A DNA stretch of 63,544 nucleotides, counting the filler, from Caldilineae bacterium (lineage in GTDB: Bacteria > Chloroflexota > Anaerolineae > DTLA01): assembly GCA_037446815.1 (NCBI GenBank). It is 3 parts of 3 records of this genome, joined end to end, with 100 filler letters (N's around TTAATTAATTAA, not from the genome) between each part and the next. Parts side by side here need not be neighbours in the genome. Positions count along the whole stretch, not along the records: positions 1 to 24,794 come from JBBIHX010000031.1; 2 more parts are not named here. One strand, given 5' to 3'. Numbering within the stretch: position 1 is the first letter of the stretch; each line of letters starts with the position of its first letter. A model generated the notes under the pieces. That model was given only the letters and a program-made list of their open reading frames with translations. It had not been told where the DNA came from and did not search any database. The translations under genes and the position numbers were made by a program. Below are positions 1 through 63,544 of the stretch, piece after piece.

Positions 1-39
1 ACCAGTAAGGTGGCGAAGTATTGGAGGACAAACGCATGA
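1..39 (+). CDS. 3' end of a probable DUF4258-family protein (partial, cut by window edge)
   Basis: Frame 1 reads TSKVAKYWRTNA*, resembling the TSKxxKYW C-terminus of DUF4258 proteins. Its TGA overlaps the next ATG (ATGA). Confidence 0.5.
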   Translation, partial: TSKVAKYWRTNA

Positions 40-242
40 AAGTGATTTATGATCGTGAGACGGATACACTCACCATTATCCTTGCCGAAACGCCCGTAGC
101 GGAAAGCGACGAAGATAAGCCAGGGGTGATTCTGGACTACGATGCTTCCGGCAATCTGGTCTCGTTAGAAATCTTGGATGCCTCACGTCGGGTAACTTTA
201 CCGAGCCGGATGGAGTATCAAGTCGCGCCCATGCCGGCGTAA
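36..242 (+). CDS. DUF2283-family small protein (putative antitoxin)
   Basis: MKVIYDRETDTLTI...GVILDYDASGNLVSLEILDAS matches the typical DUF2283 pattern. GGAGG lies upstream of ATG 36. Confidence 0.8.
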   Translation: MKVIYDRETDTLTIILAETPVAESDEDKPGVILDYDASGNLVSLEILDASRRVTLPSRMEYQVAPMPA

Positions 243-308
243 TGTGCAAGTCAGCGGCATTCAGTAATGTGGGCAGAGCACTCGCGGCGGCCGAACAAGC
301 CGCGCCGT

Positions 309-1610
309 TCAGCCGACCGCGTCGCCGCTCGGGCGCCCTCCCTGGCCTTCCTCCGCATCGGAGAACAGTTCCGGATACAGTTCCCTGGCGCATTCGGGGC
401 AGATTCCGTGGCTGAAATCGGCCTCGGAATGCTCCCGAATGTACGTCTCCACGCTGTGCCAGTAGCCCTGGTCATCCCGAATGCGCTTGCATCGCGCGCA
501 GATGGGGAGTAACCCCCGCAGCGTCTTGACCTGCGCCAGGGCATCTTGTAGCCCGGCAATCAACTCCTCGCGTTCCTGTTCCAGTTGCTTGTAGCGGCTG
601 ATGTCGCGCAGCACCAGAAGTCGCCCCGTCAGCCGCCCCCGCCAGTCCCGCAGCGGCGACATACTGGCATCAAACACTCGGCGCCTGCCCTCCACATCCA
701 CCCACAACTCCGCGCGTTGCTCCTCCTCCGACGCCAACAGGGCGCCGGGGTCTTCGGCGTTGAGCACCTCGCCCGCCGCCTTGCCCACCGCATCGCTCAG
801 CGCATGACCGAAGACGCGCTGCGCCGCCGCGTTCAAGTCCACCACGCGATTCTGCGCGTCCAGCACGATGACCGCATCGGCCATGAAGTCGGGCAAACGC
901 TCGTGCGCAACGGGTACCAGTTTGAACGCCTTGTGTTGGAGCGCGCCCCAGCCGAGCACGACACTCAGGAGGCCGAACGAAATCGGCGTCCACTCCATGC
1001 CTCGCACCGGATTCAGGCCGGTCAGGTAGGCGAAGTTCGCGATGACGGGAAACGCCGCCGCCAAAGCGAAGAGCGCCAGTTGGGGGCCGAAGTACTCGCG
1101 CAGGCGCACCATCCTTGTGAACAGAATGATCAGCGCCACAGCAACCACGCTGTAGATAAACGCCATAGCGACCCAGAACCACGGCCCGTGGCCGTACACG
1201 CCGATGTTGGTGGCCGGGTCAATGGACAGGGAGGGCCAGTTCAAGGGGCGCAGCCTGTCCACAAACACCACAATCCAGGTCAACACCGGTACAATGCACA
1301 GGGGGAGAATCTGCCGCCAACCCAGGTGATTGCGCGGCTGCGCATATTCAACCGCAAACAAGAGGAGCAGCACCGGCACGATCATCGTTGGCAGGTAGCA
1401 CACCTGGGACCAGAAGAACTTGAGCGGCACCGTAGCGGCGGCCATTTCCAAGCCTGCGGCCGCGATCCAAACCGCCGCCGCGACCTCCATCCACGCAAGG
1501 TAAACCAACCCGGGCACGTTGCGACGGCTCCACAGGAACGGTATCGCCGCCAGAGTGATGACCAGGGCCGGAATGTGCAGGAGAGCGTACACCGTAACAC
1601 GGTACTCCAT
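309..1610 (-). CDS. 7TM (HisKA_7TM-like) + PAS sensor protein with C-terminal Cys/His-rich domain; no kinase catalytic domain
   Basis: About seven hydrophobic segments, then PAS (DAVIVLDAQNRVVDLNAAA...LRDIS), a coiled coil, and LLPICARCKRIRDDQGYW...FSHGICPEC. Confidence 0.75.
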   Translation of the reverse strand: MEYRVTVYALLHIPALVITLAAIPFLWSRRNVPGLVYLAWMEVAAAVWIAAAGLEMAAATVPLKFFWSQVCYLPTMIVPVLLLLFAVEYAQPRNHLGWRQILPLCIVPVLTWIVVFVDRLRPLNWPSLSIDPATNIGVYGHGPWFWVAMAFIYSVVAVALIILFTRMVRLREYFGPQLALFALAAAFPVIANFAYLTGLNPVRGMEWTPISFGLLSVVLGWGALQHKAFKLVPVAHERLPDFMADAVIVLDAQNRVVDLNAAAQRVFGHALSDAVGKAAGEVLNAEDPGALLASEEEQRAELWVDVEGRRRVFDASMSPLRDWRGRLTGRLLVLRDISRYKQLEQEREELIAGLQDALAQVKTLRGLLPICARCKRIRDDQGYWHSVETYIREHSEADFSHGICPECARELYPELFSDAEEGQGGRPSGDAVG

Positions 1611-1632
1611 ATCCGCCGCACCTCTTCTTGGG

Positions 1633-2493
1633 CTAGTCGCCGCTCCACGTTACGCGCGGGGGCCTTCGGGGCACCAGGCGTCGGTAGCGGTGGATGGGGT
1701 ACCCGACCACCAACGCTGTCGTCATGCGATGCCCTTTGGGGATGCCTGCCAGCCGTCTCACCACCGGGTCATAGCGGCTTGCTGTGGTCAGAAATCCGAT
1801 CATGCACGAGCCCAGGCCCATCGCGTGGGCCGCCAGCGCAATGTGATACGTCGCGTAGGCGCTGTTCTCTATCCCAAAGGCGCTCTTCTTGTGCGCGTGC
1901 GTGATGAGGAGCGCAGGCGCGTCGTAGAAGATGGGGTCGCCGCCCGCCCTAATCGTCTCCTCAAAGCCCTCCAGCGATGCCAGGTAACTCTCCAGTCGGC
2001 TGCGGCCCCACGACCTGCTCGCCAGCGCCAGAACGCCGGGAATCTGCGCCAGTCGCCGCAGAAGCGGTACCCAGCCCGTGATGCGGCGCGACAGGGCCCG
2101 CATCCTCTCGCGGTCCGTGATGACCACAAACCGCACGTCTTGGGCGTTGCTCGCCGTTGGCGCGTAGCGCGCAATGTCCAGCAGCCGCTCCAGCACCTCG
2201 CGCGGCACCTCCTTCTGGCGGAACTCGCGCACCGAGCGCCGGCTACGCAGGAAGGCCGCGAGCGCCTCCAACGTTACCGCCGCTTGCGCGGGCATGGGCG
2301 GGAACTCCTGCCCGTCAAACCCGGCGTGCTCCACGGCATCCACCGGGCACACCGCAACGCAGTGTCCGCACAGGATGCACCCGCCCGGCCGCAAGGCCCG
2401 CACGCCCCCCGTGTCCACAAACACCCGCGCAGGACACACATCCACGCAGGCCCTGCACCCAATGCAATGCGATGCAATCGCTATCGTGTACAT
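1633..2493 (-). CDS. 4Fe-4S ferredoxin-nitroreductase fusion
   Basis: Two CxxCxxCxxxCP motifs, then nitroreductase RRSVR and APTASNAQ. GGAGG RBS precedes ATG at 2493. Confidence 0.9.
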   Translation of the reverse strand: MYTIAIASHCIGCRACVDVCPARVFVDTGGVRALRPGGCILCGHCVAVCPVDAVEHAGFDGQEFPPMPAQAAVTLEALAAFLRSRRSVREFRQKEVPREVLERLLDIARYAPTASNAQDVRFVVITDRERMRALSRRITGWVPLLRRLAQIPGVLALASRSWGRSRLESYLASLEGFEETIRAGGDPIFYDAPALLITHAHKKSAFGIENSAYATYHIALAAHAMGLGSCMIGFLTTASRYDPVVRRLAGIPKGHRMTTALVVGYPIHRYRRLVPRRPPRVTWSGD

Positions 2494-2514
2494 TCCACCT
2501 CCCGCTGCGCGTGC

Positions 2515-2544
2515 ATAGTACTCTCCAGAGCGCGCCGCTGTCAA
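2515..2544 (-). promoter_or_regulatory. sigma70-like promoter of the nitroreductase gene
   Basis: TTGACA-18 nt-TACTAT on the minus strand, just upstream of the RBS. Confidence 0.55.
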
Positions 2545-2559
2545 ACGCAGCGCGCGGAG

Positions 2560-2709
2560 GATTCGGTTTCATCTTGTGTTGGTGAAACGCAAGGGCACTC
2601 TCCTCGTGTGTCATTGCGAGCGAAGCGAAGCAACCTCACGCCCCAGAGATTGCTTCGGGCGCTCCGCGCCCTCGCAATGACAAATACCAACAGACTTTGG
2701 AACCGAATC
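2560..2709 (+). mobile_element. 150-bp MITE copy 1
   Basis: TIRs GATTCGGTTTCA...TGGAACCGAATC, internal GTCATTGCGAG...CTCGCAATGAC palindrome, flanked by direct repeat CGCGGAG (2553-2559 / 2710-2716). Confidence 0.75.
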
Positions 2710-2746
2710 CGCGGAGGACTCGGTTCCGAGACCTGTTGCCGCCCGC

Positions 2747-2773
2747 GTAGGGCAAATTGGCAATTTGCCCTAC
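2747..2773. repeat. 27-bp GTAG-type REP palindrome (family B)
   Basis: GTAGGGCAAATTGGCAATTTGCCCTAC. Variants at 17145, 17369, 50453, 50599 and 63421. Confidence 0.8.
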
Positions 2774-2973
2774 GCCACGCGAGAGGGAGCCGACCTTTCG
2801 CCTCCATTCGCGTTCATTCGCGGTTGCAAGGCCGTTCACACGACCTTCCGATGCTTTTCACGCAAATTTTACGGTAGCCCCATGGCTCCTGTGGCACAAT
2901 CAACCATGGGAATGCCCACGCGATCGCGGTCGCGGAGGCCCCGACAGATTCCTGCAGAGGGAACCATCGTCCG

Positions 2974-3999
2974 ATGACGGTTGAAGAATTCATGGACAGC
3001 CAGGTCAACCCGGAACCGATCCTCGTGGTGGAGGACGAGGATTCGGTGCGGAGCCTCCTGCTCCGAAGACTCACCCGCGCCGGCTTCACCGTAGTGGGAG
3101 CCGCCAACGGCATAGATGCCCTGGCCCTGCTCCGCGAACAGTGCTTCGGGGTCGTCCTCTCGGACATCAACATGCCCAAACTGAACGGGCTGGAACTCCT
3201 GCAAATCATCCGCGAGACCTACCCCGATGTCGTCGTCATCATGGTAACGGCCTACGGCGACCTTGATCATGCCATCTCGGCCATGCGGTTGGGCGCGTCG
3301 GACTATGTCGTGAAGCCGTTTGACCTGGATCAGATGATGCGCGCGGTGCAGCAGGCCCTGCGCCTGCGCCAGCGCAACCTGGCCCGCCGCTACATGGAGT
3401 TACACGCTCGCGCCCACCAGCCCCCAGAGACCGGCCAGCGGCTTCTCCTCAGCACCGTCATGGCCCTGGCCAACAGCCTGGAAGCCAAAGACCCGTACAC
3501 CGTGGGGCACTCGCAGCGGGTAGCCACCCTGGCCCAGCGACTGGCAGGCGCCCTGGGCCTCCCGGAAAACGAGCAGGAATACATCCGCATGGCGGGCCTG
3601 CTCCACGACATCGGCAAAATCGGCATTCGCGAGGCGGTCATCAACAAGCCCGGCCCGCTGACGCCCGCAGAGTATGCCCATATCCAGACCCACCCGCTCA
3701 TCAGCGAGCGGATTCTTGTACCGGTAGCAGAACTCAACGGCGCGCTCCGCATGATACGGAACCATCATGAGCATTGGGATGGCAGCGGATATCCCGACGG
3801 ACTCAAGGGCCTGGAAATCCCTGTGGGCGCGCGCATCTTGACCATTGCCGACGCCTACGATGCGATGACATCGCAACGCCCGTACCGGCCCCCTCTGCCT
3901 CACGAGGTAGCCCTTCGCGAGATAGAAAAAGGCGCCGGTCGGCACTTTGACCCGACACTGAGTCGGCTCTTCCTGGAGTTGATGGCGCAGCAACACTGA
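2974..3999 (+). CDS. Response regulator with HD-GYP c-di-GMP phosphodiesterase domain (RpfG-like)
   Basis: REC motifs VEDE, SDINMP, TAY and KPF. HD-GYP motifs HDIGK, HHEHWDGSGYP and ADAYDAMTS. Confidence 0.92.
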   Translation: MTVEEFMDSQVNPEPILVVEDEDSVRSLLLRRLTRAGFTVVGAANGIDALALLREQCFGVVLSDINMPKLNGLELLQIIRETYPDVVVIMVTAYGDLDHAISAMRLGASDYVVKPFDLDQMMRAVQQALRLRQRNLARRYMELHARAHQPPETGQRLLLSTVMALANSLEAKDPYTVGHSQRVATLAQRLAGALGLPENEQEYIRMAGLLHDIGKIGIREAVINKPGPLTPAEYAHIQTHPLISERILVPVAELNGALRMIRNHHEHWDGSGYPDGLKGLEIPVGARILTIADAYDAMTSQRPYRPPLPHEVALREIEKGAGRHFDPTLSRLFLELMAQQH

Positions 4000-4043
4000 A
4001 AGCAAATGCCGCGGGCGCTCATCCGCCCGCACAGGTGCAGACC

Positions 4044-4685
4044 ATGACGAACATCCCTGATGCAGCAACAGAAGGCGGCACAACACCGGACGAAACGCTC
4101 CGTGTGGAGATTCACACGGGCGACTACGTGGCGCTGGGGACGGTGGTTACCCGGCATCAGAGGCTCATGGATGTGCTGGAGAACCTGGCTTCCCCCTATC
4201 TGCGCCTGGAAAGCGCGCAGGTTCAGTTCCTTGGCCGGGGTAGCGCGCCCCAGGCCACGGACATTCTCCTCGTCAGCAGCGACCACGTTCGCATTGCCAT
4301 ACCCTACGAGGAGGAACGCGCCCCCGAAGCGGGAAGGCTACACCCGCGTTACGTCCCCAAATACCCTGTGGCCGCGTCGTTGTACATGGCAGACATGGAG
4401 ATAGAGGGCAACATTCACATCCGCGAGGGTGAAGACGCGTTCCTGGCGGCGCAGAACCTCTCGGAGCCGTTCATTGCCGTTACGGAAGCCCTCGTGCGAT
4501 ACCTGGACCCAAGGCGCTCGCTCCCATTCCGGTGTCCGGTGGTGATCGTGAACCGCAGATTTGTGAACCTAATCGCCTTGAGGCCACGGCCCAGAGACCA
4601 GGCCCGTTCTCGGCTGGAACGGCTCTTGGCCCAGTCCAGTTCCCTGGCCGCGCGTATGCACCGCGCACCCAGTTTATCGGCATGA
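4044..4685 (+). CDS. Hypothetical protein with two internal ~70-aa beta-rich repeats (DUF6812-like)
   Basis: Two similar halves (VEIHT...RLMDVLE...YLRLESA...LLVSSDHV / ASLYM...IEGNIH...FIAVTEA...IVNRRFV). Stop overlaps the next start (ATGA). Confidence 0.6.
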   Translation: MTNIPDAATEGGTTPDETLRVEIHTGDYVALGTVVTRHQRLMDVLENLASPYLRLESAQVQFLGRGSAPQATDILLVSSDHVRIAIPYEEERAPEAGRLHPRYVPKYPVAASLYMADMEIEGNIHIREGEDAFLAAQNLSEPFIAVTEALVRYLDPRRSLPFRCPVVIVNRRFVNLIALRPRPRDQARSRLERLLAQSSSLAARMHRAPSLSA

Positions 4686-5605
4686 TGGAGAACCGTCCCA
4701 TGGATGAACTGACCCTGCACACGGCAGAAGGACGCGATGCCATCCAGAACCTAGACGAACGCGAACTGTGCCTGATTCCGCTGCTGGGCACGGGCATTAG
4801 CGGGATGCGCGTGCTCACGCAGCGCGAAACCGTCATCGGGCGCCAGCCCGGCGTTGACCTTCTCGTGCGCGATCCGAGGGTCTCACGACAGCACTGCAAG
4901 ATCGTGCTCACCAACGCCGGCCCGAAGATCGTGGACCTGGACAGCCGTAACGGGACCTTCGTCAACGACGTTCAGGTGAAAGAAACGTACCTGAACGACA
5001 GCGACCTGATTCGCGTGGGCGACACGGTTTTCCGCATCCGGTACGTGGACCGCGTGGAGGTGGAGCGCCAGGAGGAACTCTACCGCAAAGCAACCCGCGA
5101 CAGTTTGACAGGATTACACAATCGGCAGTATCTTCTGGAGCGTTTGCACGAGGAACTGGCGCGGGCGCGACGACATCATTTCCCGGTATCGTTCCTGATG
5201 ATAGACATTGACCACTTCAAACTCATCAACGATCGGCTTGGCCACGCCGCGGGAGACCGAGCGCTGGCCGTGGTAGCCGGTATCCTGCGCGACAACGTGC
5301 GCAGCGAGGACACCGTCGCGCGCTACGGCGGGGAGGAATTTGCGGTCCTTGCGCCGTTCTCCGACGTCAGCGGCGCCCGCGTCCTCGCCGAGCGACTGCG
5401 CGCGCTCGTGGAGCGAAACGAATGGTCCAAAGGCGAAGGCCGAATGCCCATCACCGTCAGCATCGGCGCGGCCACGTTCCCCAATGACGCAGACGCGGGC
5501 CTGGACCTCATCCACAAGTCCGACATCGCCCTGTATCGCGCCAAGCACGCCGGGCGCAATCGCGTTGTGAACTACTCCGCCAGCGGCGAGGACACAGAGA
5601 GGTAA
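4682..5605 (+). CDS. FHA-domain diguanylate cyclase
   Basis: FHA motifs IGR, VSRQH and SRNGT. GGDEF domain has DSLTGLHNR, DIDHFK, I-site RSED and an intact GGEEF. Confidence 0.9.
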   Translation: MMENRPMDELTLHTAEGRDAIQNLDERELCLIPLLGTGISGMRVLTQRETVIGRQPGVDLLVRDPRVSRQHCKIVLTNAGPKIVDLDSRNGTFVNDVQVKETYLNDSDLIRVGDTVFRIRYVDRVEVERQEELYRKATRDSLTGLHNRQYLLERLHEELARARRHHFPVSFLMIDIDHFKLINDRLGHAAGDRALAVVAGILRDNVRSEDTVARYGGEEFAVLAPFSDVSGARVLAERLRALVERNEWSKGEGRMPITVSIGAATFPNDADAGLDLIHKSDIALYRAKHAGRNRVVNYSASGEDTER

Positions 5606-5610
5606 CATCC

Positions 5611-8600
5611 GTGATCAGCGAAGGCTCTCGCCAGAACCGCATAGGCCCGTATCGGCTCATCCGCGTCATCGGGCGCGGCGGCATGGGCGCCGTCTACCTT
5701 GCCGAACATCAGCAGACCCACCGTGAGGTGGCGCTCAAGGTATTGCCACCGGAGTACGCGGCCATGCCCGACCGTGTGGCGCGATTCCTCCGCGAAGGAA
5801 TGGCGGGCGCCCGCCTGCGCCACAAGAACATCGTGGAGACCTACGAGGTCGGCGAGGACAACGGTGCCTACTTCATCGCGCTGGAGTACATCCAGGGCGA
5901 GAGTCTGCGCGAACGCATGGACAGGGGCGCGTTGGACCTGCGCACGTCGCTGGACATCGCCCTGCAGGTCAGCGAGGCCCTTGCCCACGCCCACGCCCAC
6001 CATATCGTCCACCGCGACCTGAAGCCCAGCAACATCATGCTCACCGCCGACGGCACGGCCAAGGTCATGGACTTTGGCCTGGCCAAGGTGGCCGACGCCT
6101 CGGCGGTAACGATGGCCGGCGTCCTCATGGGGACAGCGGCCTACATCTCGCCCGAGCAGGCCCGCGGCGACGCCACCGACGGCCGGAGCGACCTGTACTC
6201 GCTCGGCGTCATGCTCTATGAGATGATCAGCGGGCAACTCCCCTTCTCCGCCGAAAGCACGGCCTCGCTGATTTTCAAGCACATCAACGAGCAGCCCACA
6301 CCCGTCCGACGGCTTGCGCCCGAGGTTCTGCCCGCCGTGGACGGCCTCGTGTGGCGGCTTCTGCACAAGCAGCCCGAACAGCGATTCCAATCCGCCGTTG
6401 AACTGGCGTCGGCCATTCGCCTGTGCATGGAGGCGTTGGACAAGGGAACCGTCCTGCCGGCGACCCTGTTTGACCCCACGCTCCCGTCCGACGAAACCCT
6501 GGCGACGTCGCAAATCCCTCTTGTCGGCCGGGAGCGGGAAATGACACTCCTGCGCCAGGCGCTAGACCGGGCCCGCCAGTCCAAGGGGGGCCTGTCCCTC
6601 ATCAGCGGCGAGGCCGGGCTCGGCAAGACGCGGCTGGTCGTAGAAACCCAGCGGGAGGCGCAAAGCGCGGGCTTCCTGTGCCTGACCGGGCATTGCCTGT
6701 ACCAAGAAGACCCCAACCCCTACCTGCCTTTTGTGGAGATTCTGCAATCGTACCTGGACACGCGCGAGACCATGGTGGGCACGCCCGAGGCCGACGACAT
6801 CATCACCCACCTGATTACCCGCCTGTCCAACTTCCTGCCCTATGCGGCAAATGCCGGGACGCCCATCGCGCAGGACGCGCTCGGGTGGGCCGATGCCCAG
6901 ACCGCCCTGTTTGAAACCATCCGCCAGGTGCTCACCGCGCTGGCCCAGAAGCAGCCGCTGCTCCTGTTCGTGGACGACCTACAGTGGGCCAGCGTCGCGA
7001 CGCTGCGCCTGCTGCACTACCTGGCCCGCAACATTCAGGCCGCGCCCATCCTGCTCATCGGCACATACCGCGAGGAAGACGTGCAGGAGGAAGCCGGCGC
7101 CGAACCTCACCCGCTGCAAGAAGTCATGCGGCGCATGAGCCGTGAGCGCCTGTTTGAACGCATCACCCTCTCGCCGCTGAGCCGCGAGCAGACCGATGCG
7201 CTGGTGAAACATGTGCTGCCGGGCGCGCCGGAGGATGCCGATTTCCTGGCGCGCGTGTACGCCGAAACCGAAGGCAACCCCTTCTTCATCCTTGAGGCCC
7301 TGCGGATGTGGCAGGAAGAAGGGCAACTGGTGTACACCGAGGCCGGCTGGCGCCTCATCGGAAAGCCCGAGGAGATGCGCGTGCCCCAGCGCGTGCACGA
7401 CGTCATCGTTCGGCGGCTCCAGCGCCTGGACGAGACAAGCCGCGAGATACTGGACGTGGCCGCCGTTACCGGGCGCCGATTCACCGTGGAGACCATCAGC
7501 GCCGCGCTGGCGCTGCCAAAAGTGGAATTGCTGCGCCGCCTCGGGCGACTGGAGAAGAATCACCAACTCATCGCCTTTGAGAGCGGCACGTACACATTTA
7601 CCCACCACCTGATCCGAGATGTCCTGTACGACGAACTGGCCGAGCCGCTGCGCGTGGAGTATCATCTCATCATCGCCAAGCGGCTGGAAGAACTGTTCGC
7701 CGGGCGGCTGGAGGAAGTCGCCTACGACCTGGCGCACCACTTCTACCAGGGCGCGGACTACCGCACCGGACTCCGCTACGCGCAGATGGCCACGGAACGC
7801 GCCGAACGCCAGTGGGCGCTGGAAGAGGCGCTCCACTTCAACCATTTGGCTCTGGATTCTATCGCCCACCTGCCGAGCGACCCCCACTACACCCGACAGG
7901 AGTGCGAACTTCGCCAGCGGCGCGCCGCGCTGCTGCAGGTGGCGGGCGACCTCCAGGGAGCGCTTGCGGAATTGGAGCGGGCGCGTGCCCTTAGCGAGCA
8001 GCAGGCCGACGCCGCGCGCGAGGCCGAAGTGCTGACGGAAATCGCGCGCATCCACGCCCGAAGAAGCGACTGGGATGCCGCGCTGCAACTCGCGTCGCGC
8101 GCCATGGCCATCGCCGAGAAAGCCGGCCACAAGCCCATCATCGCCCAGGCCCTGTCGGTGCGCGCCATCGTCCTCTTCCAGACGGGCAACTGGGACGATG
8201 CGCTGGACAGCCTCCGTTGGGCAGAAGGGCTTGTGGAGGGCGATGAGCATGCCCTCCTGCGGGCGCGCATCCTGGGGAATATGGGCAACGTTCTGGATGC
8301 GCAGGGCAACAAGGAAGAGGCCATCCGCCACTATCGCCAGGCCATCCGCATCTTTGAGGCCGGAGGCCGTCTGCTGGACAGCGCGCGCGGCTCGCTGAAC
8401 CTCGGGTTCGTCTATGCGTCCATGGCGAAGCCCGACGAGGCTCGCGCCTGCTACCAAGACGCCCTCGCCATCTTCCGCAAGGTCGGCGACGTGTATCACA
8501 CAGCCCTCACCCACCAGCATCTCGCCGAACTGGAACTGGCCCAGGGCAACATCGCGGCGGCCGCCGACCTGTGCAAAACCGCGCGCGACACGTTCCTGCG

Positions 8601-8931
8601 CATCGGCGACGAGTTGGGCACCGCCGACACGAGCCGAATCCTGGGGCGCATCGCCGCGCGCAACCGCGACATCCCGCAGGCGCAGAAGCACTACGCCGAA
8701 GCCATCGCATCGTACGGCGAGTTGGACGACCGTCTCAACTGGGCCGAAACCTCGCGCGAACTCGGTCGGTTCCTCGCCGAATCCAACACCACGCCCGAGG
8801 CGCTTCAATACTTGCAGGCAGCAGCCGACGCCTACGAAGCCCTCGGCCTGACAAAGGAGGCAACAGAAACCAAACACGAAATCAGCGTGCTCAAACAGGG
8901 TGTGCCTATGGGCGGCGCGTCTGCCCGCTGA
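5611..8931 (+). CDS. Ser/Thr protein kinase - AAA+/STAND-like ATPase - TPR fusion
   Basis: Kinase motifs GRGGMG, VALK, HRDLKPSN, DFG and YISPE. Walker A GEAGLGKT, Walker B LFVDDLQWA, GNPFF, then a long C-terminal TPR array. Confidence 0.9.
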   Translation: MISEGSRQNRIGPYRLIRVIGRGGMGAVYLAEHQQTHREVALKVLPPEYAAMPDRVARFLREGMAGARLRHKNIVETYEVGEDNGAYFIALEYIQGESLRERMDRGALDLRTSLDIALQVSEALAHAHAHHIVHRDLKPSNIMLTADGTAKVMDFGLAKVADASAVTMAGVLMGTAAYISPEQARGDATDGRSDLYSLGVMLYEMISGQLPFSAESTASLIFKHINEQPTPVRRLAPEVLPAVDGLVWRLLHKQPEQRFQSAVELASAIRLCMEALDKGTVLPATLFDPTLPSDETLATSQIPLVGREREMTLLRQALDRARQSKGGLSLISGEAGLGKTRLVVETQREAQSAGFLCLTGHCLYQEDPNPYLPFVEILQSYLDTRETMVGTPEADDIITHLITRLSNFLPYAANAGTPIAQDALGWADAQTALFETIRQVLTALAQKQPLLLFVDDLQWASVATLRLLHYLARNIQAAPILLIGTYREEDVQEEAGAEPHPLQEVMRRMSRERLFERITLSPLSREQTDALVKHVLPGAPEDADFLARVYAETEGNPFFILEALRMWQEEGQLVYTEAGWRLIGKPEEMRVPQRVHDVIVRRLQRLDETSREILDVAAVTGRRFTVETISAALALPKVELLRRLGRLEKNHQLIAFESGTYTFTHHLIRDVLYDELAEPLRVEYHLIIAKRLEELFAGRLEEVAYDLAHHFYQGADYRTGLRYAQMATERAERQWALEEALHFNHLALDSIAHLPSDPHYTRQECELRQRRAALLQVAGDLQGALAELERARALSEQQADAAREAEVLTEIARIHARRSDWDAALQLASRAMAIAEKAGHKPIIAQALSVRAIVLFQTGNWDDALDSLRWAEGLVEGDEHALLRARILGNMGNVLDAQGNKEEAIRHYRQAIRIFEAGGRLLDSARGSLNLGFVYASMAKPDEARACYQDALAIFRKVGDVYHTALTHQHLAELELAQGNIAAAADLCKTARDTFLRIGDELGTADTSRILGRIAARNRDIPQAQKHYAEAIASYGELDDRLNWAETSRELGRFLAESNTTPEALQYLQAAADAYEALGLTKEATETKHEISVLKQGVPMGGASAR

Positions 8932-9007
8932 AACTCGCAGGCTGTGGCCAGTCCTAAAGCGTGGGGCGCGACCACCAAACGCAAGAAAGGCGACTTTCTC
9001 TGCCAAG

Positions 9008-9098
9008 GCACCGCCCGAAAAGGCAAACCATTCGTAAGGATGGGGCGCAAAGCTACGGATCCTACCTGTTGGGATAGCCGGGCTACCGAAGGAGGTGC
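9008..9098 (+). ncRNA. c-di-GMP-I (GEMM) riboswitch
   Basis: GGCAAACCATTC-GTAA-GGATGGGGCGCAAAGCTACGGATCCTA...GGGATAGCCGGGCTACCGAAGG matches the GEMM consensus (GGCAAA, GNRA-capped P2, GCAAAG, P3, ACCGA). It sits directly before the RBS. Confidence 0.88.
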
Positions 9099-9101
9099 AA
9101 A

Positions 9102-9497
9102 ATGAAACTGAATAAGAAACAACTCACCATTGCGCTGCTGCTGGCGCTCATCCTGGTCATGACACTGTCCGTCATGCCAGCATCAGCCGGCGGCAAGACC
9201 ATCGTCGTCCAGAAGTTCATACGGGCCAACACCGGGGGAGTTCTGCGAGCAGCGGGGATCACCCTCGTCATACCTGCCAATGCACTCCCTCACAACGCGC
9301 TGGTTACCATGAAGATCAACCGCGACCAGCGTGAGGTGGAGTTCTCTCCCGACATGACATTCGCGCGGCCCGTGTATGTGAATTTCGGATTCCAGGTGAA
9401 CGGCCTCAACTACTGGGACGGGAGCCGCTGGGTTCCCGTCCAGATGGTGGGCCGAACGGCGATCCTGAACCACTTCTCTCGTTACGCGTGGTGGTAA
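9102..9497 (+). CDS. Small secreted ZU5-like protein with C-terminal HFS motif
   Basis: Sec signal ending ASA and GGAGGT RBS. GG...LVIPANAL...F.RPV...WDGSRW...LNHFSRY resembles ZU5/bacterial HFS domains. Confidence 0.7.
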   Translation: MKLNKKQLTIALLLALILVMTLSVMPASAGGKTIVVQKFIRANTGGVLRAAGITLVIPANALPHNALVTMKINRDQREVEFSPDMTFARPVYVNFGFQVNGLNYWDGSRWVPVQMVGRTAILNHFSRYAWW

Positions 9498-9553
9498 AGA
9501 CCCGGACTGCCGACAGAAGCCGTCAACAACACCCTGAAAGGACTGGCCATGCC

Positions 9554-9590
9554 GAAGCCCCCGACCCGTGACTCGGGGGCTTCTTATTCT
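9554..9590 (+). terminator. Probable intrinsic terminator
   Basis: GAAGCCCCCGA-loop-TCGGGGGCTTC hairpin followed by TTATTCT, between convergent genes. Confidence 0.7.
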
Positions 9591-9602
9591 GCGCGCCGCT
9601 AC

Positions 9603-10775
9603 TCATCGGCGGGAGGCCAGAAACTCCAGCGCCGTCGCCGCCAGCATGGCCGCTGCGATGGGCAAGGCCCGCTCATCCAGGTCAAAGCGCGAACTGTGAG
9701 CCTGCCGCTGCGGCCCTTCCTCCGGCGCGGCCCCCACCAGAAAGTACACGCCTGGAACGTGCTGAGTATACAGGCTGAAATCTTCCGACACCGGGCTGGG
9801 CACTTCGGGCCTAACCCGCAGGCCCATCCCCGCCGCGACCCGCTCCACCAGCGCCGCCAGCGCCGCATCGTTCACCGTAGTCGGGTGCCCCTGCGAGATT
9901 TCCAGGACATAATCGCCCTTTTGCGCCCGCACGAGTTCGCAAGCCTCCCTCAGGCTCTCGGCAATCTGCCGGCGCACCAGCGGGCTGAAACTGCGGATCG
10001 TGCCTGTGAGTTCCACACGGTCGGCGATCACATTGGCCTTGCGTCCGCCGGCAATCGTGCCCACCGTGATGACCCCCGCCTCCATCGGGTCAATTCGCCG
10101 CGCCACGATGCTTTGAATCGCGTTCACCACCTGCGCCGCCAGCACGATCGCGTCAATCCCCTTGTGCGGATACGCGCCATGCGCCGCGGACCCCAGGATG
10201 GTCAGTTGGAAGGCGTCGGTCGCGGCCAGTATCGGCCCGCCGGACACCAGCACCGTCCCCACCGGCTCGTCCACGACCACATGGCTGGCCGCTATGGCAT
10301 CCACCCCGTGCAAGACGCCCGCCTCCACCATTCGGTCGGCTCCGCTCCGCCCCTCCTCGTCCACAGTCTCCTCGGCGGGCTGGAAAATCAGGCGGACGCT
10401 ACCCTGGAACTCCGCCTGACGGAGCAGCATGGCAGCGCCCAACAAAGCGGCGACATGGGCATCGTGCCCGCACGCATGCATGACACCCGGCACCCGCGAC
10501 GCATACGGGAGGCCCGTCCGCTCATGGATGGGGAGCGCGTCCATGTCGGCCCGCAGGGCTATCGTCGGAGCCCCGCTCCCAAGGGATGCCACGATGCCCG
10601 TCCGGCCCACCCCGGCGCGGAAATCCACCCCCAGCGACGAGAGCGTCCCGGCGATCACCTCTGCCGTCCGAAACTCCTGGAATCCCAGTTCCGGCCACTG
10701 ATGCAGCGTTCGCCGAAGGTCCCGCAGCCGATTCTCCAACTGCCTAGCCTGCTGCAACAACGTTATGTCAACCAC
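9603..10775 (-). CDS. M20D amidohydrolase (hippurate/IAA-amino acid hydrolase family)
   Basis: LHQWPELGFQE, RADMDAL, MHACGHDAH, FQPAEE and SEDFS motifs. GTG start chosen from the RBS. Confidence 0.9.
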   Translation of the reverse strand: MVDITLLQQARQLENRLRDLRRTLHQWPELGFQEFRTAEVIAGTLSSLGVDFRAGVGRTGIVASLGSGAPTIALRADMDALPIHERTGLPYASRVPGVMHACGHDAHVAALLGAAMLLRQAEFQGSVRLIFQPAEETVDEEGRSGADRMVEAGVLHGVDAIAASHVVVDEPVGTVLVSGGPILAATDAFQLTILGSAAHGAYPHKGIDAIVLAAQVVNAIQSIVARRIDPMEAGVITVGTIAGGRKANVIADRVELTGTIRSFSPLVRRQIAESLREACELVRAQKGDYVLEISQGHPTTVNDAALAALVERVAAGMGLRVRPEVPSPVSEDFSLYTQHVPGVYFLVGAAPEEGPQRQAHSSRFDLDERALPIAAAMLAATALEFLASRR

Positions 10776-10786
10776 CTGCGCGAACC

Positions 10787-11698
10787 TCACTCTATGCGCA
10801 ATCGGGGATCCAGGGCGTCCCGCAGACCGTCGCCGAACACGTTGACCCCCAGCACTGCGAGCATGATGGTAACGCCGGGGACCGTCGTAACCCAGGGCGC
10901 GACCCGAAGGTACGCCCGCCCCTCGTTCAGCATCAATCCCCACTCGGGCGTCGGGGGCTGAGCGCCCAGGCCCAGGAAACTCAGCGACGACGCGCTAAGC
11001 AGCGCGTGGGCGATGTCCAGGGTCGCCAGGACGATGATGGGCGCCATGACATTGGGCAGGACGTGGCGCAGGAGAATGCGCCGGTTCCCGCACCCGACCA
11101 CCCTCGCCGCCTCCACATATGGTTGCTCGCGCGCGCTCAGGACCACGCCCCGGACAATGCGCGCGTAGCCCGAGATCCCCGCGATGCCCACTGCCACCAT
11201 CACGTTCCCGAGGCCAACCCCCAACAAGGCCACCACCGTGAGCGCCAGGAGAATGCGCGGAAAGGCCAGGAGCACATCCACCAGCCGCATCAGGCACGAG
11301 TCCACAAAGCCACCGTAGAACCCGGCCACCAGCCCCAGCGCCACGCCCAGCGTCGCGGAAATGCCCATCGCCACCAGCGCTGTAACCAGCGTGGCGCGCC
11401 CGCCGTACAGAAGCCGCGAGAAGATGTCCCGGCCCAACAGGTCCGTCCCGAGCCAATGGTTCGCGCTGGGTGGCTGGAGTTGATTCGGGAGGTCTATCGC
11501 AAGCGGGTCATACGGCGCGACCCACGGAGCCACCGCGGCCAGCAGCGCCAAGACCAGCACAAGCGCCAGGCCTGCCAGCGCCACCGCGCTGCGTCCGAGG
11601 CGAGCGGCCGCCACCGCCCAGGGCGAACGTGGCCCGCGCGGCGTCGCGAGTGGTCGCACAGCGATGGCATTTCCGGCGCGGGTCATGGCACGCGTCAT
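10787..11698 (-). CDS. Peptide/nickel ABC permease (DppC/OppC-like)
   Basis: HWLGTDLLGRD, YVEAA...G EAA loop and LSFLGLGAQPPTPEWG. Confidence 0.9.
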   Translation of the reverse strand: MTRAMTRAGNAIAVRPLATPRGPRSPWAVAAARLGRSAVALAGLALVLVLALLAAVAPWVAPYDPLAIDLPNQLQPPSANHWLGTDLLGRDIFSRLLYGGRATLVTALVAMGISATLGVALGLVAGFYGGFVDSCLMRLVDVLLAFPRILLALTVVALLGVGLGNVMVAVGIAGISGYARIVRGVVLSAREQPYVEAARVVGCGNRRILLRHVLPNVMAPIIVLATLDIAHALLSASSLSFLGLGAQPPTPEWGLMLNEGRAYLRVAPWVTTVPGVTIMLAVLGVNVFGDGLRDALDPRLRIE

Positions 11699-11707
11699 CT
11701 CCCCGCC

Positions 11708-12634
11708 CTAGGCGTCATAGCGAATGCGCGGATCAACAAAGGCATACAAGACATCCACCGCCAAGTTCACCAGAATGTACATTCCTGCAATCAAGATGAC
11801 CCCACCCTGAACCAGCGGAAAATCCTTCCAGACGATGGCATCCACCATCGTGCGCCCAAGCCCCTGCCGCGAGAACACGGTCTCGGTAATCACCGCGCCG
11901 CCCAGCAGCCCGCCGAATTGCAGCCCCAGCAGCGTTACGACCGGAATCAGCGCGTTCTTGAGAGCATGTCGCAGCACAACAATCCGCCAGAAAAGCCCCT
12001 TGGCGACCGCCGCGGTAATGTACTCCTGGCCCAAGACCTCCAACATACTGGAGCGCACGAGGCGAGCGATGGACCCGGCAGCCCCATATCCGAGCACGGC
12101 GGCGGGCAGAATCAGGTGCCGCAGGTCCCCTTGCCCAGTCGCCGGTAGCCAGTGCAACTGCGCCGCAAACAGGTAGATGCCCAAAAGCGACGACCAGAAG
12201 ACCGGCATGGAGATTCCCACCGATGAGACGATCATCACGGCGCGATCTATCCAGGAGCCGCGCTTCAGCGCCGCCAGCAGTCCCAACGCGATGCCGCCCA
12301 CGATGGCGACTGCCATCGCCGCAACGGCCAGCTCCAGCGTGGCGGGCAATTGCTCCAAAAGCACCTGCGACACCGGCTTCCGCAGCCAGATGGACTCGCC
12401 CAAATCGCCGCGGGCCAGGTTACGGAGAAAGCGGAGATATTGCACGTGCAGGGGCAAATCCAGGCCCAATTGATGGCGCAGCCGTTCTATCATCTCCGCC
12501 TGGCCGCCGGACTGGGCCAGCATCACCTCGGCCGGGTCGCCAGGCAAGAGGTGCATGATGGCGAACACAAGGGTGGCCACCCCCAGTATGACCGGGATGG
12601 CAATGAGCAGGCGGCGCTGCACGTAGCGAAGCAC
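11708..12634 (-). CDS. Peptide/nickel ABC permease (DppB/OppB-like)
   Basis: LPGDPA, GDLGES, RHALKNA, ETVF...GLG and DPRIR. GTG start follows GGGGAG. Confidence 0.9.
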   Translation of the reverse strand: MLRYVQRRLLIAIPVILGVATLVFAIMHLLPGDPAEVMLAQSGGQAEMIERLRHQLGLDLPLHVQYLRFLRNLARGDLGESIWLRKPVSQVLLEQLPATLELAVAAMAVAIVGGIALGLLAALKRGSWIDRAVMIVSSVGISMPVFWSSLLGIYLFAAQLHWLPATGQGDLRHLILPAAVLGYGAAGSIARLVRSSMLEVLGQEYITAAVAKGLFWRIVVLRHALKNALIPVVTLLGLQFGGLLGGAVITETVFSRQGLGRTMVDAIVWKDFPLVQGGVILIAGMYILVNLAVDVLYAFVDPRIRYDA

Positions 12635-12711
12635 GATCTCCCCCAGATTCCCGGCCCTCGCGAGAGGCTCACACGACCGCCTTCGCGAGGGCCGGAACAA
12701 TCCGCCGATTC

Positions 12712-14385
12712 CTATGGCTCTATGTACACGTCATACAGCCACGGGAACCAACCCTGAAACGAATACCGCAAGCCCTTCACCCGCACGCTGGTCACGTTCA
12801 AATTCACGTAGTCGCGGATGGGGATGATGAGGGCCTCGTCCATCACCATCTTCTGAATCTTCTCGTATAGGTCAGCGCGCGTGGCAGGGTCGTTGGTGCG
12901 CGCCGCTTCGTCCAGCCACCGGTCCATGTCCGGGTTGCTGAACTTGGACCAGTTGAGACCTGCTGCGATGTTGCTGGAGTGGAAGAAGGGGCGCAACACG
13001 TCTGGGTCGCTGCTGCTTACGGCCTGCGGGATGAGGTTGTGTTGCCCTTCGCGCGCCGCTTGCACGGCTGCCGGGAAGGTCAGCACCTGCGGCTTGGCGT
13101 TGATGCCGATTTCGCGGAACAACGCCTGCATCATCTGGCCGATTTCCGGCACGTTGCCCCAACTCATGAGGAGCAACTCCACATCGGCAGGGCGACCATC
13201 CTTCTCCACAATGCCATCGCCGTCGGTGTCGCGGAAGCCCGCCTCGGCCAGCAGAGCCCTGGCCTTGTTGGGGTCGTAGGCGTACATCCCCTCAACAACC
13301 TTGGAGTAGAAGGGCGTCGCGGCGCTCAGCGGCCCCCACGCCACCGGCGAATACCCGCGGAACACCGCATTGACGATGGCCGCGCGATCCACCGCGTACA
13401 CCATCGCCTGACGCACTCGCAGGTCATCCGTCGGGAACTTCTGCGTGTTCAAGAAGAACTGAAGCGACTGGCCGGGCACCTTCGTGGGCAACAGCGTGAA
13501 CTTGCCGCTGGCCTGAAGCCGCGCCGCATCCTGGGGCGGCACCTCGCCCATCACGTCGGCTTCGCCGGCCTCCAGGGCGGGCGCCCGCGTCGCCGCGTCG
13601 GGGTAGAAGCGGAACGTGATCTCATCCAGGTAGGCAGGGCCTTGGTGTTCCATGAACTCCGGCGCCCAGTTGTAATCCGGATTCTTCACCAGGGTGATGT
13701 GATCCTTCGCCACGTACTCCGCCATCATGAACGGCCCCGTGCCCACCTGGTGCTCGCGATATTCGGCTCCCCATTTCTGCACCGCCGTGGGCGACACCAT
13801 CGCGATGTACACCTGGCTCACCGAATCCAGGAACGGCGCATACGGCTCCTTCAGGTGCACCTTCACCGTGTACTCGTCCACGACCTCGGTGTAGTCGTAG
13901 GACCCCAGCATATTGATGGCTTTCTGGGACTTGAGGTCGGGATTCACGATGCGATCCAGGCTGAATTTGACGGCCTCCGCATTGAACGGCGTGCCGTCGT
14001 GGAACTTCACGCCTTTGCGCAGGTAGAACGTGTACACCTTCCCGTCGGGCGACACCTCCCACCGTTCGGCCAGACCGGGCACAAACTTCCCCTCCGGCGT
14101 CTGCCACACCAAGGGGTCGTACACGCTGGTCAAGAAGATGCCCAGTTCCGACGACAGGCCCTGGTGGGGGTCAATGGCCGACACCACGAGGGTCAGGCCG
14201 TAGGTCATCTTGCCGCCTTTGGGGGCGGGAGTCGCGGTAGCCGTGGCTTGTGCCGTCGGCGGCGCCGGGGCGGTCTCCCCAACCGTCGTCTTCTCGGGCG
14301 TTGGCCTCGGCCCGCACGCCGCCAGCAATCCCACCAGCGCCAAGACAAGCAGGAGATGCATCCTCCCTATCGGCACTTTGCTCAT
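12712..14385 (-). CDS. Family 5 ABC substrate-binding lipoprotein
   Basis: Lipobox LAAC, LAERWEVS, GVKFHDG, GTGPF and VRQA motifs. Confidence 0.9.
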   Translation of the reverse strand: MSKVPIGRMHLLLVLALVGLLAACGPRPTPEKTTVGETAPAPPTAQATATATPAPKGGKMTYGLTLVVSAIDPHQGLSSELGIFLTSVYDPLVWQTPEGKFVPGLAERWEVSPDGKVYTFYLRKGVKFHDGTPFNAEAVKFSLDRIVNPDLKSQKAINMLGSYDYTEVVDEYTVKVHLKEPYAPFLDSVSQVYIAMVSPTAVQKWGAEYREHQVGTGPFMMAEYVAKDHITLVKNPDYNWAPEFMEHQGPAYLDEITFRFYPDAATRAPALEAGEADVMGEVPPQDAARLQASGKFTLLPTKVPGQSLQFFLNTQKFPTDDLRVRQAMVYAVDRAAIVNAVFRGYSPVAWGPLSAATPFYSKVVEGMYAYDPNKARALLAEAGFRDTDGDGIVEKDGRPADVELLLMSWGNVPEIGQMMQALFREIGINAKPQVLTFPAAVQAAREGQHNLIPQAVSSSDPDVLRPFFHSSNIAAGLNWSKFSNPDMDRWLDEAARTNDPATRADLYEKIQKMVMDEALIIPIRDYVNLNVTSVRVKGLRYSFQGWFPWLYDVYIEP

Positions 14386-14639
14386 CTCTCTCCTCTCCAT
14401 TGCACGAAGTGGTATGGGCAAATTGAGTGGCATGGCAAACTCGGTCCCACAGTTGTTCTTGTCCGTCATCGCGAGGCCCGCAGCGACCCCGCGCCTACGC
14501 TCCAGAGGTCGCCCAGCCTCCATGGATACCGAACCCTCACCTCGACTGCTACCACCTCCTTTCACGCGCCCCCAAGGCTCAGGGCCGCCATGGATTCGCG
14601 GAATGCCCGCCAAGTATATCACGCGGCCATTCGCCGTCA

Positions 14640-14800
14640 AAACTCGCTGCCCAACCGCGTGGAGCAATTGCTCTGCGTCGCCCCATCTGTGCAATCCGTG
14701 TTATCCGTGGACACAATCCTGCGAGATGCTTCGCCTTCGGCTCGGCATGACAGATGGTGGGGCCAACGTGCGACGCACCTCGGAGGTGCGTCGCACGTAA
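14640..14800. repeat. Composite REP cluster incl. 33-bp palindrome family A (14766-14798)
   Basis: ACGTGCGACGCACCTCGGAGGTGCGTCGCACGT, preceded by ATCCGTGTTATCCGTGG and a GAGATGCTTCG...GCATGAC arm. Confidence 0.8.
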
Positions 14801-14812
14801 CCCCATGGCCCG

Positions 14813-14841
14813 TTGACTCCTCCGGCCAGCAGTGCTAACAT
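14813..14841 (+). promoter_or_regulatory. sigma70-like promoter of fmt
   Basis: TTGACT-17 nt-TAACAT with an extended TG. Confidence 0.55.
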
Positions 14842-14935
14842 AGCGCAGGCGACTCGCTTCAGCCGCGCGCCGAGCGGGGAGCCAACGCTGTGCCATGATC
14901 AACACCTAGGGAAACACCTTGAACGGGAGCAGCGC

Positions 14936-15880
14936 ATGACCGTACACCGCATCGTCTTCATGGGTTCCGACGATTTCGGCATCCCTGCCCTGCAGGCGTT
15001 GCACCGGCAACCCTGGGCCGAACTGGCCGCCCTCATCACCCAGCCCGGCAAGCCTGCCGGTCGCGGGCAGAAGTTGAAAGCGCCGCCCATCAAAGAGGCG
15101 GCCCTTGCCCTGGGTATCCCCGTCCTCCAGCCGACAACCCTGCGCTCCGCGGAGAGCGTGGAGGCGATACGGGCGCTCCAACCCGACGTCATCCTGGTGG
15201 CGGCGTACGGGCAATGGATACCTCCCGAAGTCTTCGCCTTCCCGCCGTTCCGCAGTCTGAATATCCACCCGTCGCTTCTGCCGCGCCATCGCGGCGCCGC
15301 GCCCGCCATGAGCGCCATCCTTGCGGGCGAGACCGAGACCGGCGTTACCATCATCCTCGTCGCCGAGGAAATGGACGCGGGCGACATCGTCAGCCAGGTA
15401 TCCACGCCTATCCTGCCCGACGATACGACCGGTACCCTGATGTACAGGCTTGCCCACCTGGGGGCGAGCCTCATCGTGGAGACCCTGCCCAAGTGGCTTT
15501 CCGGCGAGATTCAGCCCACGCCCCAAGACCACACCCGCGCCACCTGGTTCAAGCGCGTGGAAAAAGAGGCCGGGCTGATTGACTGGACGGAGCCGGCCGA
15601 CACAATCTGGCGCAAGGTCCGCGCATTCAACCCCTGGCCCTCGGCGTACACGTTCCTCGCCGGCAAGCGCCTTATCGTCCACCGCGCCACGCCCCTTGCG
15701 ACCGACCCCGCAGGCCCCGCCGTGCCCGGGGAAGTTCTTCTACACCGAGAGGGCCCCGCCGTGGGTACAGGCACAGTACCCCTGCTCCTGCTAGAAGTCC
15801 AGTTGGAAGGCAAGCGCCGCATGAGCGGAAAGGAGTTCCTGGCGGGGCAGCGAAGGCTTGTCGGCGTGCGCCTGGGATAA
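14936..15880 (+). CDS. fmt: Methionyl-tRNA formyltransferase
   Basis: RIVFMG, AAYGQ, NIHPSLLPRHRGAAP, MDAGD and RAFNPWP. Confidence 0.95.
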   Translation: MTVHRIVFMGSDDFGIPALQALHRQPWAELAALITQPGKPAGRGQKLKAPPIKEAALALGIPVLQPTTLRSAESVEAIRALQPDVILVAAYGQWIPPEVFAFPPFRSLNIHPSLLPRHRGAAPAMSAILAGETETGVTIILVAEEMDAGDIVSQVSTPILPDDTTGTLMYRLAHLGASLIVETLPKWLSGEIQPTPQDHTRATWFKRVEKEAGLIDWTEPADTIWRKVRAFNPWPSAYTFLAGKRLIVHRATPLATDPAGPAVPGEVLLHREGPAVGTGTVPLLLLEVQLEGKRRMSGKEFLAGQRRLVGVRLG

Positions 15881-15893
15881 CAGCAGCACGGGT

Positions 15894-15931
15894 AAATGAA
15901 AACCGGGCAGAAGACTCCTCCCCTGCCCGGT
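15894..15931 (-). terminator. Hairpin terminator between convergent fmt and gap
   Basis: ACCGGGCAG...CTGCCCGGT stem with a T-rich tail on the minus strand. Confidence 0.55.
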
Positions 15932-15951
15932 CAACCCTTGTTCCGTTATGT

Positions 15952-16950
15952 CTACTTTGCGAGAAGGGCCGCCATCTCCGCCAGGCGCGTGGCGTACCCC
16001 ATCTCGTTGTCGTACCACGCGGCAACCGAGGCGAGCGTCCCGTCCATGACTTGGATCAGCGGAAGATCTATGATGGAGGAGTGAGTGTCGGCCACGATGC
16101 GCGAGGATGCCCATTCTTCCTCCAGCACGCTCATGACACCCTGGAGCGGCGGCTTGGACGCGGCTGCGCGGAACGCGTCCCGAATCTCATCGGCGGTCGC
16201 CGCGCGGCCCAGGACGGCGTTGATCTCCGCGATGCTCCCCGTGCGCACGGGAACCCGGTACGCCTTGCCCGTCATCTTCAGGTCGGGCCAGATGAAGTTG
16301 AGGGCCTTCGCCGCTCCCGACGACGACGGAATGATGTTCTCCGCAGCCGCCCACGAGTCTCGGCGGTCCTTCATCGGCTGGTCAGTCAGCGACTGGGAGT
16401 TGGTGTAGGCGTGAACGGTGGAGAAGAACCCGCTCTTGATGCCGAAGTTCTCGCGCAGCACCTTCACCACGGGCGCGAGAGCGTTCGTGGTGCAACTGGC
16501 CATGCTGATGATGCGGTGCTTGTCGGGATCAAACTGCTCCGCGTTGATGCCCAGCAGCAGCACGGCGTCGCAATCTTGCAGCGACTTGCTCGGCGCGCTG
16601 ACCAACACGCGCTTGGCGCCACGGTCCAGATGCGCCTGGGCGCCCGCCCGCACCGTGGCGCGCCCCGTGCAATCCACCACCAGGTCCACGCCCAGCGCCC
16701 CCCAGTCCGGAAGGGCCTCCAAGGCGTTGTAGTAGGCGATCTTTCTGCCGCCGATGACGAAGGCGTTGTTCTCGGCCTGCACCGGCTCGTGCCAGCGGCC
16801 ATAGTTGGAATCCACGGCGAACAAGGCGGCCAGCGTCGGCACGTCCTTGATGTCGGAGATGGAAACCGGCACGAACAACCCGCCCTTGAGAGCCGCCTTC
16901 AGCGCAGAGCGGCCAATCCTGCCAAACCCATGAATCGCGATGTTACCCAT
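15952..16950 (-). CDS. gap: Type I glyceraldehyde-3-phosphate dehydrogenase
   Basis: GFGRIGR, ASCTTN, HAYT, SSGAAKA, RVP and WYDNE. Confidence 0.9.
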   Translation of the reverse strand: MGNIAIHGFGRIGRSALKAALKGGLFVPVSISDIKDVPTLAALFAVDSNYGRWHEPVQAENNAFVIGGRKIAYYNALEALPDWGALGVDLVVDCTGRATVRAGAQAHLDRGAKRVLVSAPSKSLQDCDAVLLLGINAEQFDPDKHRIISMASCTTNALAPVVKVLRENFGIKSGFFSTVHAYTNSQSLTDQPMKDRRDSWAAAENIIPSSSGAAKALNFIWPDLKMTGKAYRVPVRTGSIAEINAVLGRAATADEIRDAFRAAASKPPLQGVMSVLEEEWASSRIVADTHSSIIDLPLIQVMDGTLASVAAWYDNEMGYATRLAEMAALLAK

Positions 16951-17055
16951 GTGTACCTCCTATTGTGGATGGAATCTCTTCGCATTTGCCCGTGTGGAGG
17001 CAACATTGGCGCGCACCGCACACCGCCACGCCGCCCCGAGTCCGGGCTTTCGGTA

Positions 17056-17084
17056 ACTATACCGCACGCCGCGGCAGCCGTCAA
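17056..17084 (-). promoter_or_regulatory. sigma70-like promoter of gap
   Basis: TTGACG-17 nt-TATAGT on the minus strand. Confidence 0.6.
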
Positions 17085-17111
17085 ATGGCGGTCTTTGCAG
17101 CGCGCCCCGGT

Positions 17112-17692
17112 GTCGTCCTGAGGCGCGAACCGCCGAAGAACCTCGTGGAGCAAATTGGCAATTTGCTCCACTTTCCCCCACCCGTGCCATCCGCGCTATC
17201 CGTGGATCAACCCTGGAGATGCTTCGCCCTCGGCTCAGCATGACAACGGAAGGGGGGACCACGTGCGACGCACCTCGGAGGTGCGTCGCACGTTCCCCAT
17301 TGGCGTGGATTCGCGCCCATTCGCGGTTACCAAACTGTCATCTGACCCGCGAACCGCTGAAGAATCTCGTGGAGCAAATTGGCAATTTGCTCCACTTTCC
17401 CCCACCCGTGCCATCCGCGCNNNNNNNNNNNNNNNNNNNNNNNNNNNNNNNNNNNNNNNNNNNNNNNNNNNNNNNNNNNNNNNNNNNNNNNNNNNNNNNN
17501 NNNNNNNNNNNNNNNNNNNNTATCCGTGGATCAACCCTGGAGATGCTTCGCCCTCGGCTCAGCATGACGCAATGGGGCTGTCATTCTGAGGCGCGAAGCG
17601 CCGAAGAATCTCGCCATATCCGCCCCATCCGTGCCATCCGTGTTATCCGTGGACCAACCCTGGAGATGCTTCGCCTTCGCCTCAGCATGACA
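17112..17692. repeat. Tandem nested REP cluster spanning a 100-N gap
   Basis: Three units bounded by GTC(A/G)T(C/T)CTGA...GAAGAA(T/C)CTC and GAGATGCTTCG...CTCAGCATGAC arms. Family B palindromes at 17145 and 17369; family A at 17261-17293. Confidence 0.8.
17421..17520. other. Assembly gap (100 N)
   Basis: N run. Its flanks CCATCCGCGC / TATCCGTGG are contiguous in the neighbouring repeat copy. Confidence 0.95.
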
Positions 17693-17778
17693 ACGCTAGC
17701 GCAGCAAGCGCGTGGCCTCGGACTTGTGTTTTCGCCCGCCGTCGTGTAAACTACGTCCACGTCAACGAGGAGAGCGCT

Positions 17779-19299
17779 ATGATCCGATTCCCACGCTGCA
17801 GTGGCATTCTGATGCACCCAACCTCGCTGCCGAGCCGATACGGGATTGGCGACATGGGGCCTGCCGCCTACCGATTCGTGGATTTCCTGGCATCGGCAGG
17901 CCAATCGTACTGGCAGGTGCTGCCCTTGAGCCCCACCGGCTTCGGCGACTCGCCGTATCAGGGGCTGTCCGTCTTCGCCGGCAACCCGCTCCTCATCAGC
18001 CCCGACCTGCTCTTGGAAGAGGGCCTTCTCGCGCCCGAAAACCTCGCCCACGTGCCGCAATTCCCCGACGACCGCGTGGACTTCGGGCGCGTCATTCCGT
18101 ACAAGACCGCGCTCCTGGAGCAGTCGTTCGCCTACTTCCAAAGCCACGCCACCGACGCCCAGCGTGCCGCCTTTGCCGCGTTCTGCGCCGACAATGCCTC
18201 CTGGCTGGAGGACTACGCTCTGTTCGCCGCGCTGAAGGAACACTACAACCTGCGCCCCTGGCATGAGTGGGACAGGGACGTCGCCATGCGCCGGACCGCT
18301 GCCCTGGCGGAATGGCGCGAGCGCCTCCGCGACCGCCTGGAATCCCAGAAGTACCGCCAGTGGCTATTCCTCACCCAGTGGCTGCGGCTCAAGCGATATG
18401 CCAACGGGCGCGGCATCCGCATCATCGGCGACATCCCGCTCTACGTGGCGCTGGACAGCACCGACGTCTGGGCCAATCCGCGCCTGTTCCACCTGGACGA
18501 AAACCTGAAACCGACGGTAGTATCCGGCGTCCCGCCCGACTACTTCAGCGCCACCGGCCAACTCTGGGGCCACCCCATCTACCGCTGGGACCTCATGGCT
18601 GAGGAGGGCTACGCCTGGTGGATCGCGCGGTTCCGCATGGCCTTCACCCAGGCCGACGTGATTCGCATTGACCACTTCAGGGGCTTCTACAACTACTGGG
18701 AGGTTCCCGCCGGGCAGGAGACCGCTGTCGTGGGCCGCTGGCTCTATGGGCCGGGCGCCCGCCTGTTCCACGCGGTGAACCAGGCTCTGGGTGAGGTCTC
18801 CATCATCGCCGAGGATCTGGGCGACTTTGACACGGCCTCGCGCGCGGGCGTGGATGCGCTGAAGGCGGAGTTCGGCTACCCCGGGATGAAGATCCTCCAA
18901 TTCGCGTTCGGCGGGGACCCGAGCGACCCATTCCTGCCGCACAACTACACCCGCGACTGCGTCGTGTACACCGGCTCGCACGACAACGACACGACGCTTG
19001 GCTGGTACCAGGTAACGTCCACCGAGAAAGAGCGCGATTTCGCGCGCCGGTACATGGGAGTGGATGGCTCCGACATCGCGTGGGACCTCATCCGCCTAGC
19101 GTGGGCGTCTGTCGCGAATACTGCGATGACCACCACCCAGGACCTGCTCAGCCTCGGCCATGAGGCGCGCATGAACCTCCCCGGAAGTTCCGGCGCGCCC
19201 AACTGGTGCTGGAGAATGCTTCCCGGCGCGCTGACCGATGCGGTTGGCGCCCGGCTGCGCGAACTCACCTTCATCTACGGACGGCTCAGACAAGGATAA
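17779..19299 (+). CDS. malQ: 4-alpha-glucanotransferase (GH77)
   Basis: GILMHPTSLP, IIGDIP, GVPPDYFSATGQLWG, RIDHFRG, AEDLG and YTGSHDNDT. Confidence 0.95.
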   Translation: MIRFPRCSGILMHPTSLPSRYGIGDMGPAAYRFVDFLASAGQSYWQVLPLSPTGFGDSPYQGLSVFAGNPLLISPDLLLEEGLLAPENLAHVPQFPDDRVDFGRVIPYKTALLEQSFAYFQSHATDAQRAAFAAFCADNASWLEDYALFAALKEHYNLRPWHEWDRDVAMRRTAALAEWRERLRDRLESQKYRQWLFLTQWLRLKRYANGRGIRIIGDIPLYVALDSTDVWANPRLFHLDENLKPTVVSGVPPDYFSATGQLWGHPIYRWDLMAEEGYAWWIARFRMAFTQADVIRIDHFRGFYNYWEVPAGQETAVVGRWLYGPGARLFHAVNQALGEVSIIAEDLGDFDTASRAGVDALKAEFGYPGMKILQFAFGGDPSDPFLPHNYTRDCVVYTGSHDNDTTLGWYQVTSTEKERDFARRYMGVDGSDIAWDLIRLAWASVANTAMTTTQDLLSLGHEARMNLPGSSGAPNWCWRMLPGALTDAVGARLRELTFIYGRLRQG

Positions 19300-19310
19300 G
19301 AGAGGGCACT

Positions 19311-20042
19311 ATGTCCGTCCCGGACTTTCCCGTTGACCTTCAACGACGTTTTGAGGCCGACATTGTAAACGATAGAATCCCTCGCGGCTTCAAGGCCGGG
19401 GTTGAGCCATTCGCCGCCCGCTACGACGCATCGCCCGAAGACATGCGCCGGATCTTGCATGCCTGCCACCGCAAGGGGTTGCTGGAACCCGCGGGCGACG
19501 AGTTTGTGGTGCTGGGCCTGCTGGCGCCGCAGGTGGAGAGCCTGTTCCAGCACACCAGCCGCGCAGGATTGAGTCCCACATCTCAGGTGCGGCAAGTTGT
19601 CATTGAACCCGCCTCGGAGGACGCCGCGCGCCGCCTGGACGTCCCCGCTGGCTCGCCCGTCTACAGGCTGGAGCGCACCCGCGTCGTGAACGGCGAGGTC
19701 GTCGCCAATCAGGTGAACTTCATCCCGTTTGAAGTCTGCCCCGGATTGGAGTCCGACGACATGACGCACTACTCGTTCCAGATGCTTCTGGAGGGCAAAT
19801 ACCATGCAGTCGTGGCGCGTGTGCACGAGGAAGTCGCGTTTCGCGCCGCGGACGAGGCCGACCGCAAAGTCTTGGGCCTGGCGGAGGACTCCCCCGTGCT
19901 CATCGTGCAGCGATTGAGCCTCAGCCGGACGGAGCGACCGCTGGTGTGGGCCGACATTCACATCCGCCCCGACCGCTACCGCTATGTCGCCTCGCTGTGG
20001 CCGCAGGCAGCCCGGCTGTTGGACCCGTTGCAAAAACCTTGA
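19311..20042 (+). CDS. GntR/HutC-family regulator with UTRA domain
   Basis: Divergent N-terminal wHTH-like region and a C-terminal UTRA pattern (VYRLERTR...SPVLIVQRLS). Confidence 0.75.
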   Translation: MSVPDFPVDLQRRFEADIVNDRIPRGFKAGVEPFAARYDASPEDMRRILHACHRKGLLEPAGDEFVVLGLLAPQVESLFQHTSRAGLSPTSQVRQVVIEPASEDAARRLDVPAGSPVYRLERTRVVNGEVVANQVNFIPFEVCPGLESDDMTHYSFQMLLEGKYHAVVARVHEEVAFRAADEADRKVLGLAEDSPVLIVQRLSLSRTERPLVWADIHIRPDRYRYVASLWPQAARLLDPLQKP

Positions 20043-20130
20043 GGCCGGCAATGTTACCGCAAGGCAATCATTAGCGGCGCATCGGGCAACTCGGTGTACT
20101 CTTATAGTACCAACGTTGGGAGGGAAACCC

Positions 20131-20961
20131 ATGTCAGTTGCAGATACCCGAATCTACCCCATCAACACCGGATGGGCCGAAGCAGACCTCGGCACCTACA
20201 TCTTCTTCAAAGGCCCGGGCGGCCAGAAGACCGAAATCCCCATGATCTGCTTCTACGTGGACACTGGCGAGCACAAGCTCATGGTGGACACGGGGATTCC
20301 CGACGCCGACCGCGCGACCCGCTACCACCACAAAGCCCGCAAGGCCGACTGCCTGGACAGCCCCGACGCGCTTCTGAAGATGGGCGTGAACCCCGACGAC
20401 ATTGACATCTGCATCTTCACGCACCTGCACTGGGATCACGTCTCGTGCATGAAGCGCTTCCGAAACGCCCGCTACATCGTCTCGGCGGCGGAGTTGCAGT
20501 GGGCCTACAACCCCTTGCCGCTCTACTACCGCTCCTACGAATCGCCCATCCTGGGCATTGAAGCGCCCTTTGTCGGCTGCCACTTTGAGGTCGTGGAGGG
20601 CGAAACAACCATTGTGCCCGGCGTCAAAGTCTTCCCAACCCCCGGGCACACGCCGGGCCACCAGTCGGTTGAGGTGCAGACCGCGGCCGGCGCCATCGTC
20701 CTCGTCGGCGATGCCATCTTCACGTACCGCAACTTTGAGCCGAACCTGGACGAGCACTGGCGCTATTGGGTGCAGCAGCGATTCGTCAGTATGATAGACG
20801 GCTGGCGAAGCATGGAGGAGATTGACCGGCGCTCGGACTTCATCCTGCCCTGCCACGACGCCAAAGTCATGGAGCACCCGGTGTATCCGTATCCCGATAT
20901 GCCGCTCCGCAAGCGGAGGGAGCCCATTCCCGGCGCGCCGTTCTACTTCGCGGGGATCTAG
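20131..20961 (+). CDS. Metallo-beta-lactamase-fold hydrolase, AHL-lactonase family
   Basis: VDTG, THLHWDH, TPGHTPGHQ, GDA and PCHD. Confidence 0.85.
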   Translation: MSVADTRIYPINTGWAEADLGTYIFFKGPGGQKTEIPMICFYVDTGEHKLMVDTGIPDADRATRYHHKARKADCLDSPDALLKMGVNPDDIDICIFTHLHWDHVSCMKRFRNARYIVSAAELQWAYNPLPLYYRSYESPILGIEAPFVGCHFEVVEGETTIVPGVKVFPTPGHTPGHQSVEVQTAAGAIVLVGDAIFTYRNFEPNLDEHWRYWVQQRFVSMIDGWRSMEEIDRRSDFILPCHDAKVMEHPVYPYPDMPLRKRREPIPGAPFYFAGI

Positions 20962-20988
20962 TCGCGCCCGCCACAAGCGAGGTGAACC

Positions 20989-22251
20989 GTGAGGAGCAAG
21001 CGTACTGTCGTTGTCGTGGCCACCCTGGACACGAAGGGCGAGGCCGCCGCGTACCTGCGCGACGAAATCGCGTCCTGGGGGCTGGACACCATCCTCATTG
21101 ACCCGGGCGTGCTGGGCCGCCCGACGGTCAAGGCCGACATCTCGCGAGAGGAGGTGGCCCAGGCCGCCGGCACCACGCTGGCCGACCTCATTGCCCAGGG
21201 CAAGAAAGGCGTCTGCATTGCCAAACAGACCGAGGGCCTCTGCAACATCGTGCGCAGACTCTGGGAGGAAGGGCGGCTGGACGGCTTCGTGGCCATCGGC
21301 GGCGGGCAAGGCACATCCATCGGCACCGCCGCCATGCGCGTACTGCCCGTGGGCGTTCCCAAACTCATGCTCTCCACCATCGCCAGCGGGCTATTCCGCT
21401 TCGGCCCGTATGTCGGCACAAAAGACATCTGCATGATGCACTCGGTAACCGACATCCTGGACGTGAACGCCGTCAGCCGCCCCATTCTCCGCAATGCGGC
21501 CAATGCCATCGCGGGCATGGCGCTGCGCCACCCCGCCCCGGCCCAACGCGAGAAGCCGGTCATCGCCGTTACGCAACTGGGCGTAACGACGCCCTGTGTG
21601 ATGCGCGTGAAGGGCATCCTGGAGTCCAGGGGCTACCAGATTGTACCGTTCCACGCCAACGGCTCCGGCGGCCCCGCCATGGAAGACCTGATAGAAGCCG
21701 GCAAGTTCGTGGGCGTCATTGACCTCAGCGTGCACGAGGTCATTGACGGCATCTACGACGGCTTGGCCGGCGCCCAGAATCGCCTGGAATCGCTGACCCG
21801 CTACGCCATACCGGCCGTTGTATCCGTGGGCGGCAACGACTACCTGCTGTGGGAGAGCGTGGACAAGGCTCCGCCCGCCTACCGCGACCGGCCCAAGATG
21901 GTGCACAATGCGCAGATGACGGTGTTCCAGCCCGCGCCCGAAGAGATGGCCGCCGCCGCGCGTGCCATGATCGGCCCGCTCAATCGCGCCCTCGGCCCGA
22001 CGCTGGTCATCATCCCGACGGGCGGCTTCTCGGACATGAACCAGCCGGGCCGCGAACTGTACAACCCCGAGGGCAACCAGGCGATGATTCGCGCATTCCA
22101 GGACGGGCTTCGCCCGGAGGTTCCGCTGGTGCTGATACACGCCCACATCAACAACCCGGTGTTTGCCGATGCGGTGGCCGACTGCATGACCCGCCTGTTG
22201 GATGGCGAAGCGCCTGCGGCCATCGCGGCGCGATACAGAAACGAGGGATAG
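20989..22251 (+). CDS. Tm-1-like ATP-binding protein (UPF0261), paralog 1
   Basis: TLDTKG, GGGQGT, LPVGVPKL, YVGTKDI, FHANG, GGFS and HINNP. Confidence 0.85.
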   Translation: MRSKRTVVVVATLDTKGEAAAYLRDEIASWGLDTILIDPGVLGRPTVKADISREEVAQAAGTTLADLIAQGKKGVCIAKQTEGLCNIVRRLWEEGRLDGFVAIGGGQGTSIGTAAMRVLPVGVPKLMLSTIASGLFRFGPYVGTKDICMMHSVTDILDVNAVSRPILRNAANAIAGMALRHPAPAQREKPVIAVTQLGVTTPCVMRVKGILESRGYQIVPFHANGSGGPAMEDLIEAGKFVGVIDLSVHEVIDGIYDGLAGAQNRLESLTRYAIPAVVSVGGNDYLLWESVDKAPPAYRDRPKMVHNAQMTVFQPAPEEMAAAARAMIGPLNRALGPTLVIIPTGGFSDMNQPGRELYNPEGNQAMIRAFQDGLRPEVPLVLIHAHINNPVFADAVADCMTRLLDGEAPAAIAARYRNEG

Positions 22252-22255
22252 CGCC

Positions 22256-23347
22256 ATGAGGCTCACGGCGGACACGGACTTCGGTCGCGTGCGGCGAGCG
22301 ATGCTCCGCCAAGGCGACAACGACCGCGTGCCGCTGTTTGAACTTTCCGTCCACAACACCATCAAGGCACGGTTTCTCGGGCGCCCCGTGCGGACGTGGG
22401 CGGATGAAGTGGCGTTTTGGCAGGGGGCCGGGTACGACTTCGTGCCCGTGCGCGCCGGAGTCCGCTCGCTGGCGCGCGGCGTGCACCCCGCCGTAACCGA
22501 ATGGCTCCGGCAGCGAAACCCCGAAGCCCTCCAGCAGCAGGCCCACGGGTGGGCCAGCGAGACTGTGGGCATCATCGCCACGCGCAGCGACTTTGAGCAG
22601 TTCCCGTGGCCGGAGCCCGAAAGCCTCAGCGGCTACGAGGCCCACCCAACCCTGGATGCCCAAATGACTGCCATCGCAGAGTGCCTTCCCCCGACCATGA
22701 AAGCCATCGTCCAACTGGGCTACATCTTCATGGGCGCGTGGCAAATCATGGGGCTGGAGAACTTCAGCCTCCAGTTGGCCGACGACCCGGCCTTCGTGAA
22801 GGCGGTCATAGACAAACTCGGCGGTCTGCAGATGGCCGTGCTGGACATCTTGCTGCAGCACGAGTGCGTCGGGGCCATCTGGATGCCCGATGACCTGTGC
22901 TACAACGCCGGCCCGCTGGTGTCGCCCGCAGTGTACCGTCGGCTCGTGTACCCGTGGTACCAGGCCATCGTCGCGCGATGCCACCAGGCCGGCATTCCCA
23001 TCGGATTTCACAGCGACGGAGACCTGACCCACGTGCTGGCCGACCTGGTGGATTGCGGCTTTGACTGCATCCACCCGTTTGAGCCGCCCATGAACGACAT
23101 CGTCGCTGTCAAGCGTGCGTGGGGGCATCGGATGTCGGTGGCGGGCAACATTGACCTGAAGGCGACCCTGTGCGCGGGCACGCCCGCCGACGTAGAGGCC
23201 GAGGTGCGCGCGAAGGCCACCGCTTTGGCGCCGGGCGGCGGCTGGCTCATCGGCTCCAGCAACTCCATCCCCGACTTCGTCCCGTTTGACAACTACGTGG
23301 CGCTTCTGGAAAGCAGCCTGAAATACGGGCGTTGCGCGGCCCGTTGA
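22256..23347 (+). CDS. Uroporphyrinogen decarboxylase / methylcobamide methyltransferase superfamily protein
   Basis: DRVP, MPDD, FHSDG, AGNID and SSNSI. Confidence 0.8.
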   Translation: MRLTADTDFGRVRRAMLRQGDNDRVPLFELSVHNTIKARFLGRPVRTWADEVAFWQGAGYDFVPVRAGVRSLARGVHPAVTEWLRQRNPEALQQQAHGWASETVGIIATRSDFEQFPWPEPESLSGYEAHPTLDAQMTAIAECLPPTMKAIVQLGYIFMGAWQIMGLENFSLQLADDPAFVKAVIDKLGGLQMAVLDILLQHECVGAIWMPDDLCYNAGPLVSPAVYRRLVYPWYQAIVARCHQAGIPIGFHSDGDLTHVLADLVDCGFDCIHPFEPPMNDIVAVKRAWGHRMSVAGNIDLKATLCAGTPADVEAEVRAKATALAPGGGWLIGSSNSIPDFVPFDNYVALLESSLKYGRCAAR

Positions 23348-23366
23348 CCCATGACGGAGGGCAGCG

Positions 23367-24605
23367 ATGAGAATCGCAATCATTGGCACACTGGACACCA
23401 AGGGCAAGGAGGTTGGCCTGATTCGGGACACCATCGCCGCCCTGGGACATGGCACGCTCATCCTTGACCCGGGCACTCTCGGCCAGCCCGCCATCCCGGC
23501 CGACGTGCCCCGCGAGCAAATCGCGCAGGCTGCGGGCTGGGAATTGCCCGACCTTCTTGCAACGCGCGACAAGGTGCTCATCCAATCCACGATGACGAAG
23601 GGCCTCGTCAGCCTTGTATCCCGCCTCTACCAGGAGGGCGCATTCCAGGGGGTCATCGCCGTCGGCGGCGCGCAGGGAACGGCCATCGCGACCGCGGCCA
23701 TGCGCGCGCTGCCCGTGGGCGTGCCGAAGATCATGGTGTCCACCGTCGCCTGCGGCAAGACCACATTCGGCCCCTACGTGGGAACCAAGGACATCGCCAT
23801 GCTCCACTCGGTGGCCGACATCTCGGGGCTGAACCGCATCACGCGCCGACTGCTGGCCCAGGCCGCGCGGGCCGTTGTGGCAATGGCCGCCGAGCCGCCT
23901 GCTGCCGAAACGCCCGACCGAGAACTCGTCGCCATCACCCAGGCAGGCATTACAACCCCCGGCGTGATGGCGGTCAAGGAGCGGCTGGAGCGCCTCGGCT
24001 TTGAGGTCGTTGCCTTCCACTGCAATGGCATCGGCGGCCAGGCAATGGAAGAACTCATCGCCCAGGGCGTGATCCGCGGCCTCATAGACTTCTCGCCCCA
24101 CGAGATCACCGACCTCCTCTTCGGCGGCCTCATGCCCGCGGCGCCCGACCGCATGAAGGCCGCGGGGCTGGCGGGCATTCCCCAGGTGGTGGTGCCAGGC
24201 TGCACCGACATCCGCCTGCACGGCGTGGGCGACGAACTGCCACCCGACGTGCGCGGCCGCGCGTGCGTGCAACACTCCCCCACCCACACCCACGTGCGCA
24301 CAACACCCGAGGAAATGGAGCACGTCGCCCGCTTCATCGCCGCTCGCCTGAACGAGGGCACCGGGCCGCGGGCCTCCGTCATCCCCCTGCGCGGATACAG
24401 CATGCTGAACAAGCAGGGGCACCCGCTGTACGACGAGGCCGCGAACATGGCCTACGTGCTCACCATGCGCCGCGAACTCAAGCCGGAAGTGCGGCAGGTT
24501 GAGGTGGACGCCCACATCAACGACCCGGAGTTCGCCGACGTTGTGGTGGACGTGTTCATGTCGTTGCGCGGCGAGGCAGAAAAAGCCGCCAAGCCCGGCC
24601 CCTAG
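23367..24605 (+). CDS. Tm-1-like ATP-binding protein (UPF0261), paralog 2
   Basis: GTLDTKG, GGAQGT, YVGTKDI, FHCNG and AHINDPEFA. Confidence 0.85.
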   Translation: MRIAIIGTLDTKGKEVGLIRDTIAALGHGTLILDPGTLGQPAIPADVPREQIAQAAGWELPDLLATRDKVLIQSTMTKGLVSLVSRLYQEGAFQGVIAVGGAQGTAIATAAMRALPVGVPKIMVSTVACGKTTFGPYVGTKDIAMLHSVADISGLNRITRRLLAQAARAVVAMAAEPPAAETPDRELVAITQAGITTPGVMAVKERLERLGFEVVAFHCNGIGGQAMEELIAQGVIRGLIDFSPHEITDLLFGGLMPAAPDRMKAAGLAGIPQVVVPGCTDIRLHGVGDELPPDVRGRACVQHSPTHTHVRTTPEEMEHVARFIAARLNEGTGPRASVIPLRGYSMLNKQGHPLYDEAANMAYVLTMRRELKPEVRQVEVDAHINDPEFADVVVDVFMSLRGEAEKAAKPGP

Positions 24606-24628
24606 CAAGCGCATCGGAGGCAGAGCGC

Positions 24629-24794
24629 ATGGTCGACAAGATGACCCCGCGAGAGCGCGTAATCGCAGCCGTGGAGCGGCGCTGCCCCGACCGCGTGCCC
24701 ATTGACATCGGCGGCTCATCGGTAACCACCATCATCGGGGAGGCGTACGAGCGCCTGAAGCAAACCCTGGGCATGGCGGGCGAGACGCGGTACA
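24629..24794 (+). CDS. UroD-superfamily protein, 5' fragment truncated at contig end
   Basis: MTPRERV...PDRVPIDIGG is a typical UroD-family N-terminus. It runs into Ns. Confidence 0.7.
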
Positions 24795-24894
24795 NNNNNN
24801 NNNNNNNNNNNNNNNNNNNNNNNNNNNNNNNNNNNNNNTTAATTAATTAANNNNNNNNNNNNNNNNNNNNNNNNNNNNNNNNNNNNNNNNNNNN
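24795..24894. other. Artificial contig join
   Basis: N44-TTAATTAATTAA-N44, with stops in all six frames. Confidence 0.95.
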
Positions 24895-25065
24895 GTGCGA
24901 CGCACTTCAGAAGTGCGTCGCACGTTATTTTCCCGCGCCTCATCGCGGGCAGAGCGAAGCAACCGCGCGGGGCTTCATCCACGAATCGCTCCCTCGCCCT
25001 CCGGGAGAGGGCCGGGGTGAGGGCCACGCACCTCGCCCTCCGGGAGAGGGTCAGGGTGAGGGGCG
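24895..25065. repeat. REP cluster (family A plus two CCCTC...GGGAGAGGG family E units)
   Basis: GTGCGACGCACTTCAGAAGTGCGTCGCACGT, then CCTCGCCCTCC(G)GGGAGAGGG..GGGTGAGGG twice. Confidence 0.7.
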
Positions 25066-25081
25066 AAGTGGCCCGAAGGCC

Positions 25082-25111
25082 TTGACGCCGCCTTCAAAGA
25101 TATGCTATAAT
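25082..25111 (+). promoter_or_regulatory. Near-consensus sigma70 promoter
   Basis: TTGACG-18 nt-TATAAT with an extended TGn -10. Confidence 0.7.
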
Positions 25112-25167
25112 CGTGTTGCACGCGGGGAATCCTACGGAGGGCGCACATGCGTACAGGAGGTGGCACC

Positions 25168-25533
25168 ATGTGGCAATTCCTGGCCGGTCTCGTCGTCGGT
25201 TTCGCCCTGGGATGGTGGCTGGACTGGTACCTCAGCCGCGAGGATGCGCGAGCCCTCCGCGCCGAGGTCGCCCAGAAGAACGCCACCATCGCCAAACTGC
25301 AAAAGGATCTCCTGGCGTCGCGGCAGGTTGAGGCGCAGCCCGCCGCACGGGCAGAAGCAGCACCTCCCGCGCCCGACGAGCCGGAGAGCACTGTAACGGC
25401 GTACTGCGTGAAATGTCGCGCCACGCGCCCCATGCAGAACCCGCGCCGCGTAACCCTGAGCAACGGGCGGCCCGCCCTCAAGGGCACCTGTCCCGTTTGC
25501 AGCACTGGCATGTTCCGCACCATCAAGTTGTAG
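25168..25533 (+). CDS. Membrane-anchored DUF5679-like zinc-ribbon protein
   Basis: N-terminal TM, coiled coil and Pro/Ala linker, then AYCVKCR...GRPALKGTCPVCSTGMFR. AGGAGG RBS. Confidence 0.75.
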   Translation: MWQFLAGLVVGFALGWWLDWYLSREDARALRAEVAQKNATIAKLQKDLLASRQVEAQPAARAEAAPPAPDEPESTVTAYCVKCRATRPMQNPRRVTLSNGRPALKGTCPVCSTGMFRTIKL

Positions 25534-25596
25534 CGGTTCACCAACTCAACCCGGGAGTACGTGGTTCCGCCAAGACCTACGTAAAGGAGGTTTCCC

Positions 25597-26004
25597 ATGG
25601 CAAGTATTCGCGACATTGAAGGCATTGGCGAGCACTACGCAGAAGTCCTCAAGGCCAAGGCCGGCATCCGCACCACCGAAGCGCTGCTGAAGGCGTGCAC
25701 CACGCCCGCGGCGCGGCAGGAACTGGCCGAGAAGACCGGTATCTCCCCCAAACTCATCCTGGAGTGGGCCAACCTAGCCGACCTCATGCGCATCAAGGGC
25801 ATCGGCGAGGAGTATTCCGACCTCCTGGAAGAAGCGGGCGTGGACACCGTCAAGGAACTCAAGATGCGGGTGCCCAAGAACCTGTACGAGAAAATGGCCG
25901 AGATCAACCACGAGAAGCGCCTGGTGCGGCGGCTGCCCACGCTGCACATGGTGGAGTCGTGGGTGGAACAGGCCAAGCACCTGCCCCCGATGCTGGAGTA
26001 CTAG
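25597..26004 (+). CDS. DUF4332 helix-hairpin-helix protein
   Basis: IEGIG and ADLMRIKGIG HhH motifs and LLEEAGVDTV. Strong RBS. Confidence 0.85.
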   Translation: MASIRDIEGIGEHYAEVLKAKAGIRTTEALLKACTTPAARQELAEKTGISPKLILEWANLADLMRIKGIGEEYSDLLEEAGVDTVKELKMRVPKNLYEKMAEINHEKRLVRRLPTLHMVESWVEQAKHLPPMLEY

Positions 26005-26170
26005 CCCTGCTCTCGCGCGTCTGCAAGTCGGCGACTCAGTTCGTTCTCAGTAGACAATCCTATACCGCGATCCGCGAGTGGCGTGCGCGAGTGGCGCGAA
26101 GGACGGCGAGCCACGTTTCGCGCCTGTTCGCGCGCCCGGCGGGTCGCGCGTTCTTTGGCGGAGGTGAACC

Positions 26171-28684
26171 GTGCAGGAGCGGTTGGGTGAGTTCTATCTC
26201 GGCAAGAAATACGACATCCAGTCCCGACAGGTTCTGGACGAGCCAATCCTATACGATGCCCGCGACTTGACGACGCACGCTGTGTGCATCGGCATGACCG
26301 GCAGCGGCAAGACCGGCCTGTGCATAGACCTGCTGGAGGAAGCCGCGCTGGACGGGATTCCCGTCGTCGCCATTGACCCCAAGGGCGACCTCACCAACAT
26401 GCTGTTGACCTTCCCCGACCTCCAACCGTCGGACTTCCTGCCCTGGGTCAACGCCGACGACGCGCGCCGCAAGGGGCTGACGGAGCAGGCCTACGCGGAG
26501 CGCACGGCCAAGCAGTGGGCCGACGGGCTAGCCCAGTGGGGCCAAGGCCCCGACCGCATTCGTCGCCTCCGCGAGTCTGCCGAATTCGTTATCTTCACGC
26601 CCGGGAGCGAGGCCGGAATCCCCGTGAACGTCCTGCGAAGCCTGCAGGCCCCCGGGAGCGCCATCGCCGACGATCCCGAGGCCATGGTGGACCGAGTAGA
26701 GGGAACGGTGTCGGCGCTGCTGGGGCTGGCGGGCATCAAGGCCGACCCCATCAAGAGCCGCGAGCATATCCTGCTGTCCACCATCTTCCAGAACGCCTGG
26801 CAGCAGGGCCAGGACATGGACATCGCCAAACTCATCGCGGCAATCCAGAACCCACCCGTGCGCACCATCGGCGTCTTTGACGTGGACACCTTCTTCCCGC
26901 CCAAGGAACGCTTCGGCCTGGCCATGGCCCTGAACAACATCATCGCCGCGCCCAGTTTCCAGTCCTGGACCCGCGGCGTGCCGCTGAGCCTGGCCGACAT
27001 CCTCACGACGCCGGACGCGAAGCCCCGCGTGTCCATCTTCTACATCGCCCACCTCAGCGACGCCGAGCGTATGTTCTTCGTTACCCTACTGCTGGAAGAG
27101 GTGTTGAACTGGGTGCGGCAGCAGACCGGCACCACCAGCCTGCGCGGCATCCTGTACTTTGACGAAGTCTTCGGCTACTTCCCGCCGGTGGAGAACCCGC
27201 CCTCCAAGAAGCCCCTGCTAACCCTCATGAAGCAGGCGCGGGCCTTCGGCTTCGGCATGATGCTCACGACCCAGAACCCCGTGGACCTGGACTACAAGGG
27301 CCTCACCAACGCCGGCACGTGGATGATCGGCAAACTCCAGACCGACCGCGACAAGATGCGCGTGCTGGAGGGAATGCAGTCGGCGTCGGCCACGGCGGGC
27401 CAGATGACCGACCCCGCCTACCTGGACAAACTCATCTCGTCGCTGGATTCGCGGGTGTTCATCCTGCACAACGTGCACGCCGCCGGGCCCGAGGTGTTCA
27501 TGACCCGCTGGGCCATGTCCTACCTGCGCGGCCCGATGACCAAGCCGCAGGTGAAGGCGCTCATGGACCCCATGCGCGACCGATTCCTCGTGGGGCCGAC
27601 GGCGGTCCCCGCGGCTGCTCCCGGCGAGGCGAGTGCCGCGCCTGCCATCGCCCCGGTCGCGGGCCTCCAGAAACAACCGCCGCCCGTGGAAGCCGGCGTC
27701 GTTCAGGTATTCCTGCCAGTGGAGACCTCGCCCCAGGAAGCCGTGTCTGCCTACTCGGCCACGGCCGTCCGGCCTGTGATCATGAAGAGGAGCGCGCTCC
27801 GCTACACGCCCATGGCGCTGGGCCACGCCCTCGTGCGCTTTGTGGCCACGGCCCAGGGAGTGGACACGCAGAAAGAGTACTGCCTGCTCCTGGAGCCGCC
27901 CGCCGAGGGCCGAGGCGTGGACTGGCGCGCCGCCACCGAGTGCGCTGCGGACGTGCGGAGATTGCCCTCCTACCCGCCGCAGGAGGCGCTGTTTGAGCCG
28001 GTGCCCTCGTCGGTGGCGCAGGCCGCGGACTTCAAGGCGCTGGCTGCCGCGCTGCAGGACTACCTCTACCGCACGGCGACCCTCACGTTGCGCTACAACC
28101 GCACGTTGAAACTCTACTCGCGCCCCGACGAGTCGGAGCGCGAATTCGCCATCCGATGCCAGGACGCGGCGCGGCAGAAGCGCGACGACGAGGTCGCCAA
28201 GGCTACCGCCACCTACGAGCGAAAACTGGAGCAGTTGCAGGACAAGTTGCGCCGCGAGGAGCAGAAACTCGCCAAGGATGAGGCCACCTACAGCGGCCGC
28301 AAGACCGAGGAAATCCTATCCGTCGGCGAATCCGTCGTCGGGTTCCTGCTGGGGCGGCGCTCCACCCGCGTCCTCTCCACCGCCAGCCGCAAGCGGCGCA
28401 TGACCGCCGAGGTCAAGACGCGCATGGAACAGACCAAGGAGACCATCGCCCTCCTGCAGAAGGAAATCGCGGAGATGGAGCAGGAGCGCGACCAGGCCAC
28501 GAAGGCCATCACCGAACGCTGGGCGGCCATCGCCGAAGAAAGCGAGACGACCGAGATCCGCCCGCGCAAGACCGACGTGCTGGTGGACCTCGTCGCGCTG
28601 GCGTGGGTTCCGCAGTGGCTCATCGTGGGCGAGACGCCCGAAGGCACGCAGCAGGAGGTCGTCCTGCCCGCGAGACGGGATTAG
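26171..28684 (+). CDS. HerA/FtsK-like (DUF87/DUF853) P-loop ATPase with C-terminal coiled coil
   Basis: GMTGSGKT, IDPKGD, YFDEVFG, KQARAFG and TQNP. Confidence 0.8.
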   Translation: MQERLGEFYLGKKYDIQSRQVLDEPILYDARDLTTHAVCIGMTGSGKTGLCIDLLEEAALDGIPVVAIDPKGDLTNMLLTFPDLQPSDFLPWVNADDARRKGLTEQAYAERTAKQWADGLAQWGQGPDRIRRLRESAEFVIFTPGSEAGIPVNVLRSLQAPGSAIADDPEAMVDRVEGTVSALLGLAGIKADPIKSREHILLSTIFQNAWQQGQDMDIAKLIAAIQNPPVRTIGVFDVDTFFPPKERFGLAMALNNIIAAPSFQSWTRGVPLSLADILTTPDAKPRVSIFYIAHLSDAERMFFVTLLLEEVLNWVRQQTGTTSLRGILYFDEVFGYFPPVENPPSKKPLLTLMKQARAFGFGMMLTTQNPVDLDYKGLTNAGTWMIGKLQTDRDKMRVLEGMQSASATAGQMTDPAYLDKLISSLDSRVFILHNVHAAGPEVFMTRWAMSYLRGPMTKPQVKALMDPMRDRFLVGPTAVPAAAPGEASAAPAIAPVAGLQKQPPPVEAGVVQVFLPVETSPQEAVSAYSATAVRPVIMKRSALRYTPMALGHALVRFVATAQGVDTQKEYCLLLEPPAEGRGVDWRAATECAADVRRLPSYPPQEALFEPVPSSVAQAADFKALAAALQDYLYRTATLTLRYNRTLKLYSRPDESEREFAIRCQDAARQKRDDEVAKATATYERKLEQLQDKLRREEQKLAKDEATYSGRKTEEILSVGESVVGFLLGRRSTRVLSTASRKRRMTAEVKTRMEQTKETIALLQKEIAEMEQERDQATKAITERWAAIAEESETTEIRPRKTDVLVDLVALAWVPQWLIVGETPEGTQQEVVLPARRD

Positions 28685-28695
28685 GCGTCGTCTTC

Positions 28696-28729
28696 ACGTG
28701 CGACGCGCCTTCGGAGGTGCGTCGCACGT
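28696..28729. repeat. Family A REP palindrome
   Basis: ACGTGCGACGCGCCTTCGGAGGTGCGTCGCACGT. Confidence 0.75.
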
Positions 28730-28758
28730 AGAGGTCGCCCGTAGAGACGGCAAGCACG

Positions 28759-28908
28759 GAGCCGGTTTCCTCTTGTGTTGGTGAACCGTAGGCGCACTCT
28801 CCTCGTGTGTCATTGCGAGCGAAGCGAAGCAATCGCACGCCCCGGAGATTGCTTCGGGCGCTCTGCGCCCACGCAATGACAAATACCAACAGACTTTGGA
28901 ACCGAATC
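28759..28908 (+). mobile_element. 150-bp MITE copy 2
   Basis: Near-identical to 2560-2709, with a slightly degenerate left TIR. Confidence 0.7.
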
Positions 28909-28916
28909 GGCATCTA

Positions 28917-29066
28917 GAGTCGGTTTCATCTTGTGTTGGTGAAACGCATGGACACTCTCCTCGTGTGTCGTTGCGAGCGAAGCGAAGCAACCTCACGCCC
29001 CAGAGATTGCTTCGGGCGCGGAGCGCCCTCGCAATGACAAATACCAACAGACTTTGAAACCGAGTC
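28917..29066 (+). mobile_element. 150-bp MITE copy 3
   Basis: GAGTCGGTTTCA...TGAAACCGAGTC, with GGCATCTA on both sides. Confidence 0.75.
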
Positions 29067-29076
29067 GGCATCTACC

Positions 29077-29430
29077 GTCATTCTGAGCGGCGGAGAGCGA
29101 AGAATCTCGCCCCTCACCCCGGCCCTCTCCCGAAGGGCGAGGGCGTATCGCCTTCGGCTCAGCATGACAGAGCGGGGAGGCGGCGTGCGGGGCAGACCAA
29201 CACAAGATGGAACCGAGTCGGCCGAGGCGAGGGCGCAAGGCCCATTGGAAACCGCCATTGGCGTGGGGATGGCAGGAGAGCCGAAATCCACCGCCGAGCA
29301 CACAGAGTGCGGAGAAAATCAGAATTCCTCTGCGTCCTCTCTACGACTCTGCGGTGAGTCAATCTGCCGCAAGATCGGCCAAAACGGAAACGCTGTGCCC
29401 CTTTCCCCATTCGCGTAGATTCGCGTTATC
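29077..29430. repeat. Composite REP cluster with orphan MITE end (29196-29219)
   Basis: GTCATTCTGAG...CTCAGCATGAC encloses a family E unit. ACCAACACAAGATGGAACCGAGTC is a reversed MITE left end. A CACCGC..GAG...CTCTGCGGTG hairpin follows. Confidence 0.65.
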
Positions 29431-30085
29431 CGCGGATACGTCGCGGCGCAGTGTCGTCCTGTGGCTCCTCTCCCCGCTTGTCCCAGTCCTCCGGCTCCAG
29501 CAGGTATCGCACCGCCACCGCGCCGATGACGGACACGACGGCAAACAGGAACAGCGCCGCCAGCACCCCCGACAGCACCATCCCCGCCGCCACCAGCACC
29601 ACCACCGCCAGCAGCACCAGGTTGAACAGCGGCCGCGACACGGCCAGAATGGCCGCGTTCTTGAACAGCGCCTTCACCCCCTTGTCCCGCTGGTACACAA
29701 GCAGCGGAAACAGGTAGAACTGAATCGCCAGCCACACGAATCCCACAAACGCCCACAGGATGACCAGCAACCGCAGGTAGGGGTCGGTCTGCTGACCGTA
29801 GAAGAGCAGATTGATGGCCAGCAGGAACCATCCCGCCAGCGAGGGGATGGCAACCTTCCAACTGTGCCACAAGTACATGCGAAAGCCTATCCAGAAGTCG
29901 CGGGGCGCGAAGGCCAGGCCGTGGGCCACGCGGTGCGCGACGAACGCCGCCCCCGCCAGCGCGGGCGGAATCGTAACGACGGGCAGGCACATGAGCAGCG
30001 TAAACGAATTGACCCCCATGAGCATGAACATGTCGTCGTACACGTCGCGCAGGCCGCGCCACACGACCCGAAACGCATCAACCAC
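29426..30085 (-). CDS. Membrane protein, DUF624/YesL-like
   Basis: Multiple TM segments, plus LPVVTIPPALAG and YLFPLL patterns. GTG start overlaps the upstream stop. Confidence 0.6.
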   Translation of the reverse strand: MVDAFRVVWRGLRDVYDDMFMLMGVNSFTLLMCLPVVTIPPALAGAAFVAHRVAHGLAFAPRDFWIGFRMYLWHSWKVAIPSLAGWFLLAINLLFYGQQTDPYLRLLVILWAFVGFVWLAIQFYLFPLLVYQRDKGVKALFKNAAILAVSRPLFNLVLLAVVVLVAAGMVLSGVLAALFLFAVVSVIGAVAVRYLLEPEDWDKRGEEPQDDTAPRRIRG

Positions 30086-30971
30086 GGCGCGGCTCCCTCT
30101 CCGCCAGGTGCAGGGCAACGAACAGCCACGGCGCGAGCCAGCCGGCCCACACTCCCACCAGCGCGTACCGCACAAAGCGGAACACGTCGCCCTCGGGGAA
30201 GACGAGTTTCAGCCCCAGGTACAGGGCCAGCAGGGGAATCACGCCGACGACGAATCGCAGGACGCGCCTCCACCATGCGCCCTCGGTGCGGAACCGCACG
30301 AAGTGCTCCTCCAGCACGAAGCCCGGCAGCATCCCAAAGGCGACGCCCGTAATCAGCGCGGTGCCTTCCGACGGGTGCAACGCGAACAGAATCACCGGCA
30401 GCGCCAGCGCGATTCCCAATTGAACGCTCAGCGAGAGGATGATCCCCCGCGCGACCCGCCGAAGCCAGAAATACACCCCCAAGAGGACGATGCCGATAAC
30501 CCAGCCGCCAAGCACATCCTGCGGGAAGTGCACGCCCAGGTAGATGCGCGACAGCGAAATGAGCAGAATCAGCACAACGGAGACGATCCACATCCAGCGG
30601 CGGCGCACCAGTGCCCCCATCGCGCCCCATAGCACCAGCGACCCTTGCGCGTGGCCGCTGGGGAACGACGGGCTCGTCTCGGGCAGCGGAGCGCGGATGC
30701 GCGTGTCAAAATCATGTGGGCGCGGCAAGCCGAAAGCGTCCTTCAGCAGCGTGTTCACGTACTCCGAGAGCAGGAACACGACCGACAGCGCCCTCCCCAG
30801 GTGCTTGTTGATGCACCAGTATAGAACGGGCAGGAACAGCATGTAGAACTGCTCCTTGCCCAAGTACGTGGCGACGGTGAATACCGCATCCAGGACGCTG
30901 TTGGAGAACTGCTGCACCCAGACGATGGCGTCCGCCCCCCAGGGCATGAGCGACCTCAGGAATTCCACCAT
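30078..30971 (-). CDS. PAP2-family phosphatase
   Basis: KDAFGLPRP, SFPSGH and SRIYLGVHFPQD. Confidence 0.9.
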   Translation of the reverse strand: MVEFLRSLMPWGADAIVWVQQFSNSVLDAVFTVATYLGKEQFYMLFLPVLYWCINKHLGRALSVVFLLSEYVNTLLKDAFGLPRPHDFDTRIRAPLPETSPSFPSGHAQGSLVLWGAMGALVRRRWMWIVSVVLILLISLSRIYLGVHFPQDVLGGWVIGIVLLGVYFWLRRVARGIILSLSVQLGIALALPVILFALHPSEGTALITGVAFGMLPGFVLEEHFVRFRTEGAWWRRVLRFVVGVIPLLALYLGLKLVFPEGDVFRFVRYALVGVWAGWLAPWLFVALHLAEREPRRG

Positions 30972-31146
30972 TGTGCCACCTCCTTATGCGCGTATGAGGT
31001 TACCGGAACACCGCAGGCCAGGCCCCAGTCCTGTTCCATCTGCCCAGAAGGAGCGCAGGGACGACGCAATCCCCCGTCGCGCTCGCGTGGTGGTTTCCCC
31101 ATGTGCGACGGCTCGCAACGACGCGGTGCGGCGGCCCCGTGCCGCA

Positions 31147-32226
31147 CTACACAGCGGTTACCACCGCGTACACCAGATCGGCGGCGGCCAGCAGGTCGGA
31201 AATCGCGATCTGCTCGGCGGTGGTGTGCACGTTCGCCATGCCCGTGCTCGTAACGACGCACTGAATCCCCTTGGCGTTGTACACATTGGCATCGCTGCCG
31301 CCGCCCGACGAGGTCAGAATCGGCTCCAGGCCGATGCGCTTGCACACGTCGGCGAGGTGGCGAATCCACGGGTGATTGTTGGGCAGGTAGTACGCCTCGT
31401 AGGAACGGGTAACGTGGACATCGGCCCTGGCCCCGTGTTTCGCCGCGGCCGTTTCAAACGCCTTCACCATCTTGGCCGTCTGCGCGGCCAGTTTCTCGCT
31501 CTTCAGGCTTCGGGCCTCTCCGGCAATCTCCACGCGGTCGGGGACGATGTTGGTGGCCACGCCGCCCGCGATCTTGCCGATGTTGGCGGTCGTCTCGGCG
31601 TCTATGCGGCCCAGCGGCATCTTGGCGATGGCCTCCGCAGCCACGAGGATGGCGTTGACGCCCTTCTCGGGGTCAGTCCCGGCGTGGGCCGCCTTGCCGT
31701 GGATGGTTACCGCCAGCGAGTCCTGGCACGGGGCCTGGCGCACCAGCGTGCCGATGGGCCCGCCGGAATCCAGCACCAGCCCCACCCTGGAGCGAAGCGC
31801 GGACACGTCCAGCCGTTTCGCCCCGACGAGCCCGCCCTCCTCGCTCACGCTCAACACGATTTCCAGGGGACGGTGGCGGTCGCCCGTGGCCCGCAACCGC
31901 CGAAGGGTCTCCAGGATGAGGGCGATGCCCGACTTGCAGTCGCCGCCGAGGATGGTCGTGCCGTCGCTGGAGATGATGCCGTCCTGAACGCGCGGCTTGA
32001 TGCCTCGGCCCGGCTCCACCGTGTCCATGTGCGCCGAGAGCAGGAGCGGCTCGCCCTCGCCGTCCACCGTGGCGATGACGTTGCCGGCGGCGTCGGCCCA
32101 CGCATGCGCGCCCAACTCATGGAGCATGGCGAGCAGAGTCTCCGCCAGCCGCTGCTCGTGCCCTGTCGGGCTGTCAATCTGAACCAGGTGCAGGAACGTG
32201 TCCACAATGGGGGGATTCTCGGTCAT
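31147..32226 (-). CDS. M20 peptidase T-like protein
   Basis: SAHMDTV, LGGDCKSG, SEEGG and GGGSDAN. Confidence 0.88.
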   Translation of the reverse strand: MTENPPIVDTFLHLVQIDSPTGHEQRLAETLLAMLHELGAHAWADAAGNVIATVDGEGEPLLLSAHMDTVEPGRGIKPRVQDGIISSDGTTILGGDCKSGIALILETLRRLRATGDRHRPLEIVLSVSEEGGLVGAKRLDVSALRSRVGLVLDSGGPIGTLVRQAPCQDSLAVTIHGKAAHAGTDPEKGVNAILVAAEAIAKMPLGRIDAETTANIGKIAGGVATNIVPDRVEIAGEARSLKSEKLAAQTAKMVKAFETAAAKHGARADVHVTRSYEAYYLPNNHPWIRHLADVCKRIGLEPILTSSGGGSDANVYNAKGIQCVVTSTGMANVHTTAEQIAISDLLAAADLVYAVVTAV

Positions 32227-32242
32227 CGTTTCCGTCTCCTTG

Positions 32243-32392
32243 GAGTCGGTTTCATCTTGTGTTGGTGAACCGTAGGCGCACTCTCCTCGTGTGTCATTGC
32301 GAGCGAAGCGAAGCAATCCCACGCCCCGGAGATTGCTTCGGGCACTGCGTGCCCTCGCAATGACAGCCACCAACAAACTTTGGAACCGACTC
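32243..32392 (+). mobile_element. 150-bp MITE copy 4, directly upstream of the peptidase RBS
   Basis: GAGTCGGTTTCA...TGGAACCGACTC, flanked by TCTCCTTG / TCTACTTG. Confidence 0.75.
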
Positions 32393-32501
32393 TCTACTTG
32401 AGTCCGATTGTACCACCTCGTCGCTGCGACGATGCGCGACCGAACGCTGCCGATTCGGCCCGGCGCGCTTCGGGCGCAGTCCGGTCGCCCGTGGCCCGCG
32501 A

Positions 32502-33956
32502 TTACGCCTCCGCCGGTGTCATGCCTAGCCGCGCCGCCGCCACGGCCAGCCCCACGTAGATCCAGAAGAATGACACCGAATGCGGGAAATCCAGATTGAA
32601 GAAATAGTGATCCAGCAGGCCGCCCGTCATGATGCCCACCAGCGCCCCCGCAAGCCCCAGCAGCGCCGCCTCGTAGGTGCGGCCGATGCGCCTGCGCCAC
32701 CCGCGCCACATGTAGGCGAAGGCCGTGCCCACGACGATGAGGAACAGCGCCAGGCCGATGAGGCCCGTCTGCTCCGCGATCATCAAGTACACGTTGGACA
32801 CGCCGATGTACAAATCAATGTCCGGCGTCCCTGCAAACCCCACGCCCAGCCACGGGTAGCGTGAAATCAGGATGAGCGCGTCCTTGTATTCCCCGAAGCG
32901 CATCTGGGTCGCCAGGTCTTCTCCGCGCACGCCCTCTATGAAATGCGCGATGTACGCCTGGGTGCTGGGCAGCAGCAGAAACAGGATGCCCGCCACCGCC
33001 ATCAGCAGCAGCACCTTGCGGTAGCGGGCCGCCCCCATGACCATCAGCCCCACGGCCAGCCCCACCATAGACCCGCGCGAATACGTCAGAAACAGGCACA
33101 GCCCCATGAACGGGAGCATCCCCCACACCATCCAGCGCGGCAGCACAGGCCGCTCGGCGAACACCTGCGCCGCCGTAACCGCCGTGATGAGGATCATCAG
33201 GCTCCCCAGCAGGTTCGGGTTTACCGATGTGGAAATAGCCCGCATGGGCAATTCGGGGTTATCCTCCACGTACTGGATGATGTCCGCGCCGGTGGGATAG
33301 TTGAACCGACCCAGCGCCGACAGCAGCCGAATCGTCGTCCCCTCGGGCAGGTAGTAGAACACCACGCCGAGGAACGCCGACGCGAACCCGGCCAGGATGA
33401 TGGCCCGCAGAATCCAGTCCAGGTGGCCCTTCGTCCGCACGATGTTGACCACCACGTAGAACAGCCCCAGCGCCATGATGACCTCGGCGAAGCGGCGCAG
33501 GATACTGGCGGTGGGCCGCGCGTGGGCCAGCCCCGCGATGAAGGCCACGATGGCCAGGAGGATGAACAGGAGCAGCGGGAAAGCCACCGGCGTTGTGATG
33601 AAGTCGCGCTGCTTGCGCCTGGCCAGCCGAAGGAGCCACACGACGTACACGGCCAAGAGCGCCACGTCCAGGAACGTGGGCGAAAACCCGATGGGTAGCG
33701 GGATGGCGGCGAAGGGCAGCAGGCAGATGATGCCGATGGCGGCGATAAGCCCGACGTACACGCTGCGCAGCATGATGAGGCCCACCGCAGCCGCCATCAC
33801 CGCCGCGATAGCGTACAGCGGCCCCAGCAGCCCGATGAGCGCGCCCACCACGCCGCCGACCGCCACGCACAGCAGGATGACGGCCACGACCCCAGCCCGC
33901 GTGTCGGCGGCGAACCACTCTTCGTACCACTTGGTTGGCGCGAGATGGTGATCCAT
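32502..33956 (-). CDS. O-antigen ligase / Wzy_C-like membrane protein
   Basis: Many TM segments, with NPN, TYSRGS and PWLGVG motifs. Confidence 0.75.
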   Translation of the reverse strand: MDHHLAPTKWYEEWFAADTRAGVVAVILLCVAVGGVVGALIGLLGPLYAIAAVMAAAVGLIMLRSVYVGLIAAIGIICLLPFAAIPLPIGFSPTFLDVALLAVYVVWLLRLARRKQRDFITTPVAFPLLLFILLAIVAFIAGLAHARPTASILRRFAEVIMALGLFYVVVNIVRTKGHLDWILRAIILAGFASAFLGVVFYYLPEGTTIRLLSALGRFNYPTGADIIQYVEDNPELPMRAISTSVNPNLLGSLMILITAVTAAQVFAERPVLPRWMVWGMLPFMGLCLFLTYSRGSMVGLAVGLMVMGAARYRKVLLLMAVAGILFLLLPSTQAYIAHFIEGVRGEDLATQMRFGEYKDALILISRYPWLGVGFAGTPDIDLYIGVSNVYLMIAEQTGLIGLALFLIVVGTAFAYMWRGWRRRIGRTYEAALLGLAGALVGIMTGGLLDHYFFNLDFPHSVSFFWIYVGLAVAAARLGMTPAEA

Positions 33957-33978
33957 GTCCCTTCCAGTTGGCCTGCGC

Positions 33979-36165
33979 CTAGCGAACGGTGAACGCGCCC
34001 AGTATCACATATCCATCGGCCGCGCCCGGCCCGTCGCGCACGGGCAGCCCCTCGTGCGAATCGGTGCGGTACATTCCCGCCCTTATCATATACGCGCCGG
34101 GCGAAATTGGCGAATCCTGCCCCAGGATGTGGACATCCTCCACCACCTGCCCGGCCAGCCACCAGCGCGTGGGGTAATCCCCGCCCACGGGGATGCCATC
34201 ATGCTGGGCGACGATGTTGCCATCCCCATCCACCAGGTGGACAAACGCCGTGTAGTCCCCCAACGGCGCGGCAACGGCGCGCCAGTACAGGCGCACGGCG
34301 ATCTGCCCCTGGGCGTCGGGCACAGCCTCCGCGCGCCAGTCCACCAGTTCCACGGCCTCCCCCAGGCGCGCCAGCGCGGGAGCGTTTTCGCGCGCATCAG
34401 GCGCGGCGCTCACCAGCCGGGCCACCTCGCCCATGATGATCGTCGGGCGGCCCAGGCCGTCGTACACCGGCAGCCGCTTCCCCGTCTGAAAGTCGTACAG
34501 GCCGGCCGTCAGGCGGAGCACCGTCGGTGCCTCGGCGTTGTCGGCCAGCGGAACCCACACGTCGTAGCAGAACGCGCCCGACGTGTCCCAGTCCGACGTG
34601 GTGAGCCGCCCGCCGGCGGGGTAAGAATCCCGCTGGCCCACGATGGCCTGCCCGCGCCCCAGCAGGTGGACGTACACGCTGTAGTTCATCTCCGTGCGGC
34701 GCAGCGGCCGCCAGCACAGCGTCAGGGTCAGCGACTCGCCGGGGCGCACGGCATCGGGCCGGGCCGCGTACCCGAGCAAAATCGCCGCATCGCCAATGCG
34801 CGCATCCAGGCGGTTGAGCGAAGCGGGCAAGGCGCTCTCGGAAATCGTAGGCGGCGGCGCGTAGGCCGGGCGAATCGTGAACAGCGGCGCGCGGGCCGCC
34901 CAGAACAGAAACACGAGCGCGATGAGCGCCAACGCCGCGCCGCGCGCCCGCCGAGGCCAAATCCCCTCCCAGCCGGAAGCGAGGAGCACCGCCAGCGCGG
35001 GCAGCGCCGGGAACATCAGCCGCCCCTGCGACGCCAGCGTCCGCGCCGTCCACTGCACCAGGGCCGCGAGAATCATCAGCGCCCACACGGCCAGCCAGGC
35101 GACCGCGCGGGGGGTGCCTACCTCCCGACGGCGCACGACCCGCACCCCCCAGCCCGCCACCGCCGCCAGGGTCAGCAGGTTGAACGTGCGGTACATGGCA
35201 TCGGGCGCGGGGACGTTGAACCAGCCGAACAGCCCCCAAAACGAACCCGCAAGGCCGCGCAACTCGCCCCAGAGCGCGGCGAAAGAAACCTCCCCCGCGC
35301 GCCGCCCCATCATCTCCACCATGCGCGACGTCGCCGTGGGCTCGCCATACACCGCCGCGTTCCGCGCGAACCACCACCCCACAGCGGCCGCCCAGACAGC
35401 CAGCGCGATGCCCACATCGCGGAGCCAGGCGGCATCGCGACTGCGCCACGCCCGCCACACCCCTGCGAGCGCCAGCAAGGCCACAAGCCCCGCGCCCGAC
35501 AGTTTGGCTAGCGTCGCCAAGCCCGCCAGCGCGCCCAACGCCACAGCCCGGCGCGGCGAAGGCCCCAGCCGGAGATGCCGCGCCGTTGCCCATAGCCCCG
35601 CGGCGCACAGCGCGGTTACCAGGTTGTCGTTGTTCACCGCGCCACTGATAAACCCAAACTGCGGGAGAAAGGCCGCCATCGCCGCTGCCGCCAGCGCGAC
35701 GCCGCTCCCGAAGCCCACTTCTCCCGCCAGCAGGTACGTCATCCAGACCGTTACCCCGCCCAGCAGCACCGAGACGAACCGCGCCAGGTGCACCGCCAGC
35801 GCCGTCCCCCGCCACGGGAACCGCTCCGCTGCCGTGTGCGCGTAGGCATTCTTGTTGTCGGGGTACAGGGGCACGCCGATGGCCGCGTGGGGGTTGCGCG
35901 TCGCGACCCTCTCGGCGTCCGACGTGTCCACCAGCGCGATGGGTGCGGCGACGAGCGCGTAGTACAGCGGCGGCTGAGTGCCCTCCTGCGCCCAGCGCGC
36001 GCCCTTCTCGGCCACGGGCAGGCGTCCCGTCTGGGCCAGATAGCGGGCGTAGAAGAAATGCTCCGGCTCGTCCGGGGCCTCAAAGATGGGCGCCGCCACG
36101 CTGAAGCCAACGGCCACGGCAAGGTAGAGCAACAGGATTGCCGCCAAAACCCACCGCGCCCTCAT
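33979..36165 (-). CDS. GT-C fold glycosyltransferase (DUF2142/ArnT/PMT-like) with two C-terminal beta-sandwich repeats
   Basis: EAPDEPEH, QPPLYY, VNND and QGRL motifs. Start overlaps the upstream stop (ATGA). Confidence 0.7.
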   Translation of the reverse strand: MRARWVLAAILLLYLAVAVGFSVAAPIFEAPDEPEHFFYARYLAQTGRLPVAEKGARWAQEGTQPPLYYALVAAPIALVDTSDAERVATRNPHAAIGVPLYPDNKNAYAHTAAERFPWRGTALAVHLARFVSVLLGGVTVWMTYLLAGEVGFGSGVALAAAAMAAFLPQFGFISGAVNNDNLVTALCAAGLWATARHLRLGPSPRRAVALGALAGLATLAKLSGAGLVALLALAGVWRAWRSRDAAWLRDVGIALAVWAAAVGWWFARNAAVYGEPTATSRMVEMMGRRAGEVSFAALWGELRGLAGSFWGLFGWFNVPAPDAMYRTFNLLTLAAVAGWGVRVVRRREVGTPRAVAWLAVWALMILAALVQWTARTLASQGRLMFPALPALAVLLASGWEGIWPRRARGAALALIALVFLFWAARAPLFTIRPAYAPPPTISESALPASLNRLDARIGDAAILLGYAARPDAVRPGESLTLTLCWRPLRRTEMNYSVYVHLLGRGQAIVGQRDSYPAGGRLTTSDWDTSGAFCYDVWVPLADNAEAPTVLRLTAGLYDFQTGKRLPVYDGLGRPTIIMGEVARLVSAAPDARENAPALARLGEAVELVDWRAEAVPDAQGQIAVRLYWRAVAAPLGDYTAFVHLVDGDGNIVAQHDGIPVGGDYPTRWWLAGQVVEDVHILGQDSPISPGAYMIRAGMYRTDSHEGLPVRDGPGAADGYVILGAFTVR

Positions 36166-38576
36166 CGCACCACCCTCACCTTCGCCAAGAGTGCGCGGTT
36201 GTCCCGCACATGCCCATCGGCATCCACCACGTTCAGGCGAACGCCGGTGGCTGCGTCGTACAGGCCCACTTCCAGCGTGCACACCAGCGCGGGGGCCTCG
36301 TCCTTCACCCGAATCTCGTACCCGTCGCGGACGATTTGCCCCGCCCGCCACGTGGACGTGGGGGCAAGCCCGCCCTGCGGCATGCTGTCCTGCTGGCCCC
36401 AGATGTCGGCCCCTTCGCCCAGCAGGTGGACGAACACGGTGTAGTCCTTGCCCACCGGCGCAAGCGCCTTCCAGTACAGTGTAACGCGAATCGTGTCGCC
36501 GGGGGCCGCCGCCCGCCGATCCACCTCATACCCCACCAGCGCGATCTTGTCCTCAAACCGCACGTCCTGCGGGTTGGGCACGTCGCCCGGGTTGGGCCGC
36601 ACCTCCACCGCGCCAAAGCGGATGGCGTCGCCCAGCGATTGGCCGCTCTCGGCGTATGCCGGGAGCCGACGCCCATCGGACGGCGCGAAGAGCCCCACCT
36701 CCCACACGGCCTTGTCGGGCGCGTAGGCCGTCTGCGGCAAGGCCAGGAGCACGCGGTCGGCGTAGATCGCGCCGGGCTCCCAGGATCGCGTGGGGCACCC
36801 GCCCATGCACGGCACGCCGTCGCGCTGCGCGATGACGATGTCATGCTCGCCCAGCAGGTGCACGAAGGCGTACAGGTCTTCGCCCACGGACTCAGAAGCC
36901 TGCCAGTACAGGGTAATCGCCAAAGGCTGGCCCGGGCGCACCTCCTCGGCCTCCGCCTCGTAGCCCAGGAGTCGGATTGCCGACCCAAACCGCACGGCCA
37001 GGGGCGTCGCCGACGCGGGCAGCGCCTCCACCGTCTGCGCGGCGCTGCGCGGAATCACGCGGCGATAGACCGTTACCGGCCCGCCCCAGAATCGGTCATC
37101 CTGGAACTGTTGCACGGGGGCGTAGGCCGCGCGGAACCACTCGTCGCGGCGGATGTCGTAGGAATACAGCGGATTGACCTCGGTCAGCGCCACGTAGTCG
37201 GGCTGATAGTGGAACAGCGCCCAGGCCACATCGCCACGGGCCAGCGCCTGGGCCACCGGCGGCCGCAGGAGGCCCAGGAAGTCCACCATGCGCCGCCCGG
37301 CGTAGTAGCCCATGACGCCAACCTCGGTTACGCCCACATCGGCGCCGGCGGGGGTATTGGCCGCCAGCCACTCGCCCACCCGGCGGTACACGGCGGTCTT
37401 GACCTCGGGCAGGGCCTTGTAGTCCGGGCGGTCGGGCGAGATGAGCGCCTCCGTCCTCATCGCCTCGGCGATGCGGTAATCCGAAATCCCCTGCGCCACA
37501 AGGAGCGCCGCCGCGAGCATTGCCACAGCGCCCCATCGCGCCGCCGCGCCGCGCCCGCCCCGGCCTACCCATGCGACGCCCAGCCCGGCCAGCAGCACAC
37601 CGGCGGGCACGAACGGCGCGTAGTACCAGTGATACGGCGCGACGCGGAGCACATGATACCCGACCCCGTACAGCGCTGCCCACAGCACAATCCACAGCGC
37701 CCACCGCTCGCGCCACGCCGCCACCCCAAGCCCGCCGACCGCCGCCAACGCCAGGAGCGCGTACAGCGGCGTCTGCGCAAGCCAAGCCTTCGCCAGAATC
37801 AGCGCCCCCTGCGCGAAGGTCGTCCCCGCGTAGAACCCTGTAACGCCCAGGGCCGTTTGGGCGCTCTTGGCCCCCAACGTAACCGGCACGGGCGAGCCGA
37901 AGTACCACGTGAGCCAGGCCAGCACCGGCGCCAGCACAGCCGGGTACACCAGCGCGGGCCGCCCGAAGCCGCCCCACAGCCGCCGCGCCACGCCGCCCTG
38001 CCCCCCACGCACCGCCCGAATGCCCGCATGGAGAAACACCACGCCCGCGGGAATCGCCCCGTCAAACCGCGTGAGCGTGGCAAGCGCCAGCGGAATCGCC
38101 GCCCACGTCGTGCGCCCCGCGAAGTGCAGGTAGAATCCCAGCAACGCTAGGAACAAGTAGAGCGGGACTTCAAACCCCAGGCTCAGCCACAGGAGCGGGA
38201 AGGCGGCGTAGAGCGCGCCCGCCACGACGCCCGCCGTCGGCTGCCCGAACCGCCGCGCCATGCGGTACACAATCCATGCCCCGCCCCAAATGCACAGGAC
38301 GCCGATGGCGTTGCTCAGGGCGGGCAGATTGGCCGTGAGCAGTCGCCCCGCCGCCAGCAGGAGCGCGTACAGCGGCGTCGTCGTGCTCAGGATGCGCTCG
38401 CCCTCGTTGTACACGAACCCGCGCCCCGTCGCCAGGTTCTCGGCGTAGCGGTACGTGATAAATGGATCGTCCAGGGCCATGCCGCGCAACGCCCAGCCGA
38501 TGCCCAGAGCGATGGCGGCAAAGAGCAGCGGAGCGGCGACATCCGCGGGCCTTCGCTTGGCGGAGGCGGGAATCAT
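36162..38576 (-). CDS. GT-C-like membrane glycosyltransferase with two C-terminal beta-sandwich repeats
   Basis: DDPFITYRYAENLATGRGFVYNEGE...TTPLY and LTRFDG, plus a TM bundle. Confidence 0.65.
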   Translation of the reverse strand: MIPASAKRRPADVAAPLLFAAIALGIGWALRGMALDDPFITYRYAENLATGRGFVYNEGERILSTTTPLYALLLAAGRLLTANLPALSNAIGVLCIWGGAWIVYRMARRFGQPTAGVVAGALYAAFPLLWLSLGFEVPLYLFLALLGFYLHFAGRTTWAAIPLALATLTRFDGAIPAGVVFLHAGIRAVRGGQGGVARRLWGGFGRPALVYPAVLAPVLAWLTWYFGSPVPVTLGAKSAQTALGVTGFYAGTTFAQGALILAKAWLAQTPLYALLALAAVGGLGVAAWRERWALWIVLWAALYGVGYHVLRVAPYHWYYAPFVPAGVLLAGLGVAWVGRGGRGAAARWGAVAMLAAALLVAQGISDYRIAEAMRTEALISPDRPDYKALPEVKTAVYRRVGEWLAANTPAGADVGVTEVGVMGYYAGRRMVDFLGLLRPPVAQALARGDVAWALFHYQPDYVALTEVNPLYSYDIRRDEWFRAAYAPVQQFQDDRFWGGPVTVYRRVIPRSAAQTVEALPASATPLAVRFGSAIRLLGYEAEAEEVRPGQPLAITLYWQASESVGEDLYAFVHLLGEHDIVIAQRDGVPCMGGCPTRSWEPGAIYADRVLLALPQTAYAPDKAVWEVGLFAPSDGRRLPAYAESGQSLGDAIRFGAVEVRPNPGDVPNPQDVRFEDKIALVGYEVDRRAAAPGDTIRVTLYWKALAPVGKDYTVFVHLLGEGADIWGQQDSMPQGGLAPTSTWRAGQIVRDGYEIRVKDEAPALVCTLEVGLYDAATGVRLNVVDADGHVRDNRALLAKVRVVR

Positions 38577-39745
38577 GGCCGGTCTCCCCCGACGAGCGCC
38601 TCGTACAGGGCCAGCGAGTCGCGGGCGATGCGATCCCACGCGAAGAGGCGCGAGAGCCGCCGTGCCCCCTCGCCCAGGCGCGCGCGCAGGCCCGCGTGGT
38701 CGGCCACCCGCGCGATGGCCTCGGCCAGGTCGGCGGGCTGGTCGGGCGGCACAAGGATGACGTTCTCCTCGGGCACCAATTCCGGCAGGTGCACGCGCGG
38801 CACCGTGGTAACGACGGGCACGCCATGGGCCAGCGCCGCCATCAGGCTACCGCGGCGGAAGGACGCGCCGTCGGAATAGGGCAGCACGGCCATATCGGCC
38901 ACGGCGAAGGCAGCCGAAACCTCCTCCGGCGGGAGGAATCCGGTCCAGACGACGCGGTCGGCCACCCCCTCGCGGGCGATGACGTTCTCCACGTGGCGGG
39001 CGAATTCGCGGTTCGTGGGATCGCTGGCGCCGACCTTGCCGCCAATCATCAGCAGGCGCACGGGCCGCCCATGCTTGGCCAGTTGGCCGACGGCGGCGAT
39101 GAGCGTGTCCCCGCCTTTGGTGGCATTCAGGAAGCCGAAGTAGGCCAGCACCAAATCGGCCGGCGACAGGCCCCATTTGGCCCGCCATGCCCCGCGCTCA
39201 AACCCCTGGGGCAGGCGCGGCGCGATATTGCTGCCGATGGGGATACGATGCGGCGCGCGGGAAACCCCCAGGTCGCCAAAGGCCAGTTCGTCCTCGCGGT
39301 TGGTAACGATGGCCGCGTCGCAATCCCGCGCCAATCGGGCCACGGCCCAGCGACGCGCGCGCCCCGCCTTCGGGAACAGGTAGGGCAACTTCAGGTCGTG
39401 AAACGTAACCGCGCGGCGCACTCGGGGCGCTCCCATCCGCAGATATGCCGGCAACAGGTGAATCGGCAGGCCCATCCCATAGGCCGCCGCCTGGTACTGG
39501 ACGTGCACCACATCGGCACCCCACGACGCCCCGACTCCCGCCACGGCCCCCAGGCTGGACCATCCCCAGCGGCGCACCGCGGGATAGACCGCCACGCGGG
39601 AATCGTCCAGCGCAGCGGCGCGCGCCGACGTGATGACCGCCACCGTCGCCCCCAAGTCGGCCAGGGCGCGCGCCAGGGTCGCCGTGTAGTCGCCCACGCC
39701 GCCCTGCATGGGTGGGAATTCGCCCGTAACGAACAGCACCCTCAT
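38573..39745 (-). CDS. GT4 glycosyltransferase
   Basis: FPPMQGGVGDY and ADMAVLPY...GSLMAALAHGVPVV. Confidence 0.85.
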   Translation of the reverse strand: MRVLFVTGEFPPMQGGVGDYTATLARALADLGATVAVITSARAAALDDSRVAVYPAVRRWGWSSLGAVAGVGASWGADVVHVQYQAAAYGMGLPIHLLPAYLRMGAPRVRRAVTFHDLKLPYLFPKAGRARRWAVARLARDCDAAIVTNREDELAFGDLGVSRAPHRIPIGSNIAPRLPQGFERGAWRAKWGLSPADLVLAYFGFLNATKGGDTLIAAVGQLAKHGRPVRLLMIGGKVGASDPTNREFARHVENVIAREGVADRVVWTGFLPPEEVSAAFAVADMAVLPYSDGASFRRGSLMAALAHGVPVVTTVPRVHLPELVPEENVILVPPDQPADLAEAIARVADHAGLRARLGEGARRLSRLFAWDRIARDSLALYEALVGGDRP

Positions 39746-40719
39746 CGCAGCCCCGACCTCACCACCTGCCAATATGCGGCGATGCGCTCGGCCCGCAGCG
39801 CTCGCCGATGGCCCAGGAGCCACTTGCCGCCCTCCTCGGCCAGCATCCAGAGATACGTGCCGAGAAGGAACAGCCGCAGAATCTCGCCCCGCGCCGCGCC
39901 GAAATGCTTGGCGAAATAGGCCACCTTGCTCCGCTGAAAGTGGATGTGCTTGGCGGCAACCACCTGCTCGCTGCTCTTGCCGCCGTAGTGGACGATGGCG
40001 GCCTGGGGCAGGTACACCACGCGCCAGCCGGCCCGCTTGGCCCGCAGGCACCAGTCCATCTCCTCGGAGTACATGAAGAAGCGCTCGTCCAGCCCGCCTA
40101 CCTGCTGCACCACTTCGGCGCGGGCCATCAGGCATGCCCCTTCCAGCCAATCCACATCCTGCTCCTGGTCGTCGGGCCTGTCCCACATGTAGTAGCGCGC
40201 CAGCAGGGGATGGCGCGGGAACCACCGCTGCAAGCACGTGCTCTCCACGAACGCCGTGCCGTAGGTGGGGAAGCGGCGGCGCGAGGGCTGCAGGCCGCCG
40301 TCGGGCGTCAGGATGCGCGGGCCGACGATGCCCACATCGGGGTGCGCGTCCAGGTAGTCGGCCATCGTGGCAAGGGCGTCGCCCACGATTTCGGTATCGG
40401 GATTCAGCAGGAGCACCGCGCGCCCCCGACAACGGGCCAGCCCCTGATTGTTCCCCCGCGTGAACCCCACGTTCTCGCTGTTGGCGATGAGGCCCACCCG
40501 CGGGAACATCTCGCGCACCATGTCGGCGCTCCCGTCGGACGACGCGCTATCTACAACCCAAACCTCCAACGTGCGGCCGCTGGCGGGTTCGCCGTCAGGG
40601 GACACCAGCGTCCAGCCTGGAGCGGGAAGGAGCGAGTGCAGGCACTTCTCCAGCAGCGCCCTCACGTTCCAGTTGACAATGACTACGGATAGATCCACGT
40701 CTCCGCTCATGGTAGCCAT
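39742..40719 (-). CDS. GT2 glycosyltransferase (WbbL/rhamnosyltransferase-like)
   Basis: VIVNWN, DSASSDGS, LLNPD and FFMYSEEMDWC. Confidence 0.85.
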   Translation of the reverse strand: MATMSGDVDLSVVIVNWNVRALLEKCLHSLLPAPGWTLVSPDGEPASGRTLEVWVVDSASSDGSADMVREMFPRVGLIANSENVGFTRGNNQGLARCRGRAVLLLNPDTEIVGDALATMADYLDAHPDVGIVGPRILTPDGGLQPSRRRFPTYGTAFVESTCLQRWFPRHPLLARYYMWDRPDDQEQDVDWLEGACLMARAEVVQQVGGLDERFFMYSEEMDWCLRAKRAGWRVVYLPQAAIVHYGGKSSEQVVAAKHIHFQRSKVAYFAKHFGAARGEILRLFLLGTYLWMLAEEGGKWLLGHRRALRAERIAAYWQVVRSGLR

Positions 40720-40802
40720 TAGCCATCAGCATTCAGCGGTCAGCCAATACCGACTTGACAATCGCGGATGCTGATTGCTGATCGCTGACCGCTGACCGCT
40801 GC
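40720..40802. repeat. Heptamer (GCTGANC-like) inverted tandem repeats
   Basis: CAGC-containing units are followed by GCTGATT GCTGATC GCTGACC GCTGACC. Confidence 0.6.
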
Positions 40803-41770
40803 TACACACGGCGCGCAACGACATAGTCCGCCAATTGGGCGAGGATGTCGCGGGACGGGCAGGCGGGCAATCCATCCAGCACCTCGCGGCACTTGCGGAC
40901 GTATTCGGCAGCCTCTTCCAGCGCCCCGTCAACAGCCCCCGAGGCGACGATGGCGCCCACAGCCTGCTGCACGGCCTGCGGATCGCCCTGGGCAGCGCGC
41001 CGCACCAGCGCCTCGGCTTCCGCATCCCGCGCCTGTTCCAAGTAGCGCAGGGCAGGCAGGGTAACGATGCCCTGGCTCAGGTCACTGCCCACGGGCTTGC
41101 CCAGTTCCGACGGGTCTCCCACGTAGTCCAGCACGTCGTCCACGATTTGGAAGGCCATGCCCAGGTTGTGGCCGTAACTGCGGATGAGGGCCACCTTGTC
41201 GGGCGGGGCCGCGCTGAGCACCGCGCCCACCTCCGCCGACGCCGCGAACAGCGACGCGGTCTTGCTGTAGATGCGCTTGTCATAGGCCTCGCGTGTCGGC
41301 GGCCACGTGCGGTCGGCCAGCAACTGGCGCAATTCGCCGTTGCAGATGGTCATCAGCGCCCGCGAGAAAATCTGCACCACGGGCACGCTATCGGTCTCGG
41401 CGGCCAGCGACGCCGACACCGCGAACATGTAGTCGCCGGTGAGGACGGTCGCCTCGCCGCTCCACTGGCTGTTCAGGGTAGGATGGCCTCGGCGCGTGTT
41501 GGCGCGGTCAATCATGTCATCGTGCACCAGGGTGGCCGTGTGGAGCATCTCAATGGCCGCGGCAGCCGAGATGACCTTGTCGGCCTGGGGCGCGTAGAAC
41601 TGCGATCCCAGGATGGCCACAGCGGGGCGAAGGCGTTTGCCCCCCGCGCGCAGTAGGCTCTGCACCGCCGTCCTCAGCAGGGGAAACTCCACGTCGGAGG
41701 CGCGGAACAGCCGCTGCTCCACCTTCTCCATGTCGGCGCGTATCGGTTCCAGGAAGGGCAGAAGGTTCAA
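40802..41770 (-). CDS. Polyprenyl diphosphate synthase (HepT/IspB-like)
   Basis: GGKRLRP, HDDMID...RRG, KTASLF and FQIVDDVLD. Confidence 0.9.
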   Translation of the reverse strand: MNLLPFLEPIRADMEKVEQRLFRASDVEFPLLRTAVQSLLRAGGKRLRPAVAILGSQFYAPQADKVISAAAAIEMLHTATLVHDDMIDRANTRRGHPTLNSQWSGEATVLTGDYMFAVSASLAAETDSVPVVQIFSRALMTICNGELRQLLADRTWPPTREAYDKRIYSKTASLFAASAEVGAVLSAAPPDKVALIRSYGHNLGMAFQIVDDVLDYVGDPSELGKPVGSDLSQGIVTLPALRYLEQARDAEAEALVRRAAQGDPQAVQQAVGAIVASGAVDGALEEAAEYVRKCREVLDGLPACPSRDILAQLADYVVARRV

Positions 41771-41785
41771 AGGATTTCCTCTCCA

Positions 41786-41884
41786 CAGCGATCAGCCATT
41801 CGCGTTCAGCGATCAGCCTTTCGTGGTGCGCATCCGCTATCTTTCGCCGACCGCTGACTGCCGATCGCTGACTGCTGATCGCTC
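41786..41884. repeat. Heptamer inverted tandem repeats overlapping the TatD 3' end
   Basis: CAGCGAT CAGCCAT...CAGCGAT CAGCCT opposite GCTGACT GCCGATC GCTGACT GCTGATC. Confidence 0.6.
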
Positions 41885-42682
41885 TATGATTAGCCCAAAC
41901 AGCCGCGCCGCGTTGGCCGTTGTGGCGCGCGCGACCTCGGCCACAGGCAGCCCCCGCGCGCGGGCCACCGCCTCGGCCACCAGCGCCACATACGCCGGCT
42001 CGTTGCGCTTGCCCCGATGCGGATGCGGCGCCAGGAACGGGCAATCGGTCTCAATGAGCAGTTTGTCCAACGGCAAGGCCGCCGCGATTTCCGGCAGTTT
42101 GCGCGCATTGGCGTAGGTAATCGGCCCTGCGATGGAGATGAGAAACCCCAACTCCACCGCCTCCAACGCCATCTCCAGGCTGCCCGAGAAGCAGTGCAGC
42201 ACGCCCTTCTCGGGCAGCGGCAACGTTCCCGCCCACCCGCGCAGGATGGCCATGACCTCGCCGTGGGCGTCGCGGTCGTGCACGATAATCGGCTTGCGCA
42301 GTCGCGCCGCCAAGTCCAACTGTGCCTCAAAGGCCTGGCGCTGCGCGGGCCTCGGCGACAGGTCGCGGTAGAAATCCAGCCCGATTTCGCCGATGGCCAC
42401 GACTCTCGGCGCGCGCGCCAGCGCCTCCAACTCGGCCAGGGCGCTCGCGGTGAGGCCTTTCGCGTCGTGGGGGTGCACGCCCACCGCCGCGAAGATGCGC
42501 GCGTGCGTCTGCGCCAATTCTACCCCGGCCCGGCTGGAGGGCAAATCCGCCCCCGCGTTCACGATGGCCACAAGCCCCGCGGCCCAGGCGCGATCCAGAA
42601 CCCGCGCGCGATCCCCGTCAAATGCATCAAAGTCCAGGTGCGCGTGGGCATCCACCAGCGCCGGATTCGGCCGCTCGCTCAC
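41837..42682 (-). CDS. tatD: TatD-family deoxyribonuclease
   Basis: DAHAH, GVHPH, GEIGLD, HDRDA, HCFSG and ETDCP. Confidence 0.9.
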   Translation of the reverse strand: MSERPNPALVDAHAHLDFDAFDGDRARVLDRAWAAGLVAIVNAGADLPSSRAGVELAQTHARIFAAVGVHPHDAKGLTASALAELEALARAPRVVAIGEIGLDFYRDLSPRPAQRQAFEAQLDLAARLRKPIIVHDRDAHGEVMAILRGWAGTLPLPEKGVLHCFSGSLEMALEAVELGFLISIAGPITYANARKLPEIAAALPLDKLLIETDCPFLAPHPHRGKRNEPAYVALVAEAVARARGLPVAEVARATTANAARLFGLIIERSAVSDRQSAVGER

Positions 42683-42691
42683 GCCGCCTCC

Positions 42692-44137
42692 CTAGCGTTT
42701 CAGGCCCGTGAGGCGAAGCCCCTCGCTCAACAGGTCCTGCACCTTGTCGGCGCGGGTCGTCTCGCAGTACACGCGCAGGATCGGCTCGGTGCCCGAGAAC
42801 CGAATGAGCGCCCAGCCACCGTCCTCCAGGTCCATCTTGAACCCGTCGCGGGTGTCCAGGCCCACCACCTTCATCCCGGCCAGCGTCGCGGGGATGTGAT
42901 CCCGCACCCGCGCGATGATGGCTTGCTTCTGCTCGGCGGGGAAGGTGGCGTCTATGCGATCGTAGAAGTGCGGGCCGACCAGCGAGTACAGGTAGTCAAT
43001 CAACTCCGACGGCTTCTTGCCGGTCTGCACCATCAAGTCCAGGATAAACAGCCCGGCGAGGATGCCATCGCGCTCGGGGATATGGCCGCGGAACCCGAAC
43101 CCGCCGCTCTCCTCCCCGCCCATGATGGCGTCCTTCTCAATCATAGCCGGGCCCACGTATTTGAACCCCACGGGCGTGCGGATGACCTCCAGGCCGTAGC
43201 GGGCGGCCAGTTTGTCGGCCATGACGGTCGTCGTGATGGAGCGCACCACCGGCCCGCGCCACCCGCGCACTTCCAACAGGTACAGGAGCAGGAGCGCGTA
43301 CACCTGCAACTGGTTGATGAACGTGCCGTGCTCGTCCATCACGCCGATGCGGTCGGCGTCGCCATCGTTGGCCAGGCCGACGTCGGCGCGGCGGTCGCGG
43401 ATGGCGTCGGCCAAGGCGCGCAGGTTGTGGCCGATGGGCTCCGGATGATCCAGCCCCGGGAACAGCGGGTTGCGCTCCGCGTGAATCTGGAACACGCGCG
43501 TTGCGCCGCCGTCCAGCAGCCGCGGGAAGTAACCCATCCCCGCGCCGTACATGGCGTCCACAACGATGTTCAGCCCGGCGGCCTTGATGGGCGCCAGGTC
43601 CACCATGCGGGCCACCTGCGCGAAATACGCGGGCGTGGGGTCAAACATCTCCACCAGTCCCTTGCGCCGGGCCTCGTCCAGGGGCATGCGCCGCACGGAA
43701 TCCTTCCCCGCCTGGACGGCGTCAATGCGCTCTTCCAGGGCGGTCACAACCTCCGGAGAAGCGGAGCCCGCGTACTCGGGCTTGTACTTGAAGCCGTTCC
43801 AGATGCCCGGGTTGTGGCTGGCGGTGATGACGACCGCGCCGGCGGCTTTGCGGTCCAGGATGCCCCACGAGACGACCGGCGTGGGCGCGAAGCGGTCGCA
43901 CAGGTACGCCTTCACGCCGTTGGCCGCGGCGACCTCGGCTACCGCCGCCGCGAACTCCTCTGATTGGAACCGCGTGTCATACCCGATCACCAGGCCCTGT
44001 TGGGCCACGCCGCGGTCCAGCAGGTAGCGCGCCACCGACTGGGCGCACACGCGGACATTGTCAAAGGTGTAGTCCTCGGCGATGATCGCCCGCCAACCGT
44101 CCGTCCCGAATTTGATCTTGGTCGTCATGTCGTGCAC
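42692..44137 (-). CDS. Phosphoglucomutase/phosphomannomutase
   Basis: FGTDGWR, TASHNP, DGDADR, GEESG and RFSGTEP. Confidence 0.92.
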   Translation of the reverse strand: MHDMTTKIKFGTDGWRAIIAEDYTFDNVRVCAQSVARYLLDRGVAQQGLVIGYDTRFQSEEFAAAVAEVAAANGVKAYLCDRFAPTPVVSWGILDRKAAGAVVITASHNPGIWNGFKYKPEYAGSASPEVVTALEERIDAVQAGKDSVRRMPLDEARRKGLVEMFDPTPAYFAQVARMVDLAPIKAAGLNIVVDAMYGAGMGYFPRLLDGGATRVFQIHAERNPLFPGLDHPEPIGHNLRALADAIRDRRADVGLANDGDADRIGVMDEHGTFINQLQVYALLLLYLLEVRGWRGPVVRSITTTVMADKLAARYGLEVIRTPVGFKYVGPAMIEKDAIMGGEESGGFGFRGHIPERDGILAGLFILDLMVQTGKKPSELIDYLYSLVGPHFYDRIDATFPAEQKQAIIARVRDHIPATLAGMKVVGLDTRDGFKMDLEDGGWALIRFSGTEPILRVYCETTRADKVQDLLSEGLRLTGLKR

Positions 44138-44207
44138 CTCGTTATGCGGTGTTCAGAATCCCCGAAGGGGCAGGTCTGAGACCTACCGCCCCCGTCCCCG
44201 GCGAGGA

Positions 44208-45188
<981 letters not shown>

Positions 45189-46145
45189 CTATGAAACAAC
45201 CTTCCCTCTCCAATACTCCAGCACATCCAGCAGGCTCTGCTCAAAGGGAATCTGCGGCTCCCAGCCGGTGCATTCCCGCAGGCGCGTGCAGTCGGCGACG
45301 ACGGACGGGATGTCCGACGGGCGCATGCGCTCCGGGTCCTGCTCCACCCGAATGCGCACCAGCGCCAGCGACAGCAGGACATCCAGCACCTCCTGCACCA
45401 TGCGCGCCTGGCCCGAGCCGACGTTGTACACCTCGCCCGACTCACCCTTCTCCATGAGCAGCGTATAGGCGCGCACCACGTCACGCACGTCGCTGAAGTC
45501 GCGCTTGGCCCGCAGATTGCCGACCCTGATGACGGGCGCGCGCACGCCCGCTTCAGCCTCGGCAATCTGCTTTGCGAAGTCGGGGGCGACAAACCCCAAG
45601 CCCTGGCGCGGCCCGATGTGATTAAACGGCCGGACGCGCACCACGTCCAGTTCGTTGCTCAGGTGATACTGGAGGCCCAGCATGTCCTGCGCGATCTTGC
45701 TCACCGCATACGGGCTCATCGGGCGGAACGGGTTGGTCTCCCGAACGGGCACCTCGTCGGGGTACACCAGGCCGTACTCCTCGCTGGAGCCGATGACCAA
45801 CAGGCGCGCGTGGGACTTGGCCCGCACCATCGCTTCCAGGATGTTCAACTGGGCGCGGATGTTGTTGGCCAGGGTGAACCACGGGTCTTTGCGCGACAGG
45901 TGTACCACGGGCTGCGCGGCCAGGTGGAAGATGCAATCGGGCTTGGCCTGCTCCACCAGCCGCGCGACCGCCTCCGCGTCGGATAAGTCCAGCGGATACA
46001 GTTCCAGTTGGCTCTGAATGTGCGCGATATTGTCGGTAGGGCCATGCACGGTACCGGCAACCTTCCATGGCCGGTTCTGGAGGAGATATTCGGCCAGGTG
46101 GCTGCCGACAAAGCCGGATATGCCTGTGATCAGCGCCTTCAACAC
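45189..46145 (-). CDS. rmd: GDP-4-keto-6-deoxy-D-mannose reductase (GDP-D-rhamnose synthesis)
   Basis: SDR motifs GISGFVG, GSSEEYG, YAVSK, RPFNHIGPRQ and RDFSDVRD. Adjacent to gmd. Confidence 0.7.
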   Translation of the reverse strand: MLKALITGISGFVGSHLAEYLLQNRPWKVAGTVHGPTDNIAHIQSQLELYPLDLSDAEAVARLVEQAKPDCIFHLAAQPVVHLSRKDPWFTLANNIRAQLNILEAMVRAKSHARLLVIGSSEEYGLVYPDEVPVRETNPFRPMSPYAVSKIAQDMLGLQYHLSNELDVVRVRPFNHIGPRQGLGFVAPDFAKQIAEAEAGVRAPVIRVGNLRAKRDFSDVRDVVRAYTLLMEKGESGEVYNVGSGQARMVQEVLDVLLSLALVRIRVEQDPERMRPSDIPSVVADCTRLRECTGWEPQIPFEQSLLDVLEYWRGKVVS

Positions 46146-46189
46146 GTCCTCCGAGTGGCGGGCCTTGCTGCCCAAGAAACAGCACGCGC

Positions 46190-46218
46190 ATTATACTTCA
46201 GTCGGGCCTCAACTGCAA
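46190..46218 (-). promoter_or_regulatory. sigma70-like promoter of the rmd-gmd operon
   Basis: TTGCAG-17 nt-TATAAT. Confidence 0.6.
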
Positions 46219-46401
46219 GAAGCGGCGCGGCTGGTGGGGTCATTCGCCGGAGAGAAACACGGAGATTGCAGAGGGCATATGGGATGTTGCCATGCCGCGT
46301 GGGGGCAGGTTGTAGTGGGGCAGGTCTGAGACCTGCTCCACTAGCCCTTACAACAGCATTTCTCATACACTCGCGCGGATTCGCGGCTCGGCCTGGCACC
46401 C

Positions 46402-48048
46402 CTATCGCGCTGCGCCCGCCGCAACCCGCCGCGTCTGCACGTACCAGCCTGCAATGCTCCGGAACCGATCCGAGGCGCTGCGCACCGGCCCCAAGGTTAC
46501 CCCCTGAACCGTGTCCCGCACGCCCATCGTGTACACCGACTGATACAGAAACACCGCCGGCGCCTCGTCGCGGAGAATCTCCTGAAGCCGCCCGTACAAC
46601 TCCTGGCGCAGCACCGTATCCGGCGTCTGGCGCGCCTGCTCCATAATCTCGTCGGCGTCGCGGTTCTTGAACTGCGCGAAGTTCTGCCCGGGGTCTGTGG
46701 CCTGTGTGGAGTGCCAGAAGGGGTACATATCGGGGTCGGGCGTGATGTCCAGCCAATGGTACAGCACCGCCTGGAACGCGCGGGGGCGCAGGTAGCCATC
46801 GGCCAATTCCCCGGCCGAGACGGGCGCGACGGCAACCCGCACGCCGATCTCCTGCCACTGGCCCGCGAGGGCCTGGGCCACCCGGACATCCTGCGCTGTA
46901 TCCAGGCAGGCAATCTCCACTTCCAGCGCCCTGCCATCCTTGTCGCGAATCCCGTCGCCGTCGGTGTCGGCCCAGCCCGCATCGGCCAGCAACGTCCGCG
47001 CCTGCTCGGCGTCGTAGGTAGACTGCTCCACCGCGGGGTTGTAAGCCCACGACGTGGGCAGGATGGGGCCATACAGGGGCAGCGCCTGGCCCTCCAGCGC
47101 GTCGGTGATCAGTCGCCTGCGGTCGGTGCCCAAAGCCAGGGCCTGCCGAACGACCGTCGCATCCAGCGGCGGCGACTGGGTGTTGAGGATAACCCAGGTA
47201 GCCTCGGCCACAGGTGCCGAGTACAGGTTCAGCGAAGGCAGCGCCGCCGCATCGCTCAACCGATCGGCGGGGATGCTTCGTATTCCATCCACCTCGCCCC
47301 GCCGGTACGCGGCGAACAGCGATTCCGTATCGGGATACAGGCGCAGCACCAGCCGCTCCAGGTAGGGCTTCGGCCCGTCCCACAGCGGATTGGGGCGCAG
47401 GACAATCTCCTCTGACGACACGCGCTCAAGCATGAACGGGCCGTTCCCGATGGGCGAGGAGTTGAACGGATGGGCCAGCAGGTTGGCCGCCGAGGTGCCC
47501 GCCAGAACATGGGAGGGGAGCAGCCCAATGGTAGTGTAGTCCAGGAACGGCGCGAAGGGTTCGCCGACCGTGAACCGCACGCGACGGTCGTCCACCTTCT
47601 CCACCTGCACCGTCTTCCACAGTTCCGTCAGATAGGGCGGGCCGGGGAAGTCGGGGGACTGCATGAGTTGAAAGGTGTAGACCGCGTCGTCGGCGGTAAT
47701 GGGCGCACCGTCCTGCCACTTGAGGCCGGGCTTCAGGGTGAAGGTATACACCCGCGCGTCGCCCGAAATCTCCCACGATTCGGCCAGGTCGGGCACGATG
47801 CGCGCGCGCTCGTCCACGCGGGTGAGGCCGCGGAACAGCAAGCGGGCCAAATCCTCGTCGGTCTCGTTGAATGCCGCCAGGACGGGGTTAGGCCACTGGG
47901 GCGCGCCCACCACCCCTTCCGTGTATGTGCCCCCCTCGGCGGGAACCAACACGGTGCTCACATGCACCACCTGGCGCGCCAGGACTACGCCGATGAGCAC
48001 AATCCCGCAGAGGGTGAGCACTGCGGCCAAACGGGAACTGCGCGGCAT
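46402..48048 (-). CDS. Family 5 ABC substrate-binding protein, TM-anchored
   Basis: DLAESWEIS, WQDG, GNGPF and VRQAL. N-terminal hydrophobic anchor without a clear lipobox. Confidence 0.85.
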   Translation of the reverse strand: MPRSSRLAAVLTLCGIVLIGVVLARQVVHVSTVLVPAEGGTYTEGVVGAPQWPNPVLAAFNETDEDLARLLFRGLTRVDERARIVPDLAESWEISGDARVYTFTLKPGLKWQDGAPITADDAVYTFQLMQSPDFPGPPYLTELWKTVQVEKVDDRRVRFTVGEPFAPFLDYTTIGLLPSHVLAGTSAANLLAHPFNSSPIGNGPFMLERVSSEEIVLRPNPLWDGPKPYLERLVLRLYPDTESLFAAYRRGEVDGIRSIPADRLSDAAALPSLNLYSAPVAEATWVILNTQSPPLDATVVRQALALGTDRRRLITDALEGQALPLYGPILPTSWAYNPAVEQSTYDAEQARTLLADAGWADTDGDGIRDKDGRALEVEIACLDTAQDVRVAQALAGQWQEIGVRVAVAPVSAGELADGYLRPRAFQAVLYHWLDITPDPDMYPFWHSTQATDPGQNFAQFKNRDADEIMEQARQTPDTVLRQELYGRLQEILRDEAPAVFLYQSVYTMGVRDTVQGVTLGPVRSASDRFRSIAGWYVQTRRVAAGAAR

Positions 48049-48103
48049 ACGCTCTCCAGGGTTGCCCCGTGTAGCAGGGGCGGGTGGGCGCACGTGGCGC
48101 AGA

Positions 48104-48322
48104 CTATGCGATGATGACGATGATGAGCGAAACCAGCAGGAACGCCACCGCCAGGGCGATGGTGGAATTGTACAGGACCTTTTCCACGCCGCGGCGCGTG
48201 CGCTGCACGGCGGACTGGGCACCGAAGACCCCGCCCAAATCGGCCTCGCGGGCCTGGAACAGCACCGCGACGATGAGCGCGATGGCGATGATGATTTGCA
48301 CGAGATACAGATAGGTCAGCAA
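48104..48322 (-). CDS. secG: Preprotein translocase subunit SecG
   Basis: Two TM segments, VLFQ...LGGVFG...TRRGVEK. TTG start 8 nt after GGAGG. Confidence 0.85.
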   Translation of the reverse strand: MLTYLYLVQIIIAIALIVAVLFQAREADLGGVFGAQSAVQRTRRGVEKVLYNSTIALAVAFLLVSLIIVIIA

Positions 48323-48357
48323 GAAACACACCTCCTCAAACGTTGCTGCGCGGTGCG

Positions 48358-48386
48358 ATTATAGCATTTCACCCCCGTCGCGCCAA
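48358..48386 (-). promoter_or_regulatory. sigma70-like promoter of secG
   Basis: TTGGCG-17 nt-TATAAT with an extended TG. Confidence 0.6.
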
Positions 48387-48452
48387 ATGGCACCTGCCGG
48401 CGATTCGGTTTCATCTGCGCCGCCTCGTTGCCCATCTCTACGCGAATGAAAC

Positions 48453-48485
48453 ACGTGCGACGCACCTCGGAGGTGCGTCGCACGT
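48453..48485. repeat. Family A REP palindrome
   Basis: Identical to 14766-14798. Confidence 0.8.
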
Positions 48486-48547
48486 TGACTGCCCGTCCGT
48501 GGTTCTCCGCGTTCGCTGCGGTCTCGGCGGCGAACCCCGGCCGGGAT

Positions 48548-48576
48548 TTGACAAATCGCGGTCAACGGCGTAGCGT
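48548..48576 (+). promoter_or_regulatory. sigma70-like promoter
   Basis: TTGACA-17 nt-TAGCGT. Confidence 0.5.
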
Positions 48577-48607
48577 AAGCAGAAGCCACAGGACGGAGGA
48601 GCGCATC

Positions 48608-48991
48608 ATGGGCCACGACCACGACCATCCACACGAGCACCAGCACGCCCGCGTCAACGCGAAGGTGGCCGTCGCCACCGACGACGGGCTTACCGTCCGC
48701 GACACATTCGCCGGCGCGGCGTACTACGCGGTCCTCACCGTGCGCGAGAGCGACATCATCCACAGCGAACTGCGGGAGGCCCCGCTTGATAACCCGGCGA
48801 GCGACCCACCTCTGCAGCGCGCCCTGGCGTTGCTGGCGGACTGCCAAGCGGCGCTGGCCCGCCGCATGGACGACGCCACGCGCCAGGTGCTCCTGCAGGC
48901 CGGCATCCGGCCCGTCGCGACGCCGCTGGAACTGGTGGAGGAAGCGGTGGATCGGTTTGTCATGGACACGCTGGCCGAGTTGGGGCGATAG
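48608..48991 (+). CDS. NifB/NifX-family protein with His-rich N-terminus
   Basis: MGHDHDHPHEHQH, KVAVATDDG, LADCQA and LLQAGIRP. Confidence 0.65.
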   Translation: MGHDHDHPHEHQHARVNAKVAVATDDGLTVRDTFAGAAYYAVLTVRESDIIHSELREAPLDNPASDPPLQRALALLADCQAALARRMDDATRQVLLQAGIRPVATPLELVEEAVDRFVMDTLAELGR

Positions 48992-49003
48992 GGAGACGAG
49001 CCG

Positions 49004-49456
49004 ATGTCCGGCGGCCTGTCCCCGCGGCGCGCAAGGTGGCCCACCTGGGCGGCGCGGATCGCCGTGGCCGCCGTGTGCGCCTGGAACCTGTCGGCGGCCG
49101 TGCCGTTCACCCTGGGCCCGGACCGCTATGTCGCCGCATTTGAAGTGAGCGGCCCGGGCGCCGAAGCCCTGGTGCGCGGCCTCGGCATCTTGTTCCTCAT
49201 GTGGCAGGTGCCGTTTCTCCCCGTCATCTGGCACCCGCGGCGATACCGCACGTGCCTGCTGGTCATCCTGGTCATGCAAGCCGTGGGGCTGGCGGGCGAA
49301 CTCTGGATGATGGCGACGCTATCCCCCGCCCACGCGGCCTTGCGCGCCACGGGCACGCGGTTTGTCGCGTTTGACGCGGCCGGCCTCGCGCTGCTGGCCG
49401 CGGCGTATGCCATCACCCGCTCCGCGCGAACCCACCCCCGAGAACTGTCATTCTGA
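49004..49456 (+). CDS. Hypothetical 4-TM membrane protein
   Basis: Four hydrophobic segments and a GGAG RBS. The stop lies inside a GTCATTCTGAG REP arm. Confidence 0.6.
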   Translation: MSGGLSPRRARWPTWAARIAVAAVCAWNLSAAVPFTLGPDRYVAAFEVSGPGAEALVRGLGILFLMWQVPFLPVIWHPRRYRTCLLVILVMQAVGLAGELWMMATLSPAHAALRATGTRFVAFDAAGLALLAAAYAITRSARTHPRELSF

Positions 49457-49485
49457 GCGGCGGAGAGCGAAGAATCTCGCCCCTC

Positions 49486-49585
49486 NNNNNNNNNNNNNNN
49501 NNNNNNNNNNNNNNNNNNNNNNNNNNNNNTTAATTAATTAANNNNNNNNNNNNNNNNNNNNNNNNNNNNNNNNNNNNNNNNNNNN
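49486..49585. other. Artificial contig join
   Basis: N44-TTAATTAATTAA-N44. Confidence 0.95.
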
Positions 49586-49656
49586 CTTCGCTTCGCTCGC
49601 AACGACACACGAGGAGAGTGTCCATGCGTTTCACCAACACCAGATGAAACCGACCC
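49586..49656 (-). mobile_element. Partial MITE copy (reverse) at contig start
   Basis: Reverse complement of the MITE left half (...CACCAACACCAGATGAAACCGACC). Confidence 0.65.
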
Positions 49657-49744
49657 GTGCAGCGAGTTCCGCGGGCTTGGGACTCGGACTTGGGAAACGA
49701 GGCCATTCGCCTCGTTTTCTCGTTTTGTGTAGCAGGAGGCCGCC

Positions 49745-50374
49745 ATGCGCATCGTTGGAATCGTGGGGAGCCCCCGCCGCCGAATGAATACCGACACCCT
49801 CGTGCGCGAGGCGCTGGAGGGGGCGGCATCCCTTGGCGCGCGCACCGAGACCTTCTACCCCAACCAGATGGACATCCGCCCGTGCCAGGCGTGTCCCAAG
49901 CACCCCTCGCCCAATCACTGCTTCTTCTTTGACGACATGCAGCAAATCTACGAGGCGCTGGAGAACGCCGATGGCATCATCGTCGGGTCGCCGATTTACT
50001 ACGGGACCGTCAGCGCCCAGTTGAAGCGCGTGATAGACCGCGCGAATTGCCTCACGTGGATTGAGCATGACGCCGACGGCAACGCCGTCTTCACGCCGCG
50101 CCTGGAGAAGGTGAAAAAAGGCGGTATCATCCTCGTCAGCGACGTAACCGAGGACCCCTCGGCGGCGCTGGTGCCCATTCGCCTGTTCTTCCACGACGCG
50201 CGCATAGAACCCGTCGGCGAGTTGTTCATCCCCCACGCCGACGCGGGCAAGGGCGCGCGCAACGACGCGGTGTCCCTGGAGCAGGCGCGGGCCCTGGGCG
50301 TGGCCGTGGCGCGGGCCATCGCCGAGAGCGCGGGCGGCGGCCAGCACGGGAGCACGCGCCGCCACGGCCAGTAG
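49745..50374 (+). CDS. Flavodoxin-fold / iron-sulfur flavoprotein (FMN reductase) family
   Basis: GSPRRRMNT, PCQAC...C...DDM and GSPIYYGTVSAQLK. Confidence 0.85.
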   Translation: MRIVGIVGSPRRRMNTDTLVREALEGAASLGARTETFYPNQMDIRPCQACPKHPSPNHCFFFDDMQQIYEALENADGIIVGSPIYYGTVSAQLKRVIDRANCLTWIEHDADGNAVFTPRLEKVKKGGIILVSDVTEDPSAALVPIRLFFHDARIEPVGELFIPHADAGKGARNDAVSLEQARALGVAVARAIAESAGGGQHGSTRRHGQ

Positions 50375-50419
50375 CCGTCAGGATGGGATGGGGGGTTGAT
50401 TCGCAGCGCCCCAGCGCCT

Positions 50420-50700
50420 GTCTTTCTAAGCGGCGAGGCCGCGAAGACTCTTGTAGAGCAAGTTGGCAACTTGCTCTACTCTGCCCCATCCGCGCAATCT
50501 GTGTTATCCGCGGATACCGTTCCCCTATTCGCGTGGGTTCGCGTTCATTCGGCGTTACAAGAATGGTCTTTCTAATCGGCGAGGCCGCGAAGAATCTCGT
50601 AGAGCAAGTTGGCAACTTGCTCTACTCTGCCCCATCCGCGCAATCCATGGATACCGTTTCCGTTCGCGCCGATTCGTGTGATTCGCGGATGGAGTCTGGG
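50420..50700. repeat. Duplicated REP cluster with family B palindromes (50453-50479, 50599-50625)
   Basis: Two copies of GGCGAGGCCGCGAAGA...GTAGAGCAAGTTGGCAACTTGCTCTACTCTGCCCCATCCGCGCAATC. Confidence 0.8.
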
Positions 50701-50725
50701 CTCCACCCGCATGGACGGGTGGCGC

Positions 50726-51700
50726 CTAATACTCAAACAGCGTCGTCATGGACTGGCCGGCGTGGATGCGGTGAATCGCCTCGGCAAACAGCGGCGCGAC
50801 CGACAGCACCTGCATGTCCTTGATGCGCTTCTCCTGGGGAATGGGCACGGTGTTGGTGGTAACGATCTCGTGGATTTCCGGCGTGGCCAGCAGCCGCTGA
50901 ATGGCCGGGCCGGAGAACACCCCATGGGTGCAGCACAGGCTCACGTCCGTAACGTCCAACTCCCGCAGGCGCGCCACGGCCTCCACCACCGACCCCGCCG
51001 TGGCCACCTCGTCGTCAAACAGGATGACCCGCTTCCCGCGCACGTCGCCGATGATGGTCTCAATGTGCACGGTCTCGTCGGTGAGGCGCTTCTTGGTCCC
51101 CGCGGCCACCGGCACCCCCAGGTTGCGGGCGAAGGCGAAGGCCCGCTTGGCGTGGCCCATGTCCGGCGCGACGACCACCGTGTTGGACAGGTCCTTCTTG
51201 CGGTAGAACGTGGCCAAAACCGGATGCGCCGTCAGGTGATCCACCGGCATCTGGAAGAAGCCATGCACCTGCGGGGAGTGGAGGGTCATCGTGAGCACGC
51301 GGTTCGCCCCTGCCGTGTGGATGAGGTCAGCGATGAGTTTGGCGGCGATGGAGATGCGCGGCTCGTCCTTCTTGTCCGAGCGGCTGTACGAGTAATACGG
51401 AATCACCGCCGTAACGCGCCCCGCCGATGCGCTCCGCGCCGCGTCCAGCAGCAGGAGCAACTCCACCAGGTTGTCGCTCACCGGATAGGTGAGGGGCTGG
51501 ATGATGAAGACATCCTTCTCGCGGACGCTATCTTGCAGTTGGACGTACAGGTTATCGTTGCTGAACTTGCGGGTAACCGATGGAGACAGAGGTATCCCCA
51601 GGTGCTCACAGATCTCCAGGGCCAGCGCCCGGTGCGCCTGACCGCTGAAGACGCAGATTTCCTTCCGATCCCCCCGGATGTCATCTTGAATGCGCGGCAT
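50726..51700 (-). CDS. prs: Ribose-phosphate pyrophosphokinase
   Basis: PYYSYSRSDKK, LHSPQVHGFF, VAPDMG, DDEVATAGS and THGVFS. Confidence 0.92.
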   Translation of the reverse strand: MPRIQDDIRGDRKEICVFSGQAHRALALEICEHLGIPLSPSVTRKFSNDNLYVQLQDSVREKDVFIIQPLTYPVSDNLVELLLLLDAARSASAGRVTAVIPYYSYSRSDKKDEPRISIAAKLIADLIHTAGANRVLTMTLHSPQVHGFFQMPVDHLTAHPVLATFYRKKDLSNTVVVAPDMGHAKRAFAFARNLGVPVAAGTKKRLTDETVHIETIIGDVRGKRVILFDDEVATAGSVVEAVARLRELDVTDVSLCCTHGVFSGPAIQRLLATPEIHEIVTTNTVPIPQEKRIKDMQVLSVAPLFAEAIHRIHAGQSMTTLFEY

Positions 51701-51702
51701 GG

Positions 51703-52056
51703 TTATGACAACTCTCCTGAATCCTGATGTTGGGCCATTTCGGCCCTGTATTCTTGTTCCGTGAGAAACGATCCCCCGGAGATTTCGCGTCGCAACAGGT
51801 TGCGCCGCCAGTCAAAGGTCAGTTTGACCTCTATCGGCGCGTGGCATCGCCCGCTCCCGATGAGTACCTTGCGTGTAACGTAGACCGTGTCCTCGCGCGT
51901 TTCGCCGAACTCGGCGCTCAACTCGTTGCGCAGGTCCACCCGCGCCTTCAGCGGCTCGCCGCAGGCGGCGCACCGCACGTACACCCAGTACGCCATCGGG
52001 TCGGCGACACCTTGCCCGCCGCTCACAAGTCGCAGCAACCGCTCCCAGAAGCCCAT
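51703..52056 (-). CDS. Hypothetical protein with CxxC motif
   Basis: VRCAACGE...C. It sits in-operon between the GT-C gene and prs. Confidence 0.6.
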   Translation of the reverse strand: MGFWERLLRLVSGGQGVADPMAYWVYVRCAACGEPLKARVDLRNELSAEFGETREDTVYVTRKVLIGSGRCHAPIEVKLTFDWRRNLLRREISGGSFLTEQEYRAEMAQHQDSGELS

Positions 52057-52081
52057 CTCCGCACCCCTGCCGGAACCCCGG

Positions 52082-53629
52082 CTACCCTGTGAAGTATGGA
52101 ACAATATACCCGAAAAGGCAAATCCCGTCCAGCGCCACGAAGAGCGCGTAGGTAGCCACCTGCCACGCCCACGCCCGCCGCGGGCCGAGCCGCCAGATGA
52201 CCGCGTACCCCAGCGCCGATAGGCCCAGCAGCAGCGACAGCGTCTTGAACGCGCGGCCCGTGAGAGCCGCCACGGCCAGACTGGCGGCGATGCCAACGGC
52301 GCTTGCGAAAGCCAGCAGGCGCGCCCGCGTGGGCCGAAATGTCTCCCTCATCCCCAACGTCATCGCTAGCGCAATCGCGGGCATGGCGGGAAACAGGTAT
52401 CGCCCCTGGTGCTGGACAAACTGCGCGTTGTACCATAGGTACGCCGCGCCTGTAAGCCCAAGCCACAACGCCAACAGCCCCAGCGCCCGCCACTGAAAGC
52501 CCGACAGCATCCCGCGATTGACAGCCGCCCGCAGCACGAACAGCAGCAGCCCGACAACCGCCAGCAGAGACACCAGCGCCAGGGCCTGGTAGAGGCGCTG
52601 GTCCACCAGCACGCCCATCCAGCCGAACTGCGCCCAGAAACTGCGGAACGTGGTAATGACGAACTCCCGCGCCAGGCCACCCCAGCCCATCCGCGCCACC
52701 CACTCCGCCGTCGTCGGCTGCCCCACGACGATGGCATTGTGGCGCTGGAGGCCGAGCACGTCCAGGCCGCCGTACACGGCGATGTTGCGGATGTACCACG
52801 GCAGGTTGAGCAGCAGCGCAGGGACGAACGCCGCCACCGCGCGAATCGCCAGGGCGCGTCGGCCCCGCCCGCGGGCCATCCCCAGCGCCGCGAGCGCCAG
52901 CGGAATCGCGACATACGCCGACGTCTTGGTGAGCATCGCCAAGCCCATGACCACGCCCGCCCAAGCCCACAGCCGCAGCGCGCCCGCCCCTTCCAGCCGT
53001 AACGCCTTCACCAGCAGGAGCACCGCCGAGAGGAGCAGAAGGTTGGCGAGGGCGTCATTGTTCACCGCCGCCGTCATGGCCACATGCATAGGGACGGTGG
53101 CGGCCAACCCCGTCGCCAGCAACGCCAGCAGCCCGTCATCCGGGAAGATGATCCGCACCAGGCGATAGCAGAGCGCCAGCAACCCCGCGCCGAACGCGAT
53201 GGACAAGAACCGCAGCGCCATCACCTGCCCGGCCACAGGCCAGCCCTGCTCCATCGGCACGCCCAGCGCTGCCAGTGCGCCTTGCACGCTTGGCGACAGG
53301 GGAATGCTCCCCGCGAGGCCGTACACGGGCACGGCGATGAGGTAGTACAGCGGCGGCTGGTGAAACTCGTAGCGGATGGGGTCTATGGACATGTCGGGCG
53401 GGAAGCGCCGCGCCTTGATCTCCTCCAGGTAGGCGTGCGGGTAGTCGCCCATCTGGAGCACCGGCAGCCGGCCTTCGTTCCAGATATGGCGGATGTAGTT
53501 GAAGTGGGCCGGCTCGTCCGGATTCTGCCACAAGGGCGTGCGCAGGGCGTACAGCCCCGCCGTCAGGACATAGACCGCGAGAATGACGATTAGCCCCAGG
53601 GTACGGACGTCCCTCCCGGGCGAGTTCAA
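52082..53629 (-). CDS. GT-C fold glycosyltransferase (DUF2142/PMT-like)
   Basis: WQNPDEPAHFNY, HQPPLYY, VNND and QGRYLFP. Confidence 0.7.
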   Translation of the reverse strand: MNSPGRDVRTLGLIVILAVYVLTAGLYALRTPLWQNPDEPAHFNYIRHIWNEGRLPVLQMGDYPHAYLEEIKARRFPPDMSIDPIRYEFHQPPLYYLIAVPVYGLAGSIPLSPSVQGALAALGVPMEQGWPVAGQVMALRFLSIAFGAGLLALCYRLVRIIFPDDGLLALLATGLAATVPMHVAMTAAVNNDALANLLLLSAVLLLVKALRLEGAGALRLWAWAGVVMGLAMLTKTSAYVAIPLALAALGMARGRGRRALAIRAVAAFVPALLLNLPWYIRNIAVYGGLDVLGLQRHNAIVVGQPTTAEWVARMGWGGLAREFVITTFRSFWAQFGWMGVLVDQRLYQALALVSLLAVVGLLLFVLRAAVNRGMLSGFQWRALGLLALWLGLTGAAYLWYNAQFVQHQGRYLFPAMPAIALAMTLGMRETFRPTRARLLAFASAVGIAASLAVAALTGRAFKTLSLLLGLSALGYAVIWRLGPRRAWAWQVATYALFVALDGICLFGYIVPYFTG

Positions 53630-53662
53630 CGCGAACCTCCCATCCGCCGACGCGACGGGCGA

Positions 53663-55414
53663 CTACGCCCCGCCGGACATCCGCGCCAGTTCCTGCTCTA
53701 CGATGCCCTCGTCCACCTTGCTGAAAAGCGGCTTGGGCGGCGGCAGTTTCTGCCCGGGCGGCACGCGGCTCGGCTCCCATCGCGCCGCCAGGCCACTCGC
53801 GTCGTAGCGCAGCACCAGGTGCGACCGCGTCGCCTCTTGCACCACCTCGGTGTACTGTCGCCCGAAGATGTCGGTCTCGTACCCCAGCAGGTTGTGAAGC
53901 CGCTGCGACGAGAATGGCAGGAACGGGGCCAGCAGCACCTTCAGGTCGTTGATGACGCACAGGCAGGTATAAATCGTCGTGGCGGCAGCGCGGCGATCTT
54001 CCTTGATTTGGAACCACGGCGCTTTGGCGTCCAGGTAGCGGTTCGCCTCGTGCGCCACAGCCATAATCTCGGTGATGGCGGCCTTGAACTTGCACGCCTC
54101 CAGCAGGTCGCCCGCCGTCTGGAACGCGCCATCGGCCCGCGCTAGGATGGCGGCGTCGGCCTCGCCCAGTTCGCCCGGCTCGGGCACGCGGCCCTCAAAG
54201 TTGCGCTGGGCAAACGACAGGGTGCGGTGCACCAGGTTGCCGTAGGTCGCCACCAACTCGTCGTTGGTGCGCCGCACGTACTCGCCCCACGAGAAATTCG
54301 TGTCGCGCGTCTCGGGCATGTTGATGGACAGAATGTAGCGCAGCGTGTCGGGGTCGTAGCGCGACAGGAAGTCCAGCACCTCTATGACCCAGCGGCGGCT
54401 CTTGCTCAGGGTCTTCTCTTCCAGCGTCAGGTACTCGTTGGCGGGCACGTCATAGGGCAGGTTCAGGTCGCCGTAGCCGATGAGCATCCCAGGCCAGATG
54501 ACGGTGTGGAACGGGATGTTGTCCTTGCCGATGAAGTAGTAACTGCGCGTGCCCTTGTCCTGCCACCAGTCGCGCCAGCGTTCGGGCTCGCCGATGAGTG
54601 TGGCCCATTCCTTCGTCGCGGCCAGGTAGCCGATGACGGCGTCAAACCACACGTAGATGCGCTTGTCCTCAAACCCCTCCACGGGCACGGGAATGCCCCA
54701 CGGGATGTCGCGGGTGATGGGCCGCCCCCGCAGTTCCGGATCGTTGAGCATGTTCAGGGTGAACTGGAGCACGTTGGGCCGCCAGTGCTCCTTGCCGTCC
54801 TGGAGCCACTCCAGCAGTCGCGGGCGCAGTTTGGGCAAGTCCAAGAAGAAGTGCTCCGTCTGCCGTATCCTGGGGCGGTGGCCGCAGAAGCGGCAGCGCG
54901 GCTCCAGGAGTTCCACAGCGTCCAGCGTGCGCCCGCACTTGTCGCACTGGTCGCCTCGCGCGCTGGGGTTGCCGCAGTGGGGGCACGTGCCCTCCACGTA
55001 GCGGTCGGGCAGGTACTTCTTGCAGTGATCGCAGTACAGGGCATCCATCACGTCGCGGTAGATGTACCCGTTGCGCAGCAGCGTCAGGAACACGTCCTGG
55101 GTAACGGCCCAGTGGTTCTCGGTATCGGTCTCCGTGTACAGGTCAAACGACACGCCCAGTTTCAGGTACGCCTCAATGTCGCGCGGGTGATAACGGTCTA
55201 CCACTTCGCGCGGGGTGATGCCTTCCTCCTCGGCGCGCACGGTGATGGGCGTGCCGTGGGTATCGCTGCCGGACACCATCAGCACCTCGCGGCCCCGCAA
55301 CCGCTGGTAGCGCGCGAAGATGTCGCACGGGACATACGCTCCGGCCAGGTGCCCCAAATGCAGATCGCCGTTGACATACGGCCAGGCGACGCAAACATGG
55401 ATTCGTTCGGTCAT
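53663..55414 (-). CDS. metG: Methionine--tRNA ligase (no C-terminal tRNA-binding domain)
   Basis: PYVNGDLHLGH, Zn-knuckle CxxC motifs, YVWFDA, GKDN and LSKS. Confidence 0.95.
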   Translation of the reverse strand: MTERIHVCVAWPYVNGDLHLGHLAGAYVPCDIFARYQRLRGREVLMVSGSDTHGTPITVRAEEEGITPREVVDRYHPRDIEAYLKLGVSFDLYTETDTENHWAVTQDVFLTLLRNGYIYRDVMDALYCDHCKKYLPDRYVEGTCPHCGNPSARGDQCDKCGRTLDAVELLEPRCRFCGHRPRIRQTEHFFLDLPKLRPRLLEWLQDGKEHWRPNVLQFTLNMLNDPELRGRPITRDIPWGIPVPVEGFEDKRIYVWFDAVIGYLAATKEWATLIGEPERWRDWWQDKGTRSYYFIGKDNIPFHTVIWPGMLIGYGDLNLPYDVPANEYLTLEEKTLSKSRRWVIEVLDFLSRYDPDTLRYILSINMPETRDTNFSWGEYVRRTNDELVATYGNLVHRTLSFAQRNFEGRVPEPGELGEADAAILARADGAFQTAGDLLEACKFKAAITEIMAVAHEANRYLDAKAPWFQIKEDRRAAATTIYTCLCVINDLKVLLAPFLPFSSQRLHNLLGYETDIFGRQYTEVVQEATRSHLVLRYDASGLAARWEPSRVPPGQKLPPPKPLFSKVDEGIVEQELARMSGGA

Positions 55415-55487
55415 GCTCCTCTTCTCCTCACCTACAAACAGACGCTCCTAACAAACGGTATGCCGATGCTCGGCGGCTTTCCTTCGG

Positions 55488-56303
55488 TCAATTGCGCGTT
55501 TCGGGGGGCTGCCCCCCCATCTGCCCTTTCGCCGCCACCGGCTGGCGATACCGCCCGCGCCAGTCGTTCAGCCGAATGCGTACCACATCCTGGAACATGC
55601 GGATGGATTCCCGCAAGGGGTGCACCTTGCTGCTCTCCCCGTAGTGCCACTCCACGGGCACATCCTTGACCCTGTACCCCGATTTGACGGCGAGGTACAG
55701 GACTTCCACGTCAAAGCCGGTCAGCGCGCTGCCTTTCGGGGGCTTGGCATCCTCGCCGTACAGGCGCAGGCGGCGGAACAGGTCGTGGGCCGCCTCGCGC
55801 GTGAACAGTTTGAACCCGCACTGCGTGTCCTGGAAATGGCGCAGCGCCACCAGCCGCACGACGAAGTTGAACACGCGCCCCATGCAATGGCGATACCAGG
55901 GTTCGCCGACCCGCCGCGCTCCCAATCCCTCGCGCGAGCCGATGACGACATCGTGCCCCGCGTCCATTGCCGCGAACAACTTCGGCAGTTCCTCCAGCGG
56001 CGTGGGTAGGTCGGCGTCGGTAAACAGCACCCGCTTGCCCGTGGCCGCCAACATTCCCGTGCGGACGGCGTAGGCCTTGCCGCGATGGTCGTTCTCTATC
56101 ACCCGCAGGCGCGGGTACCGCTCGGCGAACGGGCGGATGGCCGCCACCGTCCCGTCGGTGCTCCCATCGTCCACGACGATGACCTCCGTCGGGTAGGATT
56201 GCGCCTGCACGAAGGCCAGCACCTTCTCCAGGTTGGAGGGGAGCCGCTTCTCCTCGTTGTACGCGGGTATTACGATGGTTAAATAGGCTTCGTCAGAAGT
56301 CAT
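55488..56303 (-). CDS. Polyprenyl-phosphate glycosyltransferase (DPM1/ALG5-like GT2)
   Basis: IPAYNEE, DDGSTD, FTDAD, DTQCGFK and FDVE. Confidence 0.85.
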   Translation of the reverse strand: MTSDEAYLTIVIPAYNEEKRLPSNLEKVLAFVQAQSYPTEVIVVDDGSTDGTVAAIRPFAERYPRLRVIENDHRGKAYAVRTGMLAATGKRVLFTDADLPTPLEELPKLFAAMDAGHDVVIGSREGLGARRVGEPWYRHCMGRVFNFVVRLVALRHFQDTQCGFKLFTREAAHDLFRRLRLYGEDAKPPKGSALTGFDVEVLYLAVKSGYRVKDVPVEWHYGESSKVHPLRESIRMFQDVVRIRLNDWRGRYRQPVAAKGQMGGQPPETRN

Positions 56304-57268
56304 GCGCTCTCCTGTTTTCGTGCGGGCGCCAACAGCCTCTCCAAGTCCTTGGCCGAGACTCGGCGCATCCGCTGGACGTGTCGTCGCTTGCGCAGCGCCA
56401 GCGGGATGCGCGCAATGCCCGCGAGGATGCCCCGCAGCCGCGCCCGCGCCGCCTCGCCGCGCCACGCCCGCAGCGCGTCTATGGCGATGCTCCACTGCGC
56501 GCGGATGATATCTTTCCAATGCTTCTTGAGCAAATCGGCGGGGTAGTCCTTCGCAATAACATAGATGGTGTTGCGCCCCGTGTAGAAACTGGCGATTTTC
56601 CCGCCCCCCGTCGCGCTCAACCGATGGTAGATGATGGCCTTGGGCGCGAACACGCACCGATGCCCCGCCAACTGCGCCCGCCAGGCCATGTCCACGTCCT
56701 CGCAGTACATGAACAAATCCTCGTCAAACAGCCCGATTTCGTCCAGCAGCGAACGCCGATAGGCCGCCGCGCCGCCGCACGGGCCGAATACCCAGATGTC
56801 GTCATCGTACTGCCCGCGATCTTCCTCCCACACGCCGCGATTGCCAGGGATGCCGTCGGTGCGATAGAAGTCGCCCGCCGAATGAATCACATTGCGCCGA
56901 TCAAAGAGCCGCATCTTGGTGGCGGCCATCCCCGCCTCTGGGTGGGCGTCCAGCGCCGCGACCAGTTCCCTCAGCCAGTCGGGATCGGCCTCGGTGTCGT
57001 TGTTGAACAGCACGATAATCTCGCCGCGCGCCTCGCGGATGCCCGCGTTCACGCCGCCGGTCAGCCCGCGATTCTCCCCAAGGCGAATCAGCCGCACCTC
57101 GGGATAGTCCCGCTCCATCAGCGCTACCGACTCGTCCTGCGAGGCGTTGTCCACCACGATCGTCTCAAAGTCGGTGTAGGTCTGGCGGCGCAGGCTTTCC
57201 AGGCACGTTACCAGGTAGCGCGCCCCGTTCCAATTCGGGATGATGACCGATACCCTCGGATCGGACAA
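56300..57268 (-). CDS. GT2 glycosyltransferase
   Basis: IIPNWNG, DNAS, FNND and FMYCEDVD. TTG start follows GAGAGGA. Confidence 0.85.
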   Translation of the reverse strand: MSDPRVSVIIPNWNGARYLVTCLESLRRQTYTDFETIVVDNASQDESVALMERDYPEVRLIRLGENRGLTGGVNAGIREARGEIIVLFNNDTEADPDWLRELVAALDAHPEAGMAATKMRLFDRRNVIHSAGDFYRTDGIPGNRGVWEEDRGQYDDDIWVFGPCGGAAAYRRSLLDEIGLFDEDLFMYCEDVDMAWRAQLAGHRCVFAPKAIIYHRLSATGGGKIASFYTGRNTIYVIAKDYPADLLKKHWKDIIRAQWSIAIDALRAWRGEAARARLRGILAGIARIPLALRKRRHVQRMRRVSAKDLERLLAPARKQESA

Positions 57269-57284
57269 GCGTTTCCTCTCCAGC

Positions 57285-57428
57285 GATTTCACCGCAGAGT
57301 CGCAGAACACGCAGAGAGAAAGAGAGACTCCGTTTCCTCTCCTACGATTTCACCGCAGAGAGCCACAGAGAGCACGCAGAGAAAAATGGGTAAAGAGACC
57401 TTGTTCCCTCTGCGCCTCGGCGGTGAGC
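57285..57428. repeat. CACCGCAGAG-type REP hairpin cluster
   Basis: CGATTTCACCGCAGAG occurs twice and pairs with CTCTGCG...GCGGTG. Related to 29289-29357. Confidence 0.55.
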
Positions 57429-58259
57429 CTACTCCGCGAAATAGTCTGCCAGGGCCTCCTGCCACGGGCGGAGCGTGATGCCCAGCGCCGCGCCGCAGAA
57501 GTTGCGCAGCGGCGCGTAGCGCGGCGGGTTGGATGGCCGCTTCCACTCCGACGCGTGGATGGGCTTCACCGGCACATGGCCCCGCCCCGCCAACTCCAGA
57601 ATGCGCACCGCCCACTCATACCGCGAGCAGACGCCCTCGTTCACAAAGTGATAGACGCCGTAGTGATGCGTCTGGATAAGTTTGACGATGGCCTCGGCCA
57701 GGTCAGGGGCGTAGGTGGGCGAGCCGAACTCGTCGCTCACCACGCTCAGCGCCCCGCGCTCGTCGGCCGCTCGGATAATCTTCGCCACGAAGTTGTTGCC
57801 GCCCCGCGCGTACAGCCACGCCGTGCGCACGATGTAGTAGCGGTGCAGGAACCGCTGCACGCACTGCTCGCCGGCCCATTTGGTGCGGCCGTAGGTGTTG
57901 ATGGGGTTCGGCGTGTCAAACTCCAGGTACGGCGCATCCTTCGTGCCGTCAAACACCTCGTTGGTGCTGATGTGCACCATCTCCGCGCCGCACTCCAGGC
58001 AGGCCAGCGCCACATTGTGCGTGCCCAGGGCGTTCACGCGGTAGGCCGTGTCGGGGTCCGTCTCGCAGGCGTCCACGTTGGTGAAGGCCCCCGCGTGAAT
58101 CACCACGTGGGGCGCGAACTCCACGATGGCGCGGCGAATCGCACGGGCGTCGGTGATGTCGTAGTCGGGCAAGTCCGCGCCGCACAGAATCTCGCCCGCA
58201 AGAAGCGGCAACAGACTGCGCCCCAGTTGTCCATTGCAGCCGGTAAGGAAGACCCGCAT
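57429..58259 (-). CDS. rfbD: dTDP-4-dehydrorhamnose reductase
   Basis: TGCNGQLG, VDACE, VFDG, YGRTK, RTAWLY and GSPT. Confidence 0.9.
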   Translation of the reverse strand: MRVFLTGCNGQLGRSLLPLLAGEILCGADLPDYDITDARAIRRAIVEFAPHVVIHAGAFTNVDACETDPDTAYRVNALGTHNVALACLECGAEMVHISTNEVFDGTKDAPYLEFDTPNPINTYGRTKWAGEQCVQRFLHRYYIVRTAWLYARGGNNFVAKIIRAADERGALSVVSDEFGSPTYAPDLAEAIVKLIQTHHYGVYHFVNEGVCSRYEWAVRILELAGRGHVPVKPIHASEWKRPSNPPRYAPLRNFCGAALGITLRPWQEALADYFAE

Positions 58260-58286
58260 CAACCCCTCTCCACAACGCGCATGGCA

Positions 58287-60032
58287 CTATGCCTCACGGC
58301 GCCGAGTCAGCCACAGGCGCACCTTCGGCCCCGCCTTCCAGATGAGACGGGGCAGCGCGCCGTTGAGCAGCAGCGTAACCAACGGCAGCACCAGGCCGAT
58401 GGCCGACACCAGCAGCCACTGAATCATCGCCACGAACTGGTGGAACCCGATGGCGAAATCGGGCAGATGCCACGTGATGGTGAACCCGTTGTACAGGTAC
58501 GCCACCGCCAGTTGGACTCCAATCAGGTACAGCGTCAGGAACACGAAGCCATAGGTGGCCGACGCGATGTGCAGCCAGTCCCGCTCTCGCTCCACCCACA
58601 GGCGCGCCGCGACGATGAGCGCGCCGACGCCAAGCCCCAGGGCCGTGCCCGTGAGCGTGCTCATGAGGAACGGCTCCAGGCCCGGAATCGTGCTCAGCGA
58701 GTACACGTTGCCCGTTCGCATGAAGTACAGATGGTATACCACTAGGGAGACCAGGGCCGCGAAGCCCAGGAACACCACGCGCACGCTGCGCTTCCGGTAC
58801 ACCAGGTACAGCGGCAGGATGACGGCGAGAACGGCGAACACGCGGCGATAGGCGCGCTCGGCGAGCAGGCGGCGCTCGGTGGCGATCTCCATCTCCGAGT
58901 CCACCTGGTCAATGGCGTACTGGGCCAGTTGCGCCGCGCTCTCGTAGTTGCGCACCTCAATGGAACTCTGGGCCACCGCCGCGTCGCCCGGGGCCACCTC
59001 GCTCAGCGGCCCTTCGCCGATGCTGTTCAGGTACAGGTTGCCCAGGGCGATGCGCTGGTGGGCCATGGAGACGACTTTCTCCGTCTTCTGCTCCACCGTC
59101 AGTTCCAGCGCGTCCAGCAGGATGTGCCCCTGGGTCGCCGAGGGCGGGGCCGCTCCCAGCAGCGCCGCAATCGTCGGCGCGACGTCAGGCTGCTCAATGT
59201 CGCCCAGATTGCCGGGCACCACGCCCTTGCCCACCATGACGAAGGGTTGGACGAGCACGACGGCATCGTGGCCGCCGTGGCCGCCCCGCTTGATGTGCCC
59301 GTGGTCCGACACGACGATGAGCACGCTCTCCTCAAGGTCCATGGCCTGCACAATCTGCTGAATCATCCCGTCCACCGCGTAGGCGGCCTGGCGGTACTCG
59401 GCGCTCTCGCCCCCGTATTGGTGGCCAGCGTAGTCCACCTGGTCAAAGTGGACGAGCAGCAGGTTGGGGCGAACGGTGGTCAGGAACTCCAGCGCCTTCG
59501 CCAGGACCGCGCGGTCGGCAGCGTCATCCTCGCCCTCCACGTAGAAGCCAGCCTGGAGCAGGTCCTGGGGAATCAACTTCTCCCACCAGTTGAAGCCGGC
59601 GATGGCGCTGGTCAGCCCCGCGCGCCGCACGGCCGCGAAGAGATGATCCACCGCGATGGGCTCCATGGTTTCGTATTCCGCATTGAGCGGCGGGGAACCG
59701 TTGATGTCGGGCCACGCGCCGGTAACCAGCGTGGTCCACGACGGCTGGGAGTAGGACGGCGGCTTGCTGTGCATGATGGCATACGCGCCCTTCTCGCGCA
59801 GGCCGTTCAGGAACGGCATCCGCAGCGACGTGTCATACCGCAGGCCATCCACGATGACATAGACCACCTGCTGCACGACGGGGCTTGAGGGAGCCGCGTC
59901 CGGAAGGGCCTCCTTCAGGGGCGAGCGGAATCCCTCAAACGAGCCCTGAAATCGCATCATGACAAAATAGCCCAAGAGCGCCAGGAGCGGCAGCAAGATA
60001 ATGCTTAGGATGACTCCGCCTCGTCGTCGCAT
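58287..60032 (-). CDS. Membrane alkaline-phosphatase-superfamily protein (GPI ethanolamine-phosphate-transferase-like)
   Basis: N-terminal TM, then DGLRYD, DYAGH and SDHGH...GGHGG, followed by a C-terminal multi-TM region. Confidence 0.65.
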   Translation of the reverse strand: MRRRGGVILSIILLPLLALLGYFVMMRFQGSFEGFRSPLKEALPDAAPSSPVVQQVVYVIVDGLRYDTSLRMPFLNGLREKGAYAIMHSKPPSYSQPSWTTLVTGAWPDINGSPPLNAEYETMEPIAVDHLFAAVRRAGLTSAIAGFNWWEKLIPQDLLQAGFYVEGEDDAADRAVLAKALEFLTTVRPNLLLVHFDQVDYAGHQYGGESAEYRQAAYAVDGMIQQIVQAMDLEESVLIVVSDHGHIKRGGHGGHDAVVLVQPFVMVGKGVVPGNLGDIEQPDVAPTIAALLGAAPPSATQGHILLDALELTVEQKTEKVVSMAHQRIALGNLYLNSIGEGPLSEVAPGDAAVAQSSIEVRNYESAAQLAQYAIDQVDSEMEIATERRLLAERAYRRVFAVLAVILPLYLVYRKRSVRVVFLGFAALVSLVVYHLYFMRTGNVYSLSTIPGLEPFLMSTLTGTALGLGVGALIVAARLWVERERDWLHIASATYGFVFLTLYLIGVQLAVAYLYNGFTITWHLPDFAIGFHQFVAMIQWLLVSAIGLVLPLVTLLLNGALPRLIWKAGPKVRLWLTRRREA

Positions 60033-60078
60033 TCCTAACCTCCGCGCGGCTTTTGGATATTATACCTGTTTTCGGCTT

Positions 60079-62274
60079 TCAGCGCACCTTCTCCAGTTTC
60101 GCGAGGCGCGCCAGGAGCTTCTTGGTGCCCTTGGACGGGAAGGCCACCGTTACCTGCTCGTCATCGGCGATGATCTCCGACTTGACGACCATGCCCTCGC
60201 CAAACATGGGGTGGACGACCCTCTCGCCCGGAGTGAACGTCGGAGCAGACGGGGGCGCAGGCCGCTCATCGTGGCGCGATGCCTGGGCTGTGGGGCCGAA
60301 GCGCGCGCCCGACGCCGCCATCGCAGGCCGCGCGGGGGCTGTCCGCCGCCCGTCATGGGTGAGGCGCGCCGGGATGTCCCGCAGGAACCGCGACGGTTCC
60401 GCGACTTCGCTCCGCCCGTAGGCCGAGCGGCGAAACGCATGGAGCAGATACAGGCGGTCCTTTGCCCGCGTGATGCCCACGTAGAAGAGGCGCCGCTCCT
60501 CCTCCAACTCCTCTCGCGAGCCCGAGGAGCGACTGTGCGGCAGAATGCCCTCTTCCAGGCCCAGGATGAACACAACCGGGAACTCCAGCCCCTTCGCCAT
60601 GTGGAGCGTGAGCAGCACGGGCACATTGGGCTGCTCGCCCAGTTCGTCCACGTCGGCCACCAGCGACACGTCCTGCAGGAACACGCTGAGCGAGTCCTCC
60701 ATCCCAGCATATCGGCTCGCGACGTTCAGCAGTTCCTGGACGTTATCCCAGCGGTCAAGGCCCTCTTCCGTGCCGTCGTTCAGATAGACGTGGTAGTTCG
60801 TCCTGTCCAGCACCAGAGCCAGGATGGACGCCACGTCCAACTCTTTGCTCTCCTCCACCAGGCTCTCCCACAGGGCCAGGAACTCCAGCAGAGGCCGCAC
60901 AGCCCGCGAGGGCAGGGGATGGCGGACGTCCTCGCCCTGCTCCGCCTGGCGCAGCATGTGGAGCGCGTCCCAGGCCGACACGCCCAATTGCCCCGCCCAC
61001 GCGAACAGCGCCGCCACGGTCTGCGCCCCAAGCCCGCGCGGCGGGACGTTGATGACGCGGTTCAGGCTGGCCGAGTCGGCGGGGTTGTACACGATGCGCA
61101 GGTAGGCCAGGATGTCTTTGATTTCGCGCCGCTGGTAGAAGCGAACGGCCCCCACCAGTTTGTAGGCCATCCCGGCGCGCAGGAACGCCTCTTCCACGGC
61201 GCGGGATTGGGCATTGGTGCGGTACATGATGGCGCAATCGCCCGGCCGCGCAATCCCTTCCTCCACAAGGCGCTGAATCTCTCGGACGACGTACTGGCCC
61301 TCTTCCTGCTCGTCGTAGGCTTCGCGCACCACCACCGCCGTGCCCCCGTCGCGATCGGTAACGAGGCGCTTGGGCGTGCGGTAGGCATTGCGGGAGATGA
61401 CGGCGTTGGCCACGTCCAGGATTGTCTGGGTGGAGCGGTAGTTCCGCTCCAGCAAGATGACCGGCGCTTCGGGGAAATCACGCCGAAACCGCTGGATGTT
61501 CCGAAAATCGGCGCCGCGCCACGAGTAGATGGACTGATCCTCGTCCGCAACGACGAACAGATTGCGATGCTCCTTCGCCAGCAGGGTGAGGAGCACGTAC
61601 TGCGCCGCGTTGGTGTCCTGAAACTCATCCACCAGCACGTAGGAATACCGATGGCGATACCGCTCCAGCACGTCGGGATGCTGCTGCCACAGGGTCGCCG
61701 TGTGCATCAGCAGGTCGTCAAAATCCATGGCGTTGCTCTCACGGAGCGTCTGCTGGTAGCGCCTGTAGATTCGGGCGATGATCTCTTCTTTGTGCGAACT
61801 TGGCCTGAATTCGTCCGCGCCGACGAGGTCGTTTTTCGCCTTGGAGATGACGGACAGGATGCTGCCGGGCCTGTACTGTTTCTCGTCCAGGTTCATCTCC
61901 CTGAGAATGCGCTTGATGACGGCCTGCTGGTCGTCCTCGTCGTAGATGGTGTAGGTGGGCGAGAAGCCGAGCAGCGCGCTCTCGCGGCGCAGGATGCGGG
62001 CGCAGATGGCGTGGAACGTGCCGATGGTGAGCGCCTCGCTTTCCGCGCCGAGGAGGCGGAACAGGCGCTCCTTCATTTCGCGGGCGGCCTTGTTGGTGAA
62101 GGTGAGCGCGACGATGTTTCTCGCCCCCACGCCGGTCTCCCGGACCAGGTAGGCCACCCGATGGGTGAGGACGCGGGTTTTGCCGCTGCCTGGGCCGGCC
62201 AGCACCAGCGCCGGGCCGTGTTCCCAGACCACGGCCTCTCTCTGTTGTGGATTCAGGCCATCCAGCAAGTCCAT
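60079..62274 (-). CDS. pcrA: ATP-dependent DNA helicase PcrA/UvrD
   Basis: AGPGSGKT, TFTNKAA, DEFQD, QSIYSWRGA, NYRS, AKGLEF and YVGITRA, plus a C-terminal Tudor-like HPMFGEG. Confidence 0.95.
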   Translation of the reverse strand: MDLLDGLNPQQREAVVWEHGPALVLAGPGSGKTRVLTHRVAYLVRETGVGARNIVALTFTNKAAREMKERLFRLLGAESEALTIGTFHAICARILRRESALLGFSPTYTIYDEDDQQAVIKRILREMNLDEKQYRPGSILSVISKAKNDLVGADEFRPSSHKEEIIARIYRRYQQTLRESNAMDFDDLLMHTATLWQQHPDVLERYRHRYSYVLVDEFQDTNAAQYVLLTLLAKEHRNLFVVADEDQSIYSWRGADFRNIQRFRRDFPEAPVILLERNYRSTQTILDVANAVISRNAYRTPKRLVTDRDGGTAVVVREAYDEQEEGQYVVREIQRLVEEGIARPGDCAIMYRTNAQSRAVEEAFLRAGMAYKLVGAVRFYQRREIKDILAYLRIVYNPADSASLNRVINVPPRGLGAQTVAALFAWAGQLGVSAWDALHMLRQAEQGEDVRHPLPSRAVRPLLEFLALWESLVEESKELDVASILALVLDRTNYHVYLNDGTEEGLDRWDNVQELLNVASRYAGMEDSLSVFLQDVSLVADVDELGEQPNVPVLLTLHMAKGLEFPVVFILGLEEGILPHSRSSGSREELEEERRLFYVGITRAKDRLYLLHAFRRSAYGRSEVAEPSRFLRDIPARLTHDGRRTAPARPAMAASGARFGPTAQASRHDERPAPPSAPTFTPGERVVHPMFGEGMVVKSEIIADDEQVTVAFPSKGTKKLLARLAKLEKVR

Positions 62275-62300
62275 GCGGTCTCCTTGTGTGCGGTGCCCCC

Positions 62301-62329
62301 ATTGTATCACCGCCGCGCGGTTTTTCCAA
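62301..62329 (-). promoter_or_regulatory. sigma70-like promoter of pcrA
   Basis: TTGGAA-17 nt-TACAAT with an extended TG. Confidence 0.55.
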
Positions 62330-62342
62330 AGCGCCGCTGGGG

Positions 62343-62580
62343 GTAGGTGCGACCGGCGGGTCGCACCTACCGGCGCAATCGCGCCCCTATCCGCACAATC
62401 CGTGTTATCTGTGGAGACAACCCTGGAGATGCTTCGCCTTCGGCTCAGCATGACAGATGGGGCGCCTGACGTGCGACGCACTTCCGAAGTGCGTCGCACG
62501 TTATCTATGTACGGATTCGTGTTACTCCGCACAGTCGGGGCAGTGCTGCAGTGCACGGGCGACCGGCGGGTCGCCCCTAC
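62343..62580. repeat. Composite REP cluster (GTAG-type 62343-62370 and 62557-62580; family A 62469-62501)
   Basis: GTAGGTGCGACCGGCGGGTCGCACCTAC, a GAGATGCTTCG...CTCAGCATGAC arm and the family A palindrome. Confidence 0.8.
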
Positions 62581-62673
62581 CGGCGTAGGCGCCAAGGACT
62601 TTGCAGCCGAGTCAACGAGAGGTGCACGCCTGGGCGCAGCACGTGGCGCGGGGGTGATGGCGGGGAAGGCCGG

Positions 62674-63303
62674 TCAGCGGCTACGGCCCGATTCCGGCGT
62701 TGGCTCACCGTGCTCAAACAAATCCGGGTAGAGCAACCGCGCGCAGTCGGGGCAGATGCCGTGGCTGAAGTCCAGATTGGAGTAGCGAGACACGTACGAC
62801 TCAACGTCTTCCCAGTACTCCTCGTCGGTGCGCACCTTCTTGCAGTTCGCGCAGATGGGGACGATGCGGCGCAATGCTTCCAGTTCGGTGATGTCTTCCA
62901 GCGTCGCCAGGATGAGCCGTTCGCCCTTGTACTCAAACGGCGCGGTGCTAATGAGCAGGTGGGCCTCCTGTGGTCGTCCCTGCCGCACCAGCAACAGGGT
63001 CGTCTTGCGGCGAACGACAGCGCGGCCCGCCGTGGACTCCTTGACCGAGTTCCGCAGCGCGCAATCCGCGCAGACCGGACTTGTGCCGCACCCGCCCGGC
63101 GACTCCAGCGCGTGGACGCACCCGAGCGCATTGCCGCACAGTTGAGGCAGGTCGCTCTTGTCGCCCCGGCCCAGCATCTCCAGCCCTGCCGCGTTGCAGT
63201 CCACAATCTGCACGCGGCGGTTCATGAGGAACACCGCCGCGGGGAGGGCGTCCAGGATGGCGCGGGTATAGTCGTCGGTTACATACTGCTGTGCATAATC
63301 CAT
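62674..63303 (-). CDS. Cytoplasmic PAS protein with Cys-rich insert and C-terminal Cys/His domain
   Basis: PAS (AILDALPAAVFL...LEDIT), CGNALGC...GCG...CADC, and IVPICANCKKVR...FSHGICPDC. Confidence 0.75.
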   Translation of the reverse strand: MDYAQQYVTDDYTRAILDALPAAVFLMNRRVQIVDCNAAGLEMLGRGDKSDLPQLCGNALGCVHALESPGGCGTSPVCADCALRNSVKESTAGRAVVRRKTTLLLVRQGRPQEAHLLISTAPFEYKGERLILATLEDITELEALRRIVPICANCKKVRTDEEYWEDVESYVSRYSNLDFSHGICPDCARLLYPDLFEHGEPTPESGRSR

Positions 63304-63384
63304 AAATCCGCCCAAAATAGTCCGCTGCGGCCCATTGTGCATGTAAATGCATCGGCTGTCAAATCCCACACGGCCATGGACGCG

Positions 63385-63544
63385 CTCTGTCATCTGAGGC
63401 GCCAAGCGGTGAGGAATCTCGTAGAGCACATTGCCAATTTGCTCTACTTTGTCCCCATCTGTGCAATCCGTGTTATCCGCGGATACAACCCGATTCGGTT
63501 CCAAAGTCTGTTGGTATTTGTCATTGCGAGGGCGCGGAGCGCCC
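63385..63544. repeat. REP cluster plus start of a reverse MITE copy (from 63492)
   Basis: Family B palindrome at 63421-63447. GATTCGGTTCCAAAGTCTGTTGGTATTTGTCATTGCGAG is the MITE right end, reversed. Confidence 0.7.

Follow-up and report, generated by a model that had tools for sequence, protein, structure and literature searches.

A candidate c-di-GMP relay from a DgcB-type cyclase and a kinase-STAND-TPR protein to a riboswitch-controlled secreted protein in Anaerolineae

Overview

The locus at positions 2974..9590 of the window (the whole stretch of DNA analysed, 63,544 nucleotides of Caldilineae bacterium GCA_037446815.1) is proposed, with slightly better than even confidence, to encode a c-di-GMP relay dedicated to the control of a single small secreted protein. 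The parts of such a relay are known but their combination is not found in print, and literature searches on FHA/GGDEF/kinase and on Chloroflexota/riboswitch returned no description of this gene unit. A sequence-only reading had proposed an undescribed system here, which on these searches applies to the combination and not to the parts; FHA gating of a cyclase, for example, is already known from DgcB (PMC6733907).

Layout and conservation of the locus

Five co-directional genes were confirmed, and all features given by coordinates below lie on the + strand. The sequence-only reading had correctly listed REC-HD-GYP, FHA-GGDEF, kinase-STAND-TPR, riboswitch and secreted gene, but the second gene, encoding a DUF6812 protein, was missing from its title and model. 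The 44-nt and 5-nt intergenic gaps are as claimed. An ATGA at 4682-4685, which had been taken as an overlap coupling the DUF6812 gene and the cyclase, does exist, but it is not the cyclase start and gives no real coupling. In the 4 congeners its ATG is either missing or lies in another frame, 20 nt ahead of the MDEL codon. A GGAG(G) site stands before ATG 4700, which was therefore assigned as the start; close cyclase homologues have 301-304 aa. Translational coupling was thus rejected, and the true gap is 14 nt.

The window genus is a lineage of 5 congeners, the only ones that the window's order yields, and synteny within it is not informative, the flanks being collinear as well. A core of DUF6812, cyclase, kinase, riboswitch and secreted gene recurs at 35-53% identity in a second family, which belongs to another Anaerolineae order and has other flanks, so that the synteny asked of the proposed module extends beyond the genus. 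The core gene order (identities of 45/53/45/35% between window and second family) was found in 4/4 congeners, in the diverged locus L157 and in second-family L135, L159, L162 and L164; the evidence comes from these two independent lineages only. A full cyclase was present in 5/8 second-family genomes and the kinase comes after it in 4/5 (one truncated), the fifth cyclase sitting at a contig end. One second-family lineage (L136, L165, L166) has kept an intact cyclase but no longer has the riboswitch, DUF6812 or the greater part of the kinase. A kinase gene lies upstream of the secreted gene in 19/19 aptamer-bearing loci versus 0/7 aptamer-less ones, including in the 19 locus L155, where only the last kinase codons are visible. 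In this genus the unit's neighbours are a peptide ABC transporter and an M20 peptidase; the second family does not retain the transporter.

A wide distribution was rejected on searches of phylum and class genomes. The secreted gene was found in 11/401 class genomes, or in 15/401 in a second search in which three were weak partial matches. Among 400 other phylum genomes, with 5 candidates scored per genome, none of the matches listed, from which a further 55 were left off, spanned both FHA and GGDEF. In other phyla, a kinase was nearby in 1/10 FHA+GGDEF loci, several of which are cut by contig ends.

Operon head and DUF6812

The first gene (2974..3999) encodes a REC-HD-GYP protein (Pfam Response_reg 3.6e-30, HD_5 9.6e-43), predicted to be a c-di-GMP phosphodiesterase. 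The receiver residues D64/T92/K114, the HD dyad (H211-D212), HHExxDGxGYP, RPYR and the metal ligands of this enzyme class are all intact. The eraser had been counted as part of the module, a claim that has to be withdrawn, as the gene is lineage-specific and lies outside the conserved core; beside intact second-family loci it is absent and an HTH-REC gene comes first.

The promoter at 2835..2900 consists of direct repeats with an 11-bp period (TTCAC/TTTAC boxes) and a -10-like CACAAT at 2895-2900. The repeat pattern, drawn by eye from the very sequences counted, was seen at 6/6 operon starts in this lineage and in 7/7 aptamer-less secreted-gene promoters, versus 0/20 other secreted-gene leaders and 0/3 second-family operon starts. 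Judged by these repeats, the operon head carries the promoter type of the aptamer-less secreted genes. A stricter pattern gave 2 sites in the genome versus 0-1 in 5 shuffles, and the one outside this operon head lies behind a response-regulator gene judged OmpR-like by eye. The promoter is probably activated by an OmpR/PhoB-type regulator.

The DUF6812 protein (4044..4685; PF20660, 7.6e-10) was modelled by AlphaFold2 (pLDDT 76) as two tandem Sm/LSm-like folds. The best VIA match was Lsm4 (rmsd 2.4, 58 aligned), at a middling Z of 7.8 that is below the tool's reliable range; the top rows were nearly all Sm/LSm chains and the matches were consistent for both repeats. The protein is a conserved accessory of the core and, from its model, a candidate RNA or protein adaptor. 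A role as c-di-GMP receptor through its invariant RxxD was rejected because RxxD is family-wide and 0/30 other DUF6812 loci have a GGDEF or HD-GYP gene within about 1.5 kb. A literature search with the term DUF6812 found no paper.

Cyclase and kinase

The third gene (4700..5605) encodes a DgcB-type diguanylate cyclase of 301 aa with the tail, FHA and GGDEF architecture of that class, identified by Pfam, motifs and its best PDB sequence match, DgcB 6HBZ (3e-42, residues 37-289). DgcB (Bd0742) of Bdellovibrio bacteriovorus was described by Meek et al. 2019 (PMC6733907). Its activating kinase was not identified there, its operon holds a putative phosphatase (PMC6733907), and our literature search found no later work naming a DgcB kinase. 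The protein shares with DgcB the architecture, a tail Thr with an acidic residue at -2, the FHA pThr pocket, DxLT, the RxxD I-site (RSED) and GGEEF. The tail is MDELT5LHT, in which T5 is the only residue invariant after Met (13/13 aligned orthologues) and an acidic residue occupies -2 in 12/13. The pocket (G47-R48, S62-R63-x-H65 and N84) is invariant in 13/13. Unlike in DgcB, where the tail Thr has E at -2 and hydrophobic residues at -3, +2 and +3, the tail is very short, residues +2/+3 in this genus are H/T and not hydrophobic (they are hydrophobic in the second family), and the next gene encodes a kinase-STAND-TPR protein, followed by a riboswitch-controlled target. Hypr enzymes, the 3'3'-cGAMP synthases, have Ser/Thr replacing Asp at the base-recognition position together with GGDEF (PMC6456294). 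Here this specificity residue is Asp (D186) with GGEEF, and the cyclase is therefore predicted to make c-di-GMP.

The fourth gene (5611..8931) encodes a protein of 1106 aa with Hanks Ser/Thr kinase, AAA_16 STAND NTPase and TPR parts (Pfam Pkinase, AAA_16 and TPR); no NCBIfam family was above cut-off. The kinase motifs VALK, HRDLKPSN and DFG are intact, Walker A GEAGLGKT, Walker B LLFVDD, the GxP motif (GNPFF) and C-terminal TPR are those of a STAND protein, and the kinase and Walker motifs are invariant in 5/5 congeners. Every catalytic and pThr-binding motif in the encoded proteins is preserved, in keeping with the enzyme and binding functions that had been assigned. The same domain combination is found in other kinase + STAND (AAA_16/MalT-like) + TPR proteins. 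Identity to the second-family orthologue is 45% over 1073 aa. Where the window has the 5-nt gap between cyclase and kinase genes, the second family has the two overlapping by 14 nt. A Hanks kinase is likewise linked to a cyclase, with a TPR sensor, in a kinase-TPR-GGDEF fusion of Clostridium thermocellum (PMC1262709), and a kinase-tail-FHA-GGDEF fusion is reported from Sorangium (PMC6733907); unlike in these fusions, kinase and cyclase are separate genes here.

The genome has five other Hanks-kinase matches and a second tail-FHA-GGDEF protein, catalytically degenerate, and thus the partner of the cyclase need not be the neighbouring kinase. The cyclase might be phospho-gated by another kinase, or its FHA domain might bind the autophosphorylated neighbour, in which the activation-loop threonines T167/T175 are conserved and could be the FHA ligands. 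The kinase-STAND-TPR protein would then act as effector or scaffold (a defence or stress NTPase, for instance). In favour, conflict systems often employ STAND-TPR proteins, and one lineage has retained the cyclase after truncation of the kinase. We regard this reading as improbable, as the cyclase-kinase adjacency is kept across two orders, the tail Thr is invariant and the Sorangium fusion joins a kinase to tail-FHA-GGDEF in one protein.

Riboswitch and mRNA structure

Covariance-model matches placed a c-di-GMP-I riboswitch at 9008..9098, with the aptamer at 9013-9091 (RF03167, 68.8 bits; RF01051, 67.2 bits against a gathering cut-off of 35), which confirms the aptamer reported earlier. The better-scoring label, RF03167, is misleading, because this GGC variant has G at the A47 position (consensus CGCGAA) and A47 is kept here (CGCAAA). 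Like the described c-di-GMP-I (GEMM-I) riboswitches, the full aptamer has G20 (9022), A47 (9049) and C92 (9086), which are present in 19/19 full aptamers and mark the canonical c-di-GMP type. A47 is one of the ligand positions of the c-di-GMP-I aptamer. G20 and C92 are ligand contacts of this class, and the aptamer is therefore predicted to bind c-di-GMP (PMC6140456). A cGAMP system or a GGC-variant ligand was ruled out by D186/GGEEF of the cyclase and by G20/A47/C92.

An extended P1, formed by GCACC 9008-9012 and adjacent C's, pairs over the Shine-Dalgarno sequence AGGAGG (9090-9095), and such pairing over the ribosome site was found in 19/19 aptamers. Since P1 covers the Shine-Dalgarno sequence, the riboswitch is predicted to be a translational OFF switch; the aptamer adjoins the secreted gene as the proposed readout demands, but the predicted direction is OFF, not ON. 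Modelled accessibility of the Shine-Dalgarno sequence changed only modestly, from 0.60 to 0.35, in the window, was unchanged in 2/4 second-family folds and was reversed in 1.

A predicted anti-aptamer in the last kinase codons (8898..8919) would pair with the aptamer 5' strand (~9007-9029). The duplex energy is -29.2 kcal/mol in the window (reached by 1/500 shuffles) and -23.1 kcal/mol in L157 (5/500), and third codon positions are invariant in 12 of the last 13 kinase codons, a level reached by 4/1084 windows. In the second family the anti-aptamer was not significant at any of 6 loci tested. Because this alternative pairing involves the kinase ORF in this genus, one transcript is implied. No good internal sigma70 promoter was found ahead of the aptamer in the same genus (at most 5-6 of 12 at 11/11 loci): a TATAAT sigma70 promoter precedes the riboswitch at 0/11 loci of this genus and 8/8 of the second family.

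The strong internal promoter of the second family fits a looser arrangement, in which kinase and cyclase feed a global c-di-GMP pool and the riboswitch gene, lacking any private link to them, is simply one responsive neighbour. What fills the HD-GYP slot varies, and such clustering recurs in the genome, as its one further c-di-GMP-I aptamer likewise stands ahead of secreted genes and a GGDEF/HD-GYP gene. Against these points stand the co-occurrence of aptamer and neighbouring kinase (19/19 versus 0/7), the anti-aptamer within a part of the kinase ORF whose synonymous sites are constrained, and the secreted gene's promoter type at the operon head. We consider the loose arrangement unlikely, though a serious alternative to the dedicated relay.

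A long-range helix with arms at 8943..8955 and 9539..9551, the latter directly before the terminator, encloses the riboswitch and secreted ORF. It has 13 bp and -23.4 kcal/mol (0/100 shuffles) and appears in the whole-region MFE and centroid folds; the same energy was reached by 6/134 control genes, the gene of this locus included. A helix of >=11 bp and <=-19.8 kcal/mol is present in 17/19 aptamer loci, with sequences that differ between the two families, and cross-family arm pairs reach only -6.8 to -12.1 kcal/mol. In the aptamer loci ~150 nt separate it from the downstream ribosome site, which stays uncovered. For 7 aptamer-less loci, the gapped duplex was reached by 0, 13, 16, 21, 43, 194 and 267 of 300 shuffles, so that the 5'/3' helix is clear in 1/7 only. 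Unlike described c-di-GMP-I riboswitches, this one has P1 directly over the ribosome site, a predicted competing strand in the upstream ORF (this genus) and an mRNA closed by a 5'/3' helix. Long-distance 5'/3' pairing is known in type I toxin mRNAs such as H. pylori aapA; unlike in these, no toxin or antisense RNA is evident here and the helix leaves the ribosome site free.

The closing terminator corresponds to an intrinsic terminator-like hairpin at 9554..9583, found by a hairpin scan and in place in 4/4 relatives, although such hairpins overall are no commoner than in shuffles. The M20 peptidase gene converges on it from the opposite strand. An 8-bp CAGGGTGT/ACACCCTG pseudoknot, seen by eye, was set aside as no Rfam match supports it, and group I intron, pistol ribozyme, retron and inverton were rejected, with no Rfam match and no RT or recombinase among the ORFs.

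Secreted protein

The fifth gene (9102..9497) encodes a protein of 131 aa with a signal peptide by eye (ASA|GG at 27-29) and no match in Pfam or NCBIfam. Its AlphaFold2 model (pLDDT 86.8) matched ankyrin-B ZU5 (VIA Z 11.1, rmsd 2.0, 98 aligned) and CD97 GAIN (Z 9.5); the Foldseek top rows were all ZU5, but with E >0.001. The model thus has the GAIN-B/ZU5 beta-sandwich fold. The protein ends in H124-F125|S126-RYAWW, with HFS (124-126), an Hx(S/T) motif, before the last strand (127-130); F-S-R and the Trp are invariant in 22/22 and His is present in 21/22. It is probably a stand-alone ZU5/GAIN(MAIN)-like domain with predicted autoproteolysis at HF|S. MAIN (microbial GAIN)/ZU5 autoproteolytic domains have been described (Brogan and Rudner, bioRxiv 10.64898/2026.05.12.724683; Zhang et al. 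2012, PMC3482391), and the protein resembles them in its beta-sandwich, HFS before the last strand and signal peptide. MAIN proteins are large (mean 158 kDa), with cargo, and nearly all surface-anchored (bioRxiv 10.64898/2026.05.12.724683). In contrast, the mature protein here is ~100 aa, without N-terminal cargo or C-terminal anchor and with nothing past SRYAWW, six residues after the predicted cut. The stand-alone family therefore differs from described MAIN proteins, although the preprint tables (15,000 proteins) may list such members.

Among the parsed loci, the terminal peptide is SRYAWW or SRWAWW in 20/20 from the two lineages that have the kinase; in 7/7 loci without the kinase it is SRYSGW(F/Y). 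That the peptide type tracks the kinase, and that the protein offers no cargo or anchor save a cleavable terminal strand, would fit a closed feedback in which the released hexapeptide SR[YW]AWW is re-imported and sensed by the kinase TPR, the product shutting off its own synthesis (quorum- or shear-sensing). Peptide sensing by TPR is known, and the transporter and peptidase flanking the unit in this genus would suit re-import. We hold this to be very improbable: the peptide type may simply follow phylogeny, the secreted family also occurs without the kinase, the second family lacks the flanking transporter, and MAIN/GAIN cleavage products normally remain bound. Equally improbable is a self-contained autocrine or mechanosensory loop with eukaryotic parallels, in which the cargo-less protein would cleave itself, running from shed Stachel-like SRYAWW to the NLR-like kinase TPR, the cyclase tail, c-di-GMP and translation OFF, aided by the end-paired mRNA and a tandem-LSm chaperone. 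If true, a microbial GAIN tethered peptide would here have a signalling role for the first time.

Proposed mechanism

In the dedicated relay, a ligand sensed by the TPR/STAND part would activate the Hanks kinase, which would phosphorylate Thr5 of the cyclase. By analogy with DgcB, the cyclase's own FHA domain would bind pThr5, and the paired GGEEF domains would then produce c-di-GMP up to the limit set by the RxxD I-site. The c-di-GMP would stabilise the aptamer, whose predicted P1 over the Shine-Dalgarno sequence would turn translation of the secreted protein OFF. Without ligand, the last kinase codons of this genus may capture the aptamer 5' strand and free the Shine-Dalgarno sequence. Also in this genus, the REC-HD-GYP protein, added at the operon head, would reset the c-di-GMP signal, and the whole unit would be read from the response-regulator-type promoter, which appears to drive the secreted gene alone in other Anaerolineae. 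The secreted protein probably self-cleaves at HF|S, would keep its SRYAWW strand non-covalently and has the cell surface as its most likely site of action. A probable role of the 5'/3' helix is to stabilise or time the mRNA of this protein.

Significance

The reach of the system is limited, because it is confined to a few uncultured Anaerolineae. For DgcB-type cyclases, the locus offers a conserved adjacent candidate kinase, a defined phospho-site (T5) and a built-in riboswitch reporter, and control of c-di-GMP by a Ser/Thr kinase may therefore be reconstitutable from three genes. A riboswitch with its predicted competing strand in the coding end of the upstream gene, on an end-paired mRNA, would be an unusual RNA design. 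The stand-alone MAIN/ZU5-like family bears on the question, raised by the MAIN preprint (bioRxiv 10.64898/2026.05.12.724683), of whether the C-terminal peptide does anything.

Layout of the unit

The source genome comprised 3.19 Mb with 65% GC, and positions 1-24794 of the window formed a single contig. The sequence-only reading had noted five co-directional genes. They were a REC-HD-GYP gene (2974-3999, + strand), a DUF6812 gene (4044-4685, +), an FHA-GGDEF cyclase gene (start at 4700, +), a kinase-AAA_16-TPR gene (5611-8931, +) and a 131-aa ORF without family (9102-9497, +). A c-di-GMP-I aptamer (9013-9091, +) was the sole Rfam match in the whole window. The unit was flanked by a divergent nitroreductase on one side and by a convergent M20 peptidase and a peptide ABC transporter on the other, and its close homologues carried the source label Anaerolineae. 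All catalytic motifs were intact at the sequence level. The cyclase had earlier been given a start at 4682 (an ATGA overlap), which was wrong: in the four congeners (other genomes of the genus) the upstream ATG was out of frame or absent, and the comparison placed a GGAG(G) site upstream of the MDEL start, so 4700 is correct.

Sequence analysis establishes which parts are present and that they are intact, together with the conserved core, the canonical ligand positions and the fold. Each part of the unit has a known relative, and literature searches found no published description of the gene combination. We lean, with slightly better than even confidence, to a chain in which the kinase would act on residue T5 of the cyclase, this step would lead to c-di-GMP, and c-di-GMP would turn translation of a self-cleaving secreted protein OFF.

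Three other features of the window were recorded. A HisKA_7TM and PAS protein without a kinase domain (309-1610, - strand), with a Cys-rich end (CARCKRIRD...HGICPEC), was kept in the congeners. A palindrome some 150 bp long, which we take to be a REP/MITE-like repeat, occurred at 2560-2710, 28758-29230 and 32242-32392, and its core gave 224 BLAST matches in the genome, 194 of them at least 60 nt long. Positions 17521-24794, preceded by an N-gap (17421-17520), were 99.4% identical to another contig of the source genome, C143, reflecting either a duplication or an assembly artefact.

Conservation of the core

The unit was kept in 4/4 congeners, but this synteny says little because the flanks were conserved along with it. 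More telling were a diverged locus (L157, 53-78% by domain) and a second family. The conserved synteny to which the sequence-only reading had looked was found outside the window's order, in a second family of Anaerolineae, where the core order DUF6812-cyclase-kinase-aptamer-secreted gene was kept among other neighbours (L135, L159, L162 and L164), the DUF6812, cyclase, kinase and secreted proteins being 45, 53, 45 and 35% identical to those of the window. The leader and trailer of L162 were the same as those of the G330 locus, and a full cyclase was present in 5/8 second-family genomes. The first gene slot held HTH_17-REC in the second family versus REC-HD-GYP in the window's genus, so the HD-GYP "eraser", earlier regarded as integral, is an add-on. 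That the genes form only a loose island, as the variable first slot might suggest, is unlikely but is the most probable of the rival readings.

The DUF6812 gene stood directly upstream of the cyclase in every intact locus. Its product contained two repeats, each similar to Sm/LSm folds (best Z 7.8, below the reliable range of the structure comparison), and c-di-GMP gene neighbours were found for 0/30 other family members. Among the matches listed (400 genomes), none elsewhere in the phylum covered both cyclase domains. In other phyla a kinase lay near FHA+GGDEF in 1/10 loci, and Pfam found no STAND domain with that kinase.

Cyclase and kinase

The closest PDB match of the cyclase was 6HBZ (DgcB), and it is a DgcB-type enzyme. 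In DgcB, the FHA domain has been reported to bind the protein's own tail once this is phosphorylated (T14), and a locked tail to activate the enzyme; the authors describe the responsible kinase as unidentified and also mention a kinase-tail-FHA-GGDEF fusion from Sorangium (Meek et al., PMC6733907). The FHA pocket was complete in our cyclase. T5 was the sole invariant tail residue after Met in 13/13 orthologues, with D/E at position -2 in 12/13; positions +2/+3 were H/T in the window's genus and hydrophobic in the second family. Since Asp186 and GGEEF were present, c-di-GMP rather than cGAMP is the predicted product, by the criterion in PMC6456294.

In one lineage (L136, L165 and L166:5206-9195), which carried GAF-GAF-HD-GYP (in L166 between the two pieces of DUF6812), a deletion ran from about kinase codon 65 into the secreted gene; the riboswitch was gone and the cyclase was intact. 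This is a decayed copy of the module, and the cyclase can thus outlast the kinase. Phosphorylation by another kinase would accommodate such a survival; with the operon's own kinase next to the cyclase in the conserved core, we consider it improbable and retain the adjacent kinase as the presumed partner of T5.

A paralogous tail-FHA-GGDEF protein with a degenerate active site, SAGEV (L039:6940-7872, on contig C9 of the source genome), occurred in each of the genus's 5 genomes. Its tail, LEQTIMI, is textbook DgcB-like, and it is a possible second kinase substrate.

Riboswitch

Among 27 secreted-gene loci parsed, 19 had a full aptamer (17 distinct), 1 was truncated where its contig stopped, and the remaining 7 lacked an aptamer. 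The full aptamer lay downstream of a kinase gene in 19/19 cases, and the aptamer-less secreted gene followed a kinase in 0/7. The GGC-variant model was ahead by 1.6 bits in Rfam score. Even so, the canonical ligand positions G20, A47 and C92 were present in 19/19 full aptamers. The G20 and C92 contacts follow PMC6140456.

A P1 extension paired into AGGAGG-UG in 19/19 aptamers, and translational repression by c-di-GMP is therefore predicted. Folding models weakly suggest the same: modelled site accessibility fell in the window (0.60 to 0.35) and in L170 (0.65 to 0.26), whereas L125 and L164 showed no change and L159 a change in the opposite direction.

The last 13 kinase codons are under unusual synonymous constraint in the window's genus, 12/13 third positions being invariant (reached by 4/1084 windows). 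In the window, the kinase 3' end and the aptamer 5' strand formed a duplex of -29 kcal/mol (reached by 1/500 shuffles); the same type of anti-aptamer duplex, different in sequence, occurred in L157 (5/500), and none was significant in 6/6 second-family loci. No sigma70 promoter was found between kinase and aptamer in 11/11 loci of the window's genus, so the switch is probably read there on the operon transcript. Second-family loci, by contrast, had a TTGACN-17/18-TATAAT-type promoter after the kinase stop in 8/8 cases.

The genome's sole other c-di-GMP-I aptamer (L139, on contig C13 at 1367-7707) belongs to a second local c-di-GMP cluster with secreted output: after an unexplained leader of about 130 nt between aptamer and start codon came two secreted proteases, subtilisin-like by eye and carrying VNWGS repeats at the C-terminus, and then a 912-aa membrane GGDEF + HD-GYP protein.

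Secreted protein

In the confident AlphaFold2 model of the 131-aa protein (pLDDT 86.8), a signal-like helix was followed by a beta-sandwich. The sandwich matched ZU5 domains (Z 11.1, rmsd 2.0, 98 aligned) as well as GAIN domains (Z 9.5). Its C-terminus was HFSRYAWW, with F, S, R and W invariant in 22/22 aligned relatives. In published work, MAIN (microbial GAIN) domains are cut between F and S with the halves staying associated, MAIN proteins are described as large, cargo-bearing and anchored, and a role of the C-terminal peptide is left open (Brogan and Rudner, bioRxiv 10.64898/2026.05.12.724683); bacterial ZU5 autopeptidases were predicted in large surface proteins by Zhang et al. (PMC3482391). 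We infer autocleavage of the 131-aa protein, which, unlike the described MAIN proteins, had neither cargo nor anchor; literature searches found no published description of such cargo-less MAIN-like proteins. We regard a feedback loop through the cleaved peptide as very improbable.

Aptamer-less ZU5-like genes (L137:8380-10365, L138, L160, L167:1738-3807 and L169) stood after a gene whose 660-730-aa product has, by eye, a likely signal peptide and a membrane segment at its C-terminus; 2/2 tested had no Pfam match, and this product is a candidate for a surface partner that the ZU5-like protein may have. A related small secreted family (P0140, P0145 and P0151) ended in HFSLYY(H/Y)RRR, not HFSRYAWW.

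Pairing of mRNA ends and promoter

A helix linked a site 143-159 nt upstream of the start codon with the segment just upstream of the terminator. It had at least 11 bp and -19.8 kcal/mol or lower in 17/19 aptamer loci (reached by 0-1/100 shuffles) and 9 bp in the other 2 (7-8/100); with gaps allowed, the L157 helix was reached by 0/300. The arms differed between the two families without cross-pairing. In the second family the 5' arm starts a few nucleotides downstream of the -10 box, so that there the two ends of the mRNA pair. In a control set of 134 genome genes, 6 reached -19.8 kcal/mol, the secreted gene ranking second. The helix was clear in 1/7 aptamer-less loci.

A direct-repeat promoter pattern was found in 6/6 operon heads of the window's lineage and 7/7 aptamer-less secreted genes, and in 0/20 other secreted-gene leaders and 0/3 second-family operon heads, counts that are partly circular because the pattern was fitted by eye. 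A second four-box copy lay on contig C12 of the source genome (16941-17006), where an OmpR-like response-regulator gene immediately preceded it and a secreted SIMPL-like gene followed (both assigned by eye); this response regulator is a candidate regulator of the operon. On the simplest reading, the secreted gene and its customary promoter would have been parted by the signalling genes and the riboswitch, an arrangement that speaks for control of this gene as the purpose of the cassette.

Follow-up and report, generated by a model that had tools for sequence, protein, structure and literature searches.

The window analysed here, a stretch of 63,544 nt including filler, was joined from three parts of the genome of a Caldilineae bacterium (GCA_037446815.1). 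A block of genes on its plus strand ends at a terminator-like hairpin and contains the following features.

2974..3999, + strand: RR-HD-GYP gene, 341 aa, with Response_reg and HD_5 domains (Pfam).
4044..4685, + strand: DUF6812 gene, 213 aa, with a 39-bit match to DUF6812 (Pfam).
4682..5605, + strand: tail-FHA-GGDEF diguanylate cyclase (Pfam), 307 aa, or 301 aa if it starts at ATG 4700.
4709..4723, + strand: LTLHT tail motif at the cyclase N-terminus, invariant in 16/16 orthologues.
4829..5020, + strand: FHA domain of the cyclase, with pThr-binding residues R54, S68, R69 and N90.
5090..5563, + strand: catalytic GGDEF domain of the cyclase; GGEEF is encoded at 5327-5341, the RxxD I-site at 5300-5311.
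5611..8931, + strand: Hanks kinase-AAA_16 STAND NTPase-TPR protein, 1106 aa (Pfam, motifs).
5650..6390, + strand: kinase catalytic domain (Pkinase), with T167 and T175 of the activation loop invariant.
6517..7059, + strand: AAA_16 nucleotide-binding domain, the STAND core, with Walker A at residues 333-340 and Walker B at 451-456.
7918..8880, + strand: TPR array (TPR_12 in 5 stretches, TPR_1/2/10), the presumed sensor.
9102..9497, + strand: small secreted protein of 131 aa that has a signal peptide; a separate GGAGG ribosome-binding site precedes its gene.
9554..9583, + strand: terminator-like hairpin of 11 pairs (8 G-C) followed by a T-rich tail, ending the plus-strand block.

The cyclase gene stops with TAA at 5603-5605, and a 5-nt gap (CATCC) separates it from the GTG start of the kinase gene at 5611, which is preceded by GAGAGG. 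This confirms the same-strand ORF pair of the preliminary description, with the kinase gene 5 nt downstream of the cyclase gene (4682-5605 and 5611-8931). ATG 4700, six codons past ATG 4682, is the most likely start of the cyclase, because GGAG lies 9-14 nt upstream of it and orthologues in the database have 301 aa and an N-terminus of M-[DE]-[DE]-LTLHT; the DUF6812 stop codon is 14 nt ahead of this putative start. Motifs are numbered from ATG 4682 in the cyclase and from GTG 5611 in the kinase, and the tail residues T5 and T8 from ATG 4700. Around the block lie genes for a peptide ABC transporter (Opp-type permeases and a solute-binding protein), an M20 peptidase, a nitroreductase, a formyltransferase and GAPDH.

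The cyclase matches the Pfam FHA (63.3 bits, residues 50-113) and GGDEF (166.6 bits, residues 137-294) domains. As had been described, the FHA motifs G53-R54, S68-R69-Q-H71 and N90-G91-T92 are intact, and both GGEEF (216-220) and the I-site R207-S-E-D210, five residues ahead of it, are present. The consensus pThr-binding residues of the FHA domain are invariant in alignment A1, as are N183 and D192 of the GGDEF domain, which also has D175/D177. From these residues the GGDEF domain is predicted to be catalytically competent and to carry an RxxD I-site.

The best solved relative of the cyclase is DgcB of Bdellovibrio bacteriovorus (Bd0742; PDB 6HBZ), matched as 6hbz_A with an E-value of 3.3e-42 over residues 43-295. 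According to the report on this enzyme (PMC6733907, Meek et al. 2019), DgcB becomes active once the phosphorylated tail at its own N-terminus binds the FHA domain through pT14, and a tail-mimic mutant is constitutively active; the rule for the ligand is a tail Thr preceded by Glu at -2 and followed by hydrophobic residues at +2/+3. The same text states that the DgcB kinase was unidentified in 2019 and that none is encoded beside DgcB. The Caldilineae cyclase resembles DgcB in its architecture, its length of ~300 aa, its consensus FHA pocket, its GG[D/E]EF motif and RxxD I-site, and its short, disordered tail at the N-terminus, where a conserved Thr precedes the FHA core by ~17-20 residues. It differs in being co-encoded with a candidate kinase, whereas DgcB, as described there, has no neighbouring kinase; in its tail motif, LTLHT as compared to the hydrophobic-E-x-T-S-hydrophobic-hydrophobic given for DgcB; and in its host, a Chloroflexi MAG and not a predator.

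The start M-[DE]-[DE]-LTLHT is invariant in 16/16 cyclase orthologues (75-100% identity) and is followed by 13 variable positions; in more distant FHA-GGDEF proteins, the tail Thr aligns with LTLHT. Although T5 is preceded by E at -2, the residues at +1 to +3 are L, H and T, and the H and T at +2/+3 fit poorly with the hydrophobic residues of the DgcB/GarA/OdhI consensus. The cyclase tails of a second family, f5, read E-E-T-[VLA]-F-L or K-T-I-M-V and fit the DgcB rule. Of 100 tails from the wider set of FHA-GGDEF proteins, 62 contain the pattern T-x-x-[ILVMF], as compared to 37.5 +/- 4.6 in shuffled tails (maximum 52 in 500 shuffles), a comparison that does not give a probability since the sequences are related; the tail of the Caldilineae genus is among the 38 tails that lack the pattern. 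The preliminary description had proposed a Thr in the tail, written DELTLHT, as one possible phosphorylation site. The DgcB mechanism and the invariance of LTLHT agree with this proposal and the misfit at +2/+3 does not, leaving T5 or T8 as a candidate phospho-acceptor and FHA ligand.

The downstream gene encodes a soluble protein in which a Hanks kinase is joined to a STAND NTPase of the MalT/Apaf type and to a TPR array. It matches Pkinase (175.7 bits, residues 14-260), AAA_16 (98.3 bits, residues 303-483) and TPR_12 (111.4 bits); for TPR_MalT it scores 39.6 bits, short of the cut-off of 45. The Hanks motifs attributed to it earlier are complete (GRGGMGAV 21-28, VALK with K43, HRDLKPSN 134-141, DFG 154-156 and SPE 180-182), Walker A (GEAGLGKT), Walker B (LLFVDD) and the TPRs are all present, and the best 19-residue Kyte-Doolittle mean is 1.37, in agreement with the reported lack of an obvious transmembrane segment. 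The kinase domain is PknB-like (E 4e-58), and K43, H134-R135-D136, N141 and D154-F155-G156 are invariant in 25 kinase homologues. In the activation segment, SAVT167MAGVLMGT175, T167 is likewise invariant in 25/25 aligned homologues, and T175 is an ordinary P+1-loop Thr. All 25 homologues have G at +3 of T167, which is atypical of an FHA ligand and argues against the activation-loop Thr, the other site proposed previously, in that role.

Residues 290-720 were modelled with a pLDDT of 87.4, and Foldseek matched the model to CED-4 (7.4e-11), PH0952 (1.4e-10) and Avs3 (8dgc, E 2.8e-9), with TM scores of 0.57 against Apaf-1 and 0.57/0.59 against MalT. The model thus suggests a STAND NOD fold for this region; at the sequence level, the NOD matched no solved NOD at E 1e-3. 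ORC/Cdc6 AAA+ proteins also match the model, at 1e-8. MalT (8BOB, rmsd 6.6) and PH0952 (6MFV, TM 0.50), which are STAND NTPases with a TPR sensor (PMC6468293), superpose on it, and the Caldilineae protein likewise has Walker A and B ahead of a TPR array. Their output is a DNA-binding domain, whereas that of the Caldilineae protein is a protein kinase. Relatives of the AAA_16-TPR core carry regulatory outputs, namely SARP, wHTH, LuxR, class III cyclase and histidine kinase domains. The best NCBIfam match of the kinase protein is TIGR03903 (355 bits, residues 292-885 on profile positions 471-1056), which covers the AAA_16 and TPR parts; membership was rejected, as this score is far under the cut-off of 705.75 bits. 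Going by its name, 'TOMM system kinase/cyclase fusion protein', that family combines a kinase with a nucleotide cyclase, the latter presumably of the class III type, whereas the Caldilineae cyclase is a separate GGDEF gene.

Two further members of the cassette had been passed over in the preliminary description. The RR-HD-GYP protein (Response_reg 104.8 bits, HD_5 146.3 bits) keeps the receiver D63, H210-D211 and the RpfG-type motif HHEHWDGSGYP (262-274), and is likely a phosphodiesterase antagonistic to the cyclase; its gene lies upstream in 4/4 genus relatives, and an HD-GYP gene is also upstream of the cyclase in another genome, G368. The AlphaFold2 model of the DUF6812 protein (mean pLDDT 90.5) has Lsm proteins as its best structural matches (Z 7.8, rmsd 2.3 over 58-62 residues), which suggests two tandem Sm/LSm-like beta-barrels and a C-terminal helix. 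DUF6812 orthologues, whose N-terminal tails have no conserved Thr, are encoded directly upstream of the cyclase in G001-G004, G330, G192 and G055.

The genome (3.19 Mb, 93.6% complete) contains 6 Pkinase, 4 FHA, 4 GGDEF and 3 HD-GYP matches and one detected PP2C phosphatase; EAL and PilZ domains were looked for in it and none was found. Given this small c-di-GMP network, the genome probably has just two strong GGDEF matches, of which this cyclase is one. A paralogous FHA-GGDEF protein on contig C9 is catalytically dead, but its FHA domain is intact and its tail (E-Q-T-I-M-I) canonical; its gene has no signalling neighbours.

The DUF6812-cyclase-kinase-small secreted protein block is found in 5/5 genomes of the genus, and is syntenic in all four others. 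It recurs in family f5 of the same class, with 41-57% protein identity and different flanks. In G330, of f5, the order is the same, the kinase is 45% identical over 1073 aa and the cyclase 53%, the first 14 nt of the kinase gene lie within the end of the cyclase gene, and the flanking genes are unrelated (M50 peptidase, subtilase, permease). Two more genomes (G192 and G055) are consistent with the block, but contig ends cut both loci. Genes with REC domains lie upstream of the block in both families. Across the class (401 genomes), orthologues of the cyclase at E 1e-96 or better are confined to f1 (5/5) and f5 (4/5), and the best kinase matches (41-100% identity) to f1 (5/5) and f5 (3/5). The cyclase, kinase and DUF6812 genes are all absent from G008 (96% complete). 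In G368 (80% complete), an intact cyclase gene lies beside a 78-aa kinase stub, with no kinase orthologue elsewhere in the genome; the cyclase can therefore persist without the kinase, or the contig is mis-assembled. In 3/3 genomes, genes for a GAF histidine kinase and a REC protein precede that of the nearest outgroup kinase (family f32, 37% identity), and FHA, GGDEF and DUF6812 were not found at these three loci, indicating that the kinase clade is not dedicated to FHA cyclases. The pairing noted in the preliminary description nevertheless holds across the genus and f5: the cyclase and the kinase are a conserved unit, not chance neighbours, and the pair is likely to indicate a switch for FHA-GGDEF cyclases.

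On balance, we infer that the cassette is a conserved cytoplasmic module, found in a Chloroflexi lineage of Anaerolineae type, that probably puts c-di-GMP synthesis under Ser/Thr phosphorylation control, with all of the biochemistry below conjectural. The TPR array would read a cytoplasmic cue, upon which the MalT/Apaf-like STAND core would swap ADP for ATP and multimerise, bringing the N-terminal Hanks kinase domains together for autophosphorylation on T167. The active kinase would then phosphorylate a Thr of LTLHT in the disordered cyclase tail, and the phospho-tail would be captured by the FHA pocket (R54, S68, R69, N90), either of its own subunit or of a partner, as in DgcB. The FHA domains would thereby be released or re-packed, so that two GGDEF domains could pair productively and form c-di-GMP. 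Output would be limited by the RxxD I-site and opposed by the upstream RR-HD-GYP phosphodiesterase, and phosphorylation would presumably be reset by the single PP2C phosphatase. Phosphorylation of the tail is the most likely reading because the cyclase is kin to DgcB, which is switched on by its own phospho-tail. The true input may, however, come from one of the other five kinases of the genome. A further elaboration, which strikes us as improbable, is a self-contained, NLR-like second-messenger switch in which a STAND hub, multimerised by its ligand, would act through the kinase and the pThr-reading cyclase to release a burst of c-di-GMP, with the co-inherited DUF6812 protein as a new adaptor or as the c-di-GMP receptor missing from a genome in which neither PilZ nor EAL was found.

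Several described systems share parts of this logic. Gating of a GGDEF cyclase by pThr has been shown structurally for one enzyme, DgcB (PMC6733907). None of the papers found in a full-text literature search names the cognate kinase of any FHA-GGDEF enzyme. A single-polypeptide Hanks kinase-tail-FHA-GGDEF protein, compared from its published description, shares a physical link to the kinase, implying the same kinase-to-cyclase logic; as described, it has no STAND-TPR part, whereas the Caldilineae system consists of two genes and its kinase carries a NOD and TPRs. PknG of Actinobacteria, as described in PMC8546545, is a soluble kinase of the Hanks type that ends in a TPR domain and couples signal detection to phosphorylation of the FHA protein OdhI/GarA, whose own N-terminal phospho-tail binds its FHA domain. 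As presented there, PknG lacks a STAND NTPase, and OdhI/GarA is a stand-alone inhibitor of a metabolic enzyme and not a cyclase. The Caldilineae pair, in which one kinase is kept gene-to-gene with an FHA-GGDEF cyclase in two families, offers a soluble pair that could be rebuilt in vitro. Its operon-like block links three signalling currencies (Ser/Thr phosphorylation, the His-Asp receiver and c-di-GMP), and a STAND NTPase as the upstream sensor would, if confirmed, be a new type of input for c-di-GMP control.

The FHA domain might instead dock on a pThr of the autophosphorylated kinase, so that the STAND multimer gathers cyclases and their GGDEF domains dimerise by proximity. We consider this rather unlikely, although STAND proteins are described (PMC6468293) as multimerising into hubs that activate target macromolecules, and the NOD model matches MalT, Apaf-1 and CED-4. 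The invariance of T167 and the poor match of the genus tail to the ligand rule also speak for docking on the kinase, but T167 has G at +3 and T175 occupies the ordinary P+1 position. Moreover, the f5 orthologues lack the Thr-rich linker, T-S-Q-I included, that joins the kinase and NOD in the genus, and the conserved LTLHT motif would be left unexplained.

It is quite improbable that the two genes share only a regulon, the kinase having its substrate elsewhere (RR-HD-GYP, DUF6812 or the dead C9 paralogue) and the cyclase being controlled otherwise. The GAF histidine kinase and REC partners of the outgroup kinases, the REC-domain genes upstream of the block in both families, the intact FHA and canonical tail of the C9 paralogue and the kinase-less G368 cyclase would all fit such an arrangement. 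Against it, the cyclase stays joined to the kinase, by the 5-nt gap here and the 14-nt overlap in G330, across 41-57% divergence, the DUF6812 tails have no conserved Thr, and the gene of the C9 paralogue has no signalling neighbours. Under the same arrangement, another of the six kinases would phosphorylate the cyclase, or its FHA domain would read a third protein.

Adjacency of two unrelated signalling genes without functional coupling is very improbable. A Hanks kinase near an FHA-GGDEF gene is the exception outside this lineage, with 12 of 15 loci lacking one; adjacency is therefore not a rule of the family. Two of the seven genome loci have a kinase, one of them a 164-aa fragment 3 kb away, as does one of the eight metagenome loci (of at least 6 kb). 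The pairing has independently recurred, in support of the main reading, at metagenome contig L165, where two FHA-GGDEF genes are followed by a kinase-HEAT gene with a 4-nt overlap, and at the Polyangia locus L036, where a divergent kinase gene adjoins the FHA-GGDEF gene. However, the chance that the next downstream gene encodes a kinase is roughly 0.25% in this one genome, estimated from 6 Pkinase matches among ~2,400 ORFs (a crude count of non-overlapping ORFs of at least 100 aa). The same order is also kept in the second family between unrelated flanks, and the presence and absence of the cyclase and the kinase match across the 401 genomes, G368 excepted.

An NLR-like immune sensor that detects a phage or stress protein and uses c-di-GMP as an alarm or abortive-infection signal, a trigger raised in the preliminary description, is extremely improbable. 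The NOD fold does match Avs3 and plant and animal NLRs, and kinase models of PADLOC, PD-T4-6 and mad6 among them, match the kinase domain. However, the 25 matches listed of the 36 PADLOC families hit reflect the generic kinase fold (starting at residues 6-22 and ending at 263-343), with none on the NTPase or the TPRs, the surrounding genes have housekeeping roles and form no defence-island or mobile-element setting, the relatives of the AAA_16-TPR core have regulatory outputs, and the block is stably inherited in two families and not patchy.

DUF6812 is frequent in Chloroflexota, occurring in 124/401 genomes, and its gene lies just downstream of receiver-domain genes in 5/20 sampled loci. The small secreted protein reaches a Kyte-Doolittle value of 2.51 at residues 8-26, and its homologues, which have the C-terminus HFSRYAWW in common, are encoded downstream of the kinase in G001-G004 and G330.

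The analysis covered bases 1-24794 of the window, which form contig C31 of a metagenome-assembled genome (G000; 3.19 Mb in 265 contigs, completeness 93.6%); positions 24795-63544 lie off this contig or are N. The near-identical proteins in the databases are labelled 'Chloroflexi bacterium' (91% identity) and 'Anaerolineae bacterium' (87%). The cyclase and the kinase lie in a block of five plus-strand genes, flanked by metabolic or transport genes of the opposite strand:

2974-3999, plus strand: response regulator with an HD-GYP domain (Response_reg 104.8 bits, HD_5 146.3 bits; D63, HD, HHEHWDGSGYP)
4044-4685, plus strand: DUF6812 protein (domain match)
4682-5605, plus strand: FHA-GGDEF protein, the cyclase (domain matches)
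5611-8931, plus strand: Pkinase-AAA_16-TPR protein of 1106 aa, the kinase protein (domain matches)
9102-9497, plus strand: 131-aa protein, with a signal peptide and a GGAGG site of its own
9554-9583: terminator-like hairpin, 3' of the five plus-strand genes

The 5-nt gap that the preliminary description had placed between the cyclase and kinase genes was borne out by the sequence check, and all of the motifs that it had listed were found in both proteins. At the edge of the contig, neither a HisKA nor a HATPase domain follows in a HisKA_7TM-PAS protein (309-1610, minus strand; 433 aa), and the neighboring ORF (76-393, minus strand) has no Pfam match. Since the contig begins here, a split or truncated sensor kinase is indistinguishable from a genuine short protein.

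The cyclase carries the FHA motifs G53-R54, S68-R69-Q-H71 and N90-G91-T92, the GGEEF sequence at 216-220, and an I-site (R207-S-E-D210) five residues N-terminal of GGEEF. Its start is probably the ATG at 4700 rather than the position 4682, because there is a GGAG 9-14 nt ahead of it and the database orthologues are 301 aa long; the DUF6812 stop codon would thus lie 14 nt before the cyclase start. Read from this ATG, the tail is M-D-E-L-T5-L-H-T8, located about 17-20 residues ahead of the FHA core. All 16 of the orthologues at 75-100% identity keep M-[DE]-[DE]-LTLHT unchanged while the following 13 positions vary, which speaks for LTLHT as a selected short motif.

The best solved relative, DgcB of Bdellovibrio (6hbz_A, E 3.3e-42), spans both the FHA and GGDEF domains. 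According to Meek et al. (2019; PMC6733907), the FHA ligand of DgcB is its own N-terminal tail around T14, the structure of the phosphopeptide complex was solved, and a constitutively active mutant designed from this complex was confirmed by enzyme assays; the paper states that the kinase 'has not been identified', and gives a tail rule of a hydrophobic residue at -3, Glu at -2, Ser at +1 and hydrophobic residues at +2 and +3. The window cyclase has Glu at -2 of T5, but L, H and T at +1 to +3. The tails of the orthologues in a second family of the class (f5), E-E-T-[VLA]-F-L or S-K-T-I-M-V, both match the DgcB rule. T-x-x-[ILVMF] is contained in 62 of 100 tails from more distant FHA-GGDEF proteins, as compared to 37.5 +/- 4.6 in 500 shuffles (maximum 52); as these sequences are related and the window tail is not among the 62, the enrichment is only an indication. 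The window cyclase adds a new enzyme to the DgcB kind.

The kinase protein retains the Gly loop, K43, HRDLKPSN, DFG and SPE, with the activation segment SAVT167MAGVLMGT175, and its NTPase has Walker A (GEAGLGKT) and Walker B (LLFVDD) motifs. The kinase domain resembles PknB (E 4e-58), and the catalytic residues, T167 and T175 are invariant among 25 aligned homologues. The earlier impression that it lacks a membrane segment holds: no 19-residue window exceeds a Kyte-Doolittle mean of 1.37, and the protein is therefore soluble. A model of residues 290-720, built from 43 sequences (pLDDT 87.4), matched CED-4 (E 7.4e-11), PH0952, a STAND protein with a TPR sensor (E 1.4e-10, TM 0.50), Avs3 (E 2.8e-9), Apaf-1 (TM 0.57) and MalT (TM 0.57/0.59, rmsd 6.6) in Foldseek, and ORC/Cdc6 proteins also matched at about 1e-8. 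A sequence search of the PDB with residues 290-1106 returned TPR proteins only, and no solved nucleotide-binding/oligomerisation core (NOD). Relatives of the AAA_16-TPR core bear a kinase, class III cyclase, SARP, wHTH, LuxR, KaiC-like or histidine kinase output at the N-terminus. The best NCBIfam model, 'TOMM system kinase/cyclase fusion protein', scored 355 bits, far under its cut-off. The kinase protein belongs to the regulatory, MalT/AfsR-like branch of STAND proteins. A pseudokinase review (PMC12599244) contains nothing on GGDEF, AAA, TPR or STAND, and the accessible part of a STAND survey (PMC13581612) mentions no kinase-effector STAND.

The anatomy of the pair, the integrity of its motifs and its co-inheritance are directly established. 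Considering these sequence features, we think it fairly probable that the STAND-kinase acts on the cyclase tail. A cue at the TPR array would trigger the STAND switch and multimerisation, the kinase would autophosphorylate at T167 and phosphorylate the tail at T5 or T8, and the FHA domain would capture the phospho-tail, giving a productive GGDEF dimer that forms c-di-GMP. The output would be limited by the I-site, the response regulator-HD-GYP enzyme and the single PP2C. Alternatively, the FHA domain may dock on the phosphorylated kinase as a hub, which we regard as unlikely: the threonines of the kinase-NOD linker were ruled out as docking sites, as they are not conserved in f5.

Phosphorylation of the cyclase by its neighbor agrees with the inheritance of the two genes. 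The five genes and an M20 peptidase gene are syntenic in all four other genomes of the genus, and the nitroreductase and 7TM-PAS genes are kept in three of the four, because one contig ends. These genomes are close (84-91% identity), so that synteny within the genus says little by itself. Among the 401 genomes searched in the class, only the family of the host genus (f1, 5/5) and f5 (4/5) have orthologues of the cyclase at E 1e-96 or better. A NOD-TPR query hit 63 of the 401 genomes at E 1e-60 or better, a tally that takes in G388, flagged unpublished, and its matches of 41-100% identity are likewise confined to f1 (5/5) and f5 (3/5). The f5 genome G330 has the order HTH-REC, DUF6812, FHA-GGDEF, kinase-AAA_16-TPR and small secreted protein, with 53% identity in the cyclase and 45% over 1073 aa in the kinase, and a 14-nt overlap between the end of the cyclase gene and the start of the kinase gene. 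Its flanking genes (M50 peptidase, zinc-ribbon protein, subtilase and permease) are unrelated to those of the window. In two further f5 genomes, G192 and G055, the contig breaks inside or before the kinase gene, the remainder of which is on another contig. The genome G008 (96% complete) has no orthologue of the cyclase, the kinase or the window DUF6812 protein. As judged from orthologue distribution and gene order, the cyclase and the kinase are inherited together.

The direct joining of the cyclase to the kinase, by a 5-nt gap in the window and a 14-nt overlap in G330, argues against the view that the kinase acts on some other substrate and shares only a regulon with the cyclase. The following observations favor that view, which we nevertheless consider improbable. 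First, the nearest outgroup kinases (37% identity), in the family f32 (genomes G357, G277 and G254; loci L219, L220 and L221), come immediately after a gene for a GAF-HisKA-HATPase histidine kinase and a REC gene at three of three loci, where FHA, GGDEF and DUF6812 were undetected; the upstream slot of the kinase clade is thus occupied by different signalling partners in different families. Second, the cyclase is kept without a kinase orthologue in the f5 genome G368 (80% complete), where the intact gene adjoins an HD-GYP gene and the kinase is a 78-aa stub, followed by the C-terminal part of the small secreted protein as a remnant (L117, G368:C21, 2080-2480). G368 lacks a DUF6812 orthologue and has no kinase orthologue elsewhere, and the locus reflects either a deletion of about 3 kb or an assembly artefact or collapse.

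Outside the window lineage, a scan of genome contigs with an FHA-GGDEF alignment relied on GGDEF-core patterns, and most of the genes it picked up were generic GGDEF genes. An FHA match (tblastn, 1e-4) was present in 7 of the 80 scanned loci, a conservative count that omits some loci matched from residue 35-58 onwards. A Hanks kinase lies at most 10 kb from the FHA-GGDEF gene in two of these seven, both in other lineages (L036, and L037, where it is a 164-aa fragment), and near 4 of the 73 GGDEF loci without an FHA match. A metagenome scan with a five-sequence FHA alignment yielded only distant FHA proteins (28-48% identity) and no new cyclase orthologue; a kinase accompanies 1 of its 19 FHA-GGDEF loci, and 8 of the 19, this one included, are at least 6 kb long. 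At this locus (L165:1536-4986), two tandem FHA-GGDEF genes precede a Hanks kinase-HEAT gene with a 4-nt overlap, an arrangement that on gene order is an independent kinase/FHA-cyclase operon. Overall, kinase adjacency was found at 3 of 15 FHA-GGDEF loci outside the window lineage; it is the exception, with more than one origin, and not a family rule.

That the adjacency in the window is a coincidence is highly improbable, given that the chance of a kinase as the next gene is roughly 0.25% (6 Pkinase matches, ~2,400 crude ORFs) and that the order persists in G330 between unrelated flanks. The phage or stress trigger, which had been thought conceivable from the NLR-like architecture, found no support: among the matches listed, PADLOC models match the kinase fold only, and the neighborhood is not a defence island, so that we give hardly any credence to an immune sensor.

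The DUF6812 protein is modelled (pLDDT 90.5) as two tandem Sm/LSm-like barrels with a helix. Its structural match list is uniformly Sm/Lsm/Hfq, with Lsm proteins as the best matches at Z 7.8, a range where the common fold alone may be reflected; Foldseek gave no match at E <= 0.001. A search of 1.8 billion representatives with the window protein gave 95 relatives at E 1e-3 or better, and 124 of 401 Chloroflexota genomes carry the domain, including G652 and G556, both flagged unpublished; G388, G652 and G556 underlie no claim beyond this and the NOD-TPR tally. Kinase, FHA and GGDEF genes are absent from all 20 sampled Chloroflexota DUF6812 loci (L119-L138; tblastn), and DUF6812 is thus not generally tied to the cyclase/kinase pair. 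A receiver-domain gene lies 0.4-1.6 kb upstream of DUF6812 in 5 of the 20 loci, and one precedes it in f1 and f5 too (window 4044-4685; G330), and DUF6812 may work with response regulators as a partner not yet described. A full-text search, with most subscription journals outside its coverage, found no mention of DUF6812. As a candidate ligand of the FHA domain, the protein was rejected: its sole tail Thr near a T-x-x-V is part of beta-strand 1 and gives way to A or L in f5, and the orthologues have no conserved Thr able to serve the FHA domain.

In f1 as in f5, the small secreted protein follows the kinase (window 9102-9497; L118:2687-3181, minus strand), with a conserved C-terminus, HFSRYAWW, and has no Pfam, NCBIfam or PADLOC match.

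In the searchable literature, the coverage of which leaves out most subscription journals, the gene link between an FHA-GGDEF cyclase and a kinase-STAND-TPR protein, the conserved DUF6812 partner of this pair and the paired HD-GYP enzyme of the cassette are all undescribed.

A genome-wide domain search of G000 gave six Pkinase, four FHA, four GGDEF and one PP2C matches, and no match to PilZ or EAL. Of the three HD-GYP matches, one shares a 926-aa frame on contig C13 with a GGDEF domain. Contig C9 encodes a second FHA-GGDEF paralogue with 41% identity to the cyclase (10954-11739, minus strand; L035:7940-8872, minus strand). Its FHA domain is intact and its tail, E-Q-T-I-M-I, is canonical, while the GGDEF site is degenerate (SAGEV for GGEEF) and RxxD is missing. 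It is kept in all of the genus genomes, beside CoA-transferase and B12-binding genes, and might serve as a scaffold that is phospho-regulated and blind to c-di-GMP, or as a further target of the kinase.
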